Shown here piece after piece: positions 1 to 64,000 of a DNA stretch of 64,000 bases. Position numbers and translations under genes: made by a program. The notes below the pieces were generated by a model. That model was not told where the DNA came from. It saw only the letters and a program-made list of their open reading frames with translations, and ran no database searches. Numbering within the stretch: the first letter of the stretch is position 1; every line of letters begins with the position of its first letter. The DNA comes from a virus (lineage: Duplodnaviria; Caudoviricetes), in IMG/VR virus record IMGVR_UViG_3300037067_007633, positions 1-64,000 of that record, one strand, 5' to 3'.

Positions 1-232
1 TCTTCCGATCTTTGACTTTGAACGTATCTTTTAATATTTTAATAAAATCCTTTGGTAATTGATAATATTCCGCTTCTAACACAGCCATTACTGGATAATC
101 AGGTAAAAAATTTAAAACTGCATTTAATTTTGATACCATTTGATAATTTTCTAAATCTTCGTATTTTTCTTTAGCCTGATCTATAACTAATAACAGTGTG
201 TCAATATTATATTCAGTTTCGTTATACTTCAT
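1..232 (-). CDS. hypothetical protein, partial (runs off window edge)
   Basis: ATG at 232 overlapping the previous stop; frame MKYNETEYNIDTLLLV... stays open to base 1. Confidence 0.6.
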   Translation of the reverse strand, partial: MKYNETEYNIDTLLLVIDQAKEKYEDLENYQMVSKLNAVLNFLPDYPVMAVLEAEYYQLPKDFIKILKDTFKVKDRK

Positions 233-593
233 ATGTTACTCCATTATTTAATAATTGCTCTATATATTCTGGAGTTGCGTTTTTTCCAGCCTCTAAAATA
301 GCTGTAATAATAGCTTCACCTCTAACTGCATAATCCTCTGGAGACATAGCGTTTTTAACATACGTTCTAATGGTTCGTTTAGATCGCCTTTTTTGATATA
401 ATAATTCGTTATGTATATTTTCCCCGGTTTTTTTATTTTGTTTCCACTGACAATATAATCTTATACCTTGTATAATTGCTCCAAGAATAGAAAAAATTAA
501 AGATATTGTAGCGGGATCGATAAATACTTGTTGTTCGTTAGTATCTTTTTGTTTTCTTAATTCATTAGAGATTTTTAATACTGCGTCGTCCAT
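222..593 (-). CDS. hypothetical protein with one hydrophobic segment
   Basis: ORF track; FIDPATISLIFSILGAII. Confidence 0.7.
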   Translation of the reverse strand: MDDAVLKISNELRKQKDTNEQQVFIDPATISLIFSILGAIIQGIRLYCQWKQNKKTGENIHNELLYQKRRSKRTIRTYVKNAMSPEDYAVRGEAIITAILEAGKNATPEYIEQLLNNGVTYEV

Positions 594-601
594 GTTGTTT
601 A

Positions 602-871
602 TTACTTTGTAATAAAAGATTGTTTACCTTTGTTGATTAATAATTTTCTAATTGCCCGCTTTAATCTTAATCTTAGAAATGGTCGGAAAAATGGAATACG
701 TATACCGTTAACGTATATATATGGTCTTCTAAAAATTTTGCCAAGCACTATACTAACAAACTCTGACTGTTCGCCGTCTGTATAATAACTTATAATATCT
801 TCACAATCAACCATCCATCTTTCTGGTTCTTCTTTAATACTTTTAATAATTGTTAATAATAATTCTTTCAT
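602..871 (-). CDS. hypothetical protein
   Basis: ORF track; tight co-directional packing. Confidence 0.65.
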   Translation of the reverse strand: MKELLLTIIKSIKEEPERWMVDCEDIISYYTDGEQSEFVSIVLGKIFRRPYIYVNGIRIPFFRPFLRLRLKRAIRKLLINKGKQSFITK

Positions 872-873
872 AT

Positions 874-1626
874 TTATCTCGCTAAGTTTTCCGATGGTTT
901 AATATTTGGCATTATAAAAATACTATTATCTATTTGTACGTTTAACTTTATATTACTTAATAGAATGGTAATATCAATATCTTTTTTATTCCAAACAATA
1001 TTTATTTGTGATGGAATATTCATTGTAGAAATTTTGGTTACATTTGAAACTATTGCTTGAGACACTAATTCATTTTTTTCATCATAAATTAAATGACCAG
1101 CAATTAATAATAATTTTTTGTTTATAATTGTTATTTTAGTAGTTTTTTTTCCGTTGGGTGCTACCATATTATAATATACACTAATCTGTTTATCGTTTTC
1201 AACTATTTTAATATTTTCCTTATTAATGGTATTTAAACCTAATAATTCCATCATTAATAAAGGATTTAATGAATTATCTAAATTTGTTCTATCTAAATCG
1301 GTATACTTAGAATATTTTAAAGTTGGTGGTTTAAGTCTACGAGCAAAAAACCAAAAAACATCATCGTTAGAACCTAAATCTAACATTAACCTTTTATCTA
1401 TTCTATCTCCATGATTAATCATTCGTAAATTTCTAGGTTTCTGAAAATATATTTGACCTCTAGAACGTGCTACTGGACCATTTTCAGACTTACTACCATA
1501 GTTATATAAATCGCAAGTCATTGTTAAAAGCTTTGAGTTTTGTTCATTTAATTTAATAATAGTGGGATTTTCAACACCTACACCTGCCGATAAGATAGAA
1601 AAAATTAATAGGGATGGTAAAATCAT
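874..1626 (-). CDS. exported LolA-fold-like (lipoprotein-sorting-like) protein
   Basis: N-terminal signal peptide; GQIYFQKPRNLR, DLGSNDDVFWF and C-terminal IPSQINIVW...NVQIDNSIFIMP resemble LolA-like folds. Confidence 0.55.
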   Translation of the reverse strand: MILPSLLIFSILSAGVGVENPTIIKLNEQNSKLLTMTCDLYNYGSKSENGPVARSRGQIYFQKPRNLRMINHGDRIDKRLMLDLGSNDDVFWFFARRLKPPTLKYSKYTDLDRTNLDNSLNPLLMMELLGLNTINKENIKIVENDKQISVYYNMVAPNGKKTTKITIINKKLLLIAGHLIYDEKNELVSQAIVSNVTKISTMNIPSQINIVWNKKDIDITILLSNIKLNVQIDNSIFIMPNIKPSENLAR

Positions 1627-1949
1627 AATGATTTGTCGTTCTCCTTTTCTTTAGAAAATTCTTCCAGGTCTCCATTTTCACTTATTTTTTGATCTTCATA
1701 CGGACTAATTAACTTCCTATATATTTCCATTTTAGCACACTCTAATGTTCCAACAATTTGTGATAATTTTGTATAACTCCATTTATTACCACACTTTAAA
1801 AAGTTAGTTAATATTCTGGTTATAATATAATTTGCTAATCCCCCCTTGTTATAAAACGTAGTATCTTTATAGATAGTATTAATATTATAAAGGAACTGAT
1901 CAATATATTCATCTAAAAATAGTCTATCTTTTTGTGAAATATATGGCAT
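1623..1949 (-). CDS. DUF6899-like conserved phage protein
   Basis: MPYI...GLANYIIT...GTLECAKMEIYRK...PYEDQKISENGD. Confidence 0.65.
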   Translation of the reverse strand: MPYISQKDRLFLDEYIDQFLYNINTIYKDTTFYNKGGLANYIITRILTNFLKCGNKWSYTKLSQIVGTLECAKMEIYRKLISPYEDQKISENGDLEEFSKEKENDKSL

Positions 1950-2122
1950 TATCTATCCTCTTTCCAAAATTTAAAGTTTACGTGATTTTTTCCATCTGGG
2001 TATTTCCATCTATGTAGAATTTTTTGTGTTTCTAGATTATCTATAAATTCCAGTTGTTCTTCCGAAGTAGCATTAGATAATCCAGCTTCACCTAATTCCT
2101 TTTGGTATTTATTGGTCATATA

Positions 2123-2674
2123 TTACCCCACACTTAATTTTTTAAAATCAAAAAACCACCACCGACGACTTTTATCACTAATAGTTCCCATATTAATATT
2201 TGTTAAATAGTTTCTTAAAGATTTCCAGTCTCCAAAATTATGTTCAAAATAATTTGTTCCCCATAACCATAAAGGTAATTTATTCAGTCCTCCTTCACTC
2301 ATAATTAAACAAACCTTTTTACTTCTATTCATTGTAAACAATTCCTCAAGAGTGCCAAAAGTGGGAATTTGAATATTAATATAAAAAATTCCTATATTTG
2401 CCAAATCTGTCATTCGTAAATCAACAGATCTTATTTTACGAACTTCTTTTGATAGCTTTTTATATTGTTTTAACTTTTTAAGTTCATTTAATTTATTAAC
2501 GTATCCTGCATCTTCTTTTAAATTACACATATCTGGTTTATTAGTTGGGTCTAATATAATCATATTCATAGATTTAAGAAATGGAATAAGTTTTTGTCTC
2601 CATTCAATTCCTTTATCTTTAGCGTATTGCATAGGACCAGATAAATAGACTGTACACCCACAAAGTTTATTCAT
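2123..2674 (-). CDS. nucleoside 2-deoxyribosyltransferase-like protein
   Basis: VYLSGPM..WRQ..DP..DL..GTLEE pattern. Confidence 0.7.
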   Translation of the reverse strand: MNKLCGCTVYLSGPMQYAKDKGIEWRQKLIPFLKSMNMIILDPTNKPDMCNLKEDAGYVNKLNELKKLKQYKKLSKEVRKIRSVDLRMTDLANIGIFYINIQIPTFGTLEELFTMNRSKKVCLIMSEGGLNKLPLWLWGTNYFEHNFGDWKSLRNYLTNINMGTISDKSRRWWFFDFKKLSVG

Positions 2675-2750
2675 ATTTTTCCCCTTTATTAAAAATTCAC
2701 TTTACCAATTATATATACATAAAATTAAATATTTGTAAAGTATAATAATA

Positions 2751-2770
2751 TAGCCACCAAAAGGTGGCTA
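2751..2770 (-). terminator. hairpin, probable intrinsic terminator
   Basis: TAGCCACC-AAAA-GGTGGCTA perfect inverted repeat in an intergenic gap. Confidence 0.55.
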
Positions 2771-2797
2771 ATTTACAACTTTGTAAAATCTATAAAT

Positions 2798-3163
2798 CTA
2801 TTCAAACAATTCTAAATCGTCTTCTGGATAAATTGCATATAAATCTTTTCTAACTTTTTCTTCATAATATTCTCGTGTATGCCATTCAACAGGTGCTTGT
2901 TCTAAGAATTCTTTATAACTTACAATATATTGTGGTTCCTTAAACATTAAAGTATATACTAATTTTTTTGTATTTCTCCATTCAGGATAAATATCATCCC
3001 ATGGATGTTTTTTATTTATAAAATATCTTTCACTAACTCTGTTATAAAATGTTATAGCATATTCTATAGCTATTATTAAACCGGATGTTGGTAAACCTGT
3101 TTTTTTGGTTATTACATGTTGACCTAAATTGAATTTACAAAGGTATTCTTGTTCTGTATTCAT
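2798..3163 (-). CDS. hypothetical protein
   Basis: ORF track. Confidence 0.65.
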   Translation of the reverse strand: MNTEQEYLCKFNLGQHVITKKTGLPTSGLIIAIEYAITFYNRVSERYFINKKHPWDDIYPEWRNTKKLVYTLMFKEPQYIVSYKEFLEQAPVEWHTREYYEEKVRKDLYAIYPEDDLELFE

Positions 3164-3366
3164 ATAATTTTAACCCTTCGTGAATTAAATCTTGCAACAT
3201 CAGCCAAACCATTATCTAAGCTACGCTTATTTGTTGTATATTCTCCAAATTCATCCTCACAAACTACCGTGCCATCACTGTTATCTTTAATCATCATGTT
3301 TAAATGAGAGCCAAAACGGGAAGGATAAGGATAAACTTCTTTTTTGATATAAGTATCTTTAGCCAT
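3160..3366 (-). CDS. hypothetical protein
   Basis: ORF track; GGAG RBS. Confidence 0.65.
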   Translation of the reverse strand: MAKDTYIKKEVYPYPSRFGSHLNMMIKDNSDGTVVCEDEFGEYTTNKRSLDNGLADVARFNSRRVKII

Positions 3367-3396
3367 TAAAATTTTCTCCTTTGATTAATTTCTATA

Positions 3397-3888
3397 TTAC
3401 TCCAATAATCCTTTAAGTTTTACCGCGACATTATTATCAATAATCTTTTTGGCAACCTCGTCAATTCTTTTATTAATCATATCCATATTAATTTCTATTA
3501 GTTGTTTCATTTTGGCTTCAATTAAAGAAGTTATATCTACTTGTTTTATAGCTTCATTAATAATTTTATCTAAACTCTCTTTTAACTTTTTTAAAATTAT
3601 TTCAGTATATTTAGGATTTAGTTGGAATGATTCGGAAAAAAATTTCCCTTGAAGAAAACCTAATTCTTGGGCGATTTGCTTGTCAACAGACTTATTAACA
3701 TCTATTCTTAATTGTTGAATTCTTTCATCACTAACAAATTTCTTTAGATAATTTTTCAAAAATCTATCAGCGATTTGTGACCTAATTTGTACTTCAATCT
3801 CTGAATCTCCTCCTATTAATTTTTCCAAAACTGGATAGGTGAGATTTAGAGTAAGTTTTGCTGGTTGCATAACTTTATCTGTTAACAT
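3397..3888 (-). CDS. hypothetical coiled-coil protein
   Basis: ORF track. Confidence 0.65.
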   Translation of the reverse strand: MLTDKVMQPAKLTLNLTYPVLEKLIGGDSEIEVQIRSQIADRFLKNYLKKFVSDERIQQLRIDVNKSVDKQIAQELGFLQGKFFSESFQLNPKYTEIILKKLKESLDKIINEAIKQVDITSLIEAKMKQLIEINMDMINKRIDEVAKKIIDNNVAVKLKGLLE

Positions 3889-3904
3889 CTTATAATTTCC
3901 TTAT

Positions 3905-4315
3905 TTATACCTTTATCTTATCTAAAATAATCATTTTTGTAGCAACAATAACATCATTATAATACTGCGTACCCACAACGATTGGGTTTTGAAATAATAC
4001 TTTAACTTTCTTTTGTAATACAGAATAATTTCTAGCACCTTTTCTAATTCTAAAAATATGAAATCCAACAGCATAATCAACATAATTACTAGATATTATC
4101 GTACCATCAATAGTATATTTATTAGTAGAATGAGCAACTTTATCTACATTAACAGAACCATAATATAGATTTATCTTACCGTAATCATCTGACTTATCTA
4201 CACATTTCCATCCAACATACCAGTTTTGTCCATTATATTTTACCTTCTTACAATTTTCTTCACAATATTTTTTAGCGTCTTTTTTATTATTTATATCAGC
4301 AGTAGATAAACACAT
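3905..4315 (-). CDS. MCL-family paralog (group A)
   Basis: MCL start, WYVGWK, GFHIF, FQNP..VG.Q shared with 11412, 14892, 16385 and 21469. Confidence 0.8.
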   Translation of the reverse strand: MCLSTADINNKKDAKKYCEENCKKVKYNGQNWYVGWKCVDKSDDYGKINLYYGSVNVDKVAHSTNKYTIDGTIISSNYVDYAVGFHIFRIRKGARNYSVLQKKVKVLFQNPIVVGTQYYNDVIVATKMIILDKIKV

Positions 4316-4327
4316 AATTAAAATACC

Positions 4328-4798
4328 TCAACATGCTCGTGTTTGATTTTTGTTATTTATAGAAATAATTATCTCATACTTGTTGGGAATATTCCAATAC
4401 AACCCAAAGTATGGTCCTTGTAGATATTTTGTGACCTTAATTACATCTCCAGCTCCAAACATTTGTCCATACTTACTATTAACATTTATAGAATAATAGT
4501 CTCCAGATTTTTGATCTTGATAAGTGATTACTTGATAATCAAATAAATCACCAGTAATTGTTTTGATATTACAAATTTCTTCTTGTACTATAACTGGGCG
4601 ATTGTTTTTTTCATAATTACTAATTAAAAACCAACTAAAACATGGAATAAATATACCTCCACATAATAGTATTAATGCTAAAGGTGGACCGTCTTCGTCG
4701 CCTGAAAATTTACACACCAGACTTATAATAGATAATATACCAAACAAAACACCAGAAACTAATGCTAAAAATACAATAAAGTTAGCATAAATAATCAT
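4328..4798 (-). CDS. membrane protein, two TM helices
   Basis: two hydrophobic segments; GGAG RBS. Confidence 0.7.
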   Translation of the reverse strand: MIIYANFIVFLALVSGVLFGILSIISLVCKFSGDEDGPPLALILLCGGIFIPCFSWFLISNYEKNNRPVIVQEEICNIKTITGDLFDYQVITYQDQKSGDYYSINVNSKYGQMFGAGDVIKVTKYLQGPYFGLYWNIPNKYEIIISINNKNQTRAC

Positions 4799-4822
4799 TT
4801 TAAAATCTCCTTTTTCTTAGTT

Positions 4823-5125
4823 TTACCCATCATAATAAGCATCTGATTGAACATCGAAATCACTATCTGGAATTTCCCTATTTAATAATTCCCTAATAGT
4901 CTTCTTTACACTATCTCTAAATTGTTTCCCGGTTTCATTGTCTTCGATAGTACAAAAATCTCTACCTATAGCATAGTTAAAATCACTACAATCTTGAAAA
5001 CGTTCTATACTATAATCCTTTGGTGGCTTTAAAGAATATCTATCAATATCCTTTGGTAATCCAATTCCATAAATACAAAAACTTGTTGTACTGCTATTGC
5101 TTACAAAGCCATTTCTAATTTTCAT
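4823..5125 (-). CDS. FVSNSS-tag protein 1
   Basis: MKIRNGFVSNSSTTSF N-terminus; ends YYDG. Confidence 0.85.
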   Translation of the reverse strand: MKIRNGFVSNSSTTSFCIYGIGLPKDIDRYSLKPPKDYSIERFQDCSDFNYAIGRDFCTIEDNETGKQFRDSVKKTIRELLNREIPDSDFDVQSDAYYDG

Positions 5126-5490
5126 TTTCTTAAAAACTCCATAAAATCATTATAAGTTGGAAATTTATCTTTAATTTCTTGAGCCAAAACTTCTTTTGTT
5201 TTTCCTGTTAATTTAAACACATATTTACTAATATCTGAAGATGATACTGTTTGCATTTGACAAATCGGACAAACTTCTGATGGCGTTTCACCATTATAAT
5301 CATATTCTTGTTCTTCCTCATCTGTCAATTCTCTAACTTGCCTGTCATTACAAAATATGTGACCATTAATACATGTTTTATGTTCTACATCGCTTGCACA
5401 TAAATCCATTCCACAAAATTCTTCTTTACACACATCGTAAACAAAACTTGTGGAGGAACTATTGGAAACAAAACCTTGTCGAATTTTCAT
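5122..5490 (-). CDS. FVSNSS-tag protein 2 (Cys-rich)
   Basis: MKIRQGFVSNSSSTSF; start moved to ATG 5490 to match paralogs. Confidence 0.85.
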   Translation of the reverse strand: MKIRQGFVSNSSSTSFVYDVCKEEFCGMDLCASDVEHKTCINGHIFCNDRQVRELTDEEEQEYDYNGETPSEVCPICQMQTVSSSDISKYVFKLTGKTKEVLAQEIKDKFPTYNDFMEFLRK

Positions 5491-5756
5491 TTTTCTACCC
5501 ATTCTAAATGTGTTTTTCCGCTATCTTTATCTACTGCATAATACATAACTTTATTATCAATAAGAAACTTCGTGTGCACACAATTAACTATATAAGTCCA
5601 CGAAATAAATAGTGGTATTATAATTATTAGTATAAATGAACCAATCGCGTTTGTCGTGGCTTTATACTCTTTATTTACTTGAAAGATATATGAAAATAAT
5701 AATATTAATGATATCGAAGCCGTAACACAAAAAACAATTGACATTAAAATAAACAT
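5487..5756 (-). CDS. small membrane protein
   Basis: two hydrophobic segments; GGAGG RBS. Confidence 0.65.
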   Translation of the reverse strand: MFILMSIVFCVTASISLILLFSYIFQVNKEYKATTNAIGSFILIIIIPLFISWTYIVNCVHTKFLIDNKVMYYAVDKDSGKTHLEWVEK

Positions 5757-5898
5757 TTTGTTATTTAACCTCCAACTTATAATTTACCAAATAAATAGGA
5801 AGGAAACCAAAAAGAAAATACCCATACCAATATAATGTATAATCTCTCATTAGAGAATATTTCTTAGTTGTTATCCACATCTTTTTAACTATCATTTT

Positions 5899-6135
5899 TT
5901 ATTCCTCTATTAATTTTTCTAAATCTTTAATACTGTGTTGTATAGTAGACCCAGATATTTTCTTATAATGAGCTTCTATATAATATAAAATACCACTTTT
6001 TAATTTCACGTTTTCATTAATTACTTTATTTAATTTATGTTTCATAGCGGTTGTTGTTGTATCTAGTCTACAACCACAAATAGTACAAAAATTACCATCT
6101 TGTAATCTATCACAACACTTTATTTTATTTTTCAT
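5899..6135 (-). CDS. hypothetical Zn-ribbon protein
   Basis: CC...CTICG. Confidence 0.6.
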   Translation of the reverse strand: MKNKIKCCDRLQDGNFCTICGCRLDTTTTAMKHKLNKVINENVKLKSGILYYIEAHYKKISGSTIQHSIKDLEKLIEE

Positions 6136-6545
6136 TATAACTCTGTATCGTTAATTTCATCTTCTAGTGTATTAAAAATTTCTTTAGCTAAATCGTCTGA
6201 TAATTTAATAATTGTGATATTTAAATTTTTCCCAAAACCTCTATATAAATGTATTTCTACACTTTCTAATTCTCTGTCTTCATCACCTTCTTCTGGATAG
6301 CTTTTTTCTGGATACATACTAATATAAATAGGTTGATAATATCCAGAAGATAACCAATTAATTTCTAACCTATCAAAATCTTCAATCTGTGGGCATTCTG
6401 AATATATTCTATCTCTAATTTGTTTAGATAGTTTATCGTTACCATCTAAAAAAATTTCGCCTTTCCATAAATCCAAATCAAACCCAGTAGAACCCCGAAC
6501 ACCAGACCATCTACGACCGTCAATCATACAATATCTTTGAAACAT
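6135..6545 (-). CDS. hypothetical protein
   Basis: ORF track. Confidence 0.65.
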   Translation of the reverse strand: MFQRYCMIDGRRWSGVRGSTGFDLDLWKGEIFLDGNDKLSKQIRDRIYSECPQIEDFDRLEINWLSSGYYQPIYISMYPEKSYPEEGDEDRELESVEIHLYRGFGKNLNITIIKLSDDLAKEIFNTLEDEINDTEL

Positions 6546-6551
6546 TTTTAT

Positions 6552-6986
6552 TTAAAACCATAAATAGGAAGTTAAAATGTTGTGATTATCTACAGTTATA
6601 CCATTTTTTCTTAAATTGTCAAGTAGTTCTTTATTATTTGTTTCTGTTGCTTTTCTTAGTAGGTTTGCCCTATGGCTATAATGAAATTTTTCATTGCCAA
6701 CCCATTGAGGTTTGTTAAAAAATATTGGACCATAAATAAACTGCATTTTTTGAAATTTGATTTTATGATTGGATTTACAATATTCATAAAATGTATTATA
6801 ATATTCTATTAAAGCTCCATCATAATCATTCCACATTTTAACTATAGGATGATTTTTCCATCCACTACTTTTGTTTTGTAAAATATCTAATATTTGTTTA
6901 GCTTCTACGACTTGTTTAAAACAACGTCTTTTGTCTAATAATTTGGCAGAAGCTAAAAAATTAGGATAGGGAAGGAATGTTTGCAT
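6552..6986 (-). CDS. pyrimidine dimer DNA glycosylase / MSMEG_6728-like protein
   Basis: MQTFLPYPNF..LD.RR..KQ.VEA.QIL..GW.NHP..KMW, SHRANLLRK. Confidence 0.8.
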   Translation of the reverse strand: MQTFLPYPNFLASAKLLDKRRCFKQVVEAKQILDILQNKSSGWKNHPIVKMWNDYDGALIEYYNTFYEYCKSNHKIKFQKMQFIYGPIFFNKPQWVGNEKFHYSHRANLLRKATETNNKELLDNLRKNGITVDNHNILTSYLWF

Positions 6987-7530
6987 TTTTAGTTCTTTCT
7001 AAAATTCTTTCAAATGATATTGGAGAATAGTCGTTATTCTCAACACATAAATTTCTTGGTCCTAAATGACTATTATTATGTACGTGTCCATATAAATGAA
7101 TGACAGAATTATTTAATTCGTATTCTCTTTTTAATAATGTTCTTTCCCAACACACTTGATTTTCATATATTGGTTTATGAGTAACTAAAATTTTGCTTCC
7201 ATTAATTTCTCTTAGAAAATAATTTAATGTTTCGGTAAACAAATTTTTTAAAATTTTACTTCTAAGAATAATTTTATCATGATTTCCGCAAACTAATATA
7301 ATATTTTTACAAACTATAAATTGACGAATATATTCTATATTATCAATGGAACTATTATGACCAAAAGCAAAATCTCCACCATGAATTAATATATCATCTT
7401 CTTTAACTTCCTTATTAATATTTTTCACTATTGTTGAATTCATTTCGTTAACTGTAGAAAACGGACGATTACAATAACGAATAATATTTCCGTGATAAAA
7501 ATGTGTATCAGAAATAAAATAATAGTTCAT
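6961..7530 (-). CDS. calcineurin-like metallophosphoesterase
   Basis: SDTHF.H, GDF, GNHD, THKP and GHVH motifs. Confidence 0.9.
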   Translation of the reverse strand: MNYYFISDTHFYHGNIIRYCNRPFSTVNEMNSTIVKNINKEVKEDDILIHGGDFAFGHNSSIDNIEYIRQFIVCKNIILVCGNHDKIILRSKILKNLFTETLNYFLREINGSKILVTHKPIYENQVCWERTLLKREYELNNSVIHLYGHVHNNSHLGPRNLCVENNDYSPISFERILERTKNANIPSLS

Positions 7531-7955
7531 ATTTTATATATCCTTTCAAAAAATATTTTAAATTCGGTATCTATATCTTTTTGCAATTGATAAATCTCTA
7601 AATACTCCATTACCATTTTTGTAGCTTCCATTTTTTTATGACCAAATTTGACCAAACTACTAACAGCAAGATCAATAAATTTTTGATCTTTTGAGGTTTT
7701 ATTTGAAATCGTGGGCTCTACAAATCCCACTTCTTTTTTCTTCCTATTTGTTGTTCTTTCAACAAACTTATCACCATTCTCAAATATCGGATCTATATCA
7801 CAGCTTGTAACCTTATTTACATTTGTATTATAACCACAACTACAGCTTATCGTTGCTACATTTTTTATTTGTTCTATGCTACATACTATTTCAGAATTAC
7901 ATTTTGGACATTCATAATGAAAAAAGACAGATACCTTATAAGGTAAAATATTCAT
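7527..7955 (-). CDS. Zn-ribbon protein with RuvA-C-terminal-like helical domain
   Basis: CPKC...CSCG; AVSSLVKFGHKKMEA. Confidence 0.5.
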   Translation of the reverse strand: MNILPYKVSVFFHYECPKCNSEIVCSIEQIKNVATISCSCGYNTNVNKVTSCDIDPIFENGDKFVERTTNRKKKEVGFVEPTISNKTSKDQKFIDLAVSSLVKFGHKKMEATKMVMEYLEIYQLQKDIDTEFKIFFERIYKI

Positions 7956-8119
7956 TGCTTAGTAATCTTGTTTTTTAACTCATTAATAACTTCAGCTAAT
8001 GACTGACTATTACCATTTTCTACCATACATTGATTTTAGATTTAGTGGAATTTGACCATCTGTAATAATCCATTTCCACATATTAAAATAGCCAACTACA
8101 AAATGTAATATTTTATTTA

Positions 8120-8515
8120 TCATGATTGATATACAACCTTCAATTGTTTTTTAAAAATTTCTAACGCTTCTTTAGCTACAACTTTTGGACACTCTGGCAT
8201 ATATTTTAATTCACAACTAATACTACTTAATCTTGTTCTTCCATCATTTGTTTTTTGTAGAACTGGATTAAAAGAATTTTTATAACGCAAATATTTGTTT
8301 TCATTATTTGCGTCATTCCAATCTAAATTATTGTTATCACACCAATCTTCATAAGTTAATATTCCTTGTGGGCGATATTCATCAGCAAAGAATTCTTTTC
8401 TACTATTTCTATTATAAAGACTATAAGAAGTATATACTAGTGTTAAATTCTGTATAGAAAAACACCATTCTTGTTTTGACAAGCCGTTTCTACTGATTCT
8501 TTGTACTTTAATCAT
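8120..8515 (-). CDS. hypothetical protein
   Basis: ORF track. Confidence 0.6.
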   Translation of the reverse strand: MIKVQRISRNGLSKQEWCFSIQNLTLVYTSYSLYNRNSRKEFFADEYRPQGILTYEDWCDNNNLDWNDANNENKYLRYKNSFNPVLQKTNDGRTRLSSISCELKYMPECPKVVAKEALEIFKKQLKVVYQS

Positions 8516-8835
8516 TTTGGAAACATCACCTTAAAAATATCAATATGTAATACTTTATAATAATCGCCTGGAAGATTAAATAATGTTTTCATAATAGAAT
8601 TTTCAACTTTTACAAAAGCACTAAAAGATTTATTACTAGTTCTAACAAACCAGGCTTTTACAATATGTTTTTCATTTGCATATTCTGAAAACTCTACCTG
8701 AATAGCAAAACCGCGTTTTTGAATAACTTTTCCAATTACTGCACGTCCCCATTTTCCATCATAACACACAGACACCAAATCACCCTTTTTAGGATTTAGG
8801 TTTTTTAATGCTTTACTATACTTGTCTTGTTTCAT
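8512..8835 (-). CDS. hypothetical protein
   Basis: ORF track. Confidence 0.6.
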   Translation of the reverse strand: MKQDKYSKALKNLNPKKGDLVSVCYDGKWGRAVIGKVIQKRGFAIQVEFSEYANEKHIVKAWFVRTSNKSFSAFVKVENSIMKTLFNLPGDYYKVLHIDIFKVMFPK

Positions 8836-8991
8836 TATTATTATTTTCTTCTTCTATTGCTTGGTCAAACACTATAGCATAATCTTCGACTGTATATTTC
8901 AACGCTTTTCCTGGTGTTATTTTTTTATGTCTTAAATAAAAATCTAAACTATTAAAAAAATAATCTATTCTTTCTTTTTGTGTACTCATAA

Positions 8992-9645
8992 TTATTTCCT
9001 TTTAACACTTAACTTTTTCATTTTATCAATTGCTTTCTCTAACTTGGGATGCAATCTCTTTATTTGCTCACTACTTCCGTCTTTTGAAATTCTTTGCAAA
9101 TAACTTTTAACTGCCTTTCCCATCTTTCCGAAAATATATGGGCGGTCTGCCAAATCCCATTGCGTATTATGTTTACATAATAATTTGAAGGGCTTATTAT
9201 TAGGAACAGGAATGTTGTAAAAAAGAGGTCCGTAATTGATTTTATAATTACCACAAATACTGATCCACGCCTTATGTTTTTTCCCATAACATTTTAATTC
9301 ATGTTCGGTAGATTCGATAGGTTTGAAAATTTCACTAAACCTAATTTTTTCAGTATTAACATTAACTTCAACATTATCTTTAACTATAGTTACAGAAGTA
9401 TCCGGTAATTGTTTACCCTTAATTATAAATCCAGCTCCACACTTAACACAATTATGGGCTTTTGCTCCATTAACACCACCGCATTTAACACAAACTTTTT
9501 TACCACGTCCCAAACCCGTACTTTCTTTCTTCTCTATTAATGGATTTTTTGTTTGATAAAATGTGTAGCCACACTTTGAACACTTAGAACTTCTAGCAGC
9601 ATTTTCAGCACCACACTCTAAACAGTCTTTATGACCTTTAGCCAT
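8992..9645 (-). CDS. tandem zinc-ribbon protein
   Basis: two GxKxCxxCGxxNxAxxxxCxKCGxxF repeats. Confidence 0.75.
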   Translation of the reverse strand: MAKGHKDCLECGAENAARSSKCSKCGYTFYQTKNPLIEKKESTGLGRGKKVCVKCGGVNGAKAHNCVKCGAGFIIKGKQLPDTSVTIVKDNVEVNVNTEKIRFSEIFKPIESTEHELKCYGKKHKAWISICGNYKINYGPLFYNIPVPNNKPFKLLCKHNTQWDLADRPYIFGKMGKAVKSYLQRISKDGSSEQIKRLHPKLEKAIDKMKKLSVKRK

Positions 9646-9647
9646 GT

Positions 9648-10055
9648 TTAAAATCTCTCAAAGTGACCGTCACGATTAGTAAAATATACTTCTTTGATAC
9701 CAAAATCAGATATCAATTTTTGACATTTTTCACACGGCTTAGACATACTCATTTTTCCATCCATAGAAAAACGCATATTAACCATAGTAACATTATGTAG
9801 AACATATGGGGGAAATTCAAAATTTAAAATAGCGTCTAGTTCTGAATGAATGCTGTCGAATCTCGTTCCGTATTTTCTTCCCATTGGATGAGTCTTAAAA
9901 GCTTTAGACCATCCCACAGACATAACCCGACGACGAATTAATAGGAAGGTAATATGGCGGTGTTTACTAGGGGGAATAATCTCTAGTAGTTTTCTGGCTT
10001 TTCGGATTAGAAAATCTAAATTTCTCATTCCTTTATTATACAGTATTTTTTCCAA
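9648..10055 (-). CDS. zinc-dependent cytidine/dCMP deaminase-fold protein
   Basis: HSELDA and SKPCEKC motifs. Confidence 0.8.
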   Translation of the reverse strand: MEKILYNKGMRNLDFLIRKARKLLEIIPPSKHRHITFLLIRRRVMSVGWSKAFKTHPMGRKYGTRFDSIHSELDAILNFEFPPYVLHNVTMVNMRFSMDGKMSMSKPCEKCQKLISDFGIKEVYFTNRDGHFERF

Positions 10056-10071
10056 AAAGCAACTATAATAT

Positions 10072-11049
10072 CTACCTATTTTTCTTTCCTTCTAAATATC
10101 CATTACCAACTAATTTCAAAATAACCCTTCCAAGTCTAATATCCATTCTCTCTATTAATGGTTTAATTACACAACCCTCACGAATATGATCTGTATAAAG
10201 CATGGTAGATTTACCCTCTGCTAGTTGTTCTGCTATTTCAAAATTAAATGGACCAGAATATAATACTGGAACTCTTTGGATTTTATAATCGTCGCACATT
10301 TTTTCAAAATCTTTAACATTCAAAAAACATCCATTTTCCCAAATATCAAAAGCTATAAATCTTGATCCTTCTGTAATTCCATATTTATATCCTTTAACTT
10401 TTCCATATACTTCACCAAACATAATAGTATCTGGATGGCTATAACAAAAATCTTTTAATTGTGGGCAGTTATAATAAGCATTCCACCAAGCATTGTTTTT
10501 ATCTACAGCATTCCAGTTTGTTCTACTTCCACAAAACATTTCACCATTATGATAACAATACCTTCCGTTTTGCCCTTCAATTTTTTCCGTTATATTTACG
10601 TGTTCGCCATCTTTAAATATATGCATTCTTCCTCTAATATTATCAATATCATATTTAGAAGGAAGAATCATTGATGGACCACAAATATGATTATTGTTAT
10701 TTAAACTACTAGTATTTTCTAATTCTGGTTCATAATGACCGATTTCTAATATATTAGCAACATCATCACCAAGTTTTACACCAATAGGAGGTTTGATAAG
10801 TAATCCCATTGAAATAACTCCACGTAATTTCTTTACTCTAATTCTTTCGGTTTTTAGAAAAGAAAATTCTGGGCGAGAAGTTTTAACTAGACTATCTGGT
10901 TGAATATATACTCCAAGATCACCATCTTTCCAATCTTCTGTTTTTACACAAACTGAAAAACCGCCAACTTTAACAATGCTTAATGAATCTGCATTTGGAT
11001 GTTTTTCAAGTTTAATTTGTACAACTTCAGCTTTATGTGTATTACTCAT
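10072..11049 (-). CDS. ATP-dependent RNA ligase, DRB0094/Rnl5-type
   Basis: N-terminal OB-fold (HPNADSL), motif I TEKIEG, FGEVYG, AFDI, EGCVIKP. Confidence 0.9.
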   Translation of the reverse strand: MSNTHKAEVVQIKLEKHPNADSLSIVKVGGFSVCVKTEDWKDGDLGVYIQPDSLVKTSRPEFSFLKTERIRVKKLRGVISMGLLIKPPIGVKLGDDVANILEIGHYEPELENTSSLNNNNHICGPSMILPSKYDIDNIRGRMHIFKDGEHVNITEKIEGQNGRYCYHNGEMFCGSRTNWNAVDKNNAWWNAYYNCPQLKDFCYSHPDTIMFGEVYGKVKGYKYGITEGSRFIAFDIWENGCFLNVKDFEKMCDDYKIQRVPVLYSGPFNFEIAEQLAEGKSTMLYTDHIREGCVIKPLIERMDIRLGRVILKLVGNGYLEGKKNR

Positions 11050-11055
11050 ATTAAA

Positions 11056-11415
11056 TTATCCATCATAGTACATTGAACTATATCTTTTTGGAAGTGGAAA
11101 ATTATTCTTTTTTGCAAAATCGTCCATAACTTTAATTTGTTCTTTAGAAATATCTTCTCTTGGCATATCACCACATTCAGGATGTAAATCTGTTTCAATT
11201 ACAGACAATCCAATTACTTTATATAAATAATCATGATAATAAACTGTATTAACCAGATCTTCAAAATCTTCGCGAGAATTTATACTATCGTCTTCTATTA
11301 GTCCTTCAACTATTTTATTAAATAATGTTTTGTCTTTAAAATCATATTCTTTATATCCATAAACTATAAAACTTGTAGTAGAACTATTGCTTACAAAACC
11401 ATTTCTAGTTTTCAT
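11056..11415 (-). CDS. FVSNSS-tag protein 3
   Basis: MKTRNGFVSNSSTTSF; ends YYDG. Confidence 0.85.
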   Translation of the reverse strand: MKTRNGFVSNSSTTSFIVYGYKEYDFKDKTLFNKIVEGLIEDDSINSREDFEDLVNTVYYHDYLYKVIGLSVIETDLHPECGDMPREDISKEQIKVMDDFAKKNNFPLPKRYSSMYYDG

Positions 11416-11864
11416 AAACCATTCCTCTTTAATATGTTTTGTAGTTTTTTATGTCTTGGATTGAAAATAATCATTTCATCCGCAACAACACAGTTACCAC
11501 CGTTTTGTAATCCAACAATTCTCGGAAATCTAAATAATACTCTGATTACATCATGGTATGTATTAGCATAGTCTTTTGCGGTGTAATAATTACTAAAAAT
11601 ATGAAATCCTGTCAAATATTTTTTATAAGAAGTCATTGTATGTGCCGAGTTTTGAATAGTTTGTAGTGTTTTATCAAATGATCCGTGTTGGTTAAATAAA
11701 GAAGAAAAAGAATCATAACATATTACAACGCTTTTATATCCTAAATACCAAATTTTACCTTTATATTTAACTTTTTGTAGATGCGAATTACACCATTTTG
11801 TAGAAAGATCAATATTATTTATATAATTTCCGCAATTTGTAGTCTTAATATCACTTAAACACAT
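11412..11864 (-). CDS. MCL-family paralog (group A)
   Basis: MCL, WYLGYK, GFHIF, FRFPRIVGLQ. Confidence 0.8.
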   Translation of the reverse strand: MCLSDIKTTNCGNYINNIDLSTKWCNSHLQKVKYKGKIWYLGYKSVVICYDSFSSLFNQHGSFDKTLQTIQNSAHTMTSYKKYLTGFHIFSNYYTAKDYANTYHDVIRVLFRFPRIVGLQNGGNCVVADEMIIFNPRHKKLQNILKRNGL

Positions 11865-12067
11865 TCTACTTCCTCCCTAAATAAAAATAAGTCTTTATAA
11901 ATATTTTTAACAACTTTCAACATTATTTTTTTATCTTTAGTGTTTGCAACATTATTGTTGATAAATATTTCTCTATTAGTCAAATAGCACATCAAATCAG
12001 ATAGTTTAATATAAACGTCTTTTTCAGTAGGGTGTATTATATAATCAACATTTATTGAGTTGTTCAT
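11855..12067 (-). CDS. hypothetical protein
   Basis: ORF track. Confidence 0.55.
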   Translation of the reverse strand: MNNSINVDYIIHPTEKDVYIKLSDLMCYLTNREIFINNNVANTKDKKIMLKVVKNIYKDLFLFREEVECV

Positions 12068-12818
12068 TTATATATAATACTTCGCTCAATGGTGTTAAAC
12101 TATTGTGTTCTCCTATAACTTTGTAGTGGCATACCCTAATCTTGTCACACGTAGAATCTTGTGGAACCGATATTACATCACGAGGATTTACTTTAACGGT
12201 GAGTATTTTTCCGTCAGAATGAAAACATCTAATATAATCTAAATTACCAACATGCCAACCAGTAGAACAATCTTTAAGTTTATCATCATCTACTTTGTTC
12301 CTCGGCATATCAAATTCAGCACCAACCTTATTTAAAAATGTTCCAGAATACCAATCATAATAATCCGGTCTAACTGTTTTATAAGCTATAAAACAACCAT
12401 CCTTAGTAATGGGTAGTGATTTTCTAGTTAAAAACTCAACCACACTATCTACTGCCCACTTAGAAGGATTATCCATAAGATTATTCATAAATTTCATCCA
12501 AGGACGAGGATTTAATCCTTCAGAAATAAATCGTAGTATTAAATCAGCTAATGTTGAATGTACTTCTTCTTTATTATAAAAAACCTTATTGTTTTTAACA
12601 ACAACTTTACCAGAAGTGTATTTAGAAACACACTTTGGTATATCTAAAAGTGTTTCTATTTTCTTAAAATTTTTATGTCTCTTCTTTAGTTCTACTAATA
12701 AATTTTTATAATTAGTATTAGTTTTATCAACAACATACATTTTACCATTTAGGTTAATATTTAAAGTATCATCACCACATTCAACTACAACAATATAGTT
12801 TTTCTTTTTTTTAATCAT
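12045..12818 (-). CDS. rIIB: rIIB-like protein
   Basis: ITKDGCFIAYK..D.YSG.F.N.VG..M.R..VDDD..CSTGWHVG; directly downstream of rIIA. Confidence 0.85.
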   Translation of the reverse strand: MIKKKKNYIVVVECGDDTLNINLNGKMYVVDKTNTNYKNLLVELKKRHKNFKKIETLLDIPKCVSKYTSGKVVVKNNKVFYNKEEVHSTLADLILRFISEGLNPRPWMKFMNNLMDNPSKWAVDSVVEFLTRKSLPITKDGCFIAYKTVRPDYYDWYSGTFLNKVGAEFDMPRNKVDDDKLKDCSTGWHVGNLDYIRCFHSDGKILTVKVNPRDVISVPQDSTCDKIRVCHYKVIGEHNSLTPLSEVLYINEQLNKC

Positions 12819-12823
12819 AATAA

Positions 12824-14908
12824 TTAATTTTCCTTTACTTGTTTAACATATTGCATAATATCTTTAATATTCTTATTAGAAATACCATCATATGATTTTG
12901 TAATATACTTAATCATAAAATATTTTTCTATAATTTGATTCCATAGGTTTTGTAATTTATGTTTTGGTTCTACAACAGTAAAAAACACACCAACTGAATT
13001 AAATAATAATTTCCATTCTTCTAATGAAATATTTTGTTGCTCAATAGTTTTAGTAGAAACATTTAGTTCATCTATAGCATCACAAAGTTCTTTAAATAAT
13101 AAATTTTGTTGAATAAATTCTACCGGAAACATTTTTATATTATCAATAATTTCATCACAATTATTATAATACTCATCAGCGTTATAAAAGTCTTGTAAAA
13201 AACCATCGTTATTTTTTCCATTAACTATTGATTGAATGTATTCGTATAAGTTAATCCACTTTTTATTTTTATTTATTTTATTAACAGTAGATGCTCTAAC
13301 ACCATACAAACAAAAATCTTTATTATATTTTGTAAGTGTATTTATAATTTTATTAAAAGAAAACCAATTTCGAGTAGGCAATCCGTTTCTAATATTAATA
13401 GGAAGGTATCTTCCCAGTTCTACGTAAAATCCACCGTTATTTAAATCTATTTCTGATTCTACCCAGTGGGCATAATCAGAATTATAGTGTGTATCTCTGT
13501 ATTTAAATATTTTAGATTTACTAGCATATTTTACAGAAGAATCATTTTTGATCCTTTCTTGTTTTGGCAAAGAAGAAACTTTAATAATTTCTTCAGGTAA
13601 ACAATCTAATTTATCTATTAATTTCTGACTTATTTTACTAAATAAATATACTACTGAATGAGTATCACGTACACACTTTAAACACCTAGAGAATGCACCC
13701 TTTTTTGGTGCTATGTCATTTTCTACCAAAATCACATTGCTAAAACAATTTACATTCGTTAGTGGTTTTTGTAAAGCTACCCTTTTAAATCGTCTTGTTT
13801 TTTCAAAAAACACAAAACTATCTTGTGTATCTGTCGAATCAAAATAAATAATATCATTATATAATAACTTATTATTCCACTTTAAAGGAAGTGTAGAAAT
13901 AATATTAAATCCTTTATTAATATTACATAAGTAATGTCTTTTTTTTCTAGCTTCCCATAAAGATTTGCAGGTAGAAATTTCTGTTTCAACTTGTAGTTTA
14001 ATCTCATTAGCAATATCTTCTGCTACATCTAGAATGTAATTTATTGTTTGTTTGTCATACTGTAAGTGTTCTCTACTTGGAGTAATATTAACACTTCCAA
14101 TATCAACAAAAATATCAAGTCCTTTAACGGTTTCTAAAAAATCTGATTGCGAATTTAAACTTTTTACATTTAATGGATAACAAATATTACCCATGATAAT
14201 ATTTATATCATCAAAACCATTCCAAAGTCTTACTTTCCATTTTCCGCTTTTACTTTCATGTATATATTTAATATCTTCTATTTTGTATAAAGAATTACCG
14301 GAAATATTTGGTTGTATTTTAAAATACTTATATACATTTTCTGCTTCTGTACAAAATCTATCAAAATCTAAATTATTAACAGGAATACTTACTAATAATC
14401 CAGACTCTTCTAAAGTATCCTCACTGCCCATATTGGTAATATTAGGCACACCATTACTACCAATATAAAGAGCATAATTTGTCCTTTTACCTTGGTAATA
14501 TGAAGTAACACTAAACGATCTTGTATAAGCAAAAGGGCTCTTACTTCCTAGTCCTAAACATCCAACAAAATCATTAGACTTAATTTTATAACTACCACTT
14601 TGAAAATATGTGGTATATAAATTCATAATGTCTTCTTCAGACATTCCCGGTCCATAATCCCTAATTGTAAATGTGGGATTAAATTTTCCTGGTAAAATTA
14701 CATTAAAAGGAATATTTAGTTTATTAGAAAAAACGTGGGCATCATAAGCATTGGTACTTAGTTCACGAATTACTGCTCGGATCTTGTTAGAATAAATGCC
14801 AGACGATAGGATGCTATAAGCGTGTGGTGTAGCAGCAATTGAAAACGTCTTAGTTTCTTCTACATCACCAGAAATTTTTACTTTACCGCAATCATTTGTA
14901 ACAAGCAT
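12824..14908 (-). CDS. rIIA: rIIA-like GHKL ATPase
   Basis: LSSGIYSNKIRAVIRELSTNAYDA, IRDYGPG, GCLGLGSKSPFAY, ITPSREHL; start placed at ATG 14908. Confidence 0.9.
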   Translation of the reverse strand: MLVTNDCGKVKISGDVEETKTFSIAATPHAYSILSSGIYSNKIRAVIRELSTNAYDAHVFSNKLNIPFNVILPGKFNPTFTIRDYGPGMSEEDIMNLYTTYFQSGSYKIKSNDFVGCLGLGSKSPFAYTRSFSVTSYYQGKRTNYALYIGSNGVPNITNMGSEDTLEESGLLVSIPVNNLDFDRFCTEAENVYKYFKIQPNISGNSLYKIEDIKYIHESKSGKWKVRLWNGFDDINIIMGNICYPLNVKSLNSQSDFLETVKGLDIFVDIGSVNITPSREHLQYDKQTINYILDVAEDIANEIKLQVETEISTCKSLWEARKKRHYLCNINKGFNIISTLPLKWNNKLLYNDIIYFDSTDTQDSFVFFEKTRRFKRVALQKPLTNVNCFSNVILVENDIAPKKGAFSRCLKCVRDTHSVVYLFSKISQKLIDKLDCLPEEIIKVSSLPKQERIKNDSSVKYASKSKIFKYRDTHYNSDYAHWVESEIDLNNGGFYVELGRYLPINIRNGLPTRNWFSFNKIINTLTKYNKDFCLYGVRASTVNKINKNKKWINLYEYIQSIVNGKNNDGFLQDFYNADEYYNNCDEIIDNIKMFPVEFIQQNLLFKELCDAIDELNVSTKTIEQQNISLEEWKLLFNSVGVFFTVVEPKHKLQNLWNQIIEKYFMIKYITKSYDGISNKNIKDIMQYVKQVKEN

Positions 14909-15317
14909 TCTTAAATATTTCCTTTTCTTTTTTGTAATCAAAAACAATAATTTTGTCTGCAACTACAACATTTAAATTGTCTTGAACACCAATAATTCTA
15001 GGAAGTTGAAATAAAACCCTTTTTACATTATAACCAAAACTGTATGTGCGAGCATCTTGTCTATTTGTAAGAATATGAAATCCAGTATTATAATAATCAT
15101 CATAACTCAAATTACATCGTATGTATACTTTAATTGACTCATGAATAACATTAAAATCGTAATCATTATGAAATAACGATAGTTTATTATCAATTGTTGG
15201 ACAATACTTCCAACCAACATACCACCAACTATTTCTATATTTTATTTGTTTTAAATTTTTATCACAAAATTCTTTTACATTTTTCTTGTCTCGCAAAAAT
15301 ATTCTATCTAAACACAT
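14892..15317 (-). CDS. MCL-family paralog (group A)
   Basis: MCL, WYVGWK, GFHIL, FQLPRIIGVQ. Confidence 0.8.
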   Translation of the reverse strand: MCLDRIFLRDKKNVKEFCDKNLKQIKYRNSWWYVGWKYCPTIDNKLSLFHNDYDFNVIHESIKVYIRCNLSYDDYYNTGFHILTNRQDARTYSFGYNVKRVLFQLPRIIGVQDNLNVVVADKIIVFDYKKEKEIFKNACYK

Positions 15318-15318
15318 A

Positions 15319-15714
15319 TTATTTGTCCTTATTTAAATATATACAAATAAACACACTAATAATTGATATAACGAGTGTTAAAAACACTATTGGAATAAAT
15401 GACAACAAATAACCTATGATAGATCCAACTGTTAATAATTTAATCTTTAAAAGTAATTTTATTTTTGTTTTAGAAATTGCCTTATTAGGTGGTTGAAAAC
15501 TATCTTTGAAAAAAAGTTTTCTACCATAACCATTATCTTCAGGAACATAATGATTACTATGATCGTCCCACCAATGTTTGTGTTTAGGACACGCAGCTAT
15601 AACATTTAATGTACATTTACCAGTTCTGCTATCATATTTTTCTGTAGAAAAATCTGGCATGTGTACTAATAAAGATCCACATTTAACACAATATTCTTTT
15701 TCAAATTCTACCAT
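15319..15714 (-). CDS. Zn-binding protein with C-terminal TM helices
   Basis: CVKCG...CPKH; hydrophobic tail. Confidence 0.65.
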   Translation of the reverse strand: MVEFEKEYCVKCGSLLVHMPDFSTEKYDSRTGKCTLNVIAACPKHKHWWDDHSNHYVPEDNGYGRKLFFKDSFQPPNKAISKTKIKLLLKIKLLTVGSIIGYLLSFIPIVFLTLVISIISVFICIYLNKDK

Positions 15715-15729
15715 TTTTAAACTCCTTTA

Positions 15730-15864
15730 TTAATGATGACTAATTTTCAAAACAACACCAAGCTTCTCTACAACTCCGTCATGTTCCATAACGGGCAGTT
15801 TATCTAATCCTATGATTAAACTACTAGAACTAGAGTTTGAGACAAACCCATTTCTTATTTTCAT
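15730..15864 (-). CDS. FVSNSS-tag peptide 4 (44 aa, below the ORF-track cutoff)
   Basis: translated by hand: MKIRNGFVSNSSSSSLIIGLDKLPVMEHDGVVEKLGVVLKISHH. Confidence 0.75.
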   Translation of the reverse strand: MKIRNGFVSNSSSSSLIIGLDKLPVMEHDGVVEKLGVVLKISHH

Positions 15865-15866
15865 AA

Positions 15867-16100
15867 TTATTCACTTTCTACATAATAAGTAATATTGTTT
15901 TTCTTTAATTCGTTTTTAATTTCCGTTAATCGTAAACAATCATCTTCGTCTGTATCACCATAATCTGTAATACTAGTTCTAAAAACGCCTGGTAAAAATT
16001 CATGGGCGTTTTCATTTATTAATAAGGGTAGATCTGTTTTATAATATATAGTGAAACTTGTTGAGCTTGAGTTTGAAACAAAACCAATTCGTGTTTTCAT
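15867..16100 (-). CDS. FVSNSS-tag protein 5
   Basis: MKTRIGFVSNSSSTSF, ATG at 16100. Confidence 0.85.
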   Translation of the reverse strand: MKTRIGFVSNSSSTSFTIYYKTDLPLLINENAHEFLPGVFRTSITDYGDTDEDDCLRLTEIKNELKKNNITYYVESE

Positions 16101-16101
16101 A

Positions 16102-16413
16102 TTAACAACTCCTAGTTCCCATATAAACTTTAATTCTAGTAATATCAATGTTATTATTCTTAGCTATCTCTTTTGCTTTACTTTGCAATTCTTTTAGTGT
16201 ATAATTTTTATTATCTAATTGTTCATCTGTTGAAGGAACTAAATGAACACCTTGATAATATTCTCCATCATCACTTAATGCTACCAAAGAATATATATCA
16301 TATTCATGACTTTCATTTCTCAAATTTGTAACTTCATCTTCTGTAAGTTTATAACCTAAAATAACAAAACTCGAAGAGGAAGAATTACTTACGAACCCGC
16401 TTCTTATTTTCAT
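16102..16413 (-). CDS. FVSNSS-tag protein 6
   Basis: MKIRSGFVSNSSSSSF, ATG at 16413. Confidence 0.85.
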   Translation of the reverse strand: MKIRSGFVSNSSSSSFVILGYKLTEDEVTNLRNESHEYDIYSLVALSDDGEYYQGVHLVPSTDEQLDNKNYTLKELQSKAKEIAKNNNIDITRIKVYMGTRSC

Positions 16414-16803
16414 TTTCAATTTTCCTTAATAGTTTTACGTCTGGAATCATCATTTTATCAGCAATTACAATAGACGAACCATATTGTTTTCCTATTAATC
16501 TCGGTTCTTGAAATAAAACTTTAGAAACACCACTCCCACTATATATTCTTGCATCTAATCTAGTTAAACAAATATGAAATCCTGTTATATAACTATATTC
16601 TTGATTTTTTATAGACTTTAATATAACATTAAAATGATGGTAGGTGTCATATAAGTAAAATCTTTTAATTGTTGAATTATTATAAATATTTATTTTCCAT
16701 CCAACATACCAAATCTCACTATTATATTTTACTTTTCGTAAATTTTTTCACAATATGATTTAACTGATTCTGAATCATAATTTGTAACATAACTTAAACA
16801 CAT
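16385..16803 (-). pseudogene. frameshifted MCL-family paralog
   Basis: MCLSYVT...YCEK then stop; adding one A to the A6 run (16743-16748) gives CEKNLRKVKYNSEIWYVGWK...TGFHIC...FQEPRLIGKQ...IADKM, open to TAA at 16385. Confidence 0.85.
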
Positions 16804-16897
16804 TTAATAATCTCCTTAATATAATTTCAAATTACTAGTTATAGGATCAATTTTTCCTCTTCGCGTTTTTAAATCTTTGCGTATTACAATTACTTGT

Positions 16898-17092
16898 TTA
16901 ATCAATTCTTTTCCACCTATAAAGAATATAATTTTCTAAATCAATTATTTTATTACATACAGAACAATGACAATAATATGCGGGATTCTTTTCGTTCATA
17001 TCGTTATATATTACATCTGATTGAAATATTTCTAAAATAGCATTACACTCTTTACAAGCAACTTGTATATTTGATTGTTTAATTATATTCAT
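16898..17092 (-). CDS. small Zn-ribbon protein
   Basis: CKEC...CSVC. Confidence 0.65.
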   Translation of the reverse strand: MNIIKQSNIQVACKECNAILEIFQSDVIYNDMNEKNPAYYCHCSVCNKIIDLENYILYRWKRID

Positions 17093-17134
17093 ATTTTATA
17101 GAAAGGACAATTTCTATTATTTTCTAGTAGTCGC

Positions 17135-18220
17135 TCACGCCACTTGTTTATTATCTATACTTTTTATTAACCAATTAAAAGAATTATCAATAATTAATTC
17201 TCTATTTAATAAATATTCTTCTTCTTTTATAATTAATAAATCTATATCTGGTATTGCTGAATAAATTTCTTTCATCCTTAATTCATCATATTCTTTATAA
17301 CATGGGAAATAATGATATTTTTCATTAAATTCAATCCATTTTTTATATTTAGGTATATAAAAATCTAAAAATCTTACATATCTAAAATTGTTTTGATATA
17401 CTTGAAATTCCCCCTTGTTAGTAGCATAAAAAATAACTAATTTATTATCAATAGCTAATAATTTATCATTTAATGTATTAAATAATTCTTGTGATGTAAC
17501 AGAAAAATTTGGTATATTATTTGAATATAATCCAATATTATTATACATTTCTTGACGAATTTTTGGGACGTGTGAGCATGTACCATATTTTAACAATTTT
17601 GTTTGTTTTACTTTGTCTTTTACCGATTGTAACTGTTGAGTAAATTCAACACCGTATTTTTTTAAATTAGTGTTTTTTGTAGAAATTAATCTTTGTTCTA
17701 GAAAACTACTATATTCTCCGTTGTATTTTAATTTACTATAAAATGATTGTAAACCGTTTTGTAACTTTTCTAAATTTTCAGCAGATATTGTGGGGTGTAT
17801 AATTTTACAATATTCAGAAAATGTTAAATTAGTATTGTGTTCTTTATTATATTTAATTAATCTATTATTAGCTGACTTTATACCTTTTAAATATTTAATT
17901 TCTTCTTTGCTATACTTATTAATAATTGTTTTTATTCTTTTATCTTTTTGATCTTCTAATAAACCATCTGAAAATATAGGAGAATTTGGATATTGCTGTT
18001 TATATTCTTGTTGTGTTATATTATGTTTTTTTAAATGTGTGTTACTAATATTTCTTAACTTTTGTTTACAAATTTGACATTCAACCTTTGGTCTAGTATC
18101 TATTGGTTGATTTTTCTTTTCTTCTAACCATTTATAATAACAATCTTTATTAAGTTTTCTATGTGATGCTAATCCTTTTGTCCCATTAAACCCGTCTCTA
18201 TTACAATATTTACATTGCAT
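17135..18220 (-). CDS. free-standing homing-endonuclease-like protein (Zn fingers, KYG repeats, DUF559/Vsr-like nuclease)
   Basis: CKYC..H, CQIC..THLKKH, NLKKYG/LLKYG repeats, C-terminal LDFYIP..KWIEFNE.YH; start placed at ATG 18220. Confidence 0.75.
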   Translation of the reverse strand: MQCKYCNRDGFNGTKGLASHRKLNKDCYYKWLEEKKNQPIDTRPKVECQICKQKLRNISNTHLKKHNITQQEYKQQYPNSPIFSDGLLEDQKDKRIKTIINKYSKEEIKYLKGIKSANNRLIKYNKEHNTNLTFSEYCKIIHPTISAENLEKLQNGLQSFYSKLKYNGEYSSFLEQRLISTKNTNLKKYGVEFTQQLQSVKDKVKQTKLLKYGTCSHVPKIRQEMYNNIGLYSNNIPNFSVTSQELFNTLNDKLLAIDNKLVIFYATNKGEFQVYQNNFRYVRFLDFYIPKYKKWIEFNEKYHYFPCYKEYDELRMKEIYSAIPDIDLLIIKEEEYLLNRELIIDNSFNWLIKSIDNKQVA

Positions 18221-18240
18221 AATATATGAACCTATAAAAC

Positions 18241-18331
18241 AAGCCACCGATTACAGAGGTATTCCCCAACACCTATAATAGTAACCGATGGCTTTAGATT
18301 GTATTTTTTGAGTTGGGGAATAATCTCTATA
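18241..18331 (-). promoter_or_regulatory. structured leader / attenuator-like RNA switch
   Basis: 14-bp stem (two G-U pairs on the minus strand) plus U-rich tail; its loop GTTGGGGAATA is complementary to upstream TATTCCCCAAC. Confidence 0.6.
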
Positions 18332-18334
18332 AGT

Positions 18335-19444
18335 TCATACACCAATTTTATAAAAAGGGCAATTCCTTTCATTATCTAATATTGTTTGTCTCCATCTATT
18401 TACTTTTTGACAACTCCATATTTCGGAAATATTATTATATTCTAAAATATTAACGCCTTCCTCACATCCACTTAATCCTTCACAAAAACTACATGGAAAC
18501 ATTTCTCCAAAAACACTAATGTACCCAGAAAATAGTGTCATTTCACATTTTTCTGCGTATTGAGATAGCTCTTTCTTCTCCTCCTCAGATTTATTACTGT
18601 TTGCAATATACCTATTATACATTCCCGCCGAACAAGAGTCAAAACCATATTTAACTTTTGTCCTATCTAATTCCTCTATTAATTTTAAATAGGAAGGAAA
18701 AGTGATGGGATTATAAAATCCAGTCTTAGCTTTATCCTTAAATGACAACATTACCAAAGCGTTCATCTTTGATAATCTGGGGTCATTTGTCATATCAAAA
18801 ACAACAGACTTTATAAAATCTATAGTTTCCTCAGCAAGCACAATATGAATGTTAATTTGGGACATTCCGTTATCTTGTGATAACTTCTTAATTGCGTCAT
18901 AGGCAATTTCTTTATTGTGAGAATTAACAGATACAGCTATTGCTCCGCATAGTTTGGATAGTCTTTCTGCTATTTCTTCAGTAAGACCATTTCCGGTTGT
19001 AGTTAAATTTGGAATTATATTACGCCTACGTGTTTCTTCTAATATATCAAATAGTTGAGGATGACTATAAATATCCGTTATACCATACGCAACTTGGGTG
19101 GGACTATATATATTATTTGCAATATAAAATCTATCTAAAATCTTGCCAAGTAATTCTAAACTCATATGTCGAGTTTTACTACTCTTAGAATTCTTATAAC
19201 AAAACTGGCATCTACCAGAACAACCACCATCCGTTACGAAAGTCCCCTCAACTTCCCTATTTACATCTTCAGGAGAAGCTGACGAAATTTCAATGTCTAA
19301 TAATTCGGGAAATGGGGCGACTTGTGGATCATCTTCTTGCGTAGCCCCCCACCTTTGAAAATATCCTGTTTGTTTATCAAAATTGTAATTATAGATATTA
19401 CTACGGCAACACTTACTTTTTGAATTTTCAATAATTTTTAACAA
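18335..19444 (-). CDS. radical SAM protein with SPASM/twitch-like C-terminus
   Basis: CSGRCQFC (CxxxCxxC), TTTG, C-terminal CEM..YI...GEMFPCSFC...CP. Confidence 0.9.
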   Translation of the reverse strand: MLKIIENSKSKCCRSNIYNYNFDKQTGYFQRWGATQEDDPQVAPFPELLDIEISSASPEDVNREVEGTFVTDGGCSGRCQFCYKNSKSSKTRHMSLELLGKILDRFYIANNIYSPTQVAYGITDIYSHPQLFDILEETRRRNIIPNLTTTGNGLTEEIAERLSKLCGAIAVSVNSHNKEIAYDAIKKLSQDNGMSQINIHIVLAEETIDFIKSVVFDMTNDPRLSKMNALVMLSFKDKAKTGFYNPITFPSYLKLIEELDRTKVKYGFDSCSAGMYNRYIANSNKSEEEKKELSQYAEKCEMTLFSGYISVFGEMFPCSFCEGLSGCEEGVNILEYNNISEIWSCQKVNRWRQTILDNERNCPFYKIGV

Positions 19445-19455
19445 AGTTTATTTCC

Positions 19456-19824
19456 TTATATCTTCACAAATAAACAACAAAATTGAGTCGGAATATTATT
19501 ACGATAATTTATTTTAGTAATACTTTCTAATACAAACCCTTCATCGTATTCCTGTTGTATTCTATCAAGAAAAGTCATAGCTGGAATAATTTTTAAATAA
19601 CATGTTAATGAATTTTGAGATTTGTTAGTTATAGAAAACGTATGCATCACTTTGTATTCATCATATATAACAAGTTCACTACCATCCCAAATACGCGACG
19701 GTATATTTCTAGATAAAATATTCAACTCTTTGCACTTTTCTATAACAAAGAAAAACGCCTTACTAAAATCATTAAAATTATAATCATTACCAGAAATACC
19801 ATCTATTCTAACTTCATATTGCAT
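19456..19824 (-). CDS. hypothetical protein, paralog of 20292-20681
   Basis: shared V..(D/N)G.S...Y.FNDF..A..F.I.KC. Confidence 0.7.
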   Translation of the reverse strand: MQYEVRIDGISGNDYNFNDFSKAFFFVIEKCKELNILSRNIPSRIWDGSELVIYDEYKVMHTFSITNKSQNSLTCYLKIIPAMTFLDRIQQEYDEGFVLESITKINYRNNIPTQFCCLFVKI

Positions 19825-20287
19825 GATTCTTTAATACTTCCTCAATTTTTTTTAACAAATTTTCATAATCACTAAGCAAACTTTCCCATCTATATAATTC
19901 ATTTTTTAGTTCGTCGTAATTTAAACCTTGTAATAATACTGGCAGGGATCTAATTTCCCTATCAGTTAATTTTCTTTCATTAATTATTCGCAGTGTTTCA
20001 CAATCACATTTAGTTTTATAATATTGTTTTTCTAAACTAAATCTTATTAACAATAAATCTGATTCGGAATTTATTTTAAATATTAAACTATCAAGATAGC
20101 GTGTTAAATTAATTTGAAAACCAAATAATGAAGTTGATCTAATCCATAATACACTATTTAGTAATACTTTTCCACCATCTATTTGTTTAGCAATTCCAGC
20201 ATACACACTAGAATTTTCGTCTGAATAATAATATGTGTGTCCAATAATAATATGGCAATCGTCATATGTTTTACAAATATTATTCAT
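19814..20287 (-). CDS. hypothetical protein
   Basis: ORF track. Confidence 0.6.
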   Translation of the reverse strand: MNNICKTYDDCHIIIGHTYYYSDENSSVYAGIAKQIDGGKVLLNSVLWIRSTSLFGFQINLTRYLDSLIFKINSESDLLLIRFSLEKQYYKTKCDCETLRIINERKLTDREIRSLPVLLQGLNYDELKNELYRWESLLSDYENLLKKIEEVLKNHAI

Positions 20288-20291
20288 AATT

Positions 20292-20681
20292 TTACTTTAC
20301 CTTATAAATAAAAACACAATCAAATCCAACTGTTTTCATTAAATTATTATCAAAAACAGCCTGTGAACTAAATAATATATAGTTATTAGATTCTCTTTCT
20401 TTTATCTTGTTTTGTATCTCATCAAGAGGTATATATTCCATAAAACAACGAGTATCATTTGTTTCTTCAACAACAACAATTTGCATAGTTTGTATATAAC
20501 CATAGTTATTAACAACTTTAAATATATTATGATCTTCAAGTTCACTAATAGTTGGGCAATATCTTTGTTTAATATAATAGTTCAAACATTTATCAATTAA
20601 GAATATATACGCCCTAGCAAAATCATTAAATATATAAGTATTATCTGAATATCCATTAAATATTACTTTAAATTTTTTCAT
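20292..20681 (-). CDS. hypothetical protein, paralog of 19456-19824
   Basis: shared N- and C-terminal motifs. Confidence 0.7.
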   Translation of the reverse strand: MKKFKVIFNGYSDNTYIFNDFARAYIFLIDKCLNYYIKQRYCPTISELEDHNIFKVVNNYGYIQTMQIVVVEETNDTRCFMEYIPLDEIQNKIKERESNNYILFSSQAVFDNNLMKTVGFDCVFIYKVK

Positions 20682-20700
20682 ATTATTTTCCTATTTAAAA

Positions 20701-20846
20701 AGGCGATAAAGGGCTCGAACCAATATCTTATTATAACGCTTATATCTTGTTAACATTTCGGTGCTAGCTAAGGTCACCGTTGTGTTAGTAGCTACTAACA
20801 AAATACAGATTTTATAATAGGTTTTAACCAGTTAAACTAATCGCCC
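20701..20846 (-). ncRNA. tRNA-like RNA with a large structured insert in the anticodon arm
   Basis: acceptor GGGCGAT/ATCGCCT, D arm TAGTTTAACTGGTTAAAAC, GGTTCGAGCCC T loop; 146 nt total. Confidence 0.6.
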
Positions 20847-20854
20847 AATTACAT

Positions 20855-21121
20855 TTATTCCTTAAAATACTTATATGCTCGCCTAATTACCATACTAAAA
20901 GTATATCCAAATTCACTTCTATGCTTCTTTGGAATAAAACTAGCTTCATTATTACTTGCCCTACTAACAGCTAGATCAATACCAATTGTCTTATTCCATC
21001 TATCACCCTTACTATTCGTCGTAGACGAATGACAAAAAGACCAACCAAATTGATTGCGTCCAATTGCTACAATAACACCTACAGGATTACGATGTTCATC
21101 ACGAATATATTGTTTAATCAT
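20855..21121 (-). CDS. conserved-looking phage protein
   Basis: GWSFCH..DRWNKTIGIDLA..RA. Confidence 0.7.
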   Translation of the reverse strand: MIKQYIRDEHRNPVGVIVAIGRNQFGWSFCHSSTTNSKGDRWNKTIGIDLAVSRASNNEASFIPKKHRSEFGYTFSMVIRRAYKYFKE

Positions 21122-21468
21122 TCTTCGTTTTCCTTTCTATTCCAATTCATGGGAACCATTATTGACATTATAATTAGAGCTAATACATTAAATACATCTA
21201 CCCGATCTTTACATTTATCAATTATTGTACTTGATAATGTAATAACAAAAACCAACAAATTAAAAATAAACCATCTATTCATAATTTTCTCCTAGATTTT
21301 TTATAACCCAAAAACTATAATACAAATTTAATAAACAACAAAGTGTTGCAACTAAATGAAAATTACTAATCCACATTCCATATACCGAAAGTAAATTTCC
21401 TATTAATAGTAAAAAATAAAATAACATCTTCATTATCTATTCCTCCACCAATAACATACATTTACCAT

Positions 21469-21828
21469 TTATTCAATCCTTGTGATAGATCGTGCCACTA
21501 TAACATTAGCACTAAGCGTTTTATTATCCAATTCAAATTCTTGCGTTCCAACACAAACAATCTTTTTACACTTTACTTTAATAACTATTTCCCCTCTTGC
21601 TGGTATACAATATAAATCAGCATCTTCTTTACTTACAAAAACATAAAAACCTGTTTCGTATGAATGTTCATAATTATAATAAATTAATCCATCGGTACTT
21701 TTTGACCATCTTTTACTTAATTTATATTGACCATAAACACTACATCTATTATCTTTTCTTACAACTTTATATCCAAATCCACGATTTTTAAAACCAATAG
21801 GTTTCTCTTTTAAACTATGTAAACACAT
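21469..21828 (-). CDS. MCL-family paralog (group A)
   Basis: MCL, GFGYKV, YETGFYVF, VCVGTQ, VIVA. Confidence 0.75.
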   Translation of the reverse strand: MCLHSLKEKPIGFKNRGFGYKVVRKDNRCSVYGQYKLSKRWSKSTDGLIYYNYEHSYETGFYVFVSKEDADLYCIPARGEIVIKVKCKKIVCVGTQEFELDNKTLSANVIVARSITRIE

Positions 21829-22015
21829 TTTTTAATCCTTCCGTAAAACATGTTTGCATAAAATTTTTAATAGTTGGGTTATTATCTTCTGAAAAACGCT
21901 GTGTAACAGTAGAACAGATTGTATAAAAAATTTCAGTTAATTCATAGCTTTGGCGACCATTTGAAATTAATTCGTTAGTTAATTTTTTCAAGATTTGTAT
22001 TTGTTGTTTGTTCAT
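21815..22015 (-). CDS. hypothetical protein
   Basis: ORF track. Confidence 0.55.
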   Translation of the reverse strand: MNKQQIQILKKLTNELISNGRQSYELTEIFYTICSTVTQRFSEDNNPTIKNFMQTCFTEGLKNVFT

Positions 22016-22172
22016 TGCTTCGCAATCCTTTTAATCCAGCACAAACTAATGCTAAAGCCTCTTTTTTGTTAAATCCTTTATGTTGAAACTCATCAAAATA
22101 AATTTTGGAAATGTTGGCAAGCGATTTTGCACGAACAACAATATCTTTAACATCATTAATTAAACTATATAT

Positions 22173-22300
22173 TTAATTATTCCTAATTCTTTCATGCTCT
22201 TCTCTATGACAATTAGCACATAAAATGACACACTTGTCTAATTCTTTTTTAATTTTATCTAATGATCTTCTAGTACCACTAATTCTAATTTGATAGCAAC
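22173..22300 (-). pseudogene. HNH endonuclease C-terminal remnant
   Basis: IKKELDKCVILCANCHREEH; the upstream part of the tracked ORF overlaps tRNA-Lys; 5' boundary approximate. Confidence 0.6.
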
Positions 22301-22342
22301 TTAATAAGAACAGATAAAACATTAGAAAATCTATAACATCAG

Positions 22343-22415
22343 TAGGGGAGGTGAGATTTGCACTCACGGTCTTTTGCTTAAAAGGCAAATACATTGACTA
22401 CTATGTTACTCCCCC
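22343..22415 (-). tRNA. tRNA-Lys(UUU)
   Basis: GGGGGAG/CTCCCCT acceptor; anticodon arm TTTGC-CTTTTAA-GCAAA; T arm GTGAG-TGCAAAT-CTCAC; no encoded CCA. Confidence 0.85.
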
Positions 22416-22422
22416 ATTTTAC

Positions 22423-22848
22423 CTAATAGAACATTTCACTAAATTGATCAGTAAATACTTTGTTGTGTAATAACGACTTTAACATTACTTGGTCTTGTTC
22501 AGTAAGAGCATCATAAAATAAGTTTATGTGTTGTTTTAATTTATCAAACATTTTATCAGAAACAATATTTCTTATTGACCAAACTATACTGCTACTATCT
22601 CCCCATGGATTATCATGTAACAAAGATATCGTTTCTGATAATGTTAATCTGTTTTTAATTAAATCCCAACAATACTGATTTCTGGATATAAAATCTGATT
22701 GTGTAAAACTTCTTATTTTATCAATTGGCTTCATAGCATAATTAATTTCTACAATCTTAAAACCAATACCAATAGGTAAGAATTTAGGATCATGAATAAC
22801 TTGAGTTTTACCGTCAGAGAGTTGAATTAAAATTGGAAAATAGGACAT
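22423..22848 (-). CDS. hypothetical protein
   Basis: ORF track; downstream of the promoter at 22895. Confidence 0.65.
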   Translation of the reverse strand: MSYFPILIQLSDGKTQVIHDPKFLPIGIGFKIVEINYAMKPIDKIRSFTQSDFISRNQYCWDLIKNRLTLSETISLLHDNPWGDSSSIVWSIRNIVSDKMFDKLKQHINLFYDALTEQDQVMLKSLLHNKVFTDQFSEMFY

Positions 22849-22894
22849 TTTGAATATTCCTTGTCTTTTTTGTGTCGTTGCTTCTCACTCTTTT

Positions 22895-22922
22895 ATTATC
22901 GGCTATTTTTTAGAAAAGTCAA
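22895..22922 (-). promoter_or_regulatory. sigma70-type promoter
   Basis: TTGACT-16nt-GATAAT. Confidence 0.7.
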
Positions 22923-23322
22923 GTTCAATTTTCCTAACATCTAAACGATATCCACTAAAAGCAAAACCTAACTTTGCACTAACAATATTTCCTGTAAGTG
23001 GTCCTTTATATGGAATTCCACAATAAATAACACTACCATTCATCCCATACAGCATTGGTCTACCCATAACAATTGTAATACCGCTATCAACACATTCTTC
23101 AAATATTAAACGTGATTTTTCATTTAAAACAATGGAAATTTGATATTTCCCACCTGGACTAATAGTAACATTTTTGTATATATTATTACCACTTTTAACT
23201 AATTAGTATGTGGTTCCATTAGCTTCTTCCCAACCGCTTACAAGTTTTACTGAATATTGAGCGTTTGTAACTATAGGATAAAAGAAAATAAATAGGAATG
23301 GAAAAATAGTCTTAGTGTTCAT
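22903..23322 (-). pseudogene. signal-peptide protein interrupted by an in-frame TAA
   Basis: MNTKTIFPFLFIFFYPIVTNA...GTTY-TAA(23203-23205)-LVKSGNNIYK... same frame open to TAG at 22903. Confidence 0.65.
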
Positions 23323-23390
23323 TTTCTTTTTTCTAAAAACTTTAGTAGCTTGTTTGTCATAATATAAACACATTGTAATACCTCCTAAAT

Positions 23391-23999
23391 TTATATATCT
23401 ATCCAACTTAATGTATTAATACATCTAAACAATGTATTTTTATAAACAATTTCCTTATTAATGTGGTGGTGTCCAAAGTACCATATTTTTGGCTGATGAT
23501 AGTGGAACAAATATTGTAATAAACTCTCGGTATAATTATTTTGTTTTTGTATATTAAAAGTATATAATTGCTCCGCAATTGAAAGCGGGCAATCATGACT
23601 ACAAACAATCTCTGGTTTTACTTGTAAATATAAAGATATTAATTCTTTAGCTTGTAAATGGTTTAATTCTTCTTCTCTAAACCAATCAACACCTTCTGTC
23701 CTCCAACGCTTATCTATACTGTGACCACCACGAATATAAAAGAAAACAAAGTTTCCTATATTAGATATACCAAAATTACCTAAAAAGTGTGGAAATTGAT
23801 CTGCTGTTTGATAATTGTCGTGATTACCAAGAAGAATTTTATGTTTTGATGAATCTACGTGTTGCAATACGTCATAATTAAATCCAAAATCACCTAATTG
23901 TAAAGAGTAATCTGTGTCTTTAATTATTTCTAAATATCTATAATATTGACAGTGAACATCGCCCACAATTCTTAATTTGGAATGATTGGTTTTATTCAT
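23391..23999 (-). CDS. calcineurin-like metallophosphoesterase
   Basis: GDVH, LGDFG, GNHD, SHDCP, FGHHH; start placed at ATG 23999. Confidence 0.9.
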   Translation of the reverse strand: MNKTNHSKLRIVGDVHCQYYRYLEIIKDTDYSLQLGDFGFNYDVLQHVDSSKHKILLGNHDNYQTADQFPHFLGNFGISNIGNFVFFYIRGGHSIDKRWRTEGVDWFREEELNHLQAKELISLYLQVKPEIVCSHDCPLSIAEQLYTFNIQKQNNYTESLLQYLFHYHQPKIWYFGHHHINKEIVYKNTLFRCINTLSWIDI

Positions 24000-24000
24000 A

Positions 24001-24525
24001 TTAAAGAATTTCATAAATTGCACAGAAACATAAATGTTTCCAGATATCTTCGATATCAATTTTGTATTTATCTTCACTTAAAAATAACGATGGGGTATTT
24101 TCTTTAATAATTGGAACAACCTTTTTCTTTAATTCAATCCAAAGTGTATTACCATGATAATCACGATTTTCATCCTTAAAAAACTTAATCTTTAAAGCTT
24201 CTTCAAAAGTAAGAGATTTCCTTATTTCTTGTACTATATATTTTACATAGTCAACAAAAATGTCATTATTAATAAAAGGTTGAAAAAAGAATTGGTTAAG
24301 TTTAAACTCTTCTATCATATCTTTGCGAACACAACATACATCAAAATTAAAAACTGGAATATCTCCACCTTCCCAAATATATTCGGCTAGTGGTAGTCCG
24401 TGTAAGCTTACTTTCCCATCTCCTACCTGTACTTCTTCGGCAATTTGTAAACCACAATACATATTAATAGCATGAAGAATCCTACCAACACTTTTTCCAT
24501 TATATTGCGAATACCAACTACTCAT
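24001..24525 (-). CDS. hypothetical protein
   Basis: ORF track. Confidence 0.65.
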   Translation of the reverse strand: MSSWYSQYNGKSVGRILHAINMYCGLQIAEEVQVGDGKVSLHGLPLAEYIWEGGDIPVFNFDVCCVRKDMIEEFKLNQFFFQPFINNDIFVDYVKYIVQEIRKSLTFEEALKIKFFKDENRDYHGNTLWIELKKKVVPIIKENTPSLFLSEDKYKIDIEDIWKHLCFCAIYEIL

Positions 24526-24530
24526 TATTT

Positions 24531-24731
24531 TTATTCCTTATCTTCTACATATTTGAATACTTGAATATTATCATTAATCACACCCATAATAATCTTTTTC
24601 TTTTTCTTTGTTTGTTGTTGTGGTTGTGGTTGTTCAAACTTTGGAGTTGGTTTTGGCATAGGTTGTAATTCCTTTACTACTTGCTCATTACAACCAGAAA
24701 TTAATAGGAAGAAAACTAATAGATATTTCAT
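24531..24731 (-). CDS. small lipoprotein
   Basis: MKYLLVFFLLISGC lipobox. Confidence 0.65.
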   Translation of the reverse strand: MKYLLVFFLLISGCNEQVVKELQPMPKPTPKFEQPQPQQQTKKKKKIIMGVINDNIQVFKYVEDKE

Positions 24732-24779
24732 TTGAAAATTATACCTTTCTTAAAAAGACCGAAAATAGCCTACTTCTAA

Positions 24780-24807
24780 ATTATATACTATTTTCCCAAA
24801 AAGTCAA
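24780..24807 (-). promoter_or_regulatory. sigma70-type promoter
   Basis: TTGACT-16nt-TATAAT. Confidence 0.75.
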
Positions 24808-25211
24808 TAAGAATTTTTAACTTTATCATATTCTTCTTTAGGAAGAAAAACTTTCATAAATGCAGCAAAAGTGTTATATATATCAATCGCAACTAAATCA
24901 TCAATATCACAAATAACTTCAACTAAAATATCTTCAGGATATAGTATTTTATGATGTTGTATAAGTAAACTATTATTATTTAAATATACATGAATTCCCC
25001 TATTAATTTCTTGATAATTTTCATTTATATCTTCCGTGATAGACAATCTATTACTTTCATTCATTCCTATTTTCCATTCATAGAAACCAAAATATGGACT
25101 AGTAACATCACCGTTACGATAAGTTAAAAATTTATAACATTTAATAGAATGATTAGTTAAATTATTTAATCTAAAATCAACGGTATTTTCACAAGATTTA
25201 TATAAACACAT
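24804..25211 (-). CDS. MCL-family paralog (group B)
   Basis: MCLYK at ATG 25211; CYKFL, GIHVYL, C.IDDLV, FMKVFLP. Confidence 0.8.
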   Translation of the reverse strand: MCLYKSCENTVDFRLNNLTNHSIKCYKFLTYRNGDVTSPYFGFYEWKIGMNESNRLSITEDINENYQEINRGIHVYLNNNSLLIQHHKILYPEDILVEVICDIDDLVAIDIYNTFAAFMKVFLPKEEYDKVKNSY

Positions 25212-25224
25212 TATATAAACTCCT

Positions 25225-25854
25225 TTATTTACTTTTTGGTTTACGAAAACTATATTTGTCAAAACCCTTTGATTCTAATAAAATTTTATCTGGAATTTTT
25301 GGAAGTGGTTTTTCAGAAAAAGCTATATTTCCTAAATACATAGATAATTCTTGGTATGCTAAATAAGTATTAAATATTTTATCAAAATGATATTGTTGCA
25401 ATTCTTCATTAAAAACAAATACTATTTTATCCCAATATCTAATATGTGCTACAAAAATTGGAGACTTGTTTTCAATAAATATATGTGAAAACTTTGTTTT
25501 TTGTTCGTTAACTTTATTAAAAAAATTAATCAATGTATTTGGAACATTGTATTTGCTAGGATGTTGTTCTACATATTTTTGAATATCATTTATATTGTAA
25601 CAACAAATGTACTTTATTTCTCCATCTTTTCTAATATTTCTAATAATTAATAAAGGATATATATTACCACAAAATCCAATAATATATTGAGTTGCACTAA
25701 TTGGATAATATCTAGCACTTTTCTCAAACGGTAATACAAAATTATTAAAAACCAATTCTTTACTAAATTTTTTACGCAAATAAATCAAAGATCTATCTTC
25801 GTCTATCCTTTGAATGCAGTCGTAATAATCTTTAAAATCCGATATAATTCTCAT
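25225..25854 (-). CDS. conserved-looking phage protein
   Basis: MRIISDFKDYYD...AYQELSMYLG...KGFDKYSFR. Confidence 0.75.
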   Translation of the reverse strand: MRIISDFKDYYDCIQRIDEDRSLIYLRKKFSKELVFNNFVLPFEKSARYYPISATQYIIGFCGNIYPLLIIRNIRKDGEIKYICCYNINDIQKYVEQHPSKYNVPNTLINFFNKVNEQKTKFSHIFIENKSPIFVAHIRYWDKIVFVFNEELQQYHFDKIFNTYLAYQELSMYLGNIAFSEKPLPKIPDKILLESKGFDKYSFRKPKSK

Positions 25855-26141
25855 GATAATTTTCCAAGTATAATACGTTTTTCAAATATATGTTGAATAA
25901 AACTTCTTTTACAACCACGATATCTTCCTTTATACCAAAAAGGGTATAATTTTCCAGCACGTTTATTTTTCAAAACACCAAAAGCTAATAAATATCCTTT
26001 TTTTGTAATACACGCTACATGAGGAATTAACTTAAAACTACCAGAAAGAAATATAACTTTTTTACAACGTCTACTTAATAATAAATATATCATTCCAAAC
26101 CAACAATTACCATATATAGGTTTAGAATATTCTTTATTCAC
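25851..26141 (-). CDS. hypothetical protein
   Basis: ORF track. Confidence 0.6.
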   Translation of the reverse strand: MNKEYSKPIYGNCWFGMIYLLLSRRCKKVIFLSGSFKLIPHVACITKKGYLLAFGVLKNKRAGKLYPFWYKGRYRGCKRSFIQHIFEKRIILGKLS

Positions 26142-26644
26142 GGTAGTTCTTTCCCAATATTACATAACAACCTTTTTTGACCAAACTGATGGTCAATTTC
26201 ATGTTGAAACACATAAAGATATATACTGTCTATATCTGATATATTATAGTTTACATTAACCAATTCTAATTTTCTGTTTCTATTTACTATTAAAGATTGA
26301 CCTAATATAGAAATATCTGTATATCTATTGACTGCAAAGTTTTTTCCAGGAAATGACAAACAACCTTCAGTAGAACATAGTGTTGGACAATCTGGTTTTG
26401 CGTAATAATCACAATTTATATAATTTCCAAAAAATTCACTATCAGTATTAATACCATATCTAACTATAAAAAATTTCCACGGCATACCTAATTGAATCGC
26501 AGACAATCCAACCCCACCATTATCCTTACATATTTTTACCATTTTATTAAATAGGTCGTGTATTTCATCCAAATCATCTAATGGAGTATCAATAATATCT
26601 TCTTCTTTTGGAATTTCAGAAATTGGAATAATAGATAGTGTCAT
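26138..26644 (-). CDS. def: peptide deformylase
   Basis: GVGLSAIQLG, EGCLS and QHEIDH motifs. Confidence 0.92.
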   Translation of the reverse strand: MTLSIIPISEIPKEEDIIDTPLDDLDEIHDLFNKMVKICKDNGGVGLSAIQLGMPWKFFIVRYGINTDSEFFGNYINCDYYAKPDCPTLCSTEGCLSFPGKNFAVNRYTDISILGQSLIVNRNRKLELVNVNYNISDIDSIYLYVFQHEIDHQFGQKRLLCNIGKELP

Positions 26645-26647
26645 TAT

Positions 26648-26857
26648 TTACACATTTACCTTTAATGGTTCGTTACTTAAATCTAATACATAATTATTAC
26701 CAAACACAGGTCTTAAATCAATCATATTTTTTAATTCTTCTATTGTATTTGCACACATTCTAACTCCAAATCTAAATGCTGCCACTTTTGTTGAGCCACA
26801 CCAAACGGTATAACCTAATTCCCAACCTTTATATTTTTTTAACATTATTTGTACCAA
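26648..26857 (-). CDS. hypothetical protein
   Basis: ORF track. Confidence 0.55.
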   Translation of the reverse strand: MVQIMLKKYKGWELGYTVWCGSTKVAAFRFGVRMCANTIEELKNMIDLRPVFGNNYVLDLSNEPLKVNV

Positions 26858-27156
26858 AATTGAAAACTATCATCTTTATAATCGTCAGAACAATAAAATT
26901 CACAATAATACTCTTTTACATTGTAGAGTTTAATTGCTTCCCGAATTGCCGTTTTATAAGATTGTCTTTTTTGAGATAAATGTATATCTCTAGACTCTTT
27001 CTTAAATTTATGAATTATGGGATAATAATCGAGTTGGCGACCAAAAGATAGCTGTTCAAATTCACTATCTTTAATCATTCCCTTAATTTTAAATTTCTTA
27101 ATTTTTTTAGTTATCATTATAATAATCCTAAGTATATATATTTCCAATTTTACCAA
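26845..27156 (-). CDS. hypothetical protein (true start probably internal)
   Basis: ORF track. Confidence 0.55.
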   Translation of the reverse strand: MVKLEIYILRIIIMITKKIKKFKIKGMIKDSEFEQLSFGRQLDYYPIIHKFKKESRDIHLSQKRQSYKTAIREAIKLYNVKEYYCEFYCSDDYKDDSFQFWYK

Positions 27157-27622
27157 AACGGTTTTTCACATATTTATTACGAATACGTTCTATTTCTGAT
27201 TGTGGTAATGATACTTTAGTAAATACCGCTTCCGTTTGTTCTTCATTAACTCCAACTAAATCTTCCATCTTACAATTTAATCTTACATTAATAACGGTGT
27301 GATGTCGATATCCCTTTCTAGAAAAAGTTTCGCCTACCGTGGCTGAAAAATCATATTTAAATGCATCAGTTAAATATACGTGTATACCTTTACTTATAAA
27401 TCTAGGACTATTATCAAATATAATATCATCACTTTTATTGTGTTTTACAAAAAGTCTATTACTTTTATTTTTACCAGCAATCCAAACTTTTTCTAAAAAA
27501 TAAAAGCTGTTAATAACACCTTCAGCACTTAAAGTTAATATTTTGTTTACTCTAATTCGTTTGCAATGAGAATGAGATAACTTAAATTTTCTAGTTGCTT
27601 CCTCAGAATATTTTAGACACAT
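27128..27622 (-). CDS. MCL-family paralog (group B)
   Basis: MCLKYS at 27622; GIHVYL, CKMEDLVG, AVFTKVSLP. Confidence 0.8.
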   Translation of the reverse strand: MCLKYSEEATRKFKLSHSHCKRIRVNKILTLSAEGVINSFYFLEKVWIAGKNKSNRLFVKHNKSDDIIFDNSPRFISKGIHVYLTDAFKYDFSATVGETFSRKGYRHHTVINVRLNCKMEDLVGVNEEQTEAVFTKVSLPQSEIERIRNKYVKNRFGKIGNIYT

Positions 27623-28037
27623 TTTTAACCCTTTCGATTTCACTTTTAGGTAAAGAAACTTTCATGAAAACCGCTGTGTCATCTTCCCCAACACAAACTA
27701 AATCTTCAATTTTACAATTAACTCTTACGACAACACGAGCATCGTCAATAACATTAAAGCTTGACGGTTTTAAATATACATGAATTCCATGATAAATATT
27801 TGCACCAACTATATTATCATTTGAATCTCTAATTGTAATTACATCATCTATATTACTAATTTCACTAAACTCCCTATCACTAAAATTTTTCCCATCCTGC
27901 CATTTATGATGATTAAAATAACAACTAGATAGTGTGCCGCTAATATTGTTAAATAGCAGTATTTTGTATGCTCTAATACGCTTGCGTTTAATATTCTTTA
28001 ACTCCTTAGTCTTTTCAACAGAATATTTACAGCACAT
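27603..28037 (-). CDS. MCL-family paralog (group B), tandem duplicate of 27128
   Basis: MCCKYS; AYKILL, GIHVYL, CKIEDLV, AVFMKVSLPKSEIER. Confidence 0.8.
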   Translation of the reverse strand: MCCKYSVEKTKELKNIKRKRIRAYKILLFNNISGTLSSCYFNHHKWQDGKNFSDREFSEISNIDDVITIRDSNDNIVGANIYHGIHVYLKPSSFNVIDDARVVVRVNCKIEDLVCVGEDDTAVFMKVSLPKSEIERVKNVSKIF

Positions 28038-28039
28038 TT

Positions 28040-28411
28040 TCAAAACCCTCCGATTTTTTCTAGTTTATCAATTCTCTTATTCATCCTTATTAGTTTAAAC
28101 TTATCAGACTCAATATAATCTATTATTTTTTGAAAACCCCTTTTGTCAAAAACACACTTTTGAGTTTTAGGATTACAGAATGTGGTATCGAAGTTTGCTT
28201 CATAACCAATAGGATTAGCTATTTTTATATCTAAAATTTGAAAATATTCTTCGTCTGATAAACCTAAAACTTTCTTTAGATTTGTTGAAGTATAATATGG
28301 ATTTTCTTCCCAGCTATTTTGATTATATGATAAATAGATAGGAATACCAACTATTAAAATAAACATAATTATAATCATATAATAAAACAACACACAAATT
28401 TTTTCAACCAT
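28040..28411 (-). CDS. membrane-anchored hypothetical protein
   Basis: N-terminal TM helix. Confidence 0.65.
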   Translation of the reverse strand: MVEKICVLFYYMIIIMFILIVGIPIYLSYNQNSWEENPYYTSTNLKKVLGLSDEEYFQILDIKIANPIGYEANFDTTFCNPKTQKCVFDKRGFQKIIDYIESDKFKLIRMNKRIDKLEKIGGF

Positions 28412-28691
28412 TTGTTTTTAACCTTTCAATTATAATAACCAATAACCTTTTTCGTCCAAATTGGCATCAATAGCTGATTTCCAACATTCCCACAATTTTT
28501 CCCATTCGTTTGGATGTTCCATATTAATTCCTTTATTTTCACAAAAAATACAAAACTCATCCCAACAATAGTAAATACGTTCTTTTTCCATTATTTATTC
28601 CACACTAAAGCAAACATACTTTGCAATCCAAGTACTTTGGCTGCAACAAGCCTATGATTTCCATCTTTAATTTCCACCGGAATATCATTTT

Positions 28692-28898
28692 TCAACTAAC
28701 TATTTCCCAAATGCCTTCCCACCCATCACCGTCTAATTGATAATCATCAAAAACTAATCCATACCACTCACGGGTAAATTTTCCAGCATAATAATTTCCA
28801 TCTACTTTTACTAAATAAAACTTTTCTAATTGTATATCTGGATGTTCACAATTATAAATACGATTAAGTGGAATTTGTTTTAATTTGGGAATTTTCAT
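28692..28898 (-). CDS. hypothetical protein
   Basis: ORF track. Confidence 0.6.
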   Translation of the reverse strand: MKIPKLKQIPLNRIYNCEHPDIQLEKFYLVKVDGNYYAGKFTREWYGLVFDDYQLDGDGWEGIWEIVS

Positions 28899-29038
28899 TA
28901 TTTTAGTGCCTTATAATATTCGGGTTCTGGTAAAAACACTTTCATAAAAACAAGCTCTGAACAATCTTTGTTCGCTCCAACAAAATCGTTCATATCACAA
29001 ATAACTTTAACTAATCTATTTGAAGTTGCTAAATTCAT
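28898..29038 (-). pseudogene. C-terminal fragment of an MCL group B gene
   Basis: MNLATSNRLVKVICDMNDFVGANKDCSELVFMKVFLPEPEYYKALK matches the tail of 24804. Confidence 0.7.
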
Positions 29039-29460
29039 TTCAATATTTCTGCTAAATGAGGCGGACAATCAAACCAACGGTCGCTATTTTCATATCTAAG
29101 TTTTACTCTTCCTTCTTCCGACCATTCCATCACTGTAACTTCTATTGGTTTCGATAGATGATCTTCACAATATTCTAATGATGAAACCCAAAACTTTATT
29201 AGTACCCGTGTACCAACAGGGCAAGTTTCTTCGTTGAAAAGTTTGGATTTTTCATGCGTAATATTCATATAATTTCCACCTTCCTTATTTATTAAACTTA
29301 TACGGTTACCATCTTTATCATAATATATTACATCAACAGAAATAGGTTTTCCATAATGTTGAATAAGAGATTCTGTGTTAGTTAAATATTCTTTCCAATA
29401 GTTTAAACTAGTATGTAATCGTATACCATTTTCAAATACAAAAACAATATCATATTCCAT
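29035..29460 (-). CDS. hypothetical protein (possibly two fused ORFs)
   Basis: ORF track; internal GAAGGTGG before MNITHEK. Confidence 0.55.
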   Translation of the reverse strand: MEYDIVFVFENGIRLHTSLNYWKEYLTNTESLIQHYGKPISVDVIYYDKDGNRISLINKEGGNYMNITHEKSKLFNEETCPVGTRVLIKFWVSSLEYCEDHLSKPIEVTVMEWSEEGRVKLRYENSDRWFDCPPHLAEILK

Positions 29461-30354
29461 TTTTACAATTAATCTATAATTAGTTTTTTTGTTATATTCT
29501 AAAATTTTGAAAGTATCTCTAAATTGTAAATATTAGCGATCTCTGAAAGTGTTGCCATACCAAAAGTCTGATATTTCCTTTCAAATTCTTTCATTTGATT
29601 AATACTTAAAGTTCTCCACCACTTAATAGCTTCTGATTGAAAGACTTGATCATAGTTTTTTGAATTATATTTTATCACTTAATCTCCAGGCTCTTTGTCC
29701 ATCAATATATCCTTCAGAATATCCAGGTATAATAGAATATATAGCCACCACTAGAGATATTCCGTTGGTGGCGTCATAATATCCGTTTTCGTAACCTAGT
29801 TTGTAATTTTCTGTTGTTTCCATATTATTTTCTAAAAGTCAAGAGTGGTAATATTGAGTAGTGCTTGGTTTATAGGCAAACATTGCCCAGTTTTTGTGCA
29901 GTAATACTAATAAATTCCCTATTTTATTTTTCCTCCATCCTTATTTAAATAATTATTCTGTTTTCTTATTTTATATTGCATAGTTATTGAGCATTGAACG
30001 CCTATATGTTAGGCATATCTACGGTAAAATCTTTTTATTAGTGTGTGTATTAATACTGTTATCCATCCCCTTTTATTTGTTTTCTAATACCCTATCTTAT
30101 CTATTCTATACTTTTCTTATTCTTTCTCTGTTGGATTAGTGTAGTTTGCGTCTTGTTAGTTAAATATTTTACCTCGTAACCCAACTTTTTTAATTTAAGA
30201 ACGTGTTGATAATCAATACAAGGAATCCAATGATTTGACCTATTAAATCTAAGTTTGCTCTTAAAATACCACATTTTATTTCCTCGTAATATTTTCTTTT
30301 ATAACCACTAAAAATACGTACTACCACCGTTTATATTAAGCAAAACTTTTAAAT

Positions 30355-30440
30355 ATGTCATGTAAACTTGACATTATGTACGCTATACCGTACATCATGT
30401 ACGGTATACATTACATCATGTAAAATTCACATTACATACT
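30355..30440. repeat. phased ACATYATGTA repeats with a central 25-bp palindrome
   Basis: copies at 30371, 30392 and 30413 (21-bp period); TATACCGTACAT-C-ATGTACGGTATA at 30384-30408. Confidence 0.8.
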
Positions 30441-30502
30441 CATAAAAACCCAAAACCCGCCATTCCTACCTGTAAAATTCCTATATACTTCAGCCAGTAT
30501 TT

Positions 30503-30530
30503 ATTTTACCTTATTTTTTTGAAAAGTCAA
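30503..30530 (-). promoter_or_regulatory. sigma70-type promoter
   Basis: TTGACT-16nt-TAAAAT. Confidence 0.65.
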
Positions 30531-31361
30531 GTCAACCAGTTGTGGTTTTCAAAATCGCACATACAATCTGTAGTATGTAGAATTTTTTCTATGAAAGTCG
30601 GTATATGATTAGGTAGGGGAAAGGGCATATCGTCCTTTTTATTTTTGTAGCCTATGAGTGGCAAACGGTATAGAAGATAATACGCCGATCTTCAATATGC
30701 GGGAAGCGTATAAAGGTATTATCGAAAGAGACAAAATCCATAAGTAGTCGTATCACCTGGACTTATGGTCGGGGATTAATTTTTTTCTCCTGGGATTTCC
30801 CAGGGATTATTGTTTTCTGAGTAGACTATATCTGTCTTTTCAATTATCTATCGCCCTTAGAGCATTTTTCACTTTCATTAATAGAGGAAAAAAGCATATG
30901 TGTGTGATTGTGGATATTATTCTGTTTGTGGATTACGGGAGATTATACTTTGGGTGGTTACCTATCTTTCCCATCTTACTACTAGTTTCACTTGTTACCT
31001 ACACAGAAACATACTTACGTCAATCTTACCTATTCTAACATATGCGTATTTCCCGAGAGTTAGTACACTTTGGCACCTACAGAATAGACGAAGGAATTTA
31101 CGTAACTTGTTGTAAGAGTTAAGGGAAACTATAGGGTATTAACCCTAAAATATAGGGTGATTGCACTACAGATTTCAAATATTCTCTACTATTTTCCTTC
31201 CTATTAATTCTTCATTCTACTATCGGAAATGCGTTTTGAGCCCAAACGGCAAACCCCGAAATACAAGTAGTAGTACACACCACCCAGTCAAGCTATGCTT
31301 GACATTTATAAAAATAGGTGAATGGGGAATCATACTCCCACTTTTCTTTTTAAAATCATAC

Positions 31362-31389
31362 TTTACTTTTTGGGAAAATGGTGTAGAAT
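31362..31389 (+). promoter_or_regulatory. sigma70-type promoter upstream of tRNA-Met
   Basis: TTTACT-16nt-TAGAAT. Confidence 0.5.
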
Positions 31390-31485
31390 ATAAGAGTGAG
31401 GAGGAATAGGAGAAAGGCAGGTGATCCTAAAATATCTCCGGTTCATTCTTAAATATATATACCTATTCCTCTTCATTTTTATTAT

Positions 31486-31557
31486 AGTGGGGTAGAGTAG
31501 CGGCAACTCGTCAGACTCATAATCTGGAGACCGTGGGTCCGAATCCCACCCCCACAA
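31486..31557 (+). tRNA. tRNA-Met(CAU), possibly initiator-like
   Basis: anticodon arm TCAGA-CTCATAA-TCTGG; T arm GTGGG-TCCGAAT-CCCAC; 1:72 mismatch. Confidence 0.85.
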
Positions 31558-31662
31558 TTTTCCGTCCGTTGTAAGCTCTTTCAACGCTTTATATTTTTAT
31601 TAAAAGGGCAAGAGGGGGCAACTCACAGCCCCCTCTTTTACTTTGTATTAAAGGAGATTTAA

Positions 31663-31866
31663 ATGCAAATTAAGTGTATTATTTGTGGTAAAAAATTAAA
31701 ACAAATCATTAAGGGTAAACCTGAACAAGCCGCTTATCTTAATGGTGGTGTTCATACTTTTATCCCTGGATATGGATCAAATTATGATATGTGTAAATTT
31801 ATTCTTGGAATATGTGATGATTGTATAAGTGAAAAGGTTTCAACTGGAGTGTTAATAGTCGAATAA
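31663..31866 (+). CDS. small Zn-finger protein
   Basis: AAGGAG RBS; CIICG...ICDDC. Confidence 0.75.
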   Translation: MQIKCIICGKKLKQIIKGKPEQAAYLNGGVHTFIPGYGSNYDMCKFILGICDDCISEKVSTGVLIVE

Positions 31867-31881
31867 GCTAACCGGAATGTT

Positions 31882-32049
31882 ATGATGGAACAACAATACG
31901 CTATTATTTCAACTAAGTATTTAATAAGAGATGTAGAGAAATGTCCTAAGTGCGGGACTTATAATGTAGTTGGGGAAAAATGTGATAACTGCGTTAAAAA
32001 ATTAGAATATAAAGTGGGAATTAAACTACCCCTTATTCCTTCCTATTAA
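31882..32049 (+). CDS. small Zn-ribbon protein (55 aa, not in track)
   Basis: hand translation ...EKCPKCGTYNVVGEKCDNC... Confidence 0.55.
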   Translation: MMEQQYAIISTKYLIRDVEKCPKCGTYNVVGEKCDNCVKKLEYKVGIKLPLIPSY

Positions 32050-32178
32050 TTTCTTTGCAATATAAACCCCACATCACCTTAATTGAGGGTGCGAAGCACC
32101 CGAAACCCCACATACCCCAGTCGTGGTAGCAAGAAAAAGAAAACCACCCTTTCGGGCGGTTCTCTTTCAGTTGTTGTT

Positions 32179-32685
32179 TTACTTCTTTTCTCTTCCGTGA
32201 TACGCTTCATACCAAAATACTTTACTCTCTAAGTTAGCTAACTTAGAAATAATAGGATGATTTAATGCATCATAAAACAAATCGCATTCATTTCTAAGTC
32301 CTAGAGTATATAAACACAATAATACTCGTGTTACTCTTAGATAATTGTGGTTAAACTTTCCAAATATTTCATAAACTCTTTTATAGTTCACTATTAGAAT
32401 TTCATTCCCGTCATATTGTAATCCACAAAACCACAACCATTTATAAAATGATCGTCTAATTTGATTTTTCAAATATTCATTGTTGTAAAAATCCCCAATA
32501 TCTTCGTCAGTTAATAGTGGGGCGTTAGGATTAAAGCTAGAGGGGGACTTTAAGGGAAACATCCATTGAATATGGTTATGACACCCCTCCATTTCTTCTT
32601 CGGTAAAACTCAAATAATCTTCTAAAGTTTTACCTTCAATATTTTTACCACCTGTAAGGAAATTAATAATGGGACTTAGAGACAT
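32179..32685 (-). CDS. OGFr (opioid growth factor receptor) N-terminal-like domain protein
   Basis: E..HNHIQWMFP...S.FNP.AP; HNYLRVTRVL. Confidence 0.8.
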   Translation of the reverse strand: MSLSPIINFLTGGKNIEGKTLEDYLSFTEEEMEGCHNHIQWMFPLKSPSSFNPNAPLLTDEDIGDFYNNEYLKNQIRRSFYKWLWFCGLQYDGNEILIVNYKRVYEIFGKFNHNYLRVTRVLLCLYTLGLRNECDLFYDALNHPIISKLANLESKVFWYEAYHGREKK

Positions 32686-32803
32686 TATATTTCCCTCCTA
32701 TCAATTAATAGCAGTCTTAATTGTCATTATTATACCTCAAACAAACTTAAAAACAACTGGTAAATTAACAAATTCCCCATAGTGTTTTATAGTTATATAA
32801 AAG

Positions 32804-32886
32804 TGCCGAAAGAGGGATTCGAACCCTCACTGCCTTACGGCAATCAGATTTTGAGTCTGACGTGTATTCCATTCCACCATTTCGGC
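32804..32886 (-). tRNA. tRNA-Leu(CAA)
   Basis: GCCGAAA/TTTCGGC acceptor; TCAGA-CTCAAAA-TCTGA; long variable arm; GGTTCGAATCC. Confidence 0.93.
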
Positions 32887-33070
32887 TTTATAGTGTTGGT
32901 TTTTCAGGAACGGTAAAAGTTTGTTCTTTACAACACCTTGGGCACTTCCAAGTATATATTCCGGGTTCTAAGACTATATGACTTGGGGGATTATGTTCTG
33001 GATGAGTACAATGTTTGGGCTTATCCCATCCAAATTTCTTTACATTAATAAATGGCATAATGTTATTCTC

Positions 33071-33535
33071 CTAAGCAAAATCCGCAAATATTCCAAGATC
33101 GTCTTTCGCACTATCTAACGCCCGCTGAGCGTTTTTACATACTTCAATCTTATTCTTAATATCCTCAAGATTATAACTTGTTGCTTTGAATTGCTCATAT
33201 ACTTCCGTTAATATACCGCCATCTAATTTTCCAATATTTAGCGTTAATTCATAATACAAACAAGTACAAGAATTTCCAATCATTTCACTAACTTTAACTA
33301 TAAAAAATACACTATAGTTAGAGTCATGATAATATACATTTATTTCTGGTGAATGGGGGAAATCTGGAAGTAGACTTTTTACCTTGATAGTAAGTCCCCC
33401 AACCTTCTTTACTTTCTTCCCTATTAATTCCTTAAAAATAGGAATAAGGGTATTAGACAATTGTTCGGCATAAGCATTAGCACGATTGACGGCACGAATT
33501 TTAGCTTTTAGGTGTTCTTCGTTATAGTAGGACAT
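33071..33535 (-). CDS. hypothetical protein
   Basis: ORF track. Confidence 0.7.
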   Translation of the reverse strand: MSYYNEEHLKAKIRAVNRANAYAEQLSNTLIPIFKELIGKKVKKVGGLTIKVKSLLPDFPHSPEINVYYHDSNYSVFFIVKVSEMIGNSCTCLYYELTLNIGKLDGGILTEVYEQFKATSYNLEDIKNKIEVCKNAQRALDSAKDDLGIFADFA

Positions 33536-33762
33536 TATTGTTTCTTTCTAATACAACTAACAAATAAACAGAATACTGCAATCAACCAGTATTTTATAGG
33601 TTGTGGTCCCTTAAATATTTCTGCTAGTGTTACATGTGATGCTAACCAACACCCCATAATGAAGACAAAATCTTTTATATAAAATACAAATTTCATATTA
33701 ATTTCCTATATTAACACCAAAAACTAGACGTTCAATTTTACAAAGTTAGTTTCATTGCTAAG

Positions 33763-33837
33763 TAGGAGTGTAAGGAATCGAACCTTATTCAATCGTCCAC
33801 CTTATAAGAGTAACCATGATCCAACCATCCCACTCCC
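33763..33837 (-). tRNA. atypical tRNA-Ile(UAU)
   Basis: GGGAGTG/CACTCCT acceptor; TAAGG-TTCGATT-CCTTA T arm; loop CTTATAA; weak G-U-rich anticodon stem and non-canonical D arm. Confidence 0.6.
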
Positions 33838-33968
33838 GTGTGTGTAGGTTCCCCCCTACACTAGGTATCCCCACTAACGTGGCGACTTTGATATTTTCTC
33901 ATACAAATATACTAGGACTCCACCTATTAATATGAGATATAGAATAATTCCGGTTTCTCCCATTAGGG

Positions 33969-35198
33969 TTAGGCGGCTTGCCCAACCAAACTTTCGATAG
34001 CTTTGACAGAAATATGTCTTGCCCTATTAAGCATTGCGTCCCATTGGCTTGTGGTCAAGTTTACAATGCTACCTGCTACTTCGTCCAGTCTAACCCATTC
34101 GTCGTCATCTTGAGTTTGACCAAACCTTGTAATGGCAGCTTGCAGACCAAACGCGGAAAATACTTCCTTACCAATTACATTTTGTTCATCAACAAACGAC
34201 CGCATTACTCCTTGAATTTGTTTTGAAGAAATACTATAATCTTGTGCAGTTTGGGCAAACAAGTTAAGAATGGGGGTGTCCCCTACCCCATAAGCCTTAA
34301 TTCCTAGCATACGTTGAATACCGATATCAAGAAGGGGAATTTGCTTTTCGAGATTATGCTTAATCTTTCCAAACAAATCTTCAAGATCAATATTACCCAT
34401 ATGTTTTTGTCTAATAGCAATTCCGCTCTCTTGGTCCCAAATACAGCCATTCATACAGATTGCACGAAACACACTAGGCTGCGAACTAATACGGCGAGTG
34501 CCGATTTCGGAATTACCGATAGACAACATTCCACCATAATCAGAATCCTTTTCTTCCCTAATAGTGTCGGGAATAAGGATATTGCCATAGATAGAGTCAG
34601 CGTCCCCCCTCCAATGGGATAGCATTCCACCTGGGATAAGCTTTTGGAGTGACTCTAATACCCAAGAGTTATTAACAATTGCATACTTAGAGGACAACAT
34701 TGCCCTCATAGTTCCATCTGTCCATGTACGAAAGAGACGGGGTTTTTCTTGGTCCACCCTATCGGGGGCAAACAAGGTGTTTTTCAATACTTGCACCACC
34801 ACCTCTGCATCCCTCCTATCTCGACTATATTCCATAGTCTTCTTAATAGGATGAAGTTTGGGTTCCCGCATTTGCTTGAGAAAAGTAGTAGAAACCCCCG
34901 CACAAGTGGCAATGTGCTGAAGAGTATGGTCGGTCGGAATATATTCTTCCCTATTAATCTTGTGCCGCAGAATAAAGCGGTCTTTACTGTCAATAGCTGG
35001 TTCCCACTCTCCGAGTGGGCTATCAGAATAATCCCTAATTTTCTGTTGATCATTAGCGATTTTCTCCATTCCCTTATCAAAAGGAATACACTTATCATAC
35101 CAGATCTTAGAGACATTACCAAACCCCTTAGAGGTAGCCAGCGGTTGGCTATTCAACACGGCATTCCCGGAAGTCCCCTTACCTTGAATTGCGGACAT
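33969..35198 (-). CDS. DUF932-like protein
   Basis: RAMLSSKYAIVNN, IGNSEIG, FRAICMNG, IRQKH.G. Confidence 0.7.
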   Translation of the reverse strand: MSAIQGKGTSGNAVLNSQPLATSKGFGNVSKIWYDKCIPFDKGMEKIANDQQKIRDYSDSPLGEWEPAIDSKDRFILRHKINREEYIPTDHTLQHIATCAGVSTTFLKQMREPKLHPIKKTMEYSRDRRDAEVVVQVLKNTLFAPDRVDQEKPRLFRTWTDGTMRAMLSSKYAIVNNSWVLESLQKLIPGGMLSHWRGDADSIYGNILIPDTIREEKDSDYGGMLSIGNSEIGTRRISSQPSVFRAICMNGCIWDQESGIAIRQKHMGNIDLEDLFGKIKHNLEKQIPLLDIGIQRMLGIKAYGVGDTPILNLFAQTAQDYSISSKQIQGVMRSFVDEQNVIGKEVFSAFGLQAAITRFGQTQDDDEWVRLDEVAGSIVNLTTSQWDAMLNRARHISVKAIESLVGQAA

Positions 35199-35453
35199 TT
35201 TAGTGGTCTCCTTGTTTTTTCTGGTTTGGTTGCTCTCGATAAATATATTCTACCCTATATCTAGGAAATGTCAATTTCGCTTCGCGAAAATTTTTTCTAC
35301 CACCTTTGAGGATACACAGTATCCGAAACCCCACACCCCACACCCCTATTCCTTCCTATTTATTTTTTGGCGACAGCCAAACCCCACACCACCTAAAAGT
35401 TGATAAAAGGCTGGAATGGGGGACTCGAACCCCCATCCCCCTACTTGCCTATT

Positions 35454-36896
35454 TCATCCTATTAATTTTGCAGCAAAGTTAAACGCCCAATCTTGCAAAT
35501 CTCTAGACTGGTCTGTTGCCCCAGTAATATAATGGGAATATTCCTCAATAATAACCGTTCTTAGTTGTGGAGTATTAGCATCCCCTAACAGTGTATTTAG
35601 ATAAATTCCTCCATCACGATAAAACCCATAACAAGTAGAGTCAGCCGACATGATAGAAGAAAACCTAAAGGCGTCTGGCATAGGCTTTCCCGTATCCATT
35701 CCTACTTCTACAATCTTTGCCCAAATATCAATTGCTAATTCTTGCAATTCTAAACTTGCTGGGTATACCTCCCTTCCAAGTCTTTCATCTTGAGACAATA
35801 TCTTATCACTAGTTGTTACTTCGTAAGATTGGGCGGTTTCAAAAAACCCCTCAGGAACAATCAACGGAGTATATCCTTTGCGTCTGATAGTATCACTTTC
35901 AGAATTACAACTAATTACCCTATTTACTCCCAAAGTTTGCAACGCAAACTGCCAATTTTTAGACCTAGTTTCCTTTTCTTCTTTGTTTCCAATGTATTGG
36001 GCGGACATATAATATTTATCGAAAGAGTGTTCCCAATATTGAACTTCACTATCAAAGCTTCTTAATAGGATAGATAAATGTTTTGTGTCGGAACTAGCTA
36101 ACACTCGTGCAGACTCAGACTTTGCATTATACTCGTTGAGGTTGCGACTTTCGTCTACCTTAATGTCAAAGTTATAGTCGAAGAGGCTAGATAGATTAGT
36201 GTGTTCTAATTCCCCTACTCTTACGCCTCTTCGATAGAAGACTGGACCGGTTTTATCTCCCATATTTCTATGTTGCTTACGCAAAATGTTAGAAGGGATA
36301 TTTTCTGGTTCAGAGAAATGCATAAACCACTTACCAAGATCGACAAAGAAGCTACGTACAGCCGGTACACTAGCCGGAATAAATACTCTGGTGGTCCCCG
36401 TCTTTGCCCTTACTTGATTTTCGTTTACTAATTCAATAGTAACCCCCTCCCATGGATAGTCTACACTATTACCGTGGTGGTGGTTATACATAATAGTGTG
36501 GTCAATAGCATTGCTAACAAACTCACGGAGAGCCATTTCAACGTATGCCCAGTCGAGTTGACCATAGCCGATTGACCATAGTTTTTCTGTATAGTTGCGA
36601 GTTTTCCCCTCTTCGTCTTTCCCCGAATACCTAACTTGAACCCTATCATATTCGGTATTAGTAATATCACTAGTGAGGTTGTCTGTCACCGGTTGGAATT
36701 CTAACCTGAGATTACTACAAAAAACAATGGGAGTCACGTTGTTACGCATACACACGGAGATACTGTGTTTGTTTCCCGACCCAAATTGCCCAATAATATA
36801 AGGGAGGTTGCAATTTGTCTTTGAGGTTGCCCCTAATACTGTGAACCCCTCCACTGGGGCTATACCCGGATTTTCAATCTTCAAATACTGTAGCAT
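35454..36896 (-). CDS. GHKL-type ATPase with rearranged motifs and a degenerate zincin-like C-terminus
   Basis: IENPG, IGQFGSG, ALREFVSNAID, GTTRV; IIEEYSHYITG. Confidence 0.65.
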   Translation of the reverse strand: MLQYLKIENPGIAPVEGFTVLGATSKTNCNLPYIIGQFGSGNKHSISVCMRNNVTPIVFCSNLRLEFQPVTDNLTSDITNTEYDRVQVRYSGKDEEGKTRNYTEKLWSIGYGQLDWAYVEMALREFVSNAIDHTIMYNHHHGNSVDYPWEGVTIELVNENQVRAKTGTTRVFIPASVPAVRSFFVDLGKWFMHFSEPENIPSNILRKQHRNMGDKTGPVFYRRGVRVGELEHTNLSSLFDYNFDIKVDESRNLNEYNAKSESARVLASSDTKHLSILLRSFDSEVQYWEHSFDKYYMSAQYIGNKEEKETRSKNWQFALQTLGVNRVISCNSESDTIRRKGYTPLIVPEGFFETAQSYEVTTSDKILSQDERLGREVYPASLELQELAIDIWAKIVEVGMDTGKPMPDAFRFSSIMSADSTCYGFYRDGGIYLNTLLGDANTPQLRTVIIEEYSHYITGATDQSRDLQDWAFNFAAKLIG

Positions 36897-37348
36897 TTCT
36901 TCGTCCTTATTAATGGGGTTGTTTCACTAAGATTGATTATCGTCTATTTTTGCAAAATGTCAACACGAATTTTTTTTCGCAAAGCGAAACCCCACATACC
37001 TCTGACGAGGTAGTAAATAAGGAGAAAGGGGGAAAATCCCCCTTTTATTTTACCCAATCTTGTTATTTTTCCTTTCCCTTCTCTTCATAGCCCTATCAGT
37101 CCTTTTCTGAGAGGCTCCGCTTTTCCCATTTCCTCTTCCAGAACGCTTCCTGGAATAAACATTTCCACCCTCAATAAAAGCACAACCATCATAACTGTTT
37201 CGCCCGTAAGCTTTCATTTTATACCATGTCGTGATTAATGGAAAATTCCCTATTAATTTGGCGTAAGCCAACCCAACATACCACTAATAAGGTAAGAAGA
37301 AAAGGAAAGAGCCCCACTTTAAGGGGCTCCATAGTTCCTTGGTTACTA

Positions 37349-37675
37349 TCAGACTGTAACCTCGTTCTGCAAAGCAGGGATATCGTTCTGCGTAGCAGAC
37401 TCTTCCTGTTGCTTCCTCAAATCCATAATCAGCTTAGTCAACTCACTGACGTTGACCTTCGGGGTACGCTTGGATGCCTTCATATCCTTGAGGGGAATTC
37501 CCTCACGGAGTACATTACCGTGATCGTCGATACGCTGATTGCGGTAATTGTTGGCACGTCCAATGACGGCGTTGTACGTCATTCCCGTCTTTTCCATCAC
37601 CTCCTTAACGCTACTGGAAGTTTCCCAAATCGTCACAAACTCTACTTGACCGATACTCGACTTTCCTCGCGGCAT
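37349..37675 (-). CDS. HTH-like DNA-binding protein
   Basis: SSVKEVMEKTGMTYNAVIGRANNYR; AGGAG RBS before ATG 37675. Confidence 0.65.
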   Translation of the reverse strand: MPRGKSSIGQVEFVTIWETSSSVKEVMEKTGMTYNAVIGRANNYRNQRIDDHGNVLREGIPLKDMKASKRTPKVNVSELTKLIMDLRKQQEESATQNDIPALQNEVTV

Positions 37676-38582
37676 AATAAATCTCCTTTTCTCAAAAAAC
37701 CAGTTTAGTAACTCGCTCCGATAACACCATTTTACCTTATTCTTTTTAGAAGTCAAGGGGTTGGGAATTTTTTTTCTTCCGTTGTCCCTTTTCCCCTCCA
37801 ACAAATGTAATTATCGGCTATTTTACTCAGAACACAACAACCAAATTGGAATTTTAGAAAGATATTTTTTGGCGTAAGCCAACCCCACATTCCCCATAGA
37901 TGGGGAATCAATAGGAAAACAAAAAACCCGGTCAAGCGTTGTCAATGCTTACCGGGGGCTTATATTTTTGACGGTTTGCCAATTCCGTCATACAGTCGTT
38001 ACATTATTACGAATAGAAAGGGCTATCTAACGACTTCCCTATTCTATAGGACTAAATTAAGAATTTCCCCTTTTTTTATGCCCCACTAATTTAATCGCCA
38101 ATTTCAGTTTTCTGATTGCTAAGTCTAATTCTTTCTTTTGATAATGTCTTATCGCCTCGTGAATAGTGGCAATTACGTTGAGGTCTGTTTGTGTCATTAT
38201 TTTGGGTAACCTAGTCTATCAGATGAGTTTGTGAGAAACACTTACTTTTAATAAAGAATATACGCAAAACCTTTTGTCATACTTACGTAATAGTCACTAC
38301 CTACCCATTTGATTGTGTCAGTTTCTCCATCTTTGCTTTTAATTTCTGGATGACAATCTGTCAAACAAACTGGGAAAAATTCTTTTCCATCAGATTTTCT
38401 TATGTATTTTATTGAGGTCATAGTTTATTCTCCTACAAGTATTATCGTCTATTTCTGCGAAATGTCAACACGAATTTTTTTTGCGAAGCAAAACCCCACA
38501 TACCTCTAAAGAAGTATTAATAAGAGAAAAGGGGGAAGAATAACAACCCCCTCTTCGATATAATGGGATTATGTTATAGATA

Positions 38583-38831
38583 TTATTCTGTTCTTATTTC
38601 TACTATATCTCCATAACCAGAATAATCTAGCTGGCACCCATTATAATCATGCGGAATACATCCACTATAATTACCAAGCCATTTTTCCAAGTAGGCTAGG
38701 GCTTGCTCAAAAGTTTCAAATTGGTGGGTTTTCCAACAAGCCAAACTTAAATATGGAAAACCAATTACAGAACACGGCTTATTGTTGTCGTAAACTCCAA
38801 ACACATTTTCCCCCTTTATGAATTTACCCAA
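38583..38831 (-). CDS. hypothetical early protein
   Basis: AAGGAG RBS; inside a cassette. Confidence 0.6.
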   Translation of the reverse strand: MGKFIKGENVFGVYDNNKPCSVIGFPYLSLACWKTHQFETFEQALAYLEKWLGNYSGCIPHDYNGCQLDYSGYGDIVEIRTE

Positions 38832-39276
38832 CTCCTTTTCGCCATCCTTCTTTCTTTACGTTGATTACGTTTTCCCTTTACCTTATTTTTTTTCTGCTTA
38901 CACTCACGGTAATACTCAGACCCGCTACTATATGTACCTCGGCACATTTCTTTTACTTCTTTCTTTTTTGTTTTGCAAAATTTGTTGTCGCCTCACAGTA
39001 TTTATTCTACTCTATTTCTATCAGAAGTCAACCCGAATCTTGCATAGAACCGCAAAGCTCTCCAATACGCATACCATTTACGCTTCGCGTAAACAGAAGA
39101 GAACCGCCGCTTACGTTTTCCGTCCGGCATGATTAGGTCTCCTTTTCCTCTTTATTTATTATGGGATATTTTTGCCAAATGTCAAGTCTATTTTTTGGCA
39201 TTAGCCAAACCCCACATACCCCTAGCGTGGTAAATAAGGAGAAAGGGGGACTTCTCCCCCTCCCTAGTCGTTTTTC

Positions 39277-39558
39277 TTAAATCTTTTTTGGTAATCTTAG
39301 TATTCGACCATCACCAATATAATCGCTATACTCTTCCTCATTTTCATAATTTCCTAACTTAACAATCATTTCTTGCATAGGGCAAGGACACAATTGTTTA
39401 TCCCCAGTTATAGCATTATCAATATACCCATACCAATATGCTTTTGATCGCTCTACGTCAAACCTAGTCAATTCCGTTTTGACAATATCTAAAGCCTCAT
39501 TGTTGAGGCACTCGATTGCATCGCGGATTTCTTCCAGACGTTCTTTCGGGCTTTTCAT
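39277..39558 (-). CDS. hypothetical early protein
   Basis: GGAGG RBS. Confidence 0.65.
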   Translation of the reverse strand: MKSPKERLEEIRDAIECLNNEALDIVKTELTRFDVERSKAYWYGYIDNAITGDKQLCPCPMQEMIVKLGNYENEEEYSDYIGDGRILRLPKKI

Positions 39559-39590
39559 TGGACTACCTCCAAAATTCTTCCTTTTGCGTC

Positions 39591-39788
39591 CTAAATACCC
39601 TCACTGTCATAATCCCCTAACTTACACTCAGACGATACAAAACTTATACTATCCCTGTCATCATATTCTATCCTAATATCCTCTTTCGCTTGTTGTCTCT
39701 CTTCATCATTAGGAAAAATTCCAACCAGTCTTTTACTTGTAACTGGCTTGTTAGCGTCATAAACGAATAGTAGAAATAGCTCTTGCAT
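39591..39788 (-). CDS. hypothetical early protein
   Basis: ORF track. Confidence 0.6.
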   Translation of the reverse strand: MQELFLLFVYDANKPVTSKRLVGIFPNDEERQQAKEDIRIEYDDRDSISFVSSECKLGDYDSEGI

Positions 39789-40098
39789 TTCTTTTCCCCT
39801 TTATATTTGTTCTTGTTATAACAAAAACTTGGGACAGGTTTTTGACTGGCACCGTTTTTAATTATTACGGTTAACCCTGCATTCCATCCCTTAGTGTTTG
39901 CAGCCCGAATAACTCCCAGAGGTTTTTGTTACACATGCATTATCGTCTATTCTCACCAAAAATCAATATGGAAAACCCCTTATTTATTTGCCATAGGCAA
40001 ACCCCACATACTCCTAAAGAAGTATATAAGGAAAAAATCCCGCCAATAGAGGGTAGCGAGTGAAACCCCCTCTATCAGCGGGTGACGATGGTTTTTTG

Positions 40099-40404
40099 CT
40101 ATACTACTTGTGCGGAGAATTCGTAAAGTTTGTTTTTTAGTTCGTTTGCAAAGCAGGAAAGTCTTTCGTTCTCATCCTCAATGATATCGACAATTTGCCA
40201 AGCAATACTTTCGGGAATCTTGAAGGTGATATCGTGCATTCCCCACGCCCATTCTGTATCGCCTCCCCGTTGTCCTTCAAATTCCCAAGTGCAAAGCACT
40301 AGTAGGTTATATAAATCATTACCGTGTCGATAACGATTTCCAATCCAGTTGATCGCTTTTTGTTCGGTAATGGTAAGGGTAAGGGTATACATTTTCATGA
40401 CCAA
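40099..40404 (-). CDS. hypothetical early protein
   Basis: ORF track. Confidence 0.65.
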   Translation of the reverse strand: MVMKMYTLTLTITEQKAINWIGNRYRHGNDLYNLLVLCTWEFEGQRGGDTEWAWGMHDITFKIPESIAWQIVDIIEDENERLSCFANELKNKLYEFSAQVV

Positions 40405-40625
40405 ACTGTAATGTCGTAATCGACATCCTTTTCAGAAGACATAGAGTAAAATCGCAATACGTACCCATAAGCAGTACATAAACCACATAGTCGGCGATAT
40501 CTTTCTTCCCCCAAATAATCCCTTTCGGATTCTTCAAACTCGCATTTTTCCACAAGAGTTATCATTGTGAGAGGTGGTTGTTTGCATTTAGGATCATACT
40601 TTTGGATGCGGCAGGTTTTTCTCAT
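40395..40625 (-). CDS. hypothetical early protein
   Basis: ORF track; follows the promoter at 40667. Confidence 0.6.
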   Translation of the reverse strand: MRKTCRIQKYDPKCKQPPLTMITLVEKCEFEESERDYLGEERYRRLCGLCTAYGYVLRFYSMSSEKDVDYDITVWS

Positions 40626-40776
40626 GATTTTATCTCTTTGTTTTGTGGTTTGTTGTCACTAACAGTATTATCGGATATTTTTTCAAATAGTCAACAACAA
40701 TTTTTCGACGTTAGTCGAACCCCACTTACCTCTAGCGGGGTAAATAATGAGAAAAGGGGGATTTCTCCCCTAATCT

Positions 40777-41001
40777 CTATTCCCAATAAATTCCCCCTAA
40801 AGCCCCTCTAACCTTAACCAAACCGCAATCTCTCATAATACTATCCCTAGATTGTCGGTTAGCATTCTGACGGTCAAGGCGGATACGTTTTTTTTGGCAG
40901 ACCTTACAAGGGGTTTCCTCATATCGGCATTTATCACAACGGATTTCTTTGCGGTTAGCCATCATTTTCCCATTTAAGTTAGGTATCCCACCATTTCCCA
41001 T
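40777..41001 (-). CDS. small Zn-binding early protein (true start probably internal)
   Basis: CDKC..CKVC; GLVKVRGALGGIYWE. Confidence 0.6.
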   Translation of the reverse strand: MGNGGIPNLNGKMMANRKEIRCDKCRYEETPCKVCQKKRIRLDRQNANRQSRDSIMRDCGLVKVRGALGGIYWE

Positions 41002-41255
41002 CTTCCACTGCCCATTCTATACCATGTATAGTATAGACGGGTATTTAACTCTACTCCAAAACGCTCTAATCGCTGAATAGACCTACCCTCATCATTGTAG
41101 CAACACACTGGCTCAACGGCAAAGGTAATGTCTACTTCTAGGAGGATACTCTGCACGCGACTGAGATAGTCTTGCGGGCTATTGTAATACCCCCCACTTG
41201 ACAATCTGGCGATTTCTTCCCTCATACAATCCCTAGATCCCACTTGATTCGTCAT
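40974..41255 (-). CDS. hypothetical early protein
   Basis: WYRMGSGRWEMVGYL C-terminus. Confidence 0.65.
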   Translation of the reverse strand: MTNQVGSRDCMREEIARLSSGGYYNSPQDYLSRVQSILLEVDITFAVEPVCCYNDEGRSIQRLERFGVELNTRLYYTWYRMGSGRWEMVGYLT

Positions 41256-41515
41256 TATGTTTCCCCTTGTGTTCGATTCACTAACTATATTGTCGGCTAT
41301 ATTTCGTAGAAGTCAATATGTTTTCCTTCCTATTTATTTCGCAAAGCGAAACCCCACATACCTCTAACGAGGTATGAAATATGGAATTAGAGTATCCCCC
41401 AGTTAGGTATGTCAGGAAAAAATAATTAAAGAGACGTTATAGCGTCTATATTGTCGCCCTAATGACAGTTACAAGCGTTTTTTGAAAATTTCCATTGAAT
41501 CATAGGGGTTTTACC

Positions 41516-42055
41516 CTACTCTGGAATGTATCCAACCTTAATGGGAGCCCCCATAACCTGGGGACCAACCGGACTACCCAAAGTAGCCCTTAGCTCATCC
41601 CCCATTTTCCCTACTACTTCAATGGCTTGGAGGATTTCATCCCGTTCTTTCGGGTTAGCTAACCTAATCCACCCCTCAGAGAAGGTAATCTTTCCCGCCC
41701 GAACGAAAGCCCCCACAAAAGCGGTATCAACCTTTTTGGGGGTGATTTTGTCGTAGACCCTCTTCTTACGGGTTTTGCGACCCCCTACCCTTATCCCCGC
41801 TAGGGCATATAACCTTTTCAGGGCATCTTTATCCCCTTCTAGCGAAGCTAACACCTGTTCTTGTCTACTGTGTAGACAATTCTTAACCCCAATTCCCCTA
41901 CCATTTTCGGGGGAATGGTCGTTGTGGCTTGACAGCCTAATTTGAGGTTGTACCCCATAAACCCCCTCCAAAGAAGAGAGTTTGGACGAATCCCCGTTAT
42001 CAACCTTTGGGGACGGGGTGTCAGTATACGGGTTGTCGATGCGGCAAATAGGCAT
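41516..42055 (-). CDS. hypothetical early protein
   Basis: ORF track; AAGGGA RBS. Confidence 0.55.
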   Translation of the reverse strand: MPICRIDNPYTDTPSPKVDNGDSSKLSSLEGVYGVQPQIRLSSHNDHSPENGRGIGVKNCLHSRQEQVLASLEGDKDALKRLYALAGIRVGGRKTRKKRVYDKITPKKVDTAFVGAFVRAGKITFSEGWIRLANPKERDEILQAIEVVGKMGDELRATLGSPVGPQVMGAPIKVGYIPE

Positions 42056-42088
42056 TGTTTTTCCCTTAGGTTGGCGTAGCCAAGCTAA

Positions 42089-42409
42089 TTAGATTGTACT
42101 TGCAAGGTATTCGTATACTTCTTTAGTGACCTTGGTAACCGATCCCCACCCCTCGATTTCATACAGGGCAACCTTTTGATCTGGTCCCCCAAACGGACCA
42201 ACACCGTTAGATCCCACGTATCCAGTCGTCTTGCGAATTACACTTGGTAGTATGATCTGACCAGACTTGTCGAGTGCCGTAAAAACAGCACTATAGACGC
42301 CAGACCTAATCAAACGTTTTGTAGCACGATACAGCTTACCGGAAATAGTAACGGTGTGAGACATTTTGTTTTCCCTAGTCAAAAGTGTATTGTAACCTAT
42401 TTTTTGCAA
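42089..42409 (-). CDS. hypothetical early protein (likely start MSHTV)
   Basis: ORF track; promoter at 42389. Confidence 0.6.
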   Translation of the reverse strand: MQKIGYNTLLTRENKMSHTVTISGKLYRATKRLIRSGVYSAVFTALDKSGQIILPSVIRKTTGYVGSNGVGPFGGPDQKVALYEIEGWGSVTKVTKEVYEYLASTI

Positions 42410-42437
42410 AGAGCAACCACAAATTGGCGTTAGCCAA

Positions 42438-42842
42438 CTACTTTGTCCGACCCCCCAACCTTCCGGTTTTCACACAGAATTCAGCGGGGGCTCTGCTAGA
42501 TCGCGGTCCCCTTCCTAGTGAGGGGTTCGACTTGACCAGACCCTCAAACAGGGTGTCATCCACTAGTTCTCCGTTAGAGAACGGGGAAGGGATAGACTCG
42601 TCCTCATCCTCTAGGTTGTGGTTAATTGCTACCCTCTCGTAGTACGCTTTGAGGCGGTCAATCCGCCCCTCTTCCTTGGGGACACAAGCATACTTGTGAC
42701 CCCTATTAGGGCACCCGGTGGTGTGCCCTACCGATCCCTCAATAGTATCCTCTTGTCCGGGTTTCCCCCCACCCTCTTCAGGGGTTAGGTAGACGACACG
42801 GACGACCTCGAAACAGTCTGACGGCAAGTGTAAGTCTAACAC
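42438..42842 (-). CDS. hypothetical early protein
   Basis: AAGGAG RBS. Confidence 0.55.
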   Translation of the reverse strand: MLDLHLPSDCFEVVRVVYLTPEEGGGKPGQEDTIEGSVGHTTGCPNRGHKYACVPKEEGRIDRLKAYYERVAINHNLEDEDESIPSPFSNGELVDDTLFEGLVKSNPSLGRGPRSSRAPAEFCVKTGRLGGRTK

Positions 42843-42898
42843 TGGAGACTCCTTGTTGTGTTACAGGAAGAGAACAGTATACGGTATGCGGGACATAC

Positions 42899-43183
42899 TC
42901 AAACGTCATATCCACCATATTGGTGGACTACGATGTAATTGCGGGTACGGCGGACAATCACGGGTTTGCGATAGTGGAGTGTGCCAACAGTACCAGACAA
43001 CGAGGTTAGCTGATAGAGTGTAAACATCTGCCGTAAGCAATGCACTCGTTTGATCCAACTCTTACGGGGAAATAGTACTCTTCTCATGAAGCTTGAACCC
43101 AATTCCTTGTCTAACTCTACCACATCTTCCCTAACACCCGTAAACGAAACGTGTTTCTGAATACCTTTCATATCACACCCCAT
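42899..43183 (-). CDS. hypothetical early protein
   Basis: ORF track. Confidence 0.55.
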   Translation of the reverse strand: MGCDMKGIQKHVSFTGVREDVVELDKELGSSFMRRVLFPRKSWIKRVHCLRQMFTLYQLTSLSGTVGTLHYRKPVIVRRTRNYIVVHQYGGYDV

Positions 43184-43569
43184 AAGGTAAGAGAAGGATA
43201 GTTTTTCCCGATGTCCGAATCTTAGGAAAATGAAATAGTTGGGGCAACCCCCCGATTAGAAAATATATCAAAAGTGTCGGGAAAATGCGTGCCAACTATG
43301 ATTTTAGGTATGAGGTAGACAGTTAGTTTTTTGGATACTAAGTAGCCCCCATTAGTGGCAATCGGTATGTTTGGGGGATGAGGGGTTTGATGGGGTTAGT
43401 TATGGTAAGGGGGTTTTTCTAACCAAAAGTAAGTACCGCTATAGGTGCGGGAAATGGCGGGGGGATGAATTTATAGGATTGATATAACTAACTTTATAGA
43501 ACCCCCTTTGGTCATCCTTGTAGCTACAACTTTCTCTATTAGCTTACGTTGTGGTTGTTTGCTACTACA

Positions 43570-44034
43570 TTAGTTAAAGAATTCTTTTATATCTTCATAT
43601 AAATTTATCTTTGTATTATCTAATCCATTTTTATATGCTTTCAGAATTTTGTCTTCACAACTTTTATTTACGAAGTAAATAACATAATTAGTATAATTAA
43701 ATTGGGGGAATAATTGGGAAAAATAATTAAGTTGATTACCTATATTAACACTATTACTTAGATATATCCTATTCTTACAGCGTAGCTGTAACAAAAAAAT
43801 CCCACCAATTCCGTTCATTTGTTCTATTCTAACTTCCTTGATAGCCCCTATCTTCATCATTCCACATTTTCTAGCTAATCTTTTAATAGAGGATTCACTT
43901 AAATTAATTATTTTAGATAGTTGTTTAACAGACATATAGGGGAAATTTTCCCGAACCAGTTTTAAATCTTCCGGTTGAATTTGTCTTCTTTGTTTTCTAA
44001 CTTTACCATCTTTGCTTTGTTTGGGTCTTGACAT
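43570..44034 (-). CDS. HTH protein with a degenerate GIY-YIG-like segment
   Basis: SVKQLSKIINLSESSIKRLARKCG; GIFLLQ....RIYLSNSVNI. Confidence 0.55.
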   Translation of the reverse strand: MSRPKQSKDGKVRKQRRQIQPEDLKLVRENFPYMSVKQLSKIINLSESSIKRLARKCGMMKIGAIKEVRIEQMNGIGGIFLLQLRCKNRIYLSNSVNIGNQLNYFSQLFPQFNYTNYVIYFVNKSCEDKILKAYKNGLDNTKINLYEDIKEFFN

Positions 44035-44126
44035 AATAATTTCCCATTTCATTATATTGGCGATAGCCAACAAAAAAGGGCGGGACTTTTACATCCCACC
44101 CCCATCACCCTCTTTATTTTTTTTAA

Positions 44127-44426
44127 TTACTGGGGTTGTACGGCTGATTCTGGTGTCGGGACGGCAACAGCTTTAGCTGCTACTTTAGCGTCATGCTTAG
44201 CCTTAATAACTGCAACTTCTTCGGCGGTTAAAATTCGATTTGCACCGCGACCACGAGCCTTAACAATTCCTAATTGTGTGCGAATTGCACGTACACACTT
44301 AGCATTTACGGGATAACCCATCATAGTTGTTAATTCGGAAGCTATTACGTTATCACGCTTAGCTGCTGCATTTTCCATAACATAGTTAACTTCTTCTGGT
44401 TTGTATTCTTTCTTGACCTTTACCAT
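44127..44426 (-). CDS. small HTH-like DNA-binding protein
   Basis: AAGGAG RBS; DNVIASELT...VRAIRTQLGIVKARGR. Confidence 0.7.
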   Translation of the reverse strand: MVKVKKEYKPEEVNYVMENAAAKRDNVIASELTTMMGYPVNAKCVRAIRTQLGIVKARGRGANRILTAEEVAVIKAKHDAKVAAKAVAVPTPESAVQPQ

Positions 44427-44528
44427 TTCCCTAACTCCTTATACCTAATAAATTCTTTTTAGTAAAAACACCTATATAATATTGTATACGGGATTTTTAC
44501 AAAAAGTTTCTTAAAGAAGAAAAAAATA

Positions 44529-45110
44529 ATGAATTTACCATCTGGAATAACTGAAAACGATTTTTTACAAGTAATGGGGGCAATAACAAATTCCGTTAAG
44601 GATTCATATTCTTTTGGATATTATGACAGTGCGGATATTTCCCAAGAATGCTATATTTTTGCTATAGAAGCCCTACCAAAATATAATTGTGAAAGAGGAT
44701 CTTTGTTTACATTTTTAAATACACATATAAAGAATCGCTTATTAAATTTACGGAGAAATAAATTAATAAGGGTCCAATTACCATGTTTAGACTGTCATAT
44801 ATGTGTAACCGAAGAAGAAAGAAATAAGTGTAAAAAATATCTTAAATGGAAGCGGAGAAATGAACTTAAAAAAAACCTAATGGAATCTTTTGAATTAACA
44901 GATACAAATATTGATAATAAAGATCAAGATAGTTTATCGTTATTGCTAAATACGGAATTAATGTGTATAATTGATAGGAATCTTCCTATTAATTTGCGGA
45001 GTGATTATAGAAGAATTTTAGAAGGTAGTAAAATTTCTAAAAAAAGAAAAATGGCGGTTGTGAATATAATTATAAATATTTTAAGGAATAATCAATATGG
45101 CGGTGAATAA
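44529..45110 (+). CDS. phage RNA polymerase sigma factor (sigma70 region 2-like)
   Basis: DISQECYIFAIEALPKYNCERGSLFTFLNTHIKNRLLNLRR. Confidence 0.8.
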   Translation: MNLPSGITENDFLQVMGAITNSVKDSYSFGYYDSADISQECYIFAIEALPKYNCERGSLFTFLNTHIKNRLLNLRRNKLIRVQLPCLDCHICVTEEERNKCKKYLKWKRRNELKKNLMESFELTDTNIDNKDQDSLSLLLNTELMCIIDRNLPINLRSDYRRILEGSKISKKRKMAVVNIIINILRNNQYGGE

Positions 45111-45894
45111 AGAACATCAAAAATATATTCTAGATAATTTGGATAAAATACCGGACGAACAAATAGCAAAAAATATTGGGAAAAGTCTTGAAGATATAAA
45201 ACTAGTAAGAATTCGTCAACCTGTTTTAAAAACATATAATGACACAGATTCTCTTGAACAATTACACGCAAAACATTATTGGAAAGAAGTAAAAAAAATA
45301 CTTTTGTCGGACGAAGTTGAATATTTTGAAAAAGAGTGGCTTCAACTAATGGCACAATTTTCTAATGCAGAAATTGTATATACAGATGAAATTCAAATTA
45401 AAGATTTGATAATGACGGAAATTTTCCTTATTAGAAATTTAAATAAAAGAAGAGATATAATTGCGGACCAAGTTATTTTAAGTAGAAATTTACACGAGGA
45501 AGAAAAAGTTGACAGTGAGCAACGCGATGACGCCCAAATAGCTATTTTAAGGCGGGAAATTTCCTCAATGGAGGTTGCCCTACAATCCCTTGATAAAAAT
45601 CAACAGGGTTATGAGGGAAGAAAAGACACGTTATTGAAGTCGTTGAAGGCTACTAGAGAAGCCCGATTAAAACAAATAGAAGATCGGGGAAAAAACTTTT
45701 TTGGTCTAATTAAATACTTAAATGATAGGGAAAATCGGGAAAAAGAAGGTCGATGGATGGATTTAATGGGAAAGTCAACGGACAAATCTTACGAAGAACT
45801 TACGCAAAGTGTTCAATACGAAGATGGTTCTATAGATTGTCCAATATTAGATCCAGAAATGATTTCTAAAGAAACAGAGGAAAATAAGGAATAA
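45097..45894 (+). CDS. HTH/coiled-coil protein, candidate terminase small subunit
   Basis: N-terminal HTH, coiled coil, position upstream of TerL. Confidence 0.45.
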   Translation: MAVNKEHQKYILDNLDKIPDEQIAKNIGKSLEDIKLVRIRQPVLKTYNDTDSLEQLHAKHYWKEVKKILLSDEVEYFEKEWLQLMAQFSNAEIVYTDEIQIKDLIMTEIFLIRNLNKRRDIIADQVILSRNLHEEEKVDSEQRDDAQIAILRREISSMEVALQSLDKNQQGYEGRKDTLLKSLKATREARLKQIEDRGKNFFGLIKYLNDRENREKEGRWMDLMGKSTDKSYEELTQSVQYEDGSIDCPILDPEMISKETEENKE

Positions 45895-45897
45895 AAA

Positions 45898-47907
45898 ATG
45901 GAAAAACAAAAAACAGCTTTAATCACAGGAATTACTGGACAAGATGGTAGTTTTTTGGCAGAACAGCTTTTAGAAAAAGATTACAAGGTCATAGGTTTAA
46001 TTCGTAGGTCAAGTACAAACAACACCACTAATATTTCTTCCCTATTAAATGATAAAAACTTAGTATTAGTACACGGTGATCTTACAGATTACATCTCTAT
46101 TAATAGGATATTTAGGGAAAATAAGATTGACGAATGTTATAATATGGCGGCACAGTCCCACGTTTTTATTTCTTTTAATCAACCACAATATACTACCGAA
46201 GTTAACTATTTAGGTGTAATGAATATATTAGATAATATACAAAGATATTCACCATGGACTAAGCTTTATCATGCCAGTAGTTCGGAAATGTTTGGAAATA
46301 ATTGTTCTGAAACCATTTCCAATATTAAATATCAGGATGAAAATACCCCATTTTCTCCACAATCCCCATATGGAATTAGTAAAGTAGCGGCTCATCATTT
46401 ATGTCAGTTATATAGGAAAACTTATGGATTATTTATTTGTTGTGGAATACTTTTTAATCACGAATCAATACCAGCACATAGTCCAATTTTAATTAAAAAA
46501 GATAATTTAATAGATATCATACCAATTGAAGATGTATTTAAATCAGAACATCATCGTTATGAAGGAATTTTGGATAAATATAAAAATATTGAAATTTGGG
46601 ATGGTAATATTTGGACAAAAGTAGTTAGCGGTACAGCGTATAAAGATGATACAAAATCATTAATAGGAATTCAAACAAGAAGATCTTTTTATGAAGCAAC
46701 TAAAGAACATATTGCTTTTGATAAAGACGAAAATGAAATAGAAACACAAAACTGGAAAATTGGAAATATAGTAAGTGATACAAAATTTCCTATTAATAAT
46801 AGTAATGTAGAATTAGATGAAATTTTAGCAAAATTTATAGGATATCTTGTTGGAGACGGATATATTTCAGAAGACGGTAAAATAAGAATAACTGGAAATA
46901 ATTTAGAACAATTACATGAAATTATTAAATTAGTAAGTATTCCATATTGTTGGACTTATAGAGAATATAAGTCTAATGGAGGTTTTAAGAAAAAGAAACA
47001 GGTTTATAATATTGATTTAAATAACGATGGAAATTTTGGTAAATGGATTAGATCTAATATTTATACAAAATCTAAATTTAAAAAAGTTCCGCAGTTTATT
47101 TTAAATTCTTCTATTAAAATACAAAAAGCGTTCTTTGATGGGTATTATTTAGCTAATGGTAGACAAGCTGGTCACGAACGATATTATTATAAGGGTTTTA
47201 CAACTAATTCAGCAGTATTATCAATGGGTATTAATTTCTTATTTAATAATATATTTAAGTGTGATAAAATTAAAACAAAGATGGATTTTAAGAATAATAA
47301 AAGATATTATTATACTCAATTTGGTAATCCTTTATTTTTAGGAAATAAAAGCAAAGAACAAAATGAAATTATTAAAATTACAAAATTAAATAATGACAGT
47401 GGGTGGTTTTATGATTTACAAACCGAATCTCAAAAATTTGTAGTTGGTCCAAATATTTTTAAAATACATAATAGCCCTCATCGTTCAGAAAATTTTGTTA
47501 CCCGTAAAATTACAAAATATGTTGCTAATTTAGCTATTAATAAAAGATCTGAAAAATTACATTTAGGAAATTTAGATGCTAGTAGAGATTGGGGTTATAG
47601 TCCTGCGTATATGGAAGTTATCCAAATTATGATGAATCAACTTCAAGCCGACGATTATGTTATTGGCAGTGGAGAAACTCATACAGTTAAAGAATTTTGT
47701 AAAAAGGCTTTTGCTTATATAGGTAGAAATTATAAAGATTATGTTAAAATTGACGCCAAACTATTTAGACCCGCAGAAGTTAATTATCTTTGTGCCAATA
47801 CTAGTAAAGCACAATTAAAATTAGGATGGAAATACAACTTAACATTCGATGAATTAATAAAAAAAATGATAGAGTACGATATAGAGAAATTAAAAAATAA
47901 TGGGTAA
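45898..47907 (+). CDS. gmd: GDP-mannose 4,6-dehydratase with intein
   Basis: ALITGITGQDG, YNMAAQSHV, ASSSEMFG, SPYGISK, GILFNHE|SPHR..FVTRK, LGNLDASRDWG. Confidence 0.95.
   Translation: MEKQKTALITGITGQDGSFLAEQLLEKDYKVIGLIRRSSTNNTTNISSLLNDKNLVLVHGDLTDYISINRIFRENKIDECYNMAAQSHVFISFNQPQYTTEVNYLGVMNILDNIQRYSPWTKLYHASSSEMFGNNCSETISNIKYQDENTPFSPQSPYGISKVAAHHLCQLYRKTYGLFICCGILFNHESIPAHSPILIKKDNLIDIIPIEDVFKSEHHRYEGILDKYKNIEIWDGNIWTKVVSGTAYKDDTKSLIGIQTRRSFYEATKEHIAFDKDENEIETQNWKIGNIVSDTKFPINNSNVELDEILAKFIGYLVGDGYISEDGKIRITGNNLEQLHEIIKLVSIPYCWTYREYKSNGGFKKKKQVYNIDLNNDGNFGKWIRSNIYTKSKFKKVPQFILNSSIKIQKAFFDGYYLANGRQAGHERYYYKGFTTNSAVLSMGINFLFNNIFKCDKIKTKMDFKNNKRYYYTQFGNPLFLGNKSKEQNEIIKITKLNNDSGWFYDLQTESQKFVVGPNIFKIHNSPHRSENFVTRKITKYVANLAINKRSEKLHLGNLDASRDWGYSPAYMEVIQIMMNQLQADDYVIGSGETHTVKEFCKKAFAYIGRNYKDYVKIDAKLFRPAEVNYLCANTSKAQLKLGWKYNLTFDELIKKMIEYDIEKLKNNG
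46465..47472 (+). mobile_element. intein (336 aa) with LAGLIDADG endonuclease in gmd
   Basis: begins SIPAHS, ends KIHN, +1 Ser; IGYLVGDG and FFDGYYLANG; removal restores NHE-SP. Confidence 0.9.
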
Positions 47908-48370
47908 ATATTTAATCTTAAAGGATACTCGCGAGAAAGAGAAAAAGGGATGGATTTTTAAAACCGACAGATCTTGTGCGGGCACCGAAGTACAAAAATT
48001 AGATACTGGCGATTATACTATTGCTGGTTTTGAAAATATTTTATGTATTGAAAGAAAAGGAAGTGTTAGTGAGTTCGCACGTAATATAGTAGAAAAAAGA
48101 TTTGAAAAAGAATTAGACCGTATGGATGAATTTCCCTATTCATATATTCTTTTAGAATTTACCGAAGAAGACATTAATAATTTTCCAAAAGGATGTGGAA
48201 TTCCTCGTAGAGTTCAAAAATATGTTAGAATTAAACCAAAATTTATTTATTATAGAATAAAAGAAATAATGGAGCAACATAAAGTAAAAATTATCTTGTG
48301 TGGAGATAATGGAAAACAAATAGCACAAGAAATTTTTGATTTTGTATTAAACGATGTTAAATCTAGATAA
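47900..48370 (+). CDS. ERCC4-domain nuclease
   Basis: DTRE, LDTGDY, IERKGS..E. Confidence 0.85.
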   Translation: MGKYLILKDTREKEKKGWIFKTDRSCAGTEVQKLDTGDYTIAGFENILCIERKGSVSEFARNIVEKRFEKELDRMDEFPYSYILLEFTEEDINNFPKGCGIPRRVQKYVRIKPKFIYYRIKEIMEQHKVKIILCGDNGKQIAQEIFDFVLNDVKSR

Positions 48371-51300
48371 ATATAATTTTAAATTCAAAAAAGATATTCA
48401 ACAAATAGTAGACGAAGCTTATCTTGGTCTTGGCGATACCTCCTTATTAAAAATTAATAATGTGCTATTAAATGAGGCACAATATGACTATGATGATCCG
48501 GTAGTAGAGTTTTTAAATATAATGAGGAAGCCAGAAAATTTTCATGCTACTTGTAGGTGGCTTTTTGGTGTAGATATTGTTCCCTTTCAAAATGTAATTC
48601 TAAGATTATTATGGAAATATAAATTTCCCATGTTACTTGGTTCTCGTGGTTGTTCTAAAAGTTTTATGTTGGGATTATATTGTCTTCTTAGGGCTACTTT
48701 ACATCAAGGATGTAAGATTGTTATTTGTGGAGCTTCTTTTAGACAGTCTAAATTCGTATTTGAATATATGGAGGCAATATATAAAAAATATCACGTTTTC
48801 CAATCTATTGTTGGTGGTAGTAAATTTGAGGGTCCAAAGAGAGATATTGATAAGTGGACTTTTTACATTGGGAATAGTGAAGTAATCGCATGTCCGCTTG
48901 GCGATGGCTGCGTAAGTCCTTTCACTGCAACGACTTACGACGATAGATTTTCAACCATAGTTGATCGTAGTAATTTAACACAAAAGATATGGAGTAATGG
49001 TGAATTTAGAGAAATTTCTAATTTTCTAGACAACGGAATAAAACCAACAAAGATTGTTAAGACTAAAAAGGGTTATTATTTTGAGGCTACTTATAATCAT
49101 AGAATGAAAATTTGTCGAGACAGAGAAATATTTTGGATTCGTACAGACGAAATGAAAATTGGAGATAGAATACTAATTGACCGATCAGAACGATGGCATA
49201 ATGGTAATTTTGATTGTACTGATGATCAAGCTTATGCTTTAGGTTCTATGATAGGCGATGGATGTTGGACAGATAAATATAAATTAGGATATGCAGTACA
49301 TACTGATGATAGTTATCATTTTATTCCATATTTAAATAGCATTGGTGAATGGAAAAATTCAATTACTGATAAACAACATTGGCATTTATATGGTTATAAA
49401 AACATACAAAAATGGATAGACTTTTGGAAACTTCAACCTCAATGTTATGGTATTAATAAACAGTTACCTCCTAATATATTAACAGCTAACAAAGAAAGAA
49501 TGACAGCGTGTCTACAATCTTTATTTGATACAGATGGAACATTACAAGTAGGTCATGCCAAAGGAGGTACTTCTATTTGTGTTAGTTTTACTAATACAAG
49601 TAAAGTTTTAGTAGAACAAATTCACTATATACTTTTACACTACGGAATTATTTCTACTGTTAGTTCAAGAGATAGAAATGAAAAATGGAATAGAGCATAT
49701 GAACTTTTTATTAGCGGGCAAGATGTAATAAAATTTGCTAAACAAATAGGTTTTAGATTAAAAAGAAAACAGGATATTTTACAAGATGCTGTTAATCAAA
49801 AAATTCTAGTAAGTTCTATGGATGATAATATTCCAGATATAAAATCTGAAATGATACGAATAAAATCCAACTTTAAAGCACTAGAATATAATTATGGTTT
49901 ATGTATATCTAAAATTAAAAGCAAAAAGAATATTACTTTTGACTTTGCTCAAAAATTTTTAAATCAATATAGTCATATTCAAGATCCTTTTATTGAACAA
50001 TTAAAAACTTTAATAAATCCAAATATTTACTATGATGTGATTACTTCTATAGAAGATAGCGAATCGTCAACATATGATATAGAGATTCCAGAAAATCATG
50101 AATATTGTGCTAACGGATTTTTTTCTCATAATTCTACCATTAGAGGTATGCGTGCTAACTACATCATAGCAGACGAATTTCAAAGTATTCCAAGAGATAT
50201 TTTCGAGGTAGTTGTAAAAGGATTCGGTGCGGTTAGTGAAAGTCCATCTGAACGTGTTAAACATTATTCAAAAATACAATCATTAAAAGATTTATCTAAA
50301 TTAGAAGAATATAAAGATTTAAATTTGATGGAACTTGCCGATACCGTTAAAGAAGATAGCGGTTTTGGAAATCAAACTATTTTAAGTGGAACGGCATATT
50401 ATACATTTAATCATTTATATCAATACTGGAAAAAATATAAGGGAATAGTTACTTCCGCTGGAGATAGACGAATATTAGAAGAAATATTTCAAGGTGAAGT
50501 TCCTATTAATTTTAATTGGAAAGATTATTGTGTAATAAGAATTCCTTATACAAAAGTTCCAAGCGGATTTCTTGATGAAGATCAAATAGCTCAAGCTAAA
50601 GCTACAGTTGATAGATCAACTTTTATGATGGAATACGGGGCAGTATTTCCTAATGATAGTGAGGGTTTCTTTAAACGAACACTGTTAGAAAAAGCTACGT
50701 GTAAACCGCCAATTATGTTACCGTCTGGTCCTGTAGAGTTTTCTTCTACTTTATGTGGTAGTCCAAATAAAACTTATGTAATAGGAATTGATCCGGCATC
50801 TGAAAAAGATAATTTTGCTATTATTGTTTTAGAAATACAACCAGATCATAGAAGAATTGTTTATTCGTGGACTGTGAGTAGAGCTAAGATGCGGGAAAAA
50901 TTATTAAAAGCCGGTAAAAGTGTTCAAACGGGATTTTATACATATTGTGCTAATAAAATACGTGAACTATGCAAGAAGTTTCCAACTACACATATTGGAA
51001 TTGATAGTCAAGGTGGTGGTATAGCTGTTATGGAGGCTTTGAGAGAAACAGAAGGATTAGAAAAAGGTGAACTTCCCATTCTTCCTTATGTAAAACAAGG
51101 TGACGATGACCCGTTTTGGTGGGAAGCTCCAGACAAACCAACTGACGGTGAACCTGGATTACATCATTTACATTTAGTTAATTTTGCCAGTGCTGAATTT
51201 ACCGGAAAAGCTAATCATGGTATGAGAATGGATTTTGAAAATCAAGTTCTTATTTTCCCGTTTTTTGATTCTCTTACGTTAGGTGAGTCTTACAAGGATG

Positions 51301-51677
51301 ATAAAATAACTAATAGAGATTCTGATACTTTAGAAGATTGTGTGTTAGAAATAGAAGAATTGAAAAACGAATTAACAACAATTGTTATCACCGAAACAAC
51401 AACCGGTAGAGATCATTGGGATACACCTGGAATTAAATTACCTGGAGGTAAAAAAGGACGTGTAAGAAAAGATAGATATTCTGCCTTATTAATAGCTAAT
51501 ATGATTGCTCGTCATATTGGTAATACTATCAATGTACCAGAATACAAAGTTGCTGGTGGATATATTGGTGATCCTAAATTAAAAAATTGTACTAGTAAGA
51601 CAATGTATGTTGGACCAGATAATTTAGTAAGCAAAATGACAGGAAGTTATGGGGCTGGAGTTTATAGGGGAAGATAA
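48354..51677 (+). CDS. terL: terminase large subunit with intein
   Basis: Walker A GSRGCSKS, RGMRANYIIADEF Walker B, IGIDPA nuclease, KDRYSA. Confidence 0.92.
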   Translation: MLNLDKYNFKFKKDIQQIVDEAYLGLGDTSLLKINNVLLNEAQYDYDDPVVEFLNIMRKPENFHATCRWLFGVDIVPFQNVILRLLWKYKFPMLLGSRGCSKSFMLGLYCLLRATLHQGCKIVICGASFRQSKFVFEYMEAIYKKYHVFQSIVGGSKFEGPKRDIDKWTFYIGNSEVIACPLGDGCVSPFTATTYDDRFSTIVDRSNLTQKIWSNGEFREISNFLDNGIKPTKIVKTKKGYYFEATYNHRMKICRDREIFWIRTDEMKIGDRILIDRSERWHNGNFDCTDDQAYALGSMIGDGCWTDKYKLGYAVHTDDSYHFIPYLNSIGEWKNSITDKQHWHLYGYKNIQKWIDFWKLQPQCYGINKQLPPNILTANKERMTACLQSLFDTDGTLQVGHAKGGTSICVSFTNTSKVLVEQIHYILLHYGIISTVSSRDRNEKWNRAYELFISGQDVIKFAKQIGFRLKRKQDILQDAVNQKILVSSMDDNIPDIKSEMIRIKSNFKALEYNYGLCISKIKSKKNITFDFAQKFLNQYSHIQDPFIEQLKTLINPNIYYDVITSIEDSESSTYDIEIPENHEYCANGFFSHNSTIRGMRANYIIADEFQSIPRDIFEVVVKGFGAVSESPSERVKHYSKIQSLKDLSKLEEYKDLNLMELADTVKEDSGFGNQTILSGTAYYTFNHLYQYWKKYKGIVTSAGDRRILEEIFQGEVPINFNWKDYCVIRIPYTKVPSGFLDEDQIAQAKATVDRSTFMMEYGAVFPNDSEGFFKRTLLEKATCKPPIMLPSGPVEFSSTLCGSPNKTYVIGIDPASEKDNFAIIVLEIQPDHRRIVYSWTVSRAKMREKLLKAGKSVQTGFYTYCANKIRELCKKFPTTHIGIDSQGGGIAVMEALRETEGLEKGELPILPYVKQGDDDPFWWEAPDKPTDGEPGLHHLHLVNFASAEFTGKANHGMRMDFENQVLIFPFFDSLTLGESYKDDKITNRDSDTLEDCVLEIEELKNELTTIVITETTTGRDHWDTPGIKLPGGKKGRVRKDRYSALLIANMIARHIGNTINVPEYKVAGGYIGDPKLKNCTSKTMYVGPDNLVSKMTGSYGAGVYRGR
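48909..50132 (+). mobile_element. intein (408 aa) with LAGLIDADG endonuclease in TerL
   Basis: begins CVSPFT, block B EATYNH, LGSMIGDG/LQSLFDTDG, ends FFSHN, +1 Ser. Confidence 0.92.
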
Positions 51678-51683
51678 GAAGAG

Positions 51684-51700
51684 TTTGGTGTATTTTATAT
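51684..51700 (+). promoter_or_regulatory. candidate late promoter TTTGGTGTATW (second copy at about 56964)
   Basis: the same motif precedes the portal gene and gene 57021. Confidence 0.45.
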
Positions 51701-51743
51701 TGTCCTCTTTATTTAATTAGCAATTCAATTATAAGGGCAAACA

Positions 51744-53933
51744 ATGCCATTACAAGATAAAGAAAAAAGTCCGGTGTTGGGTTTTATTACTTGGAATCCT
51801 AATAATGCTGTAAGTGTTGAAAAAGCACAATTAGCTGCCGCAAAAGCTTTAGATGAATGTCAATTAGTTTCCAGGGCGGATCAATACACCAGAGAATTCC
51901 AAAATATATTACCAAATATATCTATTAGAGATGGATATTCTAGAAATGATTACGAATACTTTCGTAGAAATGAAAGAGTTCCGCAGAAACAAAAAGAAAT
52001 AATTAGATATTGTATGGAGGCTGCTAGAAAAATTGGTTTGGTACGCAATGTTGTTGATTTAATGTCAGATTTTGCTACACAAGGAATGGAATTAGTTCAT
52101 CCAAACAAACAAATTCAAAAATTTTATCGTGGTTGGTGGGAAACAGTAAAGGGCAAAGATCGTTCTGAAAGAATAGCTAGTTTATTAGTTAGGGCTGGAA
52201 ATGTTGTTGCAAAAAGAGTTGTAGCAAAAATTAGTGAAAAAAATGAAAAATTTTTAAGATCTTTGGCTTCTGAAGATTTAGAATCTTTCCCAGAATTACC
52301 CAAAATTGATAGAAGAACAATTCCTATTCGTTATGATTTTATAAACCCTTTGTCTGTGGAAAAATCCGGTGGTGAATTGTCTCAATTTATCGGAAAATCT
52401 ATTTATGCTATTAAAGTTCCGCTATCAGTAAAAAACAAAGTATTAACACCATCTAATGAACTAGAAAAAGAATTAGTAAAATTTATACCGGATTATTTAT
52501 ATAAGGAAATTAAATCTGGTAATGAATATTTTGTTCCAGATCAAAATAAATTAAAGGTTTGTCATTATAAGAAAGATGATTGGCAAGATTGGGCTGACCC
52601 AATGATTTATGCTATTTATGACGATCTTTTAATGTTAGAAAAAATGAAACTTGCTGATTTAGCCGCGTTAGATGGAGCTATTTCTCAAATTCGTATTTGG
52701 AAATTAGGAGACTTAGAACGCGGATTATTTCCAACTGATAAGGCTATTTCAAAATTAGTTGAAATACTAATGTCTAATCCTGGTGGTGGTGCTTTTGATT
52801 TAATTTGGGGACCAGATTTAACTGTAGAAGAATATAAAACAAATGTTCATCAATTTTTAGGTGGATCAAAATATGAACCTGTACTTAATAATATATATGC
52901 TGGACTTGGCATCCCTCCCACCCTTACCGGAAGTGCTAACGCTGGCGGTTTTACAAATAATTACATTAGTTTAAAAACTCTTATTAAACGCTTAGAATAT
53001 ATTAGAGATATTATACTTGATTTTTGGAAAATGGAAATTGAATTAATAAGACAGTCGATGGGTTTTAGATTTGGTGCTGAAATAAAATTTGATAGAATGG
53101 TTTTATCAGACGAAGCCGCTGAAAAGAAATTATTAATGGATATGGCGGATCGTTTACATATTTCAACAGAAACATTACGAGAAAGATTTGGGGAATCAGA
53201 CGAACTTGAAACTTTGAGATTAAGGCGTGAAGCCAGAGAACGCGAAAGCGGTACACGTACTCCTATTGGTGGTCCATATCTTAGTGCTGAAAAACAATTT
53301 GATTTAGCAAAGATAGCACTACAGAGAACTTTAATTACTCCAAACGAAGCCGGTTTAGATGTTCCAGAAAAATATAAAAAAGCCCCGTTCTTACAACAAT
53401 TAGATATACAAAAAAATAAAGTCAAAGATTCTCCTATTAGTGATGAGAATAAAGGCGTTTCAGGACAGGGTAGACCAAAAAATTCTAAAGATACCGAAAA
53501 AAGAAAACAAAAAGACGTTAAAATTAGAACTTCTGCAAGTGACATAGATATTAATATTGATAATATTAGTAAATTTATGGTTCATATGACTTGGGCAAAA
53601 GAAGCTCAACAAATTATTTCTGATATTATTACCCCGTCGTTTTTAGAGCAATTTGGTAAGAAAAATTTAAGAAGTTTAAGCAACGAAGAGTTTTCTATTG
53701 TTGAAAATATTAAATTTATGATATTAGCTAATACTCAACCGTTATCAGAAATTGGTGTATCTCAAATTAAGGATGTTGTAGATAATCCTAATTCTATAAT
53801 TCCACCTATTTATTCTAAGTTATATGATACTATGATCAAGGTAACAAAAAAAGAAAAGGGTAGTGAATTAACAGTAGATGAAACTCGTAATCTTCAAGCT
53901 TCTATTTATGCAATTTTAAATAGTATAGAATAA
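51744..53933 (+). CDS. portal protein
   Basis: position after TerL; VRNVVDLMSDF, IYAGLGIPPTL, ISTETLRERFG. Confidence 0.8.
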   Translation: MPLQDKEKSPVLGFITWNPNNAVSVEKAQLAAAKALDECQLVSRADQYTREFQNILPNISIRDGYSRNDYEYFRRNERVPQKQKEIIRYCMEAARKIGLVRNVVDLMSDFATQGMELVHPNKQIQKFYRGWWETVKGKDRSERIASLLVRAGNVVAKRVVAKISEKNEKFLRSLASEDLESFPELPKIDRRTIPIRYDFINPLSVEKSGGELSQFIGKSIYAIKVPLSVKNKVLTPSNELEKELVKFIPDYLYKEIKSGNEYFVPDQNKLKVCHYKKDDWQDWADPMIYAIYDDLLMLEKMKLADLAALDGAISQIRIWKLGDLERGLFPTDKAISKLVEILMSNPGGGAFDLIWGPDLTVEEYKTNVHQFLGGSKYEPVLNNIYAGLGIPPTLTGSANAGGFTNNYISLKTLIKRLEYIRDIILDFWKMEIELIRQSMGFRFGAEIKFDRMVLSDEAAEKKLLMDMADRLHISTETLRERFGESDELETLRLRREARERESGTRTPIGGPYLSAEKQFDLAKIALQRTLITPNEAGLDVPEKYKKAPFLQQLDIQKNKVKDSPISDENKGVSGQGRPKNSKDTEKRKQKDVKIRTSASDIDINIDNISKFMVHMTWAKEAQQIISDIITPSFLEQFGKKNLRSLSNEEFSIVENIKFMILANTQPLSEIGVSQIKDVVDNPNSIIPPIYSKLYDTMIKVTKKEKGSELTVDETRNLQASIYAILNSIE

Positions 53934-53936
53934 TAA

Positions 53937-55355
53937 ATGTATAAAATACCAACATATAAAAATGAAAATAAAATTTCTGATATTGTTTCTATTGGTAGCT
54001 CTCGTTTAGAATGTAAACTTCTTACTGATATAAATGAAAAAACTAAAGATTTTATTAATAACCAAGCAATAGCGAATTTAAAACTTAGCTGTGGAAGTTT
54101 AGATTTTGATTTATTTACAGTTTATAGTTTATTAGTTTCTACGGGTTGGAATGGTAATACAGACGTATTTTTAAAAGACGAAATTTATAATTCTTATTAT
54201 ACCCCTATTAATAAACCGTTTAATGTAGAACACATTCCAAATAAAATTATTGGACATATGACAAACACTTGTTTGGTTGACGATGAATATAATCCTATTG
54301 ATATGAGTTTAGCTATTGATGAGATATCAGATAAGCTACATATTTTAAATAGTTCTGTGATTTATAGACATATTGGTAGTAGAGATCCAAAATGGGAACA
54401 ACAAGTTGCCAATTGGATTAAAGAAATCAAAAATGGTGATTGGTTTGTTTCTATGGAGGTTTTATTTAAGAATTTTGATTATTCTTTAATAGATTCTAAT
54501 GGCGTTGAAGAAATTATTCAGCGAAATTCTGAAACTTCTCATATGTCGCATTCATTAGTATTTTATGGTGGAAATAGTATATATAATGGTAAAAGAATAG
54601 GTAGAGTTTTAAGAAATATAACATTTTCTGGTATGGGACTTGTTAGAAAGCCTGCTAATAAAGAAAGTGTAATTTCTAGTGATCCTGGTGTATTTAATAA
54701 TATATTCGCTTCTATTAATAAGGAGAGTGATGAAATAATGACTCAAGAACAAATTACAAAGTTAGAAACCGAATTAGCTGAAACAAAAGCTAAGTTGGTT
54801 GAGACCGAAGGACAACTTAATACTGCAAGGGCTAGCGAAGCCGAATTAGTTACATTAAAGACTGAAATTCTGACAATTAAAGATACTTTAAACATTAAGG
54901 ATGCTTCAATTGCTGAATTAACTGTAAAAGTTAAGTCGTTAGAGACAGCAAAAGCTGACGTTGATAATCAATTAGTAAAATCTCAAGAAGAATTAAACGC
55001 TATGAAAGCACAAGCATTAAAAGAAACTCGATTAAATGCTTTACGTGCATCTGCCGATTTTGCTGATGACGAATTAACTGCCATATTAGAACAATATATG
55101 TCATTTAGCGACGAACAATTTAATGCAGTTATTAATACTTTAGCTAAAAAGTGTAAAAAAGAAGTGGCTAATGTCAACGTAGAAATTGATAAAGTTGGTG
55201 AAGCTGCTACTACTGCTACAGTTTTGGAAAATATTGAAGTAGAAAATGATCCGAAACTTGCAAATGATGGTGTAAATAATGAAGAGATTGAACAAGCAAA
55301 AGCACATTTATCTGGATTTCTAGGTAATTTGATAAATCAGAAGACTAAAAAATAA
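53937..55355 (+). CDS. prohead protease / scaffold fusion
   Basis: N.EH..IIGH, VSMEV, FSGMGLVRKPAN; coiled-coil C-terminal half. Confidence 0.75.
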   Translation: MYKIPTYKNENKISDIVSIGSSRLECKLLTDINEKTKDFINNQAIANLKLSCGSLDFDLFTVYSLLVSTGWNGNTDVFLKDEIYNSYYTPINKPFNVEHIPNKIIGHMTNTCLVDDEYNPIDMSLAIDEISDKLHILNSSVIYRHIGSRDPKWEQQVANWIKEIKNGDWFVSMEVLFKNFDYSLIDSNGVEEIIQRNSETSHMSHSLVFYGGNSIYNGKRIGRVLRNITFSGMGLVRKPANKESVISSDPGVFNNIFASINKESDEIMTQEQITKLETELAETKAKLVETEGQLNTARASEAELVTLKTEILTIKDTLNIKDASIAELTVKVKSLETAKADVDNQLVKSQEELNAMKAQALKETRLNALRASADFADDELTAILEQYMSFSDEQFNAVINTLAKKCKKEVANVNVEIDKVGEAATTATVLENIEVENDPKLANDGVNNEEIEQAKAHLSGFLGNLINQKTKK

Positions 55356-55373
55356 TAAAGGAGAGACTTTACA

Positions 55374-55841
55374 ATGGGTTTAAAAGGTGATCGCCAAGAA
55401 ACTTCTTATGATGTTTCATTTTTCATGAACGAGGTAGCCGAAAGGGGTGGCGTTGTTACAATGTCAACTGCTGGTAGTGGTTCTGCCTTAGATCAAGCTG
55501 CCGCATTAGTAACTTATGCAGCCGCTCCATCAGGAAAAGTAGCCGTTGGTTTACTTTTAGCTGATATGGTTGATATTGACCAAACTAAATATCATGTAAA
55601 CTTCCATAAAAACGAAGTTCAAAAGGGTGGAAAAGTTCCACTTTTAACTGAAGGATGGGTTGTTACAGATATGATTTATCCTGGAGTAACACCAACCGCT
55701 GGTATTACTGCTTATTTAGCTCATAGTGGCTTGTTAGCTATTACTGATGTAATTGGTTCCAATATAAAAGTTGGTCGTTTTTATTCAACTAAAGACGAAG
55801 ACGGCTTTGCAAAAGTTTATGTAAAGCTACCACAGGTTTAA
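55374..55841 (+). CDS. capsid decoration/cement-like protein
   Basis: small beta-rich protein between scaffold and capsid; strong RBS. Confidence 0.6.
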   Translation: MGLKGDRQETSYDVSFFMNEVAERGGVVTMSTAGSGSALDQAAALVTYAAAPSGKVAVGLLLADMVDIDQTKYHVNFHKNEVQKGGKVPLLTEGWVVTDMIYPGVTPTAGITAYLAHSGLLAITDVIGSNIKVGRFYSTKDEDGFAKVYVKLPQV

Positions 55842-55878
55842 AAATTTAATTATTTAATATAAAAGGAGAGATAATAAT

Positions 55879-56889
55879 ATGGCAGATGAAAAATTTTTCA
55901 GCAAGCCAACTGCGGAAGAGACAGCTTTACTAAAACGTACTGGTAGTGCTGATAGAGAAGTTGCTACTGCTGCTGCACGCGAACTTGCTATAGCTATTCA
56001 AGGTCCACTTCGTCAAGGTATTATGTGTGGAGATATTACTAATGGTATTTTCGAGCAAATTGTACTACAACCTGGTGCCGCTCCTGAATATCCACTTGAT
56101 TTACTAGCTCCTGGTACTGAAAAAGATTATGTTGCTTATACAATTCCTAAAATTGGTCGTATTCCAGAACGTAATGTTGAAGGTGACTATGTAACCGTTC
56201 CAACATACGAAATTGGTAATTCTATTAATTGGGCTTTACGTTATGCCAGAGACGCACGTTGGGATATTGTAGGTCGTAGTTTACAAGTTTTCCGTGCTGG
56301 TTTCGTAAAGAAAATTAATGATGATGCTTGGCATACTCTATTAGCAGCCGCATTAGATCGTAATATTATAGTTTACGACGGTGATGCTACTGCTGGTCAG
56401 TTTACCAAAAGACTCGTTTCGTTAATGAAAACCGTTATGCGTCGAAACGGCGGTGGAAATTCAACGTCAGCAAATCGTGGTAAATTAACCGATCTATATA
56501 TGTCACCAGAAAGTATGGAAGATATTCGAGATTGGAAAGTAGATCAAGTAGATGAAATTACCCGTAATCAGATCTTTAACGCTCCAGACGGAAGTTTAAG
56601 CAGGATTTTCGGAGTAACAATTCATGATATTGATGAACTTGGTGAAGATCAAGAATATCAGAATTTTTATACTAACCAATTATCTGGTGCGGTTGCAAGT
56701 GGCGACCTAGAAATTGTTGTTGGTTTAGATTTAAGTAAACCTAATTGTTTCGTAATGCCTATTCGTGAAGACGTTCAAGTTTTTGAAGATGACGGCTTAC
56801 ACCGTTCTCGTCAAAATGGTGTTTATGGATGGACAGAGCGAGGCGTTGGAGTATTATCAAATACTCAGTGTCTACTTGGATCATTATAA
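55879..56889 (+). CDS. major capsid protein
   Basis: 336 aa, strong RBS, head-module position, followed by a terminator. Confidence 0.8.
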   Translation: MADEKFFSKPTAEETALLKRTGSADREVATAAARELAIAIQGPLRQGIMCGDITNGIFEQIVLQPGAAPEYPLDLLAPGTEKDYVAYTIPKIGRIPERNVEGDYVTVPTYEIGNSINWALRYARDARWDIVGRSLQVFRAGFVKKINDDAWHTLLAAALDRNIIVYDGDATAGQFTKRLVSLMKTVMRRNGGGNSTSANRGKLTDLYMSPESMEDIRDWKVDQVDEITRNQIFNAPDGSLSRIFGVTIHDIDELGEDQEYQNFYTNQLSGAVASGDLEIVVGLDLSKPNCFVMPIREDVQVFEDDGLHRSRQNGVYGWTERGVGVLSNTQCLLGSL

Positions 56890-56917
56890 TCTTTTAATTT
56901 TCATAATTAAATAAATT

Positions 56918-56955
56918 AAGCCCCATTAAGAGCAATCTTGTGGGGCTTTTTCTTT
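56918..56955 (+). terminator. intrinsic terminator
   Basis: AAGCCCCA...TGGGGCTT followed by a T run. Confidence 0.8.
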
Positions 56956-57020
56956 ATATTATATTTGGTGTATAATTTAGTGGCTATAATTATTTTTAAT
57001 TATCAAGAGACTATATAAAT

Positions 57021-57713
57021 ATGTCTAGTTTAAGTGGATATAAATCAATAGTAGATATTTTAACGCCATATCCAACTGAATCTGGAGGTAGGGCTTTAAA
57101 TGACAACTTTGTAAATATAGCGGATCTTTTATCTGTTATTAATAATATTAGTGGTATACCTATTGTAGGTCAACCAATTTATGGAAATGTTTTAGCATAT
57201 GACGGTATTAATTGGGTTCCTTCCGGTGTAGTGTCATCCAGTTCTGGAACAACAACAACGTCTATTAGAAGTATTCCATTTTTTCCTAGTGATGCAGAAA
57301 TGCCACTATCTAACTATGCTAGTTATGATTCAATAGGTGGTAATTACGCTATTAAATTTTTAGCTAATAGATATGAACAAGTTGGTTTTTCTAACACTGT
57401 TCCTGTGGATTTTACAAATATATTAAACGGTAAAGTATCTGTAAATTATTATTTAGCTGAAACCGGAATTTTTAGCGGTGGAGTAAATTGGCAAGTATAT
57501 TTTGATGGTTTTTCAGATCATAGTTCTACATCTGGAGATACTACAAGTTTTACTACAAATTATAATGGTCAAGATGGATATTTACATACAGGCAGTGGAA
57601 TAGTAGATTCTGGATTGCATGTTTTACAACCAGAATATCATTTTAAAATGAATTTGGGTTGCAGTAGCACCAGGGATGTATATTTACTTTCAACGATATT
57701 AAAATTTTTCTAA
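57021..57713 (+). CDS. putative virion protein
   Basis: ALNDNF..I, GNVLAYDG.NWVP fibre-like motif; SG-rich. Confidence 0.65.
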   Translation: MSSLSGYKSIVDILTPYPTESGGRALNDNFVNIADLLSVINNISGIPIVGQPIYGNVLAYDGINWVPSGVVSSSSGTTTTSIRSIPFFPSDAEMPLSNYASYDSIGGNYAIKFLANRYEQVGFSNTVPVDFTNILNGKVSVNYYLAETGIFSGGVNWQVYFDGFSDHSSTSGDTTSFTTNYNGQDGYLHTGSGIVDSGLHVLQPEYHFKMNLGCSSTRDVYLLSTILKFF

Positions 57714-57720
57714 TTAAATT

Positions 57721-59199
57721 ATGTCAATAAAACAAAGCGGTGTATTAGATATATCTGAATCATTTAATTTGCCAACTACTGGCTCTTTAAGTTTATGGGT
57801 AATTCCATTAGATGATAATTCAATTTATAATCCATCTGGATTGATTTGCGAATTTAATGATGGGTCTTCTAAACTAATACTGGGTAATAGTGGTGATAAT
57901 TATTATATTACAGCTAATATAAACGGTGTTCCTTCTTCTATTTATTTTCCTGATAGTGGTGGATTATCTCATTGTTCATTATATTGGAATAACGATAGTC
58001 AAACTGGGATTTTTTATCTAAATAATACACAAAATATTATTAATAATTTTACTGTTCCTAGTAGTATTATTCCTACAGGACATTTTTATCCCACTTCTGG
58101 ATTATCTGAGGTTGGATTGTGGTCTACAGATATATCGGCACATCAACAAGAATTATATAATCAATTTAATAATACGCATTTTAATCCTTCTAATTTAGAG
58201 TTATATTATCCTTTAGGCGGATTATATGGAAATAATTTAAATGATTATTCTAAAAACAAAAAGAATTTATATTCTAATACACAATTATGTTGTGATATAT
58301 ATATATTAGAAATTAGCGGTGTTGATACTACGTCAGATTATAATAACAGTTGTAGTGGAAGTGAGTGTTTAGATTATACATGTAATTCTTTAAATGGAAC
58401 TTTTATTGTAACACCACCATTAGGGTCTAGTAGTACTGGTTTATATTACGTTGATTTAAGTTATATACCTACAGATATTGCACTTTTAGCGTTAGATTTA
58501 TCAGATGGTACAACTTGTATACCGGGTTGTTGCTCATCATGTTCTGTTAATGGGGCGGATAAAATATATTATTTACCAATTACAAGATCGACGGGGTTTT
58601 GTGATATTGCAGACAGTACTAATTATTTAATTGGTAGTGTGGTATGGGTGGATGGTTTCAGTGTTGAACATAATAATAATTTATATTTAAATTTTAGTGA
58701 TTATCAAATAGATCCAATTTCATTAAGAATTGAGTTTAATATTACTGTTGATCCAAGTGAAATTTTTGGTACAACATATAGTGTTCCAAGTTTTACTACG
58801 TGCGATCAATTATATGGTGGTGTTAGTGCTGTTGGTGGTGGTAGTACTGGAAGTGTATTAATTTTTCCAACAAATCCAACAGCATCAATTATAAAAGGTT
58901 ATAGTTATTATAGACTTGTATTTAATTCTATGGGTGTATTATTAAGAATAGAATTGTTAACTTTTGAACCTTCTAGTATAGATATTGAAAACTATGCTAT
59001 GATTCTTAAATACACCGAAGTTATTTGGGAAAATCTTTTGGAAATTTGTGGTAGTAACGGAGATTTTATTACTTATAATGAGACATTTAATGGTGTGCCG
59101 TGTTCTAGGTTTAATTTTTCTCAAATAGCATGTAGTGGCAATAATAATACGATGTGGTTAGACAAACATATTCCTCCTTTATTAAAATATAGTTCATAG
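57721..59199 (+). CDS. putative virion protein, LamG-like N-terminus and Cys-rich C-terminal part
   Basis: GSLSLWV, LSEVGLWS, LELYYPL..DYS. Confidence 0.6.
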   Translation: MSIKQSGVLDISESFNLPTTGSLSLWVIPLDDNSIYNPSGLICEFNDGSSKLILGNSGDNYYITANINGVPSSIYFPDSGGLSHCSLYWNNDSQTGIFYLNNTQNIINNFTVPSSIIPTGHFYPTSGLSEVGLWSTDISAHQQELYNQFNNTHFNPSNLELYYPLGGLYGNNLNDYSKNKKNLYSNTQLCCDIYILEISGVDTTSDYNNSCSGSECLDYTCNSLNGTFIVTPPLGSSSTGLYYVDLSYIPTDIALLALDLSDGTTCIPGCCSSCSVNGADKIYYLPITRSTGFCDIADSTNYLIGSVVWVDGFSVEHNNNLYLNFSDYQIDPISLRIEFNITVDPSEIFGTTYSVPSFTTCDQLYGGVSAVGGGSTGSVLIFPTNPTASIIKGYSYYRLVFNSMGVLLRIELLTFEPSSIDIENYAMILKYTEVIWENLLEICGSNGDFITYNETFNGVPCSRFNFSQIACSGNNNTMWLDKHIPPLLKYSS

Positions 59200-59216
59200 T
59201 GTAAGGATAATAAATA

Positions 59217-64000: not shown

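Follow-up and report, generated by a model that had tools for sequence, protein, structure and literature searches.

Why do six otherwise unrelated small proteins of one phage begin with the same peptide, and what connects them to a co-oriented radical SAM gene? The question is raised by a 64,000-nucleotide stretch of phage DNA, here called the window, in which six minus-strand open reading frames all open with MK(I/T)RxGFVSNSS(S/T)(S/T)S(F/L), as the original prediction had reported. The whole 160-kb phage genome holds seven copies, six in the window and one outside it. The relevant genes are:

18335..19444, minus strand: radical SAM enzyme of 369 aa with a TTG start (PF04055, phrog_7293)
17135..18247, minus strand: gene in the gap between the enzyme and the tag array, 370 aa, with N-terminal zinc fingers
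16102..16413, minus strand: tagged protein of 103 aa with a C-terminal GTRSC, first of the three-gene array downstream of the enzyme
15867..16100, minus strand: tagged protein of 77 aa
15730..15864, minus strand: tagged mini-protein of 44 aa, made up of the tag and the C-terminal EHxG...ISHH of the phrog_7397/RB16p111-type subfamily
11056..11415, minus strand: tagged protein of 119 aa with a C-terminal YYDG
5122..5490, minus strand: tagged protein of 122 aa with a Cys-rich, zinc-ribbon-like body (weak rubredoxin and zinc-finger matches)
4823..5125, minus strand: tagged protein of 100 aa with a C-terminal YYDG, of the 'FCIYG' body subfamily (body cluster 2, 19 members)
G000:C1:125762-126316, minus strand: seventh tagged protein, 184 aa, in the same genome outside the window (125.8-126.3 kb)

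In three of these genes the ATG of the motif is the true start, with a Shine-Dalgarno-like element 6-12 nt before each ATG, and on this basis the starts at 5502, 16148 and 16419 were replaced by 5490, 16100 and 16413. All seven proteins match the 170-position phrog_7397 profile from position 1 to between 21 and 35 only, and full membership of that family was rejected for matches so confined to the profile N-terminus; RB16p111 matches positions 1-170. The EHxG...ISHH motif, to which the 44-aa product conforms, occurs in 11 of 392 tagged proteins versus one of 6087 background ORFs, and the mini-protein is a member of the phrog_7397/RB16p111-type subfamily that either has undergone an internal deletion or is minimal by nature.

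What the proteins share is a near-invariant N-terminal peptide of 16-18 residues. A degenerate DNA pattern for GFVSNSS matches the window seven times, six of the matches being real, versus 0.35 expected from shuffles. Within the first 16 codons, protein identity among the seven copies is 84% and DNA identity 72%, their codon differences comprise 133 synonymous versus 54 non-synonymous changes, and the Ser codons alternate between AGY and TCN from copy to copy. Judged by this predominance of synonymous differences, selection on the tag is on the peptide and not on the DNA, as had been proposed. Over codons 17-32 protein identity is only 10%, in keeping with the earlier description of bodies that diverge after the tag. 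Among 269 proteins from enzyme-anchored loci the consensus is M-K-(I/T/V)-R-x-G-F-V-S-N-S-S-S-S-S-F-(I/V)-(I/V), with K2, R4, G6, F7, V8, S9, N10, S11, S12, S15 and F16 conserved at 93-100% and a sharp drop at residue 19. Variant tags are common to all of the copies in one phage, and homologues of the same bodies elsewhere carry the canonical tag. The tag is found in hundreds of phages, including the cultured phages RB16, RB43, KP15, KP27 and their relatives, and in some bacterial defence islands; 26,267 protein clusters at 50% identity match its profile, and no entry describing it was found in Pfam, NCBIfam, PADLOC or the literature.

Beyond the tag the proteins are highly diverse. BLAST places 236 of them in 89 body clusters, some carrying LRR domains, and their lengths range from 44 to 305 aa with a median near 130, reaching 811 aa in bacteria. 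The 5122..5490 protein belongs to the most widespread body subfamily (cluster 0, 26 members), present in 26 of 80 enzyme-anchored loci, and the body of the 15867..16100 protein has no BLAST relative among the 236. Homologues of the 16102..16413 protein share the tag and a C-terminal G-T-R-x-C. The two proteins said to end in YYDG do so, and they have only residues 1-20 in common.

One explanation of this pattern is that the tag is the most conserved N-terminal part (strand 1 with its lead-in) of a single phage superfamily that evolves very fast and accompanies the enzyme through shared descent and hitch-hiking in hyperplastic early regions, with no joint function. In both of two AlphaFold models strand 1 begins at residue 13, so that tag residues 13-18 start it, and several BLAST-unrelated subfamilies have common C-terminal endings (a hydrophobic strand followed by G-x-x-x-x, or ISHH) that hint at common ancestry. 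However, a strand of a diverging fold does not show 93-100% conservation throughout residues 1-16 that then ends abruptly, and the likeness among copies ends at about residue 18 even in profile-profile comparison: hhalign of two body families aligns columns 1-27 and nothing beyond. In the models the bodies have mean pLDDT values of 91 and 74 (the latter for the 16102..16413 protein, with residues 1-11 below 50 and a strand at 13-23), whereas residues 1-10 or 1-11 fall below 50, which is no proof of a free N-terminus. The concern that the tag might be no more than the first strand of a common fold is thus only partly borne out: residues 13-18 begin that strand, but AlphaFold does not place the most conserved residues, 1-12.

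The radical SAM gene is the only one of its clade in this genome and, as described, is co-oriented with the three-gene array and about 2 kb upstream of it (1.9 kb as measured). Its product matches PF04055 with an E-value of 6.6e-10 and 39.8 bits, above the cut-off of 29.5 and thus within the radical SAM superfamily, and phrog_7293 with an E-value of 1.4e-66. Among 37 homologues the CX3CX2C motif keeps C75 and C82 without exception and C79 in 35, and the roughly 70 residues N-terminal of the motif are also conserved. Some database homologues have been automatically named AslB-like.

The cysteines of the C-terminal region had been described as SPASM/twitch-like. SPASM domains (PF13186/TIGR04085) have a seven-Cys motif, CX9-15GX4C...CX2CX5CX3C...C, and two auxiliary clusters, and twitch-type enzymes such as BtrN, SkfB and MoaA have a shortened C-terminal domain with one. 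Four C-terminal cysteines (C271, C300, C318 and C362) are invariant in the 37 homologues and on sequence grounds fit one fully ligated cluster, so that a four-Cys, twitch-like region with a single auxiliary cluster is predicted. The full SPASM motif was rejected for the phage clade, in which only these four are invariant and the CX2C partner C321 occurs in 7 of 37, and neither Pfam nor NCBIfam scans matched a SPASM domain in the window enzyme; of the earlier description, the SPASM half is not borne out and the twitch-like half is a candidate assignment. The nearest solved relatives by profile, both weak, are SkfB (E 4.4e-4) and the twitch region of BtrN, which matches the C-terminal Cys region (E 2.7e-3). 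By its sequence the enzyme belongs to the SPASM/twitch branch, the solved members of which act on peptides, proteins or alcohols. No leader-binding (RRE, PqqD-like) domain was recognisable in the Pfam and NCBIfam scans.

The gene between the enzyme and the array was not confirmed as the endonuclease it had been called, and has only weak matches to DUF7487 (E 1.4e-4) and to ROS/MucR and C2H2 zinc fingers. It is probably an insertion and outside the system, since elsewhere the nearest tag gene starts a median of 415 bp from the enzyme.

Tag and enzyme are linked in both directions. Among the 50 viral contigs of 100 kb or more that bear the tag, 45 have the enzyme, as do all 23 of those at least 90% complete, so the proposed refutation, a tag family independent of the enzyme clade, was not borne out; the background is an enzyme homologue in 173 of 50,697 records of isolate phages, and 175 isolate records, with the same host genera, hold an RB16-type tagged protein. 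Conversely, when 80 loci were located by the enzyme alone, 75 had tag genes within 10 kb, and 78 had them on the contig (three of these beyond 10 kb); the two loci lacking them are fragments, 2% and 9% complete. Tag genes are co-oriented with the enzyme in 265 of 266 cases and downstream of it in 260 of 304, with up to 13 for a single enzyme. The enzymes have a median identity of 44.5% and form 51 clusters at 60% identity, so that the co-occurrence and synteny anticipated for the pair extend across more than 50 enzyme lineages, although many of the contigs are related and the counts overstate the number of independent events. Local synteny is not universal, as four of the seven tagged genes in this genome lie 7-107 kb from the enzyme and those of RB16-type phages about 20 kb away.

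That many contigs come from related large phages is compatible with hitch-hiking. However, with the enzyme set aside, the commonest neighbours at the 80 enzyme-anchored loci are all tagged subfamilies, the best untagged family being present in 12, and no other consistent neighbour family was found among them; other neighbours are not conserved and general synteny is scrambled, yet the tag-enzyme link persists. The link also recurs in bacterial cassettes of many phyla. In bacterial genome assemblies the enzyme lies within 8 kb of the tag at 78 of 119 tag loci. A bacterial form has a single tagged gene directly before a radical SAM/SPASM gene and downstream of a STAND/Avs2-like NTPase gene, the recurrent order being STAND NTPase, 133-aa protein, tagged protein and radical SAM enzyme. 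In Veillonella the tagged gene and the enzyme gene overlap by 4 nt, indicative of translational coupling, and a bacterial relative of the enzyme does match PF13186, with CX2CX5CX3C present. The bacterial cassette appears to provide strong independent support for tag-enzyme coupling, and a fast-evolving fold that merely travels with the enzyme is quite improbable. The tag, its modularity and its genomic coupling to the enzyme are established, and these relationships strongly suggest that the enzyme and the tagged proteins form one system. The pairing points to an undescribed protein-tagging or protein-modification system.

We give about an even chance to a two-component module in which one radical SAM enzyme, predicted to have a single auxiliary cluster of the twitch-like kind, modifies the tag of a set of clients. 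Each client would present an N-terminal tag ahead of a body that evolves fast and is often unrelated to the others, with roughly the first 12 residues protruding from the folded part. We infer that the enzyme binds this protruding tag, with the MKxRxGFV part as a docking strand, and that 5'-deoxyadenosyl radical chemistry covalently alters a residue within the invariant S9-N10-S11-S12; the reaction could be a Ser oxidation like those of anSME and BtrN, the formation of a crosslink, or an epimerisation. Enzyme and clients would be made from one early, co-oriented gene block around rIIA/rIIB, and the phage would thus give a variable protein repertoire one common chemical feature, presumably with a role in host takeover or counter-defence. 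The label 'effector set' for the tagged proteins is a guess.

The same genomic coupling would be expected if the tag were a docking handle without any covalent change, the tagged proteins being interchangeable adaptor or specificity subunits, or regulators, that bring the enzyme to other targets through their variable bodies. Hypervariable bodies, LRR target-binding domains in some of them, many tagged genes per enzyme and the proximity of the bacterial form to a STAND/Avs2-like sensor all agree with such a role. We consider it rather unlikely, because the invariant small polar run S-N-S-S-S-S-S is unusual for pure docking and resembles a reaction site, the solved SPASM/twitch relatives SkfB and anSME act directly on a co-encoded peptide or protein, and there is no candidate third-party substrate.

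The tag could also be a sorting, assembly or signalling peptide unconnected with radical chemistry, such as a virion-packaging signal, a degron or an amyloid-like STAND signalling motif. The internal proteins of T4 are unrelated and fast-evolving and have a short N-terminal capsid-targeting peptide in common, much as here, and the N/S-rich tag adjoins STAND NTPases in bacteria. However, the tag differs in sequence from the T4 peptide and has no Glu-type prohead-protease cleavage site, the STAND protein examined contains no motif matching the tag, and one radical SAM clade as the only constant companion would be left unexplained. This reading is highly improbable.

More broadly, and with somewhat less than even confidence, tag modification may be a widespread undescribed radical-SAM system, in which one clade covalently modifies the 16-residue N-terminal tag carried by protein families that number in the tens of thousands and are otherwise unrelated. 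Large phages would arm their arrays of rapidly evolving early proteins in this way, likely for host takeover or counter-defence, and in bacteria the system would operate within immunity cassettes linked to STAND NTPases. Should the enzyme indeed modify the tag, whole proteins of a very large family would carry a new post-translational modification, and the reach of radical SAM/SPASM chemistry would widen from peptides to a protein tag that is portable. Hundreds of hypothetical early phage genes would then become approachable together, and phage gene arrays would be tied to immunity cassettes of the STAND type. Laboratory phages already available allow a direct test of the system.

Several known systems invite comparison. 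Glycyl radical enzymes, which work with an activase, carry a strictly invariant Gly in an RVxG(F/Y/W) loop; a glycyl radical site was rejected for the tag, where G6 is only 94% conserved and some phages have S, F or Y in its place in all of their copies. Like the phage enzyme, anSME/AtsB is a SPASM/twitch enzyme, and anSME acts on a Ser or Cys of a full-length protein, as BtrN oxidises an alcohol. However, the sulfatase motif (C/S)-x-(P/A)-x-R is absent from the tag, the tagged bodies are not sulfatases, and no anSME model is among the 14 NCBIfam matches of the enzyme (E up to 0.1).

The FxSxx-COOH/FxsB systems, as described in Kaur et al. 2020 (PMC7159879, citing Haft and Basu 2011), place a radical SAM/SPASM gene beside small, rapidly diverging proteins with a short conserved terminal motif, and are tied to STAND (AP-ATPase) conflict systems. 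Their motif is there described as C-terminal, metallopeptidase-released and actinobacterial. The bacterial form of the tag resembles them in following a STAND NTPase, and differs in its N-terminal motif and the lack of a conserved peptidase partner; FxsB itself, not among the NCBIfam matches, was rejected.

Compared with the RiPP maturases, the clients described here are whole proteins, with confidently folded bodies in the two modelled, and their lengths led us to reject short leader-core precursors. Conservation in them is confined to 16-18 residues at the very N-terminus, the Pfam and NCBIfam scans of the enzyme gave no RRE domain, no protease or exporter partner was detected, and the system is mostly phage-borne. 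Nonetheless, as with SkfB and the sactipeptide, ranthipeptide and streptide maturases, a single radical SAM enzyme whose C-terminal region is of the auxiliary Fe-S kind lies beside multiple substrate or candidate substrate genes built from a conserved N-terminal part and a hypervariable remainder, and it is SkfB that gives the best solved-structure profile match to the phage enzyme.

The phage record is 160,177 bp long, with a G+C content of 27% and a CheckV completeness of 85%, and the window is its first 64 kb. The tag region consists of small early-type genes, all on the minus strand, in a block that also contains rIIA, rIIB, RNA ligase, phosphoesterase and dCMP-deaminase-like genes. Six open reading frames had been noted to open with the tag MK(I/T)RxGFVSNSS(S/T)(S/T)S(F/L); all are present in the window, and a seventh lies elsewhere in the genome.

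Tagged genes and members of the minus-strand block
4823-5125, minus strand, ORF starting with the tag motif
5122-5490, minus strand, ORF starting with the tag motif
6961-7530, minus strand, phosphoesterase
10072-11049, minus strand, RNA ligase
11056-11415, minus strand, ORF starting with the tag motif
12045-12818, minus strand, rIIB
12824-14908, minus strand, rIIA
15730-15864, minus strand, ORF starting with the tag motif, 44 aa
15867-16100, minus strand, ORF starting with the tag motif
16102-16413, minus strand, ORF starting with the tag motif, 103 aa
G000:C1:125762-126316 (whole-genome coordinates; 981-1535 in fetched locus L007), outside the window, minus strand, seventh gene with the tag motif, 184 aa

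For three of the tagged ORFs the longest-ORF start lies upstream of the motif ATG, and the three motif ATGs each have a Shine-Dalgarno-like element 6-12 nt on their 5' side. Searched with a degenerate DNA version of the tag core, the window gives seven matches, versus 0.35 expected by chance. The 44-aa ORF has kept the tag and also the EHxG...ISHH ending found in the subfamily of RB16p111, a tagged protein of the cultured phage RB16. The seventh gene is flanked by a macro-domain gene and a dNMP-kinase gene, and its 184-aa product carries the conserved motifs TCNYDTY and TCNNH together with a C-terminal CxxC pair.

The proposal that the peptide rather than the DNA is conserved is borne out by the seven copies, which over codons 1-16 share 84% protein and 72% DNA identity, with 133 synonymous versus 54 non-synonymous codon differences and serine codons that alternate between the AGY and TCN boxes. 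Protein identity is 10% over codons 17-32, and BLASTP alignments of copy against copy are limited to residues 1-20 or 1-24. At the level of sequence, these patterns argue that selection acts on the tag peptide and not on its DNA. Conservation was measured in 269 proteins whose loci had been located by the enzyme alone, and the anchor used to pick them constrained no more than M1, position 9, N10 and positions 11-13; K2 is present in 97%, R4 in 99%, G6 in 94%, F7 in 98%, V8 in 95%, S15 in 98% and F16 in 93%, and information content drops sharply at residue 19. Rare variants, such as S-F-V-A for G-F-V-S, or F or Y at position 6, are common to every copy within one phage and sit on bodies whose homologues in other phages carry the canonical tag, which fits either gene conversion among the tags or their co-evolution with a shared partner. 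An apparent co-variation of S6 with A9 (5 of 7 cases) was set aside as too few and non-independent.

The tag DNA pattern occurs in at least 119 stretches of IMG/VR, many with 2-6 clustered copies; the matches listed include 238 distinct complete tagged proteins of 20-305 aa, and the bodies of 236 proteins from these matches fall into 89 BLAST clusters. A profile from a 63-sequence alignment of tag proteins, searched against a space of 1.84 billion, recovered 26,267 clusters (50% identity representatives) at E≤0.001 and 2,798 at E≤1e-10. The tag also occurs in cultured phages: RB16 encodes RB16p111, which represents the full phrog_7397 family, and RB16p106, whose GGGYDG ending resembles that of the two window proteins ending in YYDG. 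Some subfamilies end alike at the C-terminus (a hydrophobic strand followed by G-x-x-x-x, ...GRDG, ...YDG or ...ISHH), and none of these endings is universal; a universal C-terminal motif was rejected, with G at position -5 in just 42 of 392 proteins. Pfam, NCBIfam, PHROGs and PADLOC returned no family for any tagged protein except a tag-only match to phrog_7397, ESM Atlas matched only unnamed viral clusters, and a tblastn search of isolate phages with the 184-aa protein gave no match, a search in which the low-complexity filter probably masks the tag. The literature yielded nothing relevant on the tag motif or on phage SPASM enzymes, and we found no entry for the tag or the enzyme-tag pairing in Pfam, NCBIfam, PADLOC or the literature. 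Five metagenomic database proteins with two tags (P0041, P0043, P0044, P0047 and P0097) each span two neighbouring tagged genes, with the second tag in every case opening with its own methionine; the probable cause is read-through in gene calling or recoded stop codons.

The gene at 18335-19444 encodes a radical SAM protein by its matches to PF04055 and phrog_7293, and is the sole member of its clade in the genome. Among 37 homologues the CX3CX2C motif has C75 and C82 in every sequence and C79 in 35, and the C-terminal cysteines C271, C300, C318 and C362 are also invariant; the CX2CX5C of the window enzyme is not conserved in this set. The original prediction described its cysteines as SPASM/twitch-like; the enzyme scores below the threshold of the SPASM models, and a twitch-like single auxiliary cluster is therefore the better description. 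Among solved structures, profile comparison places SkfB and the BtrN twitch region closest to it, both with weak matches. An NCBIfam scan gave only matches far below cut-off, with anSME and FxsB absent, and the database homologues have generic names only.

Co-occurrence and synteny of the tag with this radical SAM clade, proposed from the one genome, recur widely. Of the 50 viral contigs of 100 kb or more that bear the tag, 45 have a phrog_7293 match (raw contig counts, related contigs included), and the five contigs lacking a match are 26-40% complete; the enzyme is present in all 23 tag-bearing contigs that are at least 90% complete. As background, 173 of 50,697 isolate phage records have an enzyme homologue, and the RB16p111-type tagged protein is found in 175 isolate records, with the same host genera as the enzyme. 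In short tag-anchored loci the enzyme (44 loci) is the only recurrent neighbour family among the matches listed. In the reciprocal direction, 80 loci were fetched by enzyme alignment alone with 10 kb on either side, and strict tag ORFs are present in 71 and variant tags in four more; three of the remaining five have the motif elsewhere on the contig, giving a tag on the contig for 78 of 80, and two are fragments, 2% and 9% complete. The tag ORFs of these loci lie on the strand of the enzyme in 265 of 266 cases, the median distance from the enzyme to the nearest tag gene start is 415 bp, and 260 of 304 tag genes are downstream of it. In the window the enzyme is followed by a 370-aa zinc-finger gene and this by three tag genes, which is the common layout of an enzyme with a tag array behind it, plus one inserted gene. 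Many lineages are sampled, since the 80 enzymes have a median identity of 44.5% and form 51 clusters at 60% identity. Apart from the enzyme itself, the families met most often in these loci (28, 26, 25, 24 and 21 loci) are all tagged body subfamilies, and the best untagged family is found in 12 of the 80; the enzyme-tag link thus survives in gene neighbourhoods that are otherwise scrambled. The coupling is supported as well as genome comparison allows.

One reading of the tag is that it is just the first strand of a shared fold whose genes hitch-hike with the enzyme. AlphaFold2 models the 184-aa family with a mean pLDDT of 91, residues 1-10 below 50 and a first strand at residues 13-19; the 103-aa protein (16102-16413) has a mean pLDDT of 74, with values under 50 for residues 1-11 and a strand at residues 13-23. 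An hhalign comparison of the two families aligns columns 1-27 and no others. Residues 13-18 thus enter the fold, as that reading expects, but the models do not place the best-conserved stretch, residues 1-12, and the alignment stops at column 27; we regard a shared fold with hitch-hiking as improbable. The low pLDDT of residues 1-12 in these models may reflect disorder but is not proof of it. Fold searches with the 184-aa model gave no match (best E 0.098 with Foldseek against the PDB, Z 4.3 with VIA-align wide and E 0.076 with BFVD), and the idea that this family is a degenerate metallophosphoesterase has neither fold nor HMM support.

From the coupling we infer, with roughly even confidence for and against, that the enzyme would bind the protruding N-terminus of the tagged proteins and chemically change a residue within S9-S12. 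The class of the enzyme, the modularity of the tag and a conservation that is both extreme and sharply bounded all favour binding and modification. The main rival takes the tag as a docking handle, through which the variable bodies, including the leucine-rich repeat (LRR) domains on some long tagged proteins, would aim or regulate the enzyme; we consider this unlikely, though less so than the shared fold or a role of the tag as a sorting or signalling peptide, the last being the least probable. As to specific precedents, a glycyl-radical site at G6 is excluded as G6 is replaceable, the sulfatase-type FGly motif is absent from the tag, and the tag lacks the Glu site of a T4-type capsid-targeting sequence.

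Several other features of the window were recorded.

Second multi-copy family, small ORFs and tRNA genes
3905-4315, minus strand, copy of the second multi-copy family, by sequence comparison
11412-11864, minus strand, copy of the same family, by sequence comparison
14892-15317, minus strand, copy of the same family, by sequence comparison
about 16406-16747, minus strand, copy of the same family, by sequence comparison
19456-19824, minus strand, small ORF directly upstream of the enzyme gene
20292-20681, minus strand, small ORF directly upstream of the enzyme gene
22342-22415, tRNA Lys-TTT
31485-31558, tRNA Met-CAT
32803-32886, tRNA Leu-CAA
33762-33837, tRNA Ile-TAT

The second multi-copy family has three intact paralogues, 34-37% identical, with an M-C-L start and conserved WYVGWK, GFHI and VLFxPxIVGxQ motifs, and a fourth copy that is truncated N-terminally. 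Two copies lie directly 5' of tagged genes, one of them with a 4-nt overlap into the start of 11056-11415; the family has no Pfam or PHROG match and is absent from all other tag or enzyme loci fetched. The two small ORFs are apparent paralogues by eye, both with ...NDF(S/A)(K/R)A(F/Y)...(E/D)KC... near the N-terminus; they have no PHROG match and are not kept beside the enzyme in other phages. Between 36900 and 44500 the G+C content is 0.37-0.43 versus about 0.27 elsewhere, no ORF in this region exceeds 179 aa, whether translated with table 11, TAG=Q or table 4, and no Rfam family reaches gathering score there.

The tag DNA pattern also matches 119 stretches in GTDB species genomes, and the enzyme is inside the 8-kb locus in 78 of these. 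Enzyme and a single tagged gene are paired in 64 of the 78 loci, the tagged product most often being 132-137 aa. A recurring order, seen in about 30 bacterial loci from many phyla, is a 758-925-aa protein, a protein of about 133 aa, the tagged protein and the radical SAM enzyme, with a protein of about 300 aa last in some loci. In Veillonella parvula (locus L343, locus coordinates 5598-11122) a five-gene cassette encodes proteins of 925, 136, 137 (tagged), 338 (radical SAM/SPASM) and 302 aa; in the largest, a trypsin-like protease is fused to a NACHT/Avs2-like NTPase, the tagged and enzyme genes have a 4-nt overlap, and the enzyme has a full SPASM motif. At another locus the large protein has weak NB-ARC/STAND matches, and a counterpart of the last gene, from a locus other than L343, matches a Pfam family of integron cassettes. 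The five-gene cassette is a candidate for an undescribed defence system. The untagged partner of about 133-136 aa was considered as a paralogue of the tagged protein, and no similarity was detected. A 178,077-bp contig in an assembly labelled Flagellimonas marina (L231/L337) has two tagged genes and an enzyme near-identical to the RB16-type family model (E 2e-268), and is likely an RB16-like (T4-like enterobacterial) phage contaminant in a marine bacterial assembly.

The phage module is alike in kind to radical SAM/SPASM maturases with several co-encoded substrates, and by analogy would resemble anSME in the action on whole proteins proposed for it. The nearest analogue in print to the enzyme-tag pair is the FxSxx-COOH/FxsB system, for which Kaur et al. 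2020 (PMC7159879) describe a link to STAND conflict systems; it differs in its C-terminal motif, its peptidase partner and its enzyme family.

What the first reader, a model, noticed from the sequence alone, without database searches (positions are those of the whole stretch)
32087..44070. Cassette array punctuated by covarying DNA mini-hairpins and a CCCCACATACC box
Seen: about 11 near-complete and 3 hairpin-only modules separate cassettes of one to a few genes. On the + strand a typical module reads promoter(rev), T/CCTATT tract, mini-hairpin, CCCCACATACC, second hairpin (TACC..GGTA), then the terminator of the next cassette. Stems differ but always pair: GGGTGC-GAA-GCACCC, GGATAC-ACA-GTATCC, TTGGC-GACA-GCCAA, TTTCGC-AAA-GCGAAA, TTGGC-GTAA-GCCAA, TTTTGC-GAA-GCAAAA, TTTGGC-ATTA-GCCAAA, TTTGCC-ATA-GGCAAA, TTCGAC-GTTA-GTCGAA. 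The loop is always C-RN(N)A-G on the + (template) strand. Established: C-GNA-G and C-GNNA-G loops form exceptionally stable DNA hairpins and are used in N4 virion-RNAP promoters, and promoter/stem-loop repeats (PeSLs) drive modular shuffling in T4-like phages. Inference: a structure-selected ssDNA or cruciform signal for cassette shuffling, DNA ejection/second-strand priming, or early-promoter control. No recombinase is visible in this window.
Basis: partly seen in the sequence, partly recalled or inferred. Interest (0 to 1): 0.85.

Follow-up and report, generated by a model that had tools for sequence, protein, structure and literature searches.

The report
Phage promoter-terminator cassette joints with mini-hairpins
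A 12-kb run of small, mostly unknown early genes in a 160-kb uncultured phage is split into separately expressed cassettes by a repeated stop-signal/conserved-box/tiny-DNA-hairpin/promoter joint: a new variant of the known PeSL joints at which related phages gain, lose and reorder genes.

Summary
Between 32.05 and 44.1 kb lies the only GC-rich stretch of this 160-kb phage contig. There, 11 of 12 box sites are followed by a perfect 5-6-bp mini-hairpin, and three more hairpins stand alone. There are 12 different hairpin sequences. All close with C:G, and all have purine...A loops on the + (template) strand.

In the direction of transcription (minus strand) each joint reads: intrinsic terminator, second hairpin, G-rich box, mini-hairpin, A-tract, near-consensus sigma-70 promoter, ribosome site, gene. 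This is the architecture of the PeSL elements of T4-type phages.

I found the same joint family in four other assemblies. One is a true relative, and it differs from this phage by about 20 whole cassettes, one transposition and a mosaic joint. The breakpoints lie between terminator and box, and between promoter and start codon.

The box sits about 25+10n bp from the -35 element (best period 9.9 bp), which points to control on duplex DNA. The hairpin is missing from most joints of the relative, so it is an accessory.

I found no virion or T7-like RNA polymerase, integrase, resolvase or Y1 transposase.

Verdict: a new variant of a known kind. The role of the hairpin is unresolved. This scan has already noted many PeSL-like arrays on other DNA.

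The parts
32050..44103 (-). Whole early-gene cassette array. About 24 small genes and 2 tRNA genes, all on the minus strand. It is the only GC-rich (38-43%) stretch of the 160-kb contig.
44057..44103 (-). First joint: terminator of gene 44127-44426 (44076-44103) and a hairpin-only site (44057-70) that abuts a TATAAT-like hexamer in front of the low-GC HTH gene 43570-44073.
42389..42437 (-). Hairpin-only joint: mini-hairpin 42424-37, then a promoter-like -35/-10 pair 7 nt further on. There is no box and no terminator.
42071..42083 (.). Hairpin-only site in a 33-nt intercistronic gap, between stop codon 42089-91 and start codon 42055. It has no promoter or terminator, so it is transcribed.
41289..41376 (-). 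Joint m41352: second hairpin 41357-76, box 41352-62, mini-hairpin 41337-51, promoter 41316 to 41289. Box to -35 distance is 35 nt.
40667..40771 (-). Joint m40720: terminator 40755-71, second hairpin 40726-43, box 40720-30, mini-hairpin 40704-19, promoter 40694 to 40667. Box to -35 distance is 25 nt.
39939..40084 (-). Joint m40002: long terminator about 40039-84, second hairpin 40009-24, box 40002-12, mini-hairpin 39987-40001, promoter 39966 to 39939. Box to -35 distance is 35 nt.
39158..39265 (-). Joint m39210: terminator 39240-65, second hairpin 39217-32, box 39210-20, mini-hairpin 39194-209, promoter 39185 to 39158. Box to -35 distance is 24 nt.
39004..39093 (-). Box-less promoter 39031 to 39004, with a mini-hairpin of opposite loop polarity (39077-93) upstream of it, inside a 42-codon ORF.
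38441..38552 (-). Joint m38494: terminator about 38531-52, second hairpin 38501-16, box 38494-504, mini-hairpin 38479-93, promoter 38468 to 38441. Box to -35 distance is 25 nt.
37729..37957 (-). Joint m37883: terminator about 37927-57, second hairpin 37889-908 (an 8-bp variant that covaries with the box variant), box 37883-93, mini-hairpin 37869-82. There are two candidate promoters, at about 37838-37811 and at 37756 to 37729.
37216..37330 (-). Joint m37272: terminator 37308-30, second hairpin 37279-94, box 37272-82 (1 mismatch), mini-hairpin 37258-71, promoter 37244 to 37216. The cassette between this joint and m36990 is absent from the relative L082.
36936..37045 (-). Joint m36990: bidirectional terminator 37025-45, second hairpin 36997-37012, box 36990-37000, mini-hairpin 36975-89, promoter 36963 to 36936. 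Box to -35 distance is 26 nt. It drives the 480-aa GHKL-ATPase-like gene.
35247..35439 (-). Compound joint in front of the DUF932 gene: tRNA-3'-half-like terminator 35413-39; box 35382-93 with mini-hairpin 35366-81; double box 35329-46 with mini-hairpin 35310-24; opposite-polarity mini-hairpin 35275-89 abutting the -35 of promoter 35274 to 35247.
32067..32161 (-). Last joint m32106: terminator 32142-61, second hairpin 32113-28, box 32106-16, mini-hairpin 32087-101, and an extra box at 32067-77. No promoter follows; the array meets a converging + strand gene block here.
44529..45110 (+). Phage sigma factor gene (Sigma70_r2) at the head of the diverging late/structural operon. It holds the same position in distant relatives.

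Best explanation
The stretch is the hyperplastic early-gene region of a large lytic-type phage. Each joint is a composite regulatory unit of the PeSL kind.

How a joint works:
- An intrinsic terminator ends the upstream cassette.
- An A-tract (UP-like) and a near-consensus sigma-70 promoter, read by host RNA polymerase, start the next cassette. Every cassette is therefore an insulated, separately expressed unit.
- Because the joints are alike, homologous recombination between them, within one genome or between co-infecting relatives, adds, removes, swaps and moves whole cassettes without breaking expression.

Shown here: the anatomy of the joints, the cassette differences between relatives, and the position of the breakpoints. 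Inferred: the recombination pathway itself.

Two extra parts lie between terminator and promoter.

1. It is the most conserved part across genomes and lies about 25, 35, 45 or 54 bp from the -35 element, so always on one face of the helix. I infer that it acts on duplex DNA as an upstream promoter element. It could be the site of a still unidentified array-specific regulator, or a fixed bend, that controls the roughly 10 array promoters together.

2. The mini-hairpin. It fills a 14-16-bp spacer between box and A-tract. It is a DNA-level palindrome: always perfectly Watson-Crick, never wobble, with closing C:G and G/A...A loops on the template strand. Eight of the 14 match the extraordinarily stable GCGNAGC/GCGNNAGC class. 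I infer that it really forms on the + strand in vivo, for example as a supercoil-driven cruciform, and that it modulates the joint rather than defines it, because relatives keep the joint without it.
For: Anatomy:
- The terminator scan gives 29 sites against 12 expected, and the best promoter matches of the region (11 of 12 positions) lie directly downstream of the box and hairpin on the minus strand (layout).
- The same promoter core also occurs in native low-GC DNA at 22922 and 24807 without box or hairpin. These are therefore the phage's own early promoters.

PeSL definition: read in PMC4122927.

Cassette contents: nearly all are ORFans.

Shuffling:
- L082 is a true relative (DUF932 71% identical, the 480-aa protein 69%, flanking genes also shared) and carries the same joints.
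- About 12 cassettes are unique to this genome and about 9 to L082, and one cassette pair is in swapped order.
- In one mosaic joint, gene, terminator, box-plus-promoter and next gene each match different places of this array. The breaks lie at the second hairpin and at the start codon.
- The three segments of a joint have different nearest neighbours.
- In a more distant clade with 92% identical cores, all 12 array breakpoints fall at gene borders.

Box on duplex DNA: for 16 box to -35 distances in two genomes the best period is 9.9 bp, R = 0.80, Rayleigh p about 4e-6. Joints with and without hairpins fall in the same distance classes.

Hairpin:
- There are 12 distinct perfect stems, and the loop polarity is highly non-random.
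- GCGNAGC/GCGNNAGC occurs 11 times on the + strand of the island against 1.9 expected (maximum 7 in 500 shuffles), but 4 times against 2.9 expected on the minus strand.
- Orthologous hairpins show a compensatory stem change.
- Two half-sites of a dimeric protein would not need to stay identical at degenerate positions, and a dimer would not tolerate both 3-nt and 4-nt centres. Intra-strand pairing therefore explains the perfect symmetry better.
Against: - There is no transcript data, so start sites, termination efficiency and the timing of expression are all inferred.
- No binding protein is identified for the box.
- The phasing values are not independent, because some joints are orthologues or paralogues. 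The -35 calls in L082 were made by eye, and one joint (m37883) has two candidate promoters.
- The phage is not a T4-type phage: it has a tape measure protein and a Pol III alpha polymerase. The label PeSL is therefore by architecture and behaviour, not by descent.
- Perfect palindromes can also arise and be maintained by template-switch 'quasi-palindrome correction' (from my own knowledge of that literature) without any selected function.
- Three + strand mini-hairpins lie inside coding sequence (37387-99, about 41840-52, 43775-91), and one lies in an intercistronic gap. Promoter control alone does not explain these.
Confidence: 0.6

Rival explanations
1. The palindromes are mutational by-products with no function. 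A short T-run/A-run inverted repeat in the spacer nucleates intra-strand pairing during replication, and template switching then 'corrects' the centre to a perfect palindrome. Stable closing pairs and loops are simply the ones that pair often enough to be perfected. Only the box, terminator and promoter are functional.
For: - The stems are perfectly Watson-Crick with no wobble pair in about 78 base pairs.
- The inner stem and loop vary far more than the flanks.
- In the relative L082 only 3-4 of 12 joints have a perfect hairpin. The orthologue of m41352 carries an unpaired AT-rich 15-mer of the same length, and one joint has a one-mismatch quasi-palindrome.
- The phasing is the same with and without a hairpin.
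- An orthologous hairpin has a flipped loop, as inversion of a palindrome would give.
Against: - The strand polarity of the loops is strong: 14 of 14 here and 9 of 12 in relatives. The closing pair is always C:G.
- The stable motif class is enriched on one strand only.
- 11 of 12 box sites in this genome keep a hairpin at one fixed position.
Confidence: 0.2
2. The template-strand mini-hairpin is an initiation signal read in extruded or single-stranded DNA. It could be an N4-type hairpin promoter for a phage RNA polymerase, or an ssi-type priming site for the phage primase, with the adjacent box as the sequence-specific part.
For: - The loop and closing-pair rules match those reported for extrusion of N4 early-promoter hairpins: a C:G closing pair, 5' G and 3' A in the loop, on the template strand (PMC4496689).
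- They also match the mini-hairpins at the G4/St-1/alpha3 origins and at RSF1010 ssiA (PMC13037366).
- The hairpins are on the template strand of the downstream genes.
- The phage encodes a Toprim-type primase at 127037-128146.
- Extra + strand mini-hairpins lie inside genes.
Against: - No T7-like RNA polymerase was found (the control genomes did not ring either, so this result is weak).
- The largest ORFs are a tape measure protein, ribonucleotide reductase, a polymerase and two unknown tail-region proteins with no match to solved polymerases.
- The phage uses host-type promoters and has its own sigma factor.
- Five of the 14 loops start with A, and half are 4-nt loops.
- The hairpin is missing from most joints of the relative.
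- The motif class is not enriched in the arrays of other clades.
Confidence: 0.1
3. The element works as RNA. In one version it acts in sense read-through transcripts, as a processing, stabilising or anti-termination element. In the other it is a short + strand RNA that starts near the box and ends at the bidirectional terminator.
For: - In sense RNA the box can pair with the U-rich terminator tail through G.U pairs, and the sense strand folds better than the + strand in 10 of 11 joints.
- The second hairpin has some wobble pairs that work only on the sense strand, and several G...A loops on that strand.
- Several terminators are bidirectional, and one joint (m40720) has a + strand promoter-like site just upstream.
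- The hairpin at 42071 lies inside an operon transcript.
Against: - Box and mini-hairpin lie after a strong terminator and before the promoter, so little sense RNA should contain them.
- No + strand promoter is conserved across joints (and my reading of the sequences).
- No Rfam family matches.
- The mini-hairpins have no G.U pairs, and only 2 of the 7 tetraloops are GNRA on the + strand.
- Helical phasing with the -35 element is a property of duplex DNA.
Confidence: 0.08
4. The joints are sites of a dedicated site-specific or structure-specific recombinase, integron-attC-like or HUH-like, which excises and inserts cassettes as circles.
For: - The array is made of cassettes all in one orientation.
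- The hairpins are conserved in structure and variable in sequence, and sit next to a conserved core, as in attC sites.
- Cassette presence, absence and order differ between relatives.
Against: - No tyrosine recombinase, serine recombinase or Y1 transposase was found in the contig.
- Each cassette carries its own promoter and terminator, unlike integron cassettes.
- The hairpins are 14-16 nt long, not 57-141-nt imperfect attC folds.
- The mapped breakpoints are not in the mini-hairpin.
- The joints are mosaics, as expected from homologous exchange at varying points.
Confidence: 0.02

Closest known systems
PeSLs (promoter-early stem-loops) of T4-type phages RB49/phi1, PST/T4 and nt-1/KVP40 (Arbiol et al. 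2010, PMC2839356; Comeau et al. 2014, PMC4122927)
   Same: - A stem-loop/terminator lies just upstream of an AT-rich region and a sigma-70-like early promoter, followed by a ribosome site and a start codon.
- The units are repeated between small ORFan genes in a hyperplastic region.
- Relatives differ by insertions, deletions, replacements and displacements of genes next to these elements.
   Different: - The host phage is not T4-like.
- The joint carries two extra parts between terminator and promoter: a conserved, helically phased G-rich box, and a covarying template-strand DNA mini-hairpin.
- The array is compositionally distinct (about 42% GC against 28%).
- Mini-circle intermediates were not tested.
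Hairpin promoters of coliphage N4 virion RNA polymerase (Lenneman and Rothman-Denes 2015, PMC4496689)
   Same: - A short 5-7-bp stem with a closing C:G pair and a G-N-A type loop lies on the template strand.
- The non-conserved stem bases covary.
- This hairpin type extrudes at physiological superhelicity.
   Different: - No virion RNA polymerase was found.
- The hairpin lies about 46-60 nt upstream of a host-type promoter.
- Loops are 3 or 4 nt and often start with A.
- No block equivalent to the conserved -17 to +1 sequence is present.
- There are 14 copies spread along 12 kb, instead of 3 at a genome end.
Mini-hairpin DNA (GCGNAGC/GCGNNAGC) at the complementary-strand origins of G4, St-1 and alpha3, and at RSF1010 ssiA (review PMC13037366)
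   Same: - The motif class is the same; 8 of the 14 hairpins match it exactly on one strand.
- The known natural roles of this class are strand-specific starts of RNA synthesis on DNA that single-strand binding protein does not melt.
   Different: - Those elements work on single-stranded replicons or origins, one or two per genome.
- Here the hairpins sit in double-stranded phage DNA at promoter joints.
- There is no evidence that priming starts there.
Integron attC sites
   Same: - A one-orientation cassette array.
- Sites with conserved folding, variable sequence and strand polarity.
   Different: - There is no integrase.
- The cassettes have their own promoters and terminators.
- The fold is much shorter and perfect, without extrahelical bases.
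- The breakpoints are not in the hairpin.
Face-of-helix upstream promoter elements: class I activator sites, and upstream curved DNA of phage early promoters (from my own knowledge, not checked in a paper here)
   Same: - A fixed asymmetric element lies upstream of -35 at distances that differ by whole helical turns.
   Different: - No factor is known for the box.
- The box sequence matches no regulator site that I could name.

Membership tests
PeSL (promoter-early stem-loop) elements | A stem-loop/terminator directly upstream of a sigma-70-like early promoter with an AT-rich upstream region | tested here: met
   a terminator, then an A-tract, then -35/-10 hexamers matching 9-11 of 12 positions, in 9 joints.
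PeSL (promoter-early stem-loop) elements | A Shine-Dalgarno sequence and the start codon of the downstream gene at the 3' end of the element | tested here: met
   purine-rich ribosome sites and an ATG lie 25-60 nt after the -10 in the joints at 36990, 38494, 39210, 40720 and 41352.
PeSL (promoter-early stem-loop) elements | Clustered in a hyperplastic region of small genes that mostly have no known homologue | tested here: met
   20 of 24 products have no family match; relatives have variable arrays at the same locus.
PeSL (promoter-early stem-loop) elements | Insertions, deletions, replacements and displacements between close relatives, with breakpoints at the elements | tested here: met
   this genome against L051/L082; L034 against L036.
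PeSL (promoter-early stem-loop) elements | Host phage belongs to the T4-type myoviruses | tested here: not met
   RIIA is present, but so are a tape measure protein, a Pol III alpha polymerase and a terminase with only distant matches to isolates. The likeness is one of architecture, not of lineage.
PeSL (promoter-early stem-loop) elements | Circular excision products formed between tandem elements | not testable with these tools
   Needs PCR or long reads from phage-infected cells.
N4-type hairpin promoters | A template-strand hairpin with a 5-7-bp stem, a 3-nt loop, a C:G closing pair, and 5' G and 3' A in the loop | tested here: inconclusive
   the closing C:G and the 3' A hold in 14 of 14. 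However, the 5' base is G in only 9 of 14, and 7 of 14 loops have 4 nt.
N4-type hairpin promoters | A giant virion RNA polymerase (distantly T7-like) encoded by the phage | tested here: not met
   there is no ORF over 1,607 aa, no RNA_pol family match and no match to solved polymerases. Caveats: the contig is about 85% complete, the family search had no positive control, and two 1,255-1,460-aa proteins remain unassigned.
N4-type hairpin promoters | Transcription starts about 11 nt downstream of the loop centre | not testable with these tools
   There is no transcript data.
Integron cassette array (attC) | An IntI tyrosine recombinase next to the array | tested here: not met
   no Phage_integrase match in 160 kb; all 14 control genomes matched.
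Integron cassette array (attC) | Promoterless cassettes, each ending in a 57-141-nt imperfect inverted repeat with conserved core sites | tested here: not met
   every cassette has its own promoter and terminator, and the palindromes are 13-16 nt long and perfect.

The most novel reading that the evidence does not exclude
The mini-hairpin plus box is a supercoil-sensing DNA switch. The template-strand hairpin, built to the same rules as N4 promoter hairpins, extrudes when the freshly injected or actively transcribed DNA is negatively supercoiled. Extrusion removes about 1.5 helical turns between the box and the promoter, which flips the box to the opposite face of the helix. That would turn about 10 early promoters on or off together, or expose a hairpin that a phage protein reads. 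Candidates in the same array are the conserved GHKL-type ATPase, the small sigma-like protein and the HTH protein. If so, this would be the first use of N4-type extrudable hairpins to control host-polymerase promoters in a phage that has no virion polymerase.
Probability: 0.15. Interest if true: 0.8.

Novelty: new variant of a known kind. Interest (0 to 1): 0.45.

Why it matters
PeSL-type joints are the proposed means by which large phages trade small host-takeover and counter-defence genes, and this scan keeps finding such arrays.

This one adds three things. First, it gives a clean natural experiment: within one joint family, a true relative has gained, lost and moved cassettes, and its joints are mosaics. 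Second, it has a conserved upstream box on a fixed face of the helix, which implies a common regulator for the whole array. Third, it has a set of template-strand DNA mini-hairpins that follow the sequence rules of the most stable known DNA hairpins.

If those hairpins prove functional, they would extend a DNA-structure signal known from N4 promoters and single-strand origins to ordinary host-polymerase promoters. If they prove to be by-products, they are a good natural example of palindrome perfection by template switching.

Tried and rejected
- Exact-pattern scans for box plus second hairpin in IMG/VR and in JGI metagenomes gave only chance hits without hairpins.
- A scan of IMG/VR for the G-rich box variant of L053 gave 28 single, unrelated hits.
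- A DNA search of the array against phage isolates gave no match.
- Rfam at E up to 1 gave only the tRNAs.
- Protein-based locus searches with the 480-aa and 265-aa proteins in IMG/VR found no relatives. The larger protein collection did find relatives.
- The DUF932 relatives L012-L028 and the syntenic relatives L030-L037 have repeated promoter joints of other sequence families. They lack this box and show no one-strand enrichment of the mini-hairpin motif.
- Relatives cannot be drawn for a virus record, and the L082 record is not held, so the full 108-kb relative could not be searched.
- Considered and rejected:
  - A dimeric operator: the symmetry is perfect at degenerate positions, and both 3-nt and 4-nt centres occur.
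  - A mini-ORF starting in the box: the ribosome site abuts the ATG, and the frame is not conserved.
  - A heat-shock-sigma-type promoter on the + strand: the box resembles the -10 consensus that I recall for such promoters (from memory, not checked), but there is no -35 element at the right spacing.
  - NtcA-type and CRP-type sites: their consensus sequences as I recall them do not match.
  - Recent foreign insertion as the cause of the high GC: relatives have the same compositional island at the same locus, and the promoters are the phage's own type.
- I did not build a covariance model, because the loops misalign in MAFFT and the pattern scans had already shown that the family is rare.
The coordinates in 'parts' therefore come, and a few terminator limits are approximate.

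Full report
**What the DNA is.** The window is the first 64 kb of a 160,177-bp IMG/VR phage contig, rated about 85% complete. The contig is 27-31% GC throughout, except for 32-44 kb, which reaches 38-43%. The phage encodes RIIA, an RNA ligase, a large terminase, a tape measure protein, ribonucleotide reductase, a Pol III alpha polymerase, a Toprim primase and its own sigma factor. It has no close isolate. Genes run on the minus strand up to about 44.4 kb. The late/structural operon then diverges on the + strand, headed by the sigma factor gene.

**Checking the observation.** The 11-mer box (up to 1 mismatch) occurs nine times in 160 kb. All copies are on the + strand and all lie in 32.1-41.4 kb. 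With the variants there are 12 box sites. In all there are 14 perfect mini-hairpins. Eleven touch a box, and three stand alone at 42071, 42424 and 44057. They represent 12 distinct sequences. All have a C:G closing pair, a purine as first loop base and an A as last loop base on the + strand, although that strand is poor in A and G. All fold as predicted with DNA parameters. Two further mini-hairpins (35275-89 and 39077-93) have the opposite loop polarity and lie upstream of promoters that have no box. The second hairpin is conserved rather than covarying. One clear exception is m37883, where the box variant and the 5' arm change together.

**Anatomy in the direction of transcription.** Read on the minus strand, each full joint has these parts in order:
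- the stop codon of the upstream gene;
- a G/C-rich intrinsic terminator with a T-rich tail;
- the second hairpin;
- the G-rich box;
- the mini-hairpin;
- an A-tract;
- a -35/-10 pair that is among the best sigma-70 matches of the region;
- a ribosome site and a start codon.

The promoter core, including a conserved spacer, also occurs at 22922 and 24807 in native low-GC DNA, without box or hairpin. The array therefore uses the phage's own early promoter type. Box and hairpin are array-specific additions. The products are almost all ORFans. The exceptions are a DUF932 protein, an OGFr_N-like protein, a GHKL-ATPase-like 480-aa protein, a weakly sigma-like 109-aa protein and an HTH protein at the head of the array.

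**Comparison with relatives.** Distant relatives with conserved synteny from the sigma gene through terminase and portal have a GC-rich array of small minus-strand genes at the same place. Their joints are repeated too, but belong to other sequence families. Two of these relatives are 92% identical in the core, yet share only patches of the array, and all 12 breakpoints lie at gene borders.

Through the 480-aa and DUF932 proteins I found assemblies that carry the same joint family: L051/L082, L083 and L053. L082 is a true relative, because genes beyond the array also match the window. Shared cassettes are mostly collinear. However, about 12 cassettes are unique to this genome and about 9 to L082, and one pair is in swapped order. 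At nucleotide level, one L082 joint is a mosaic of a gene, the terminator of a different cassette (90% identical), the box-plus-promoter of m41352 and yet another gene. The breaks lie between terminator and box, and between promoter and start codon. The cassette at 37050-37271, flanked by joints m37272 and m36990, is absent from L082. Within this genome the three segments of a joint have different nearest neighbours. This is the behaviour described for PeSLs (PMC4122927).

**What the box is.** Across genomes the box is the constant part: L082 has 12 boxes after terminators. Its distance to the -35 element is 24, 25, 25, 26, 27, 35, 35, 45 and 54 nt here, and 23, 24, 25, 34, 37, 44 and 44 nt in L082. 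The best-fitting period between 5 and 20 bp is 9.9 bp (R = 0.80, Rayleigh p about 4e-6). These values are not fully independent, and some -35 calls were made by eye. Joints with and without a hairpin fall into the same distance classes, so the relevant geometry is ordinary duplex DNA. I conclude that the box is an upstream promoter element that acts from one face of the helix. It is either a regulator site or a fixed bend. No binding protein is identified.

**What the mini-hairpin is.** Perfect symmetry at otherwise free positions, centres of both 3 and 4 nt, and the absence of wobble pairs argue for intra-strand pairing at the DNA level. They argue against a dimer operator and against an RNA helix. 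Eight of the 14 hairpins match the GCGNAGC/GCGNNAGC class on the + strand, which has 11 copies against 1.9 expected; the minus strand shows no enrichment. That class is known for extreme stability, poor binding of single-strand binding protein, and roles at single-strand origins and in N4 promoters (PMC13037366). The closing-pair and loop rules are also those needed for extrusion of N4 promoter hairpins (PMC4496689).

The hairpin is nevertheless dispensable. Only 3-4 of the 12 L082 joints have a perfect one. The orthologue of m41352 carries an unpaired AT-rich 15-mer of the same length, and another joint has a one-mismatch palindrome. Orthologous hairpins before the DUF932 gene differ by one compensatory pair and by a flipped loop. 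In relatives the loop polarity holds in 9 of 12 hairpins. The hairpin is thus either an accessory structural element that really forms on the + strand, or the product of palindrome-perfecting template switches that favour stable hairpins. I cannot separate these two readings in silico.

**Other mechanisms examined.** There is no T7-like RNA polymerase, integrase, resolvase, Y1 transposase or endonuclease VII. The largest unassigned proteins, of 1,460 and 1,255 aa and lying next to the tape measure gene, have no family or solved-structure match. No Rfam family matches, and no + strand promoter is conserved. In sense RNA the box could pair with the terminator tail, but it lies beyond the terminator.

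**Verdict.** This is a new variant of the PeSL kind. It is of moderate interest because of the phased box and the template-strand mini-hairpins. The scan's notebook lists many PeSL-like arrays in other phages, one of them also with a helically phased box.

Noticed in passing
whole contig; in the window e.g. 32042-32050, 33420-33428, 34950-34958, 35458-35466, 37249-37257: The 9-mer ATTAATAGG, usually followed by G/A-A, occurs 45 times in 160 kb. It is found on both strands and in both coding and non-coding DNA. A shorter form sits just downstream of the mini-hairpin in the joints whose box to -35 spacing is 10 or 20 bp longer. Its function is unknown.
   Followed up: partly
window 43184-43569: A 386-bp stretch at the GC-rich edge of the array has no ORF. 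It holds box-like motifs in the opposite orientation (43364-43385) and four or five G-runs on the + strand that could form a quadruplex. No Rfam family matches it.
   Followed up: no
window 35413-35439, 32803-32886, 33762-33837: The terminator after the 480-aa gene looks like the T-arm and acceptor 3' half of a tRNA. Two intact tRNA genes, Leu(CAA) and Ile(UAU), lie inside the array, and the tRNA-Leu region is conserved in the relative L082.
   Followed up: partly
window 35454-36896 and 33969-35198: The 480-aa protein resembles GHKL-type ATPases (MPN635_N/HATPase_c_3 clusters). Together with the adjacent DUF932 protein and a small, weakly sigma-like protein (37349-37678), it forms a conserved core of such arrays. 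The two large proteins each have about 1,000 relatives, mostly viral.
   Followed up: partly
window 45898-47907 and 48354-51677: The 669-aa ORF matches the roughly 325-aa protein of relatives only at its two ends, and the 1,107-aa terminase also aligns in separate pieces. This suggests large insertions in both genes, perhaps inteins or homing elements.
   Followed up: no
L034/L036/L037 positions 1-7000; L012-L016: Other clades of these phages have their own repeated joints. These carry sequence-conserved inverted repeats (an 18-bp palindrome about 21 nt upstream of -35, and a 7-nt inverted repeat pair around a 15-nt loop) that look like operators.
   Followed up: partly
window 37387-37399, about 41840-41852, 43775-43791: Three more + strand mini-hairpins of the GCGNAGC class, with extended stems of 5, 4 and 7 bp, lie inside coding sequence. 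One of them is in the low-GC HTH gene.
   Followed up: no
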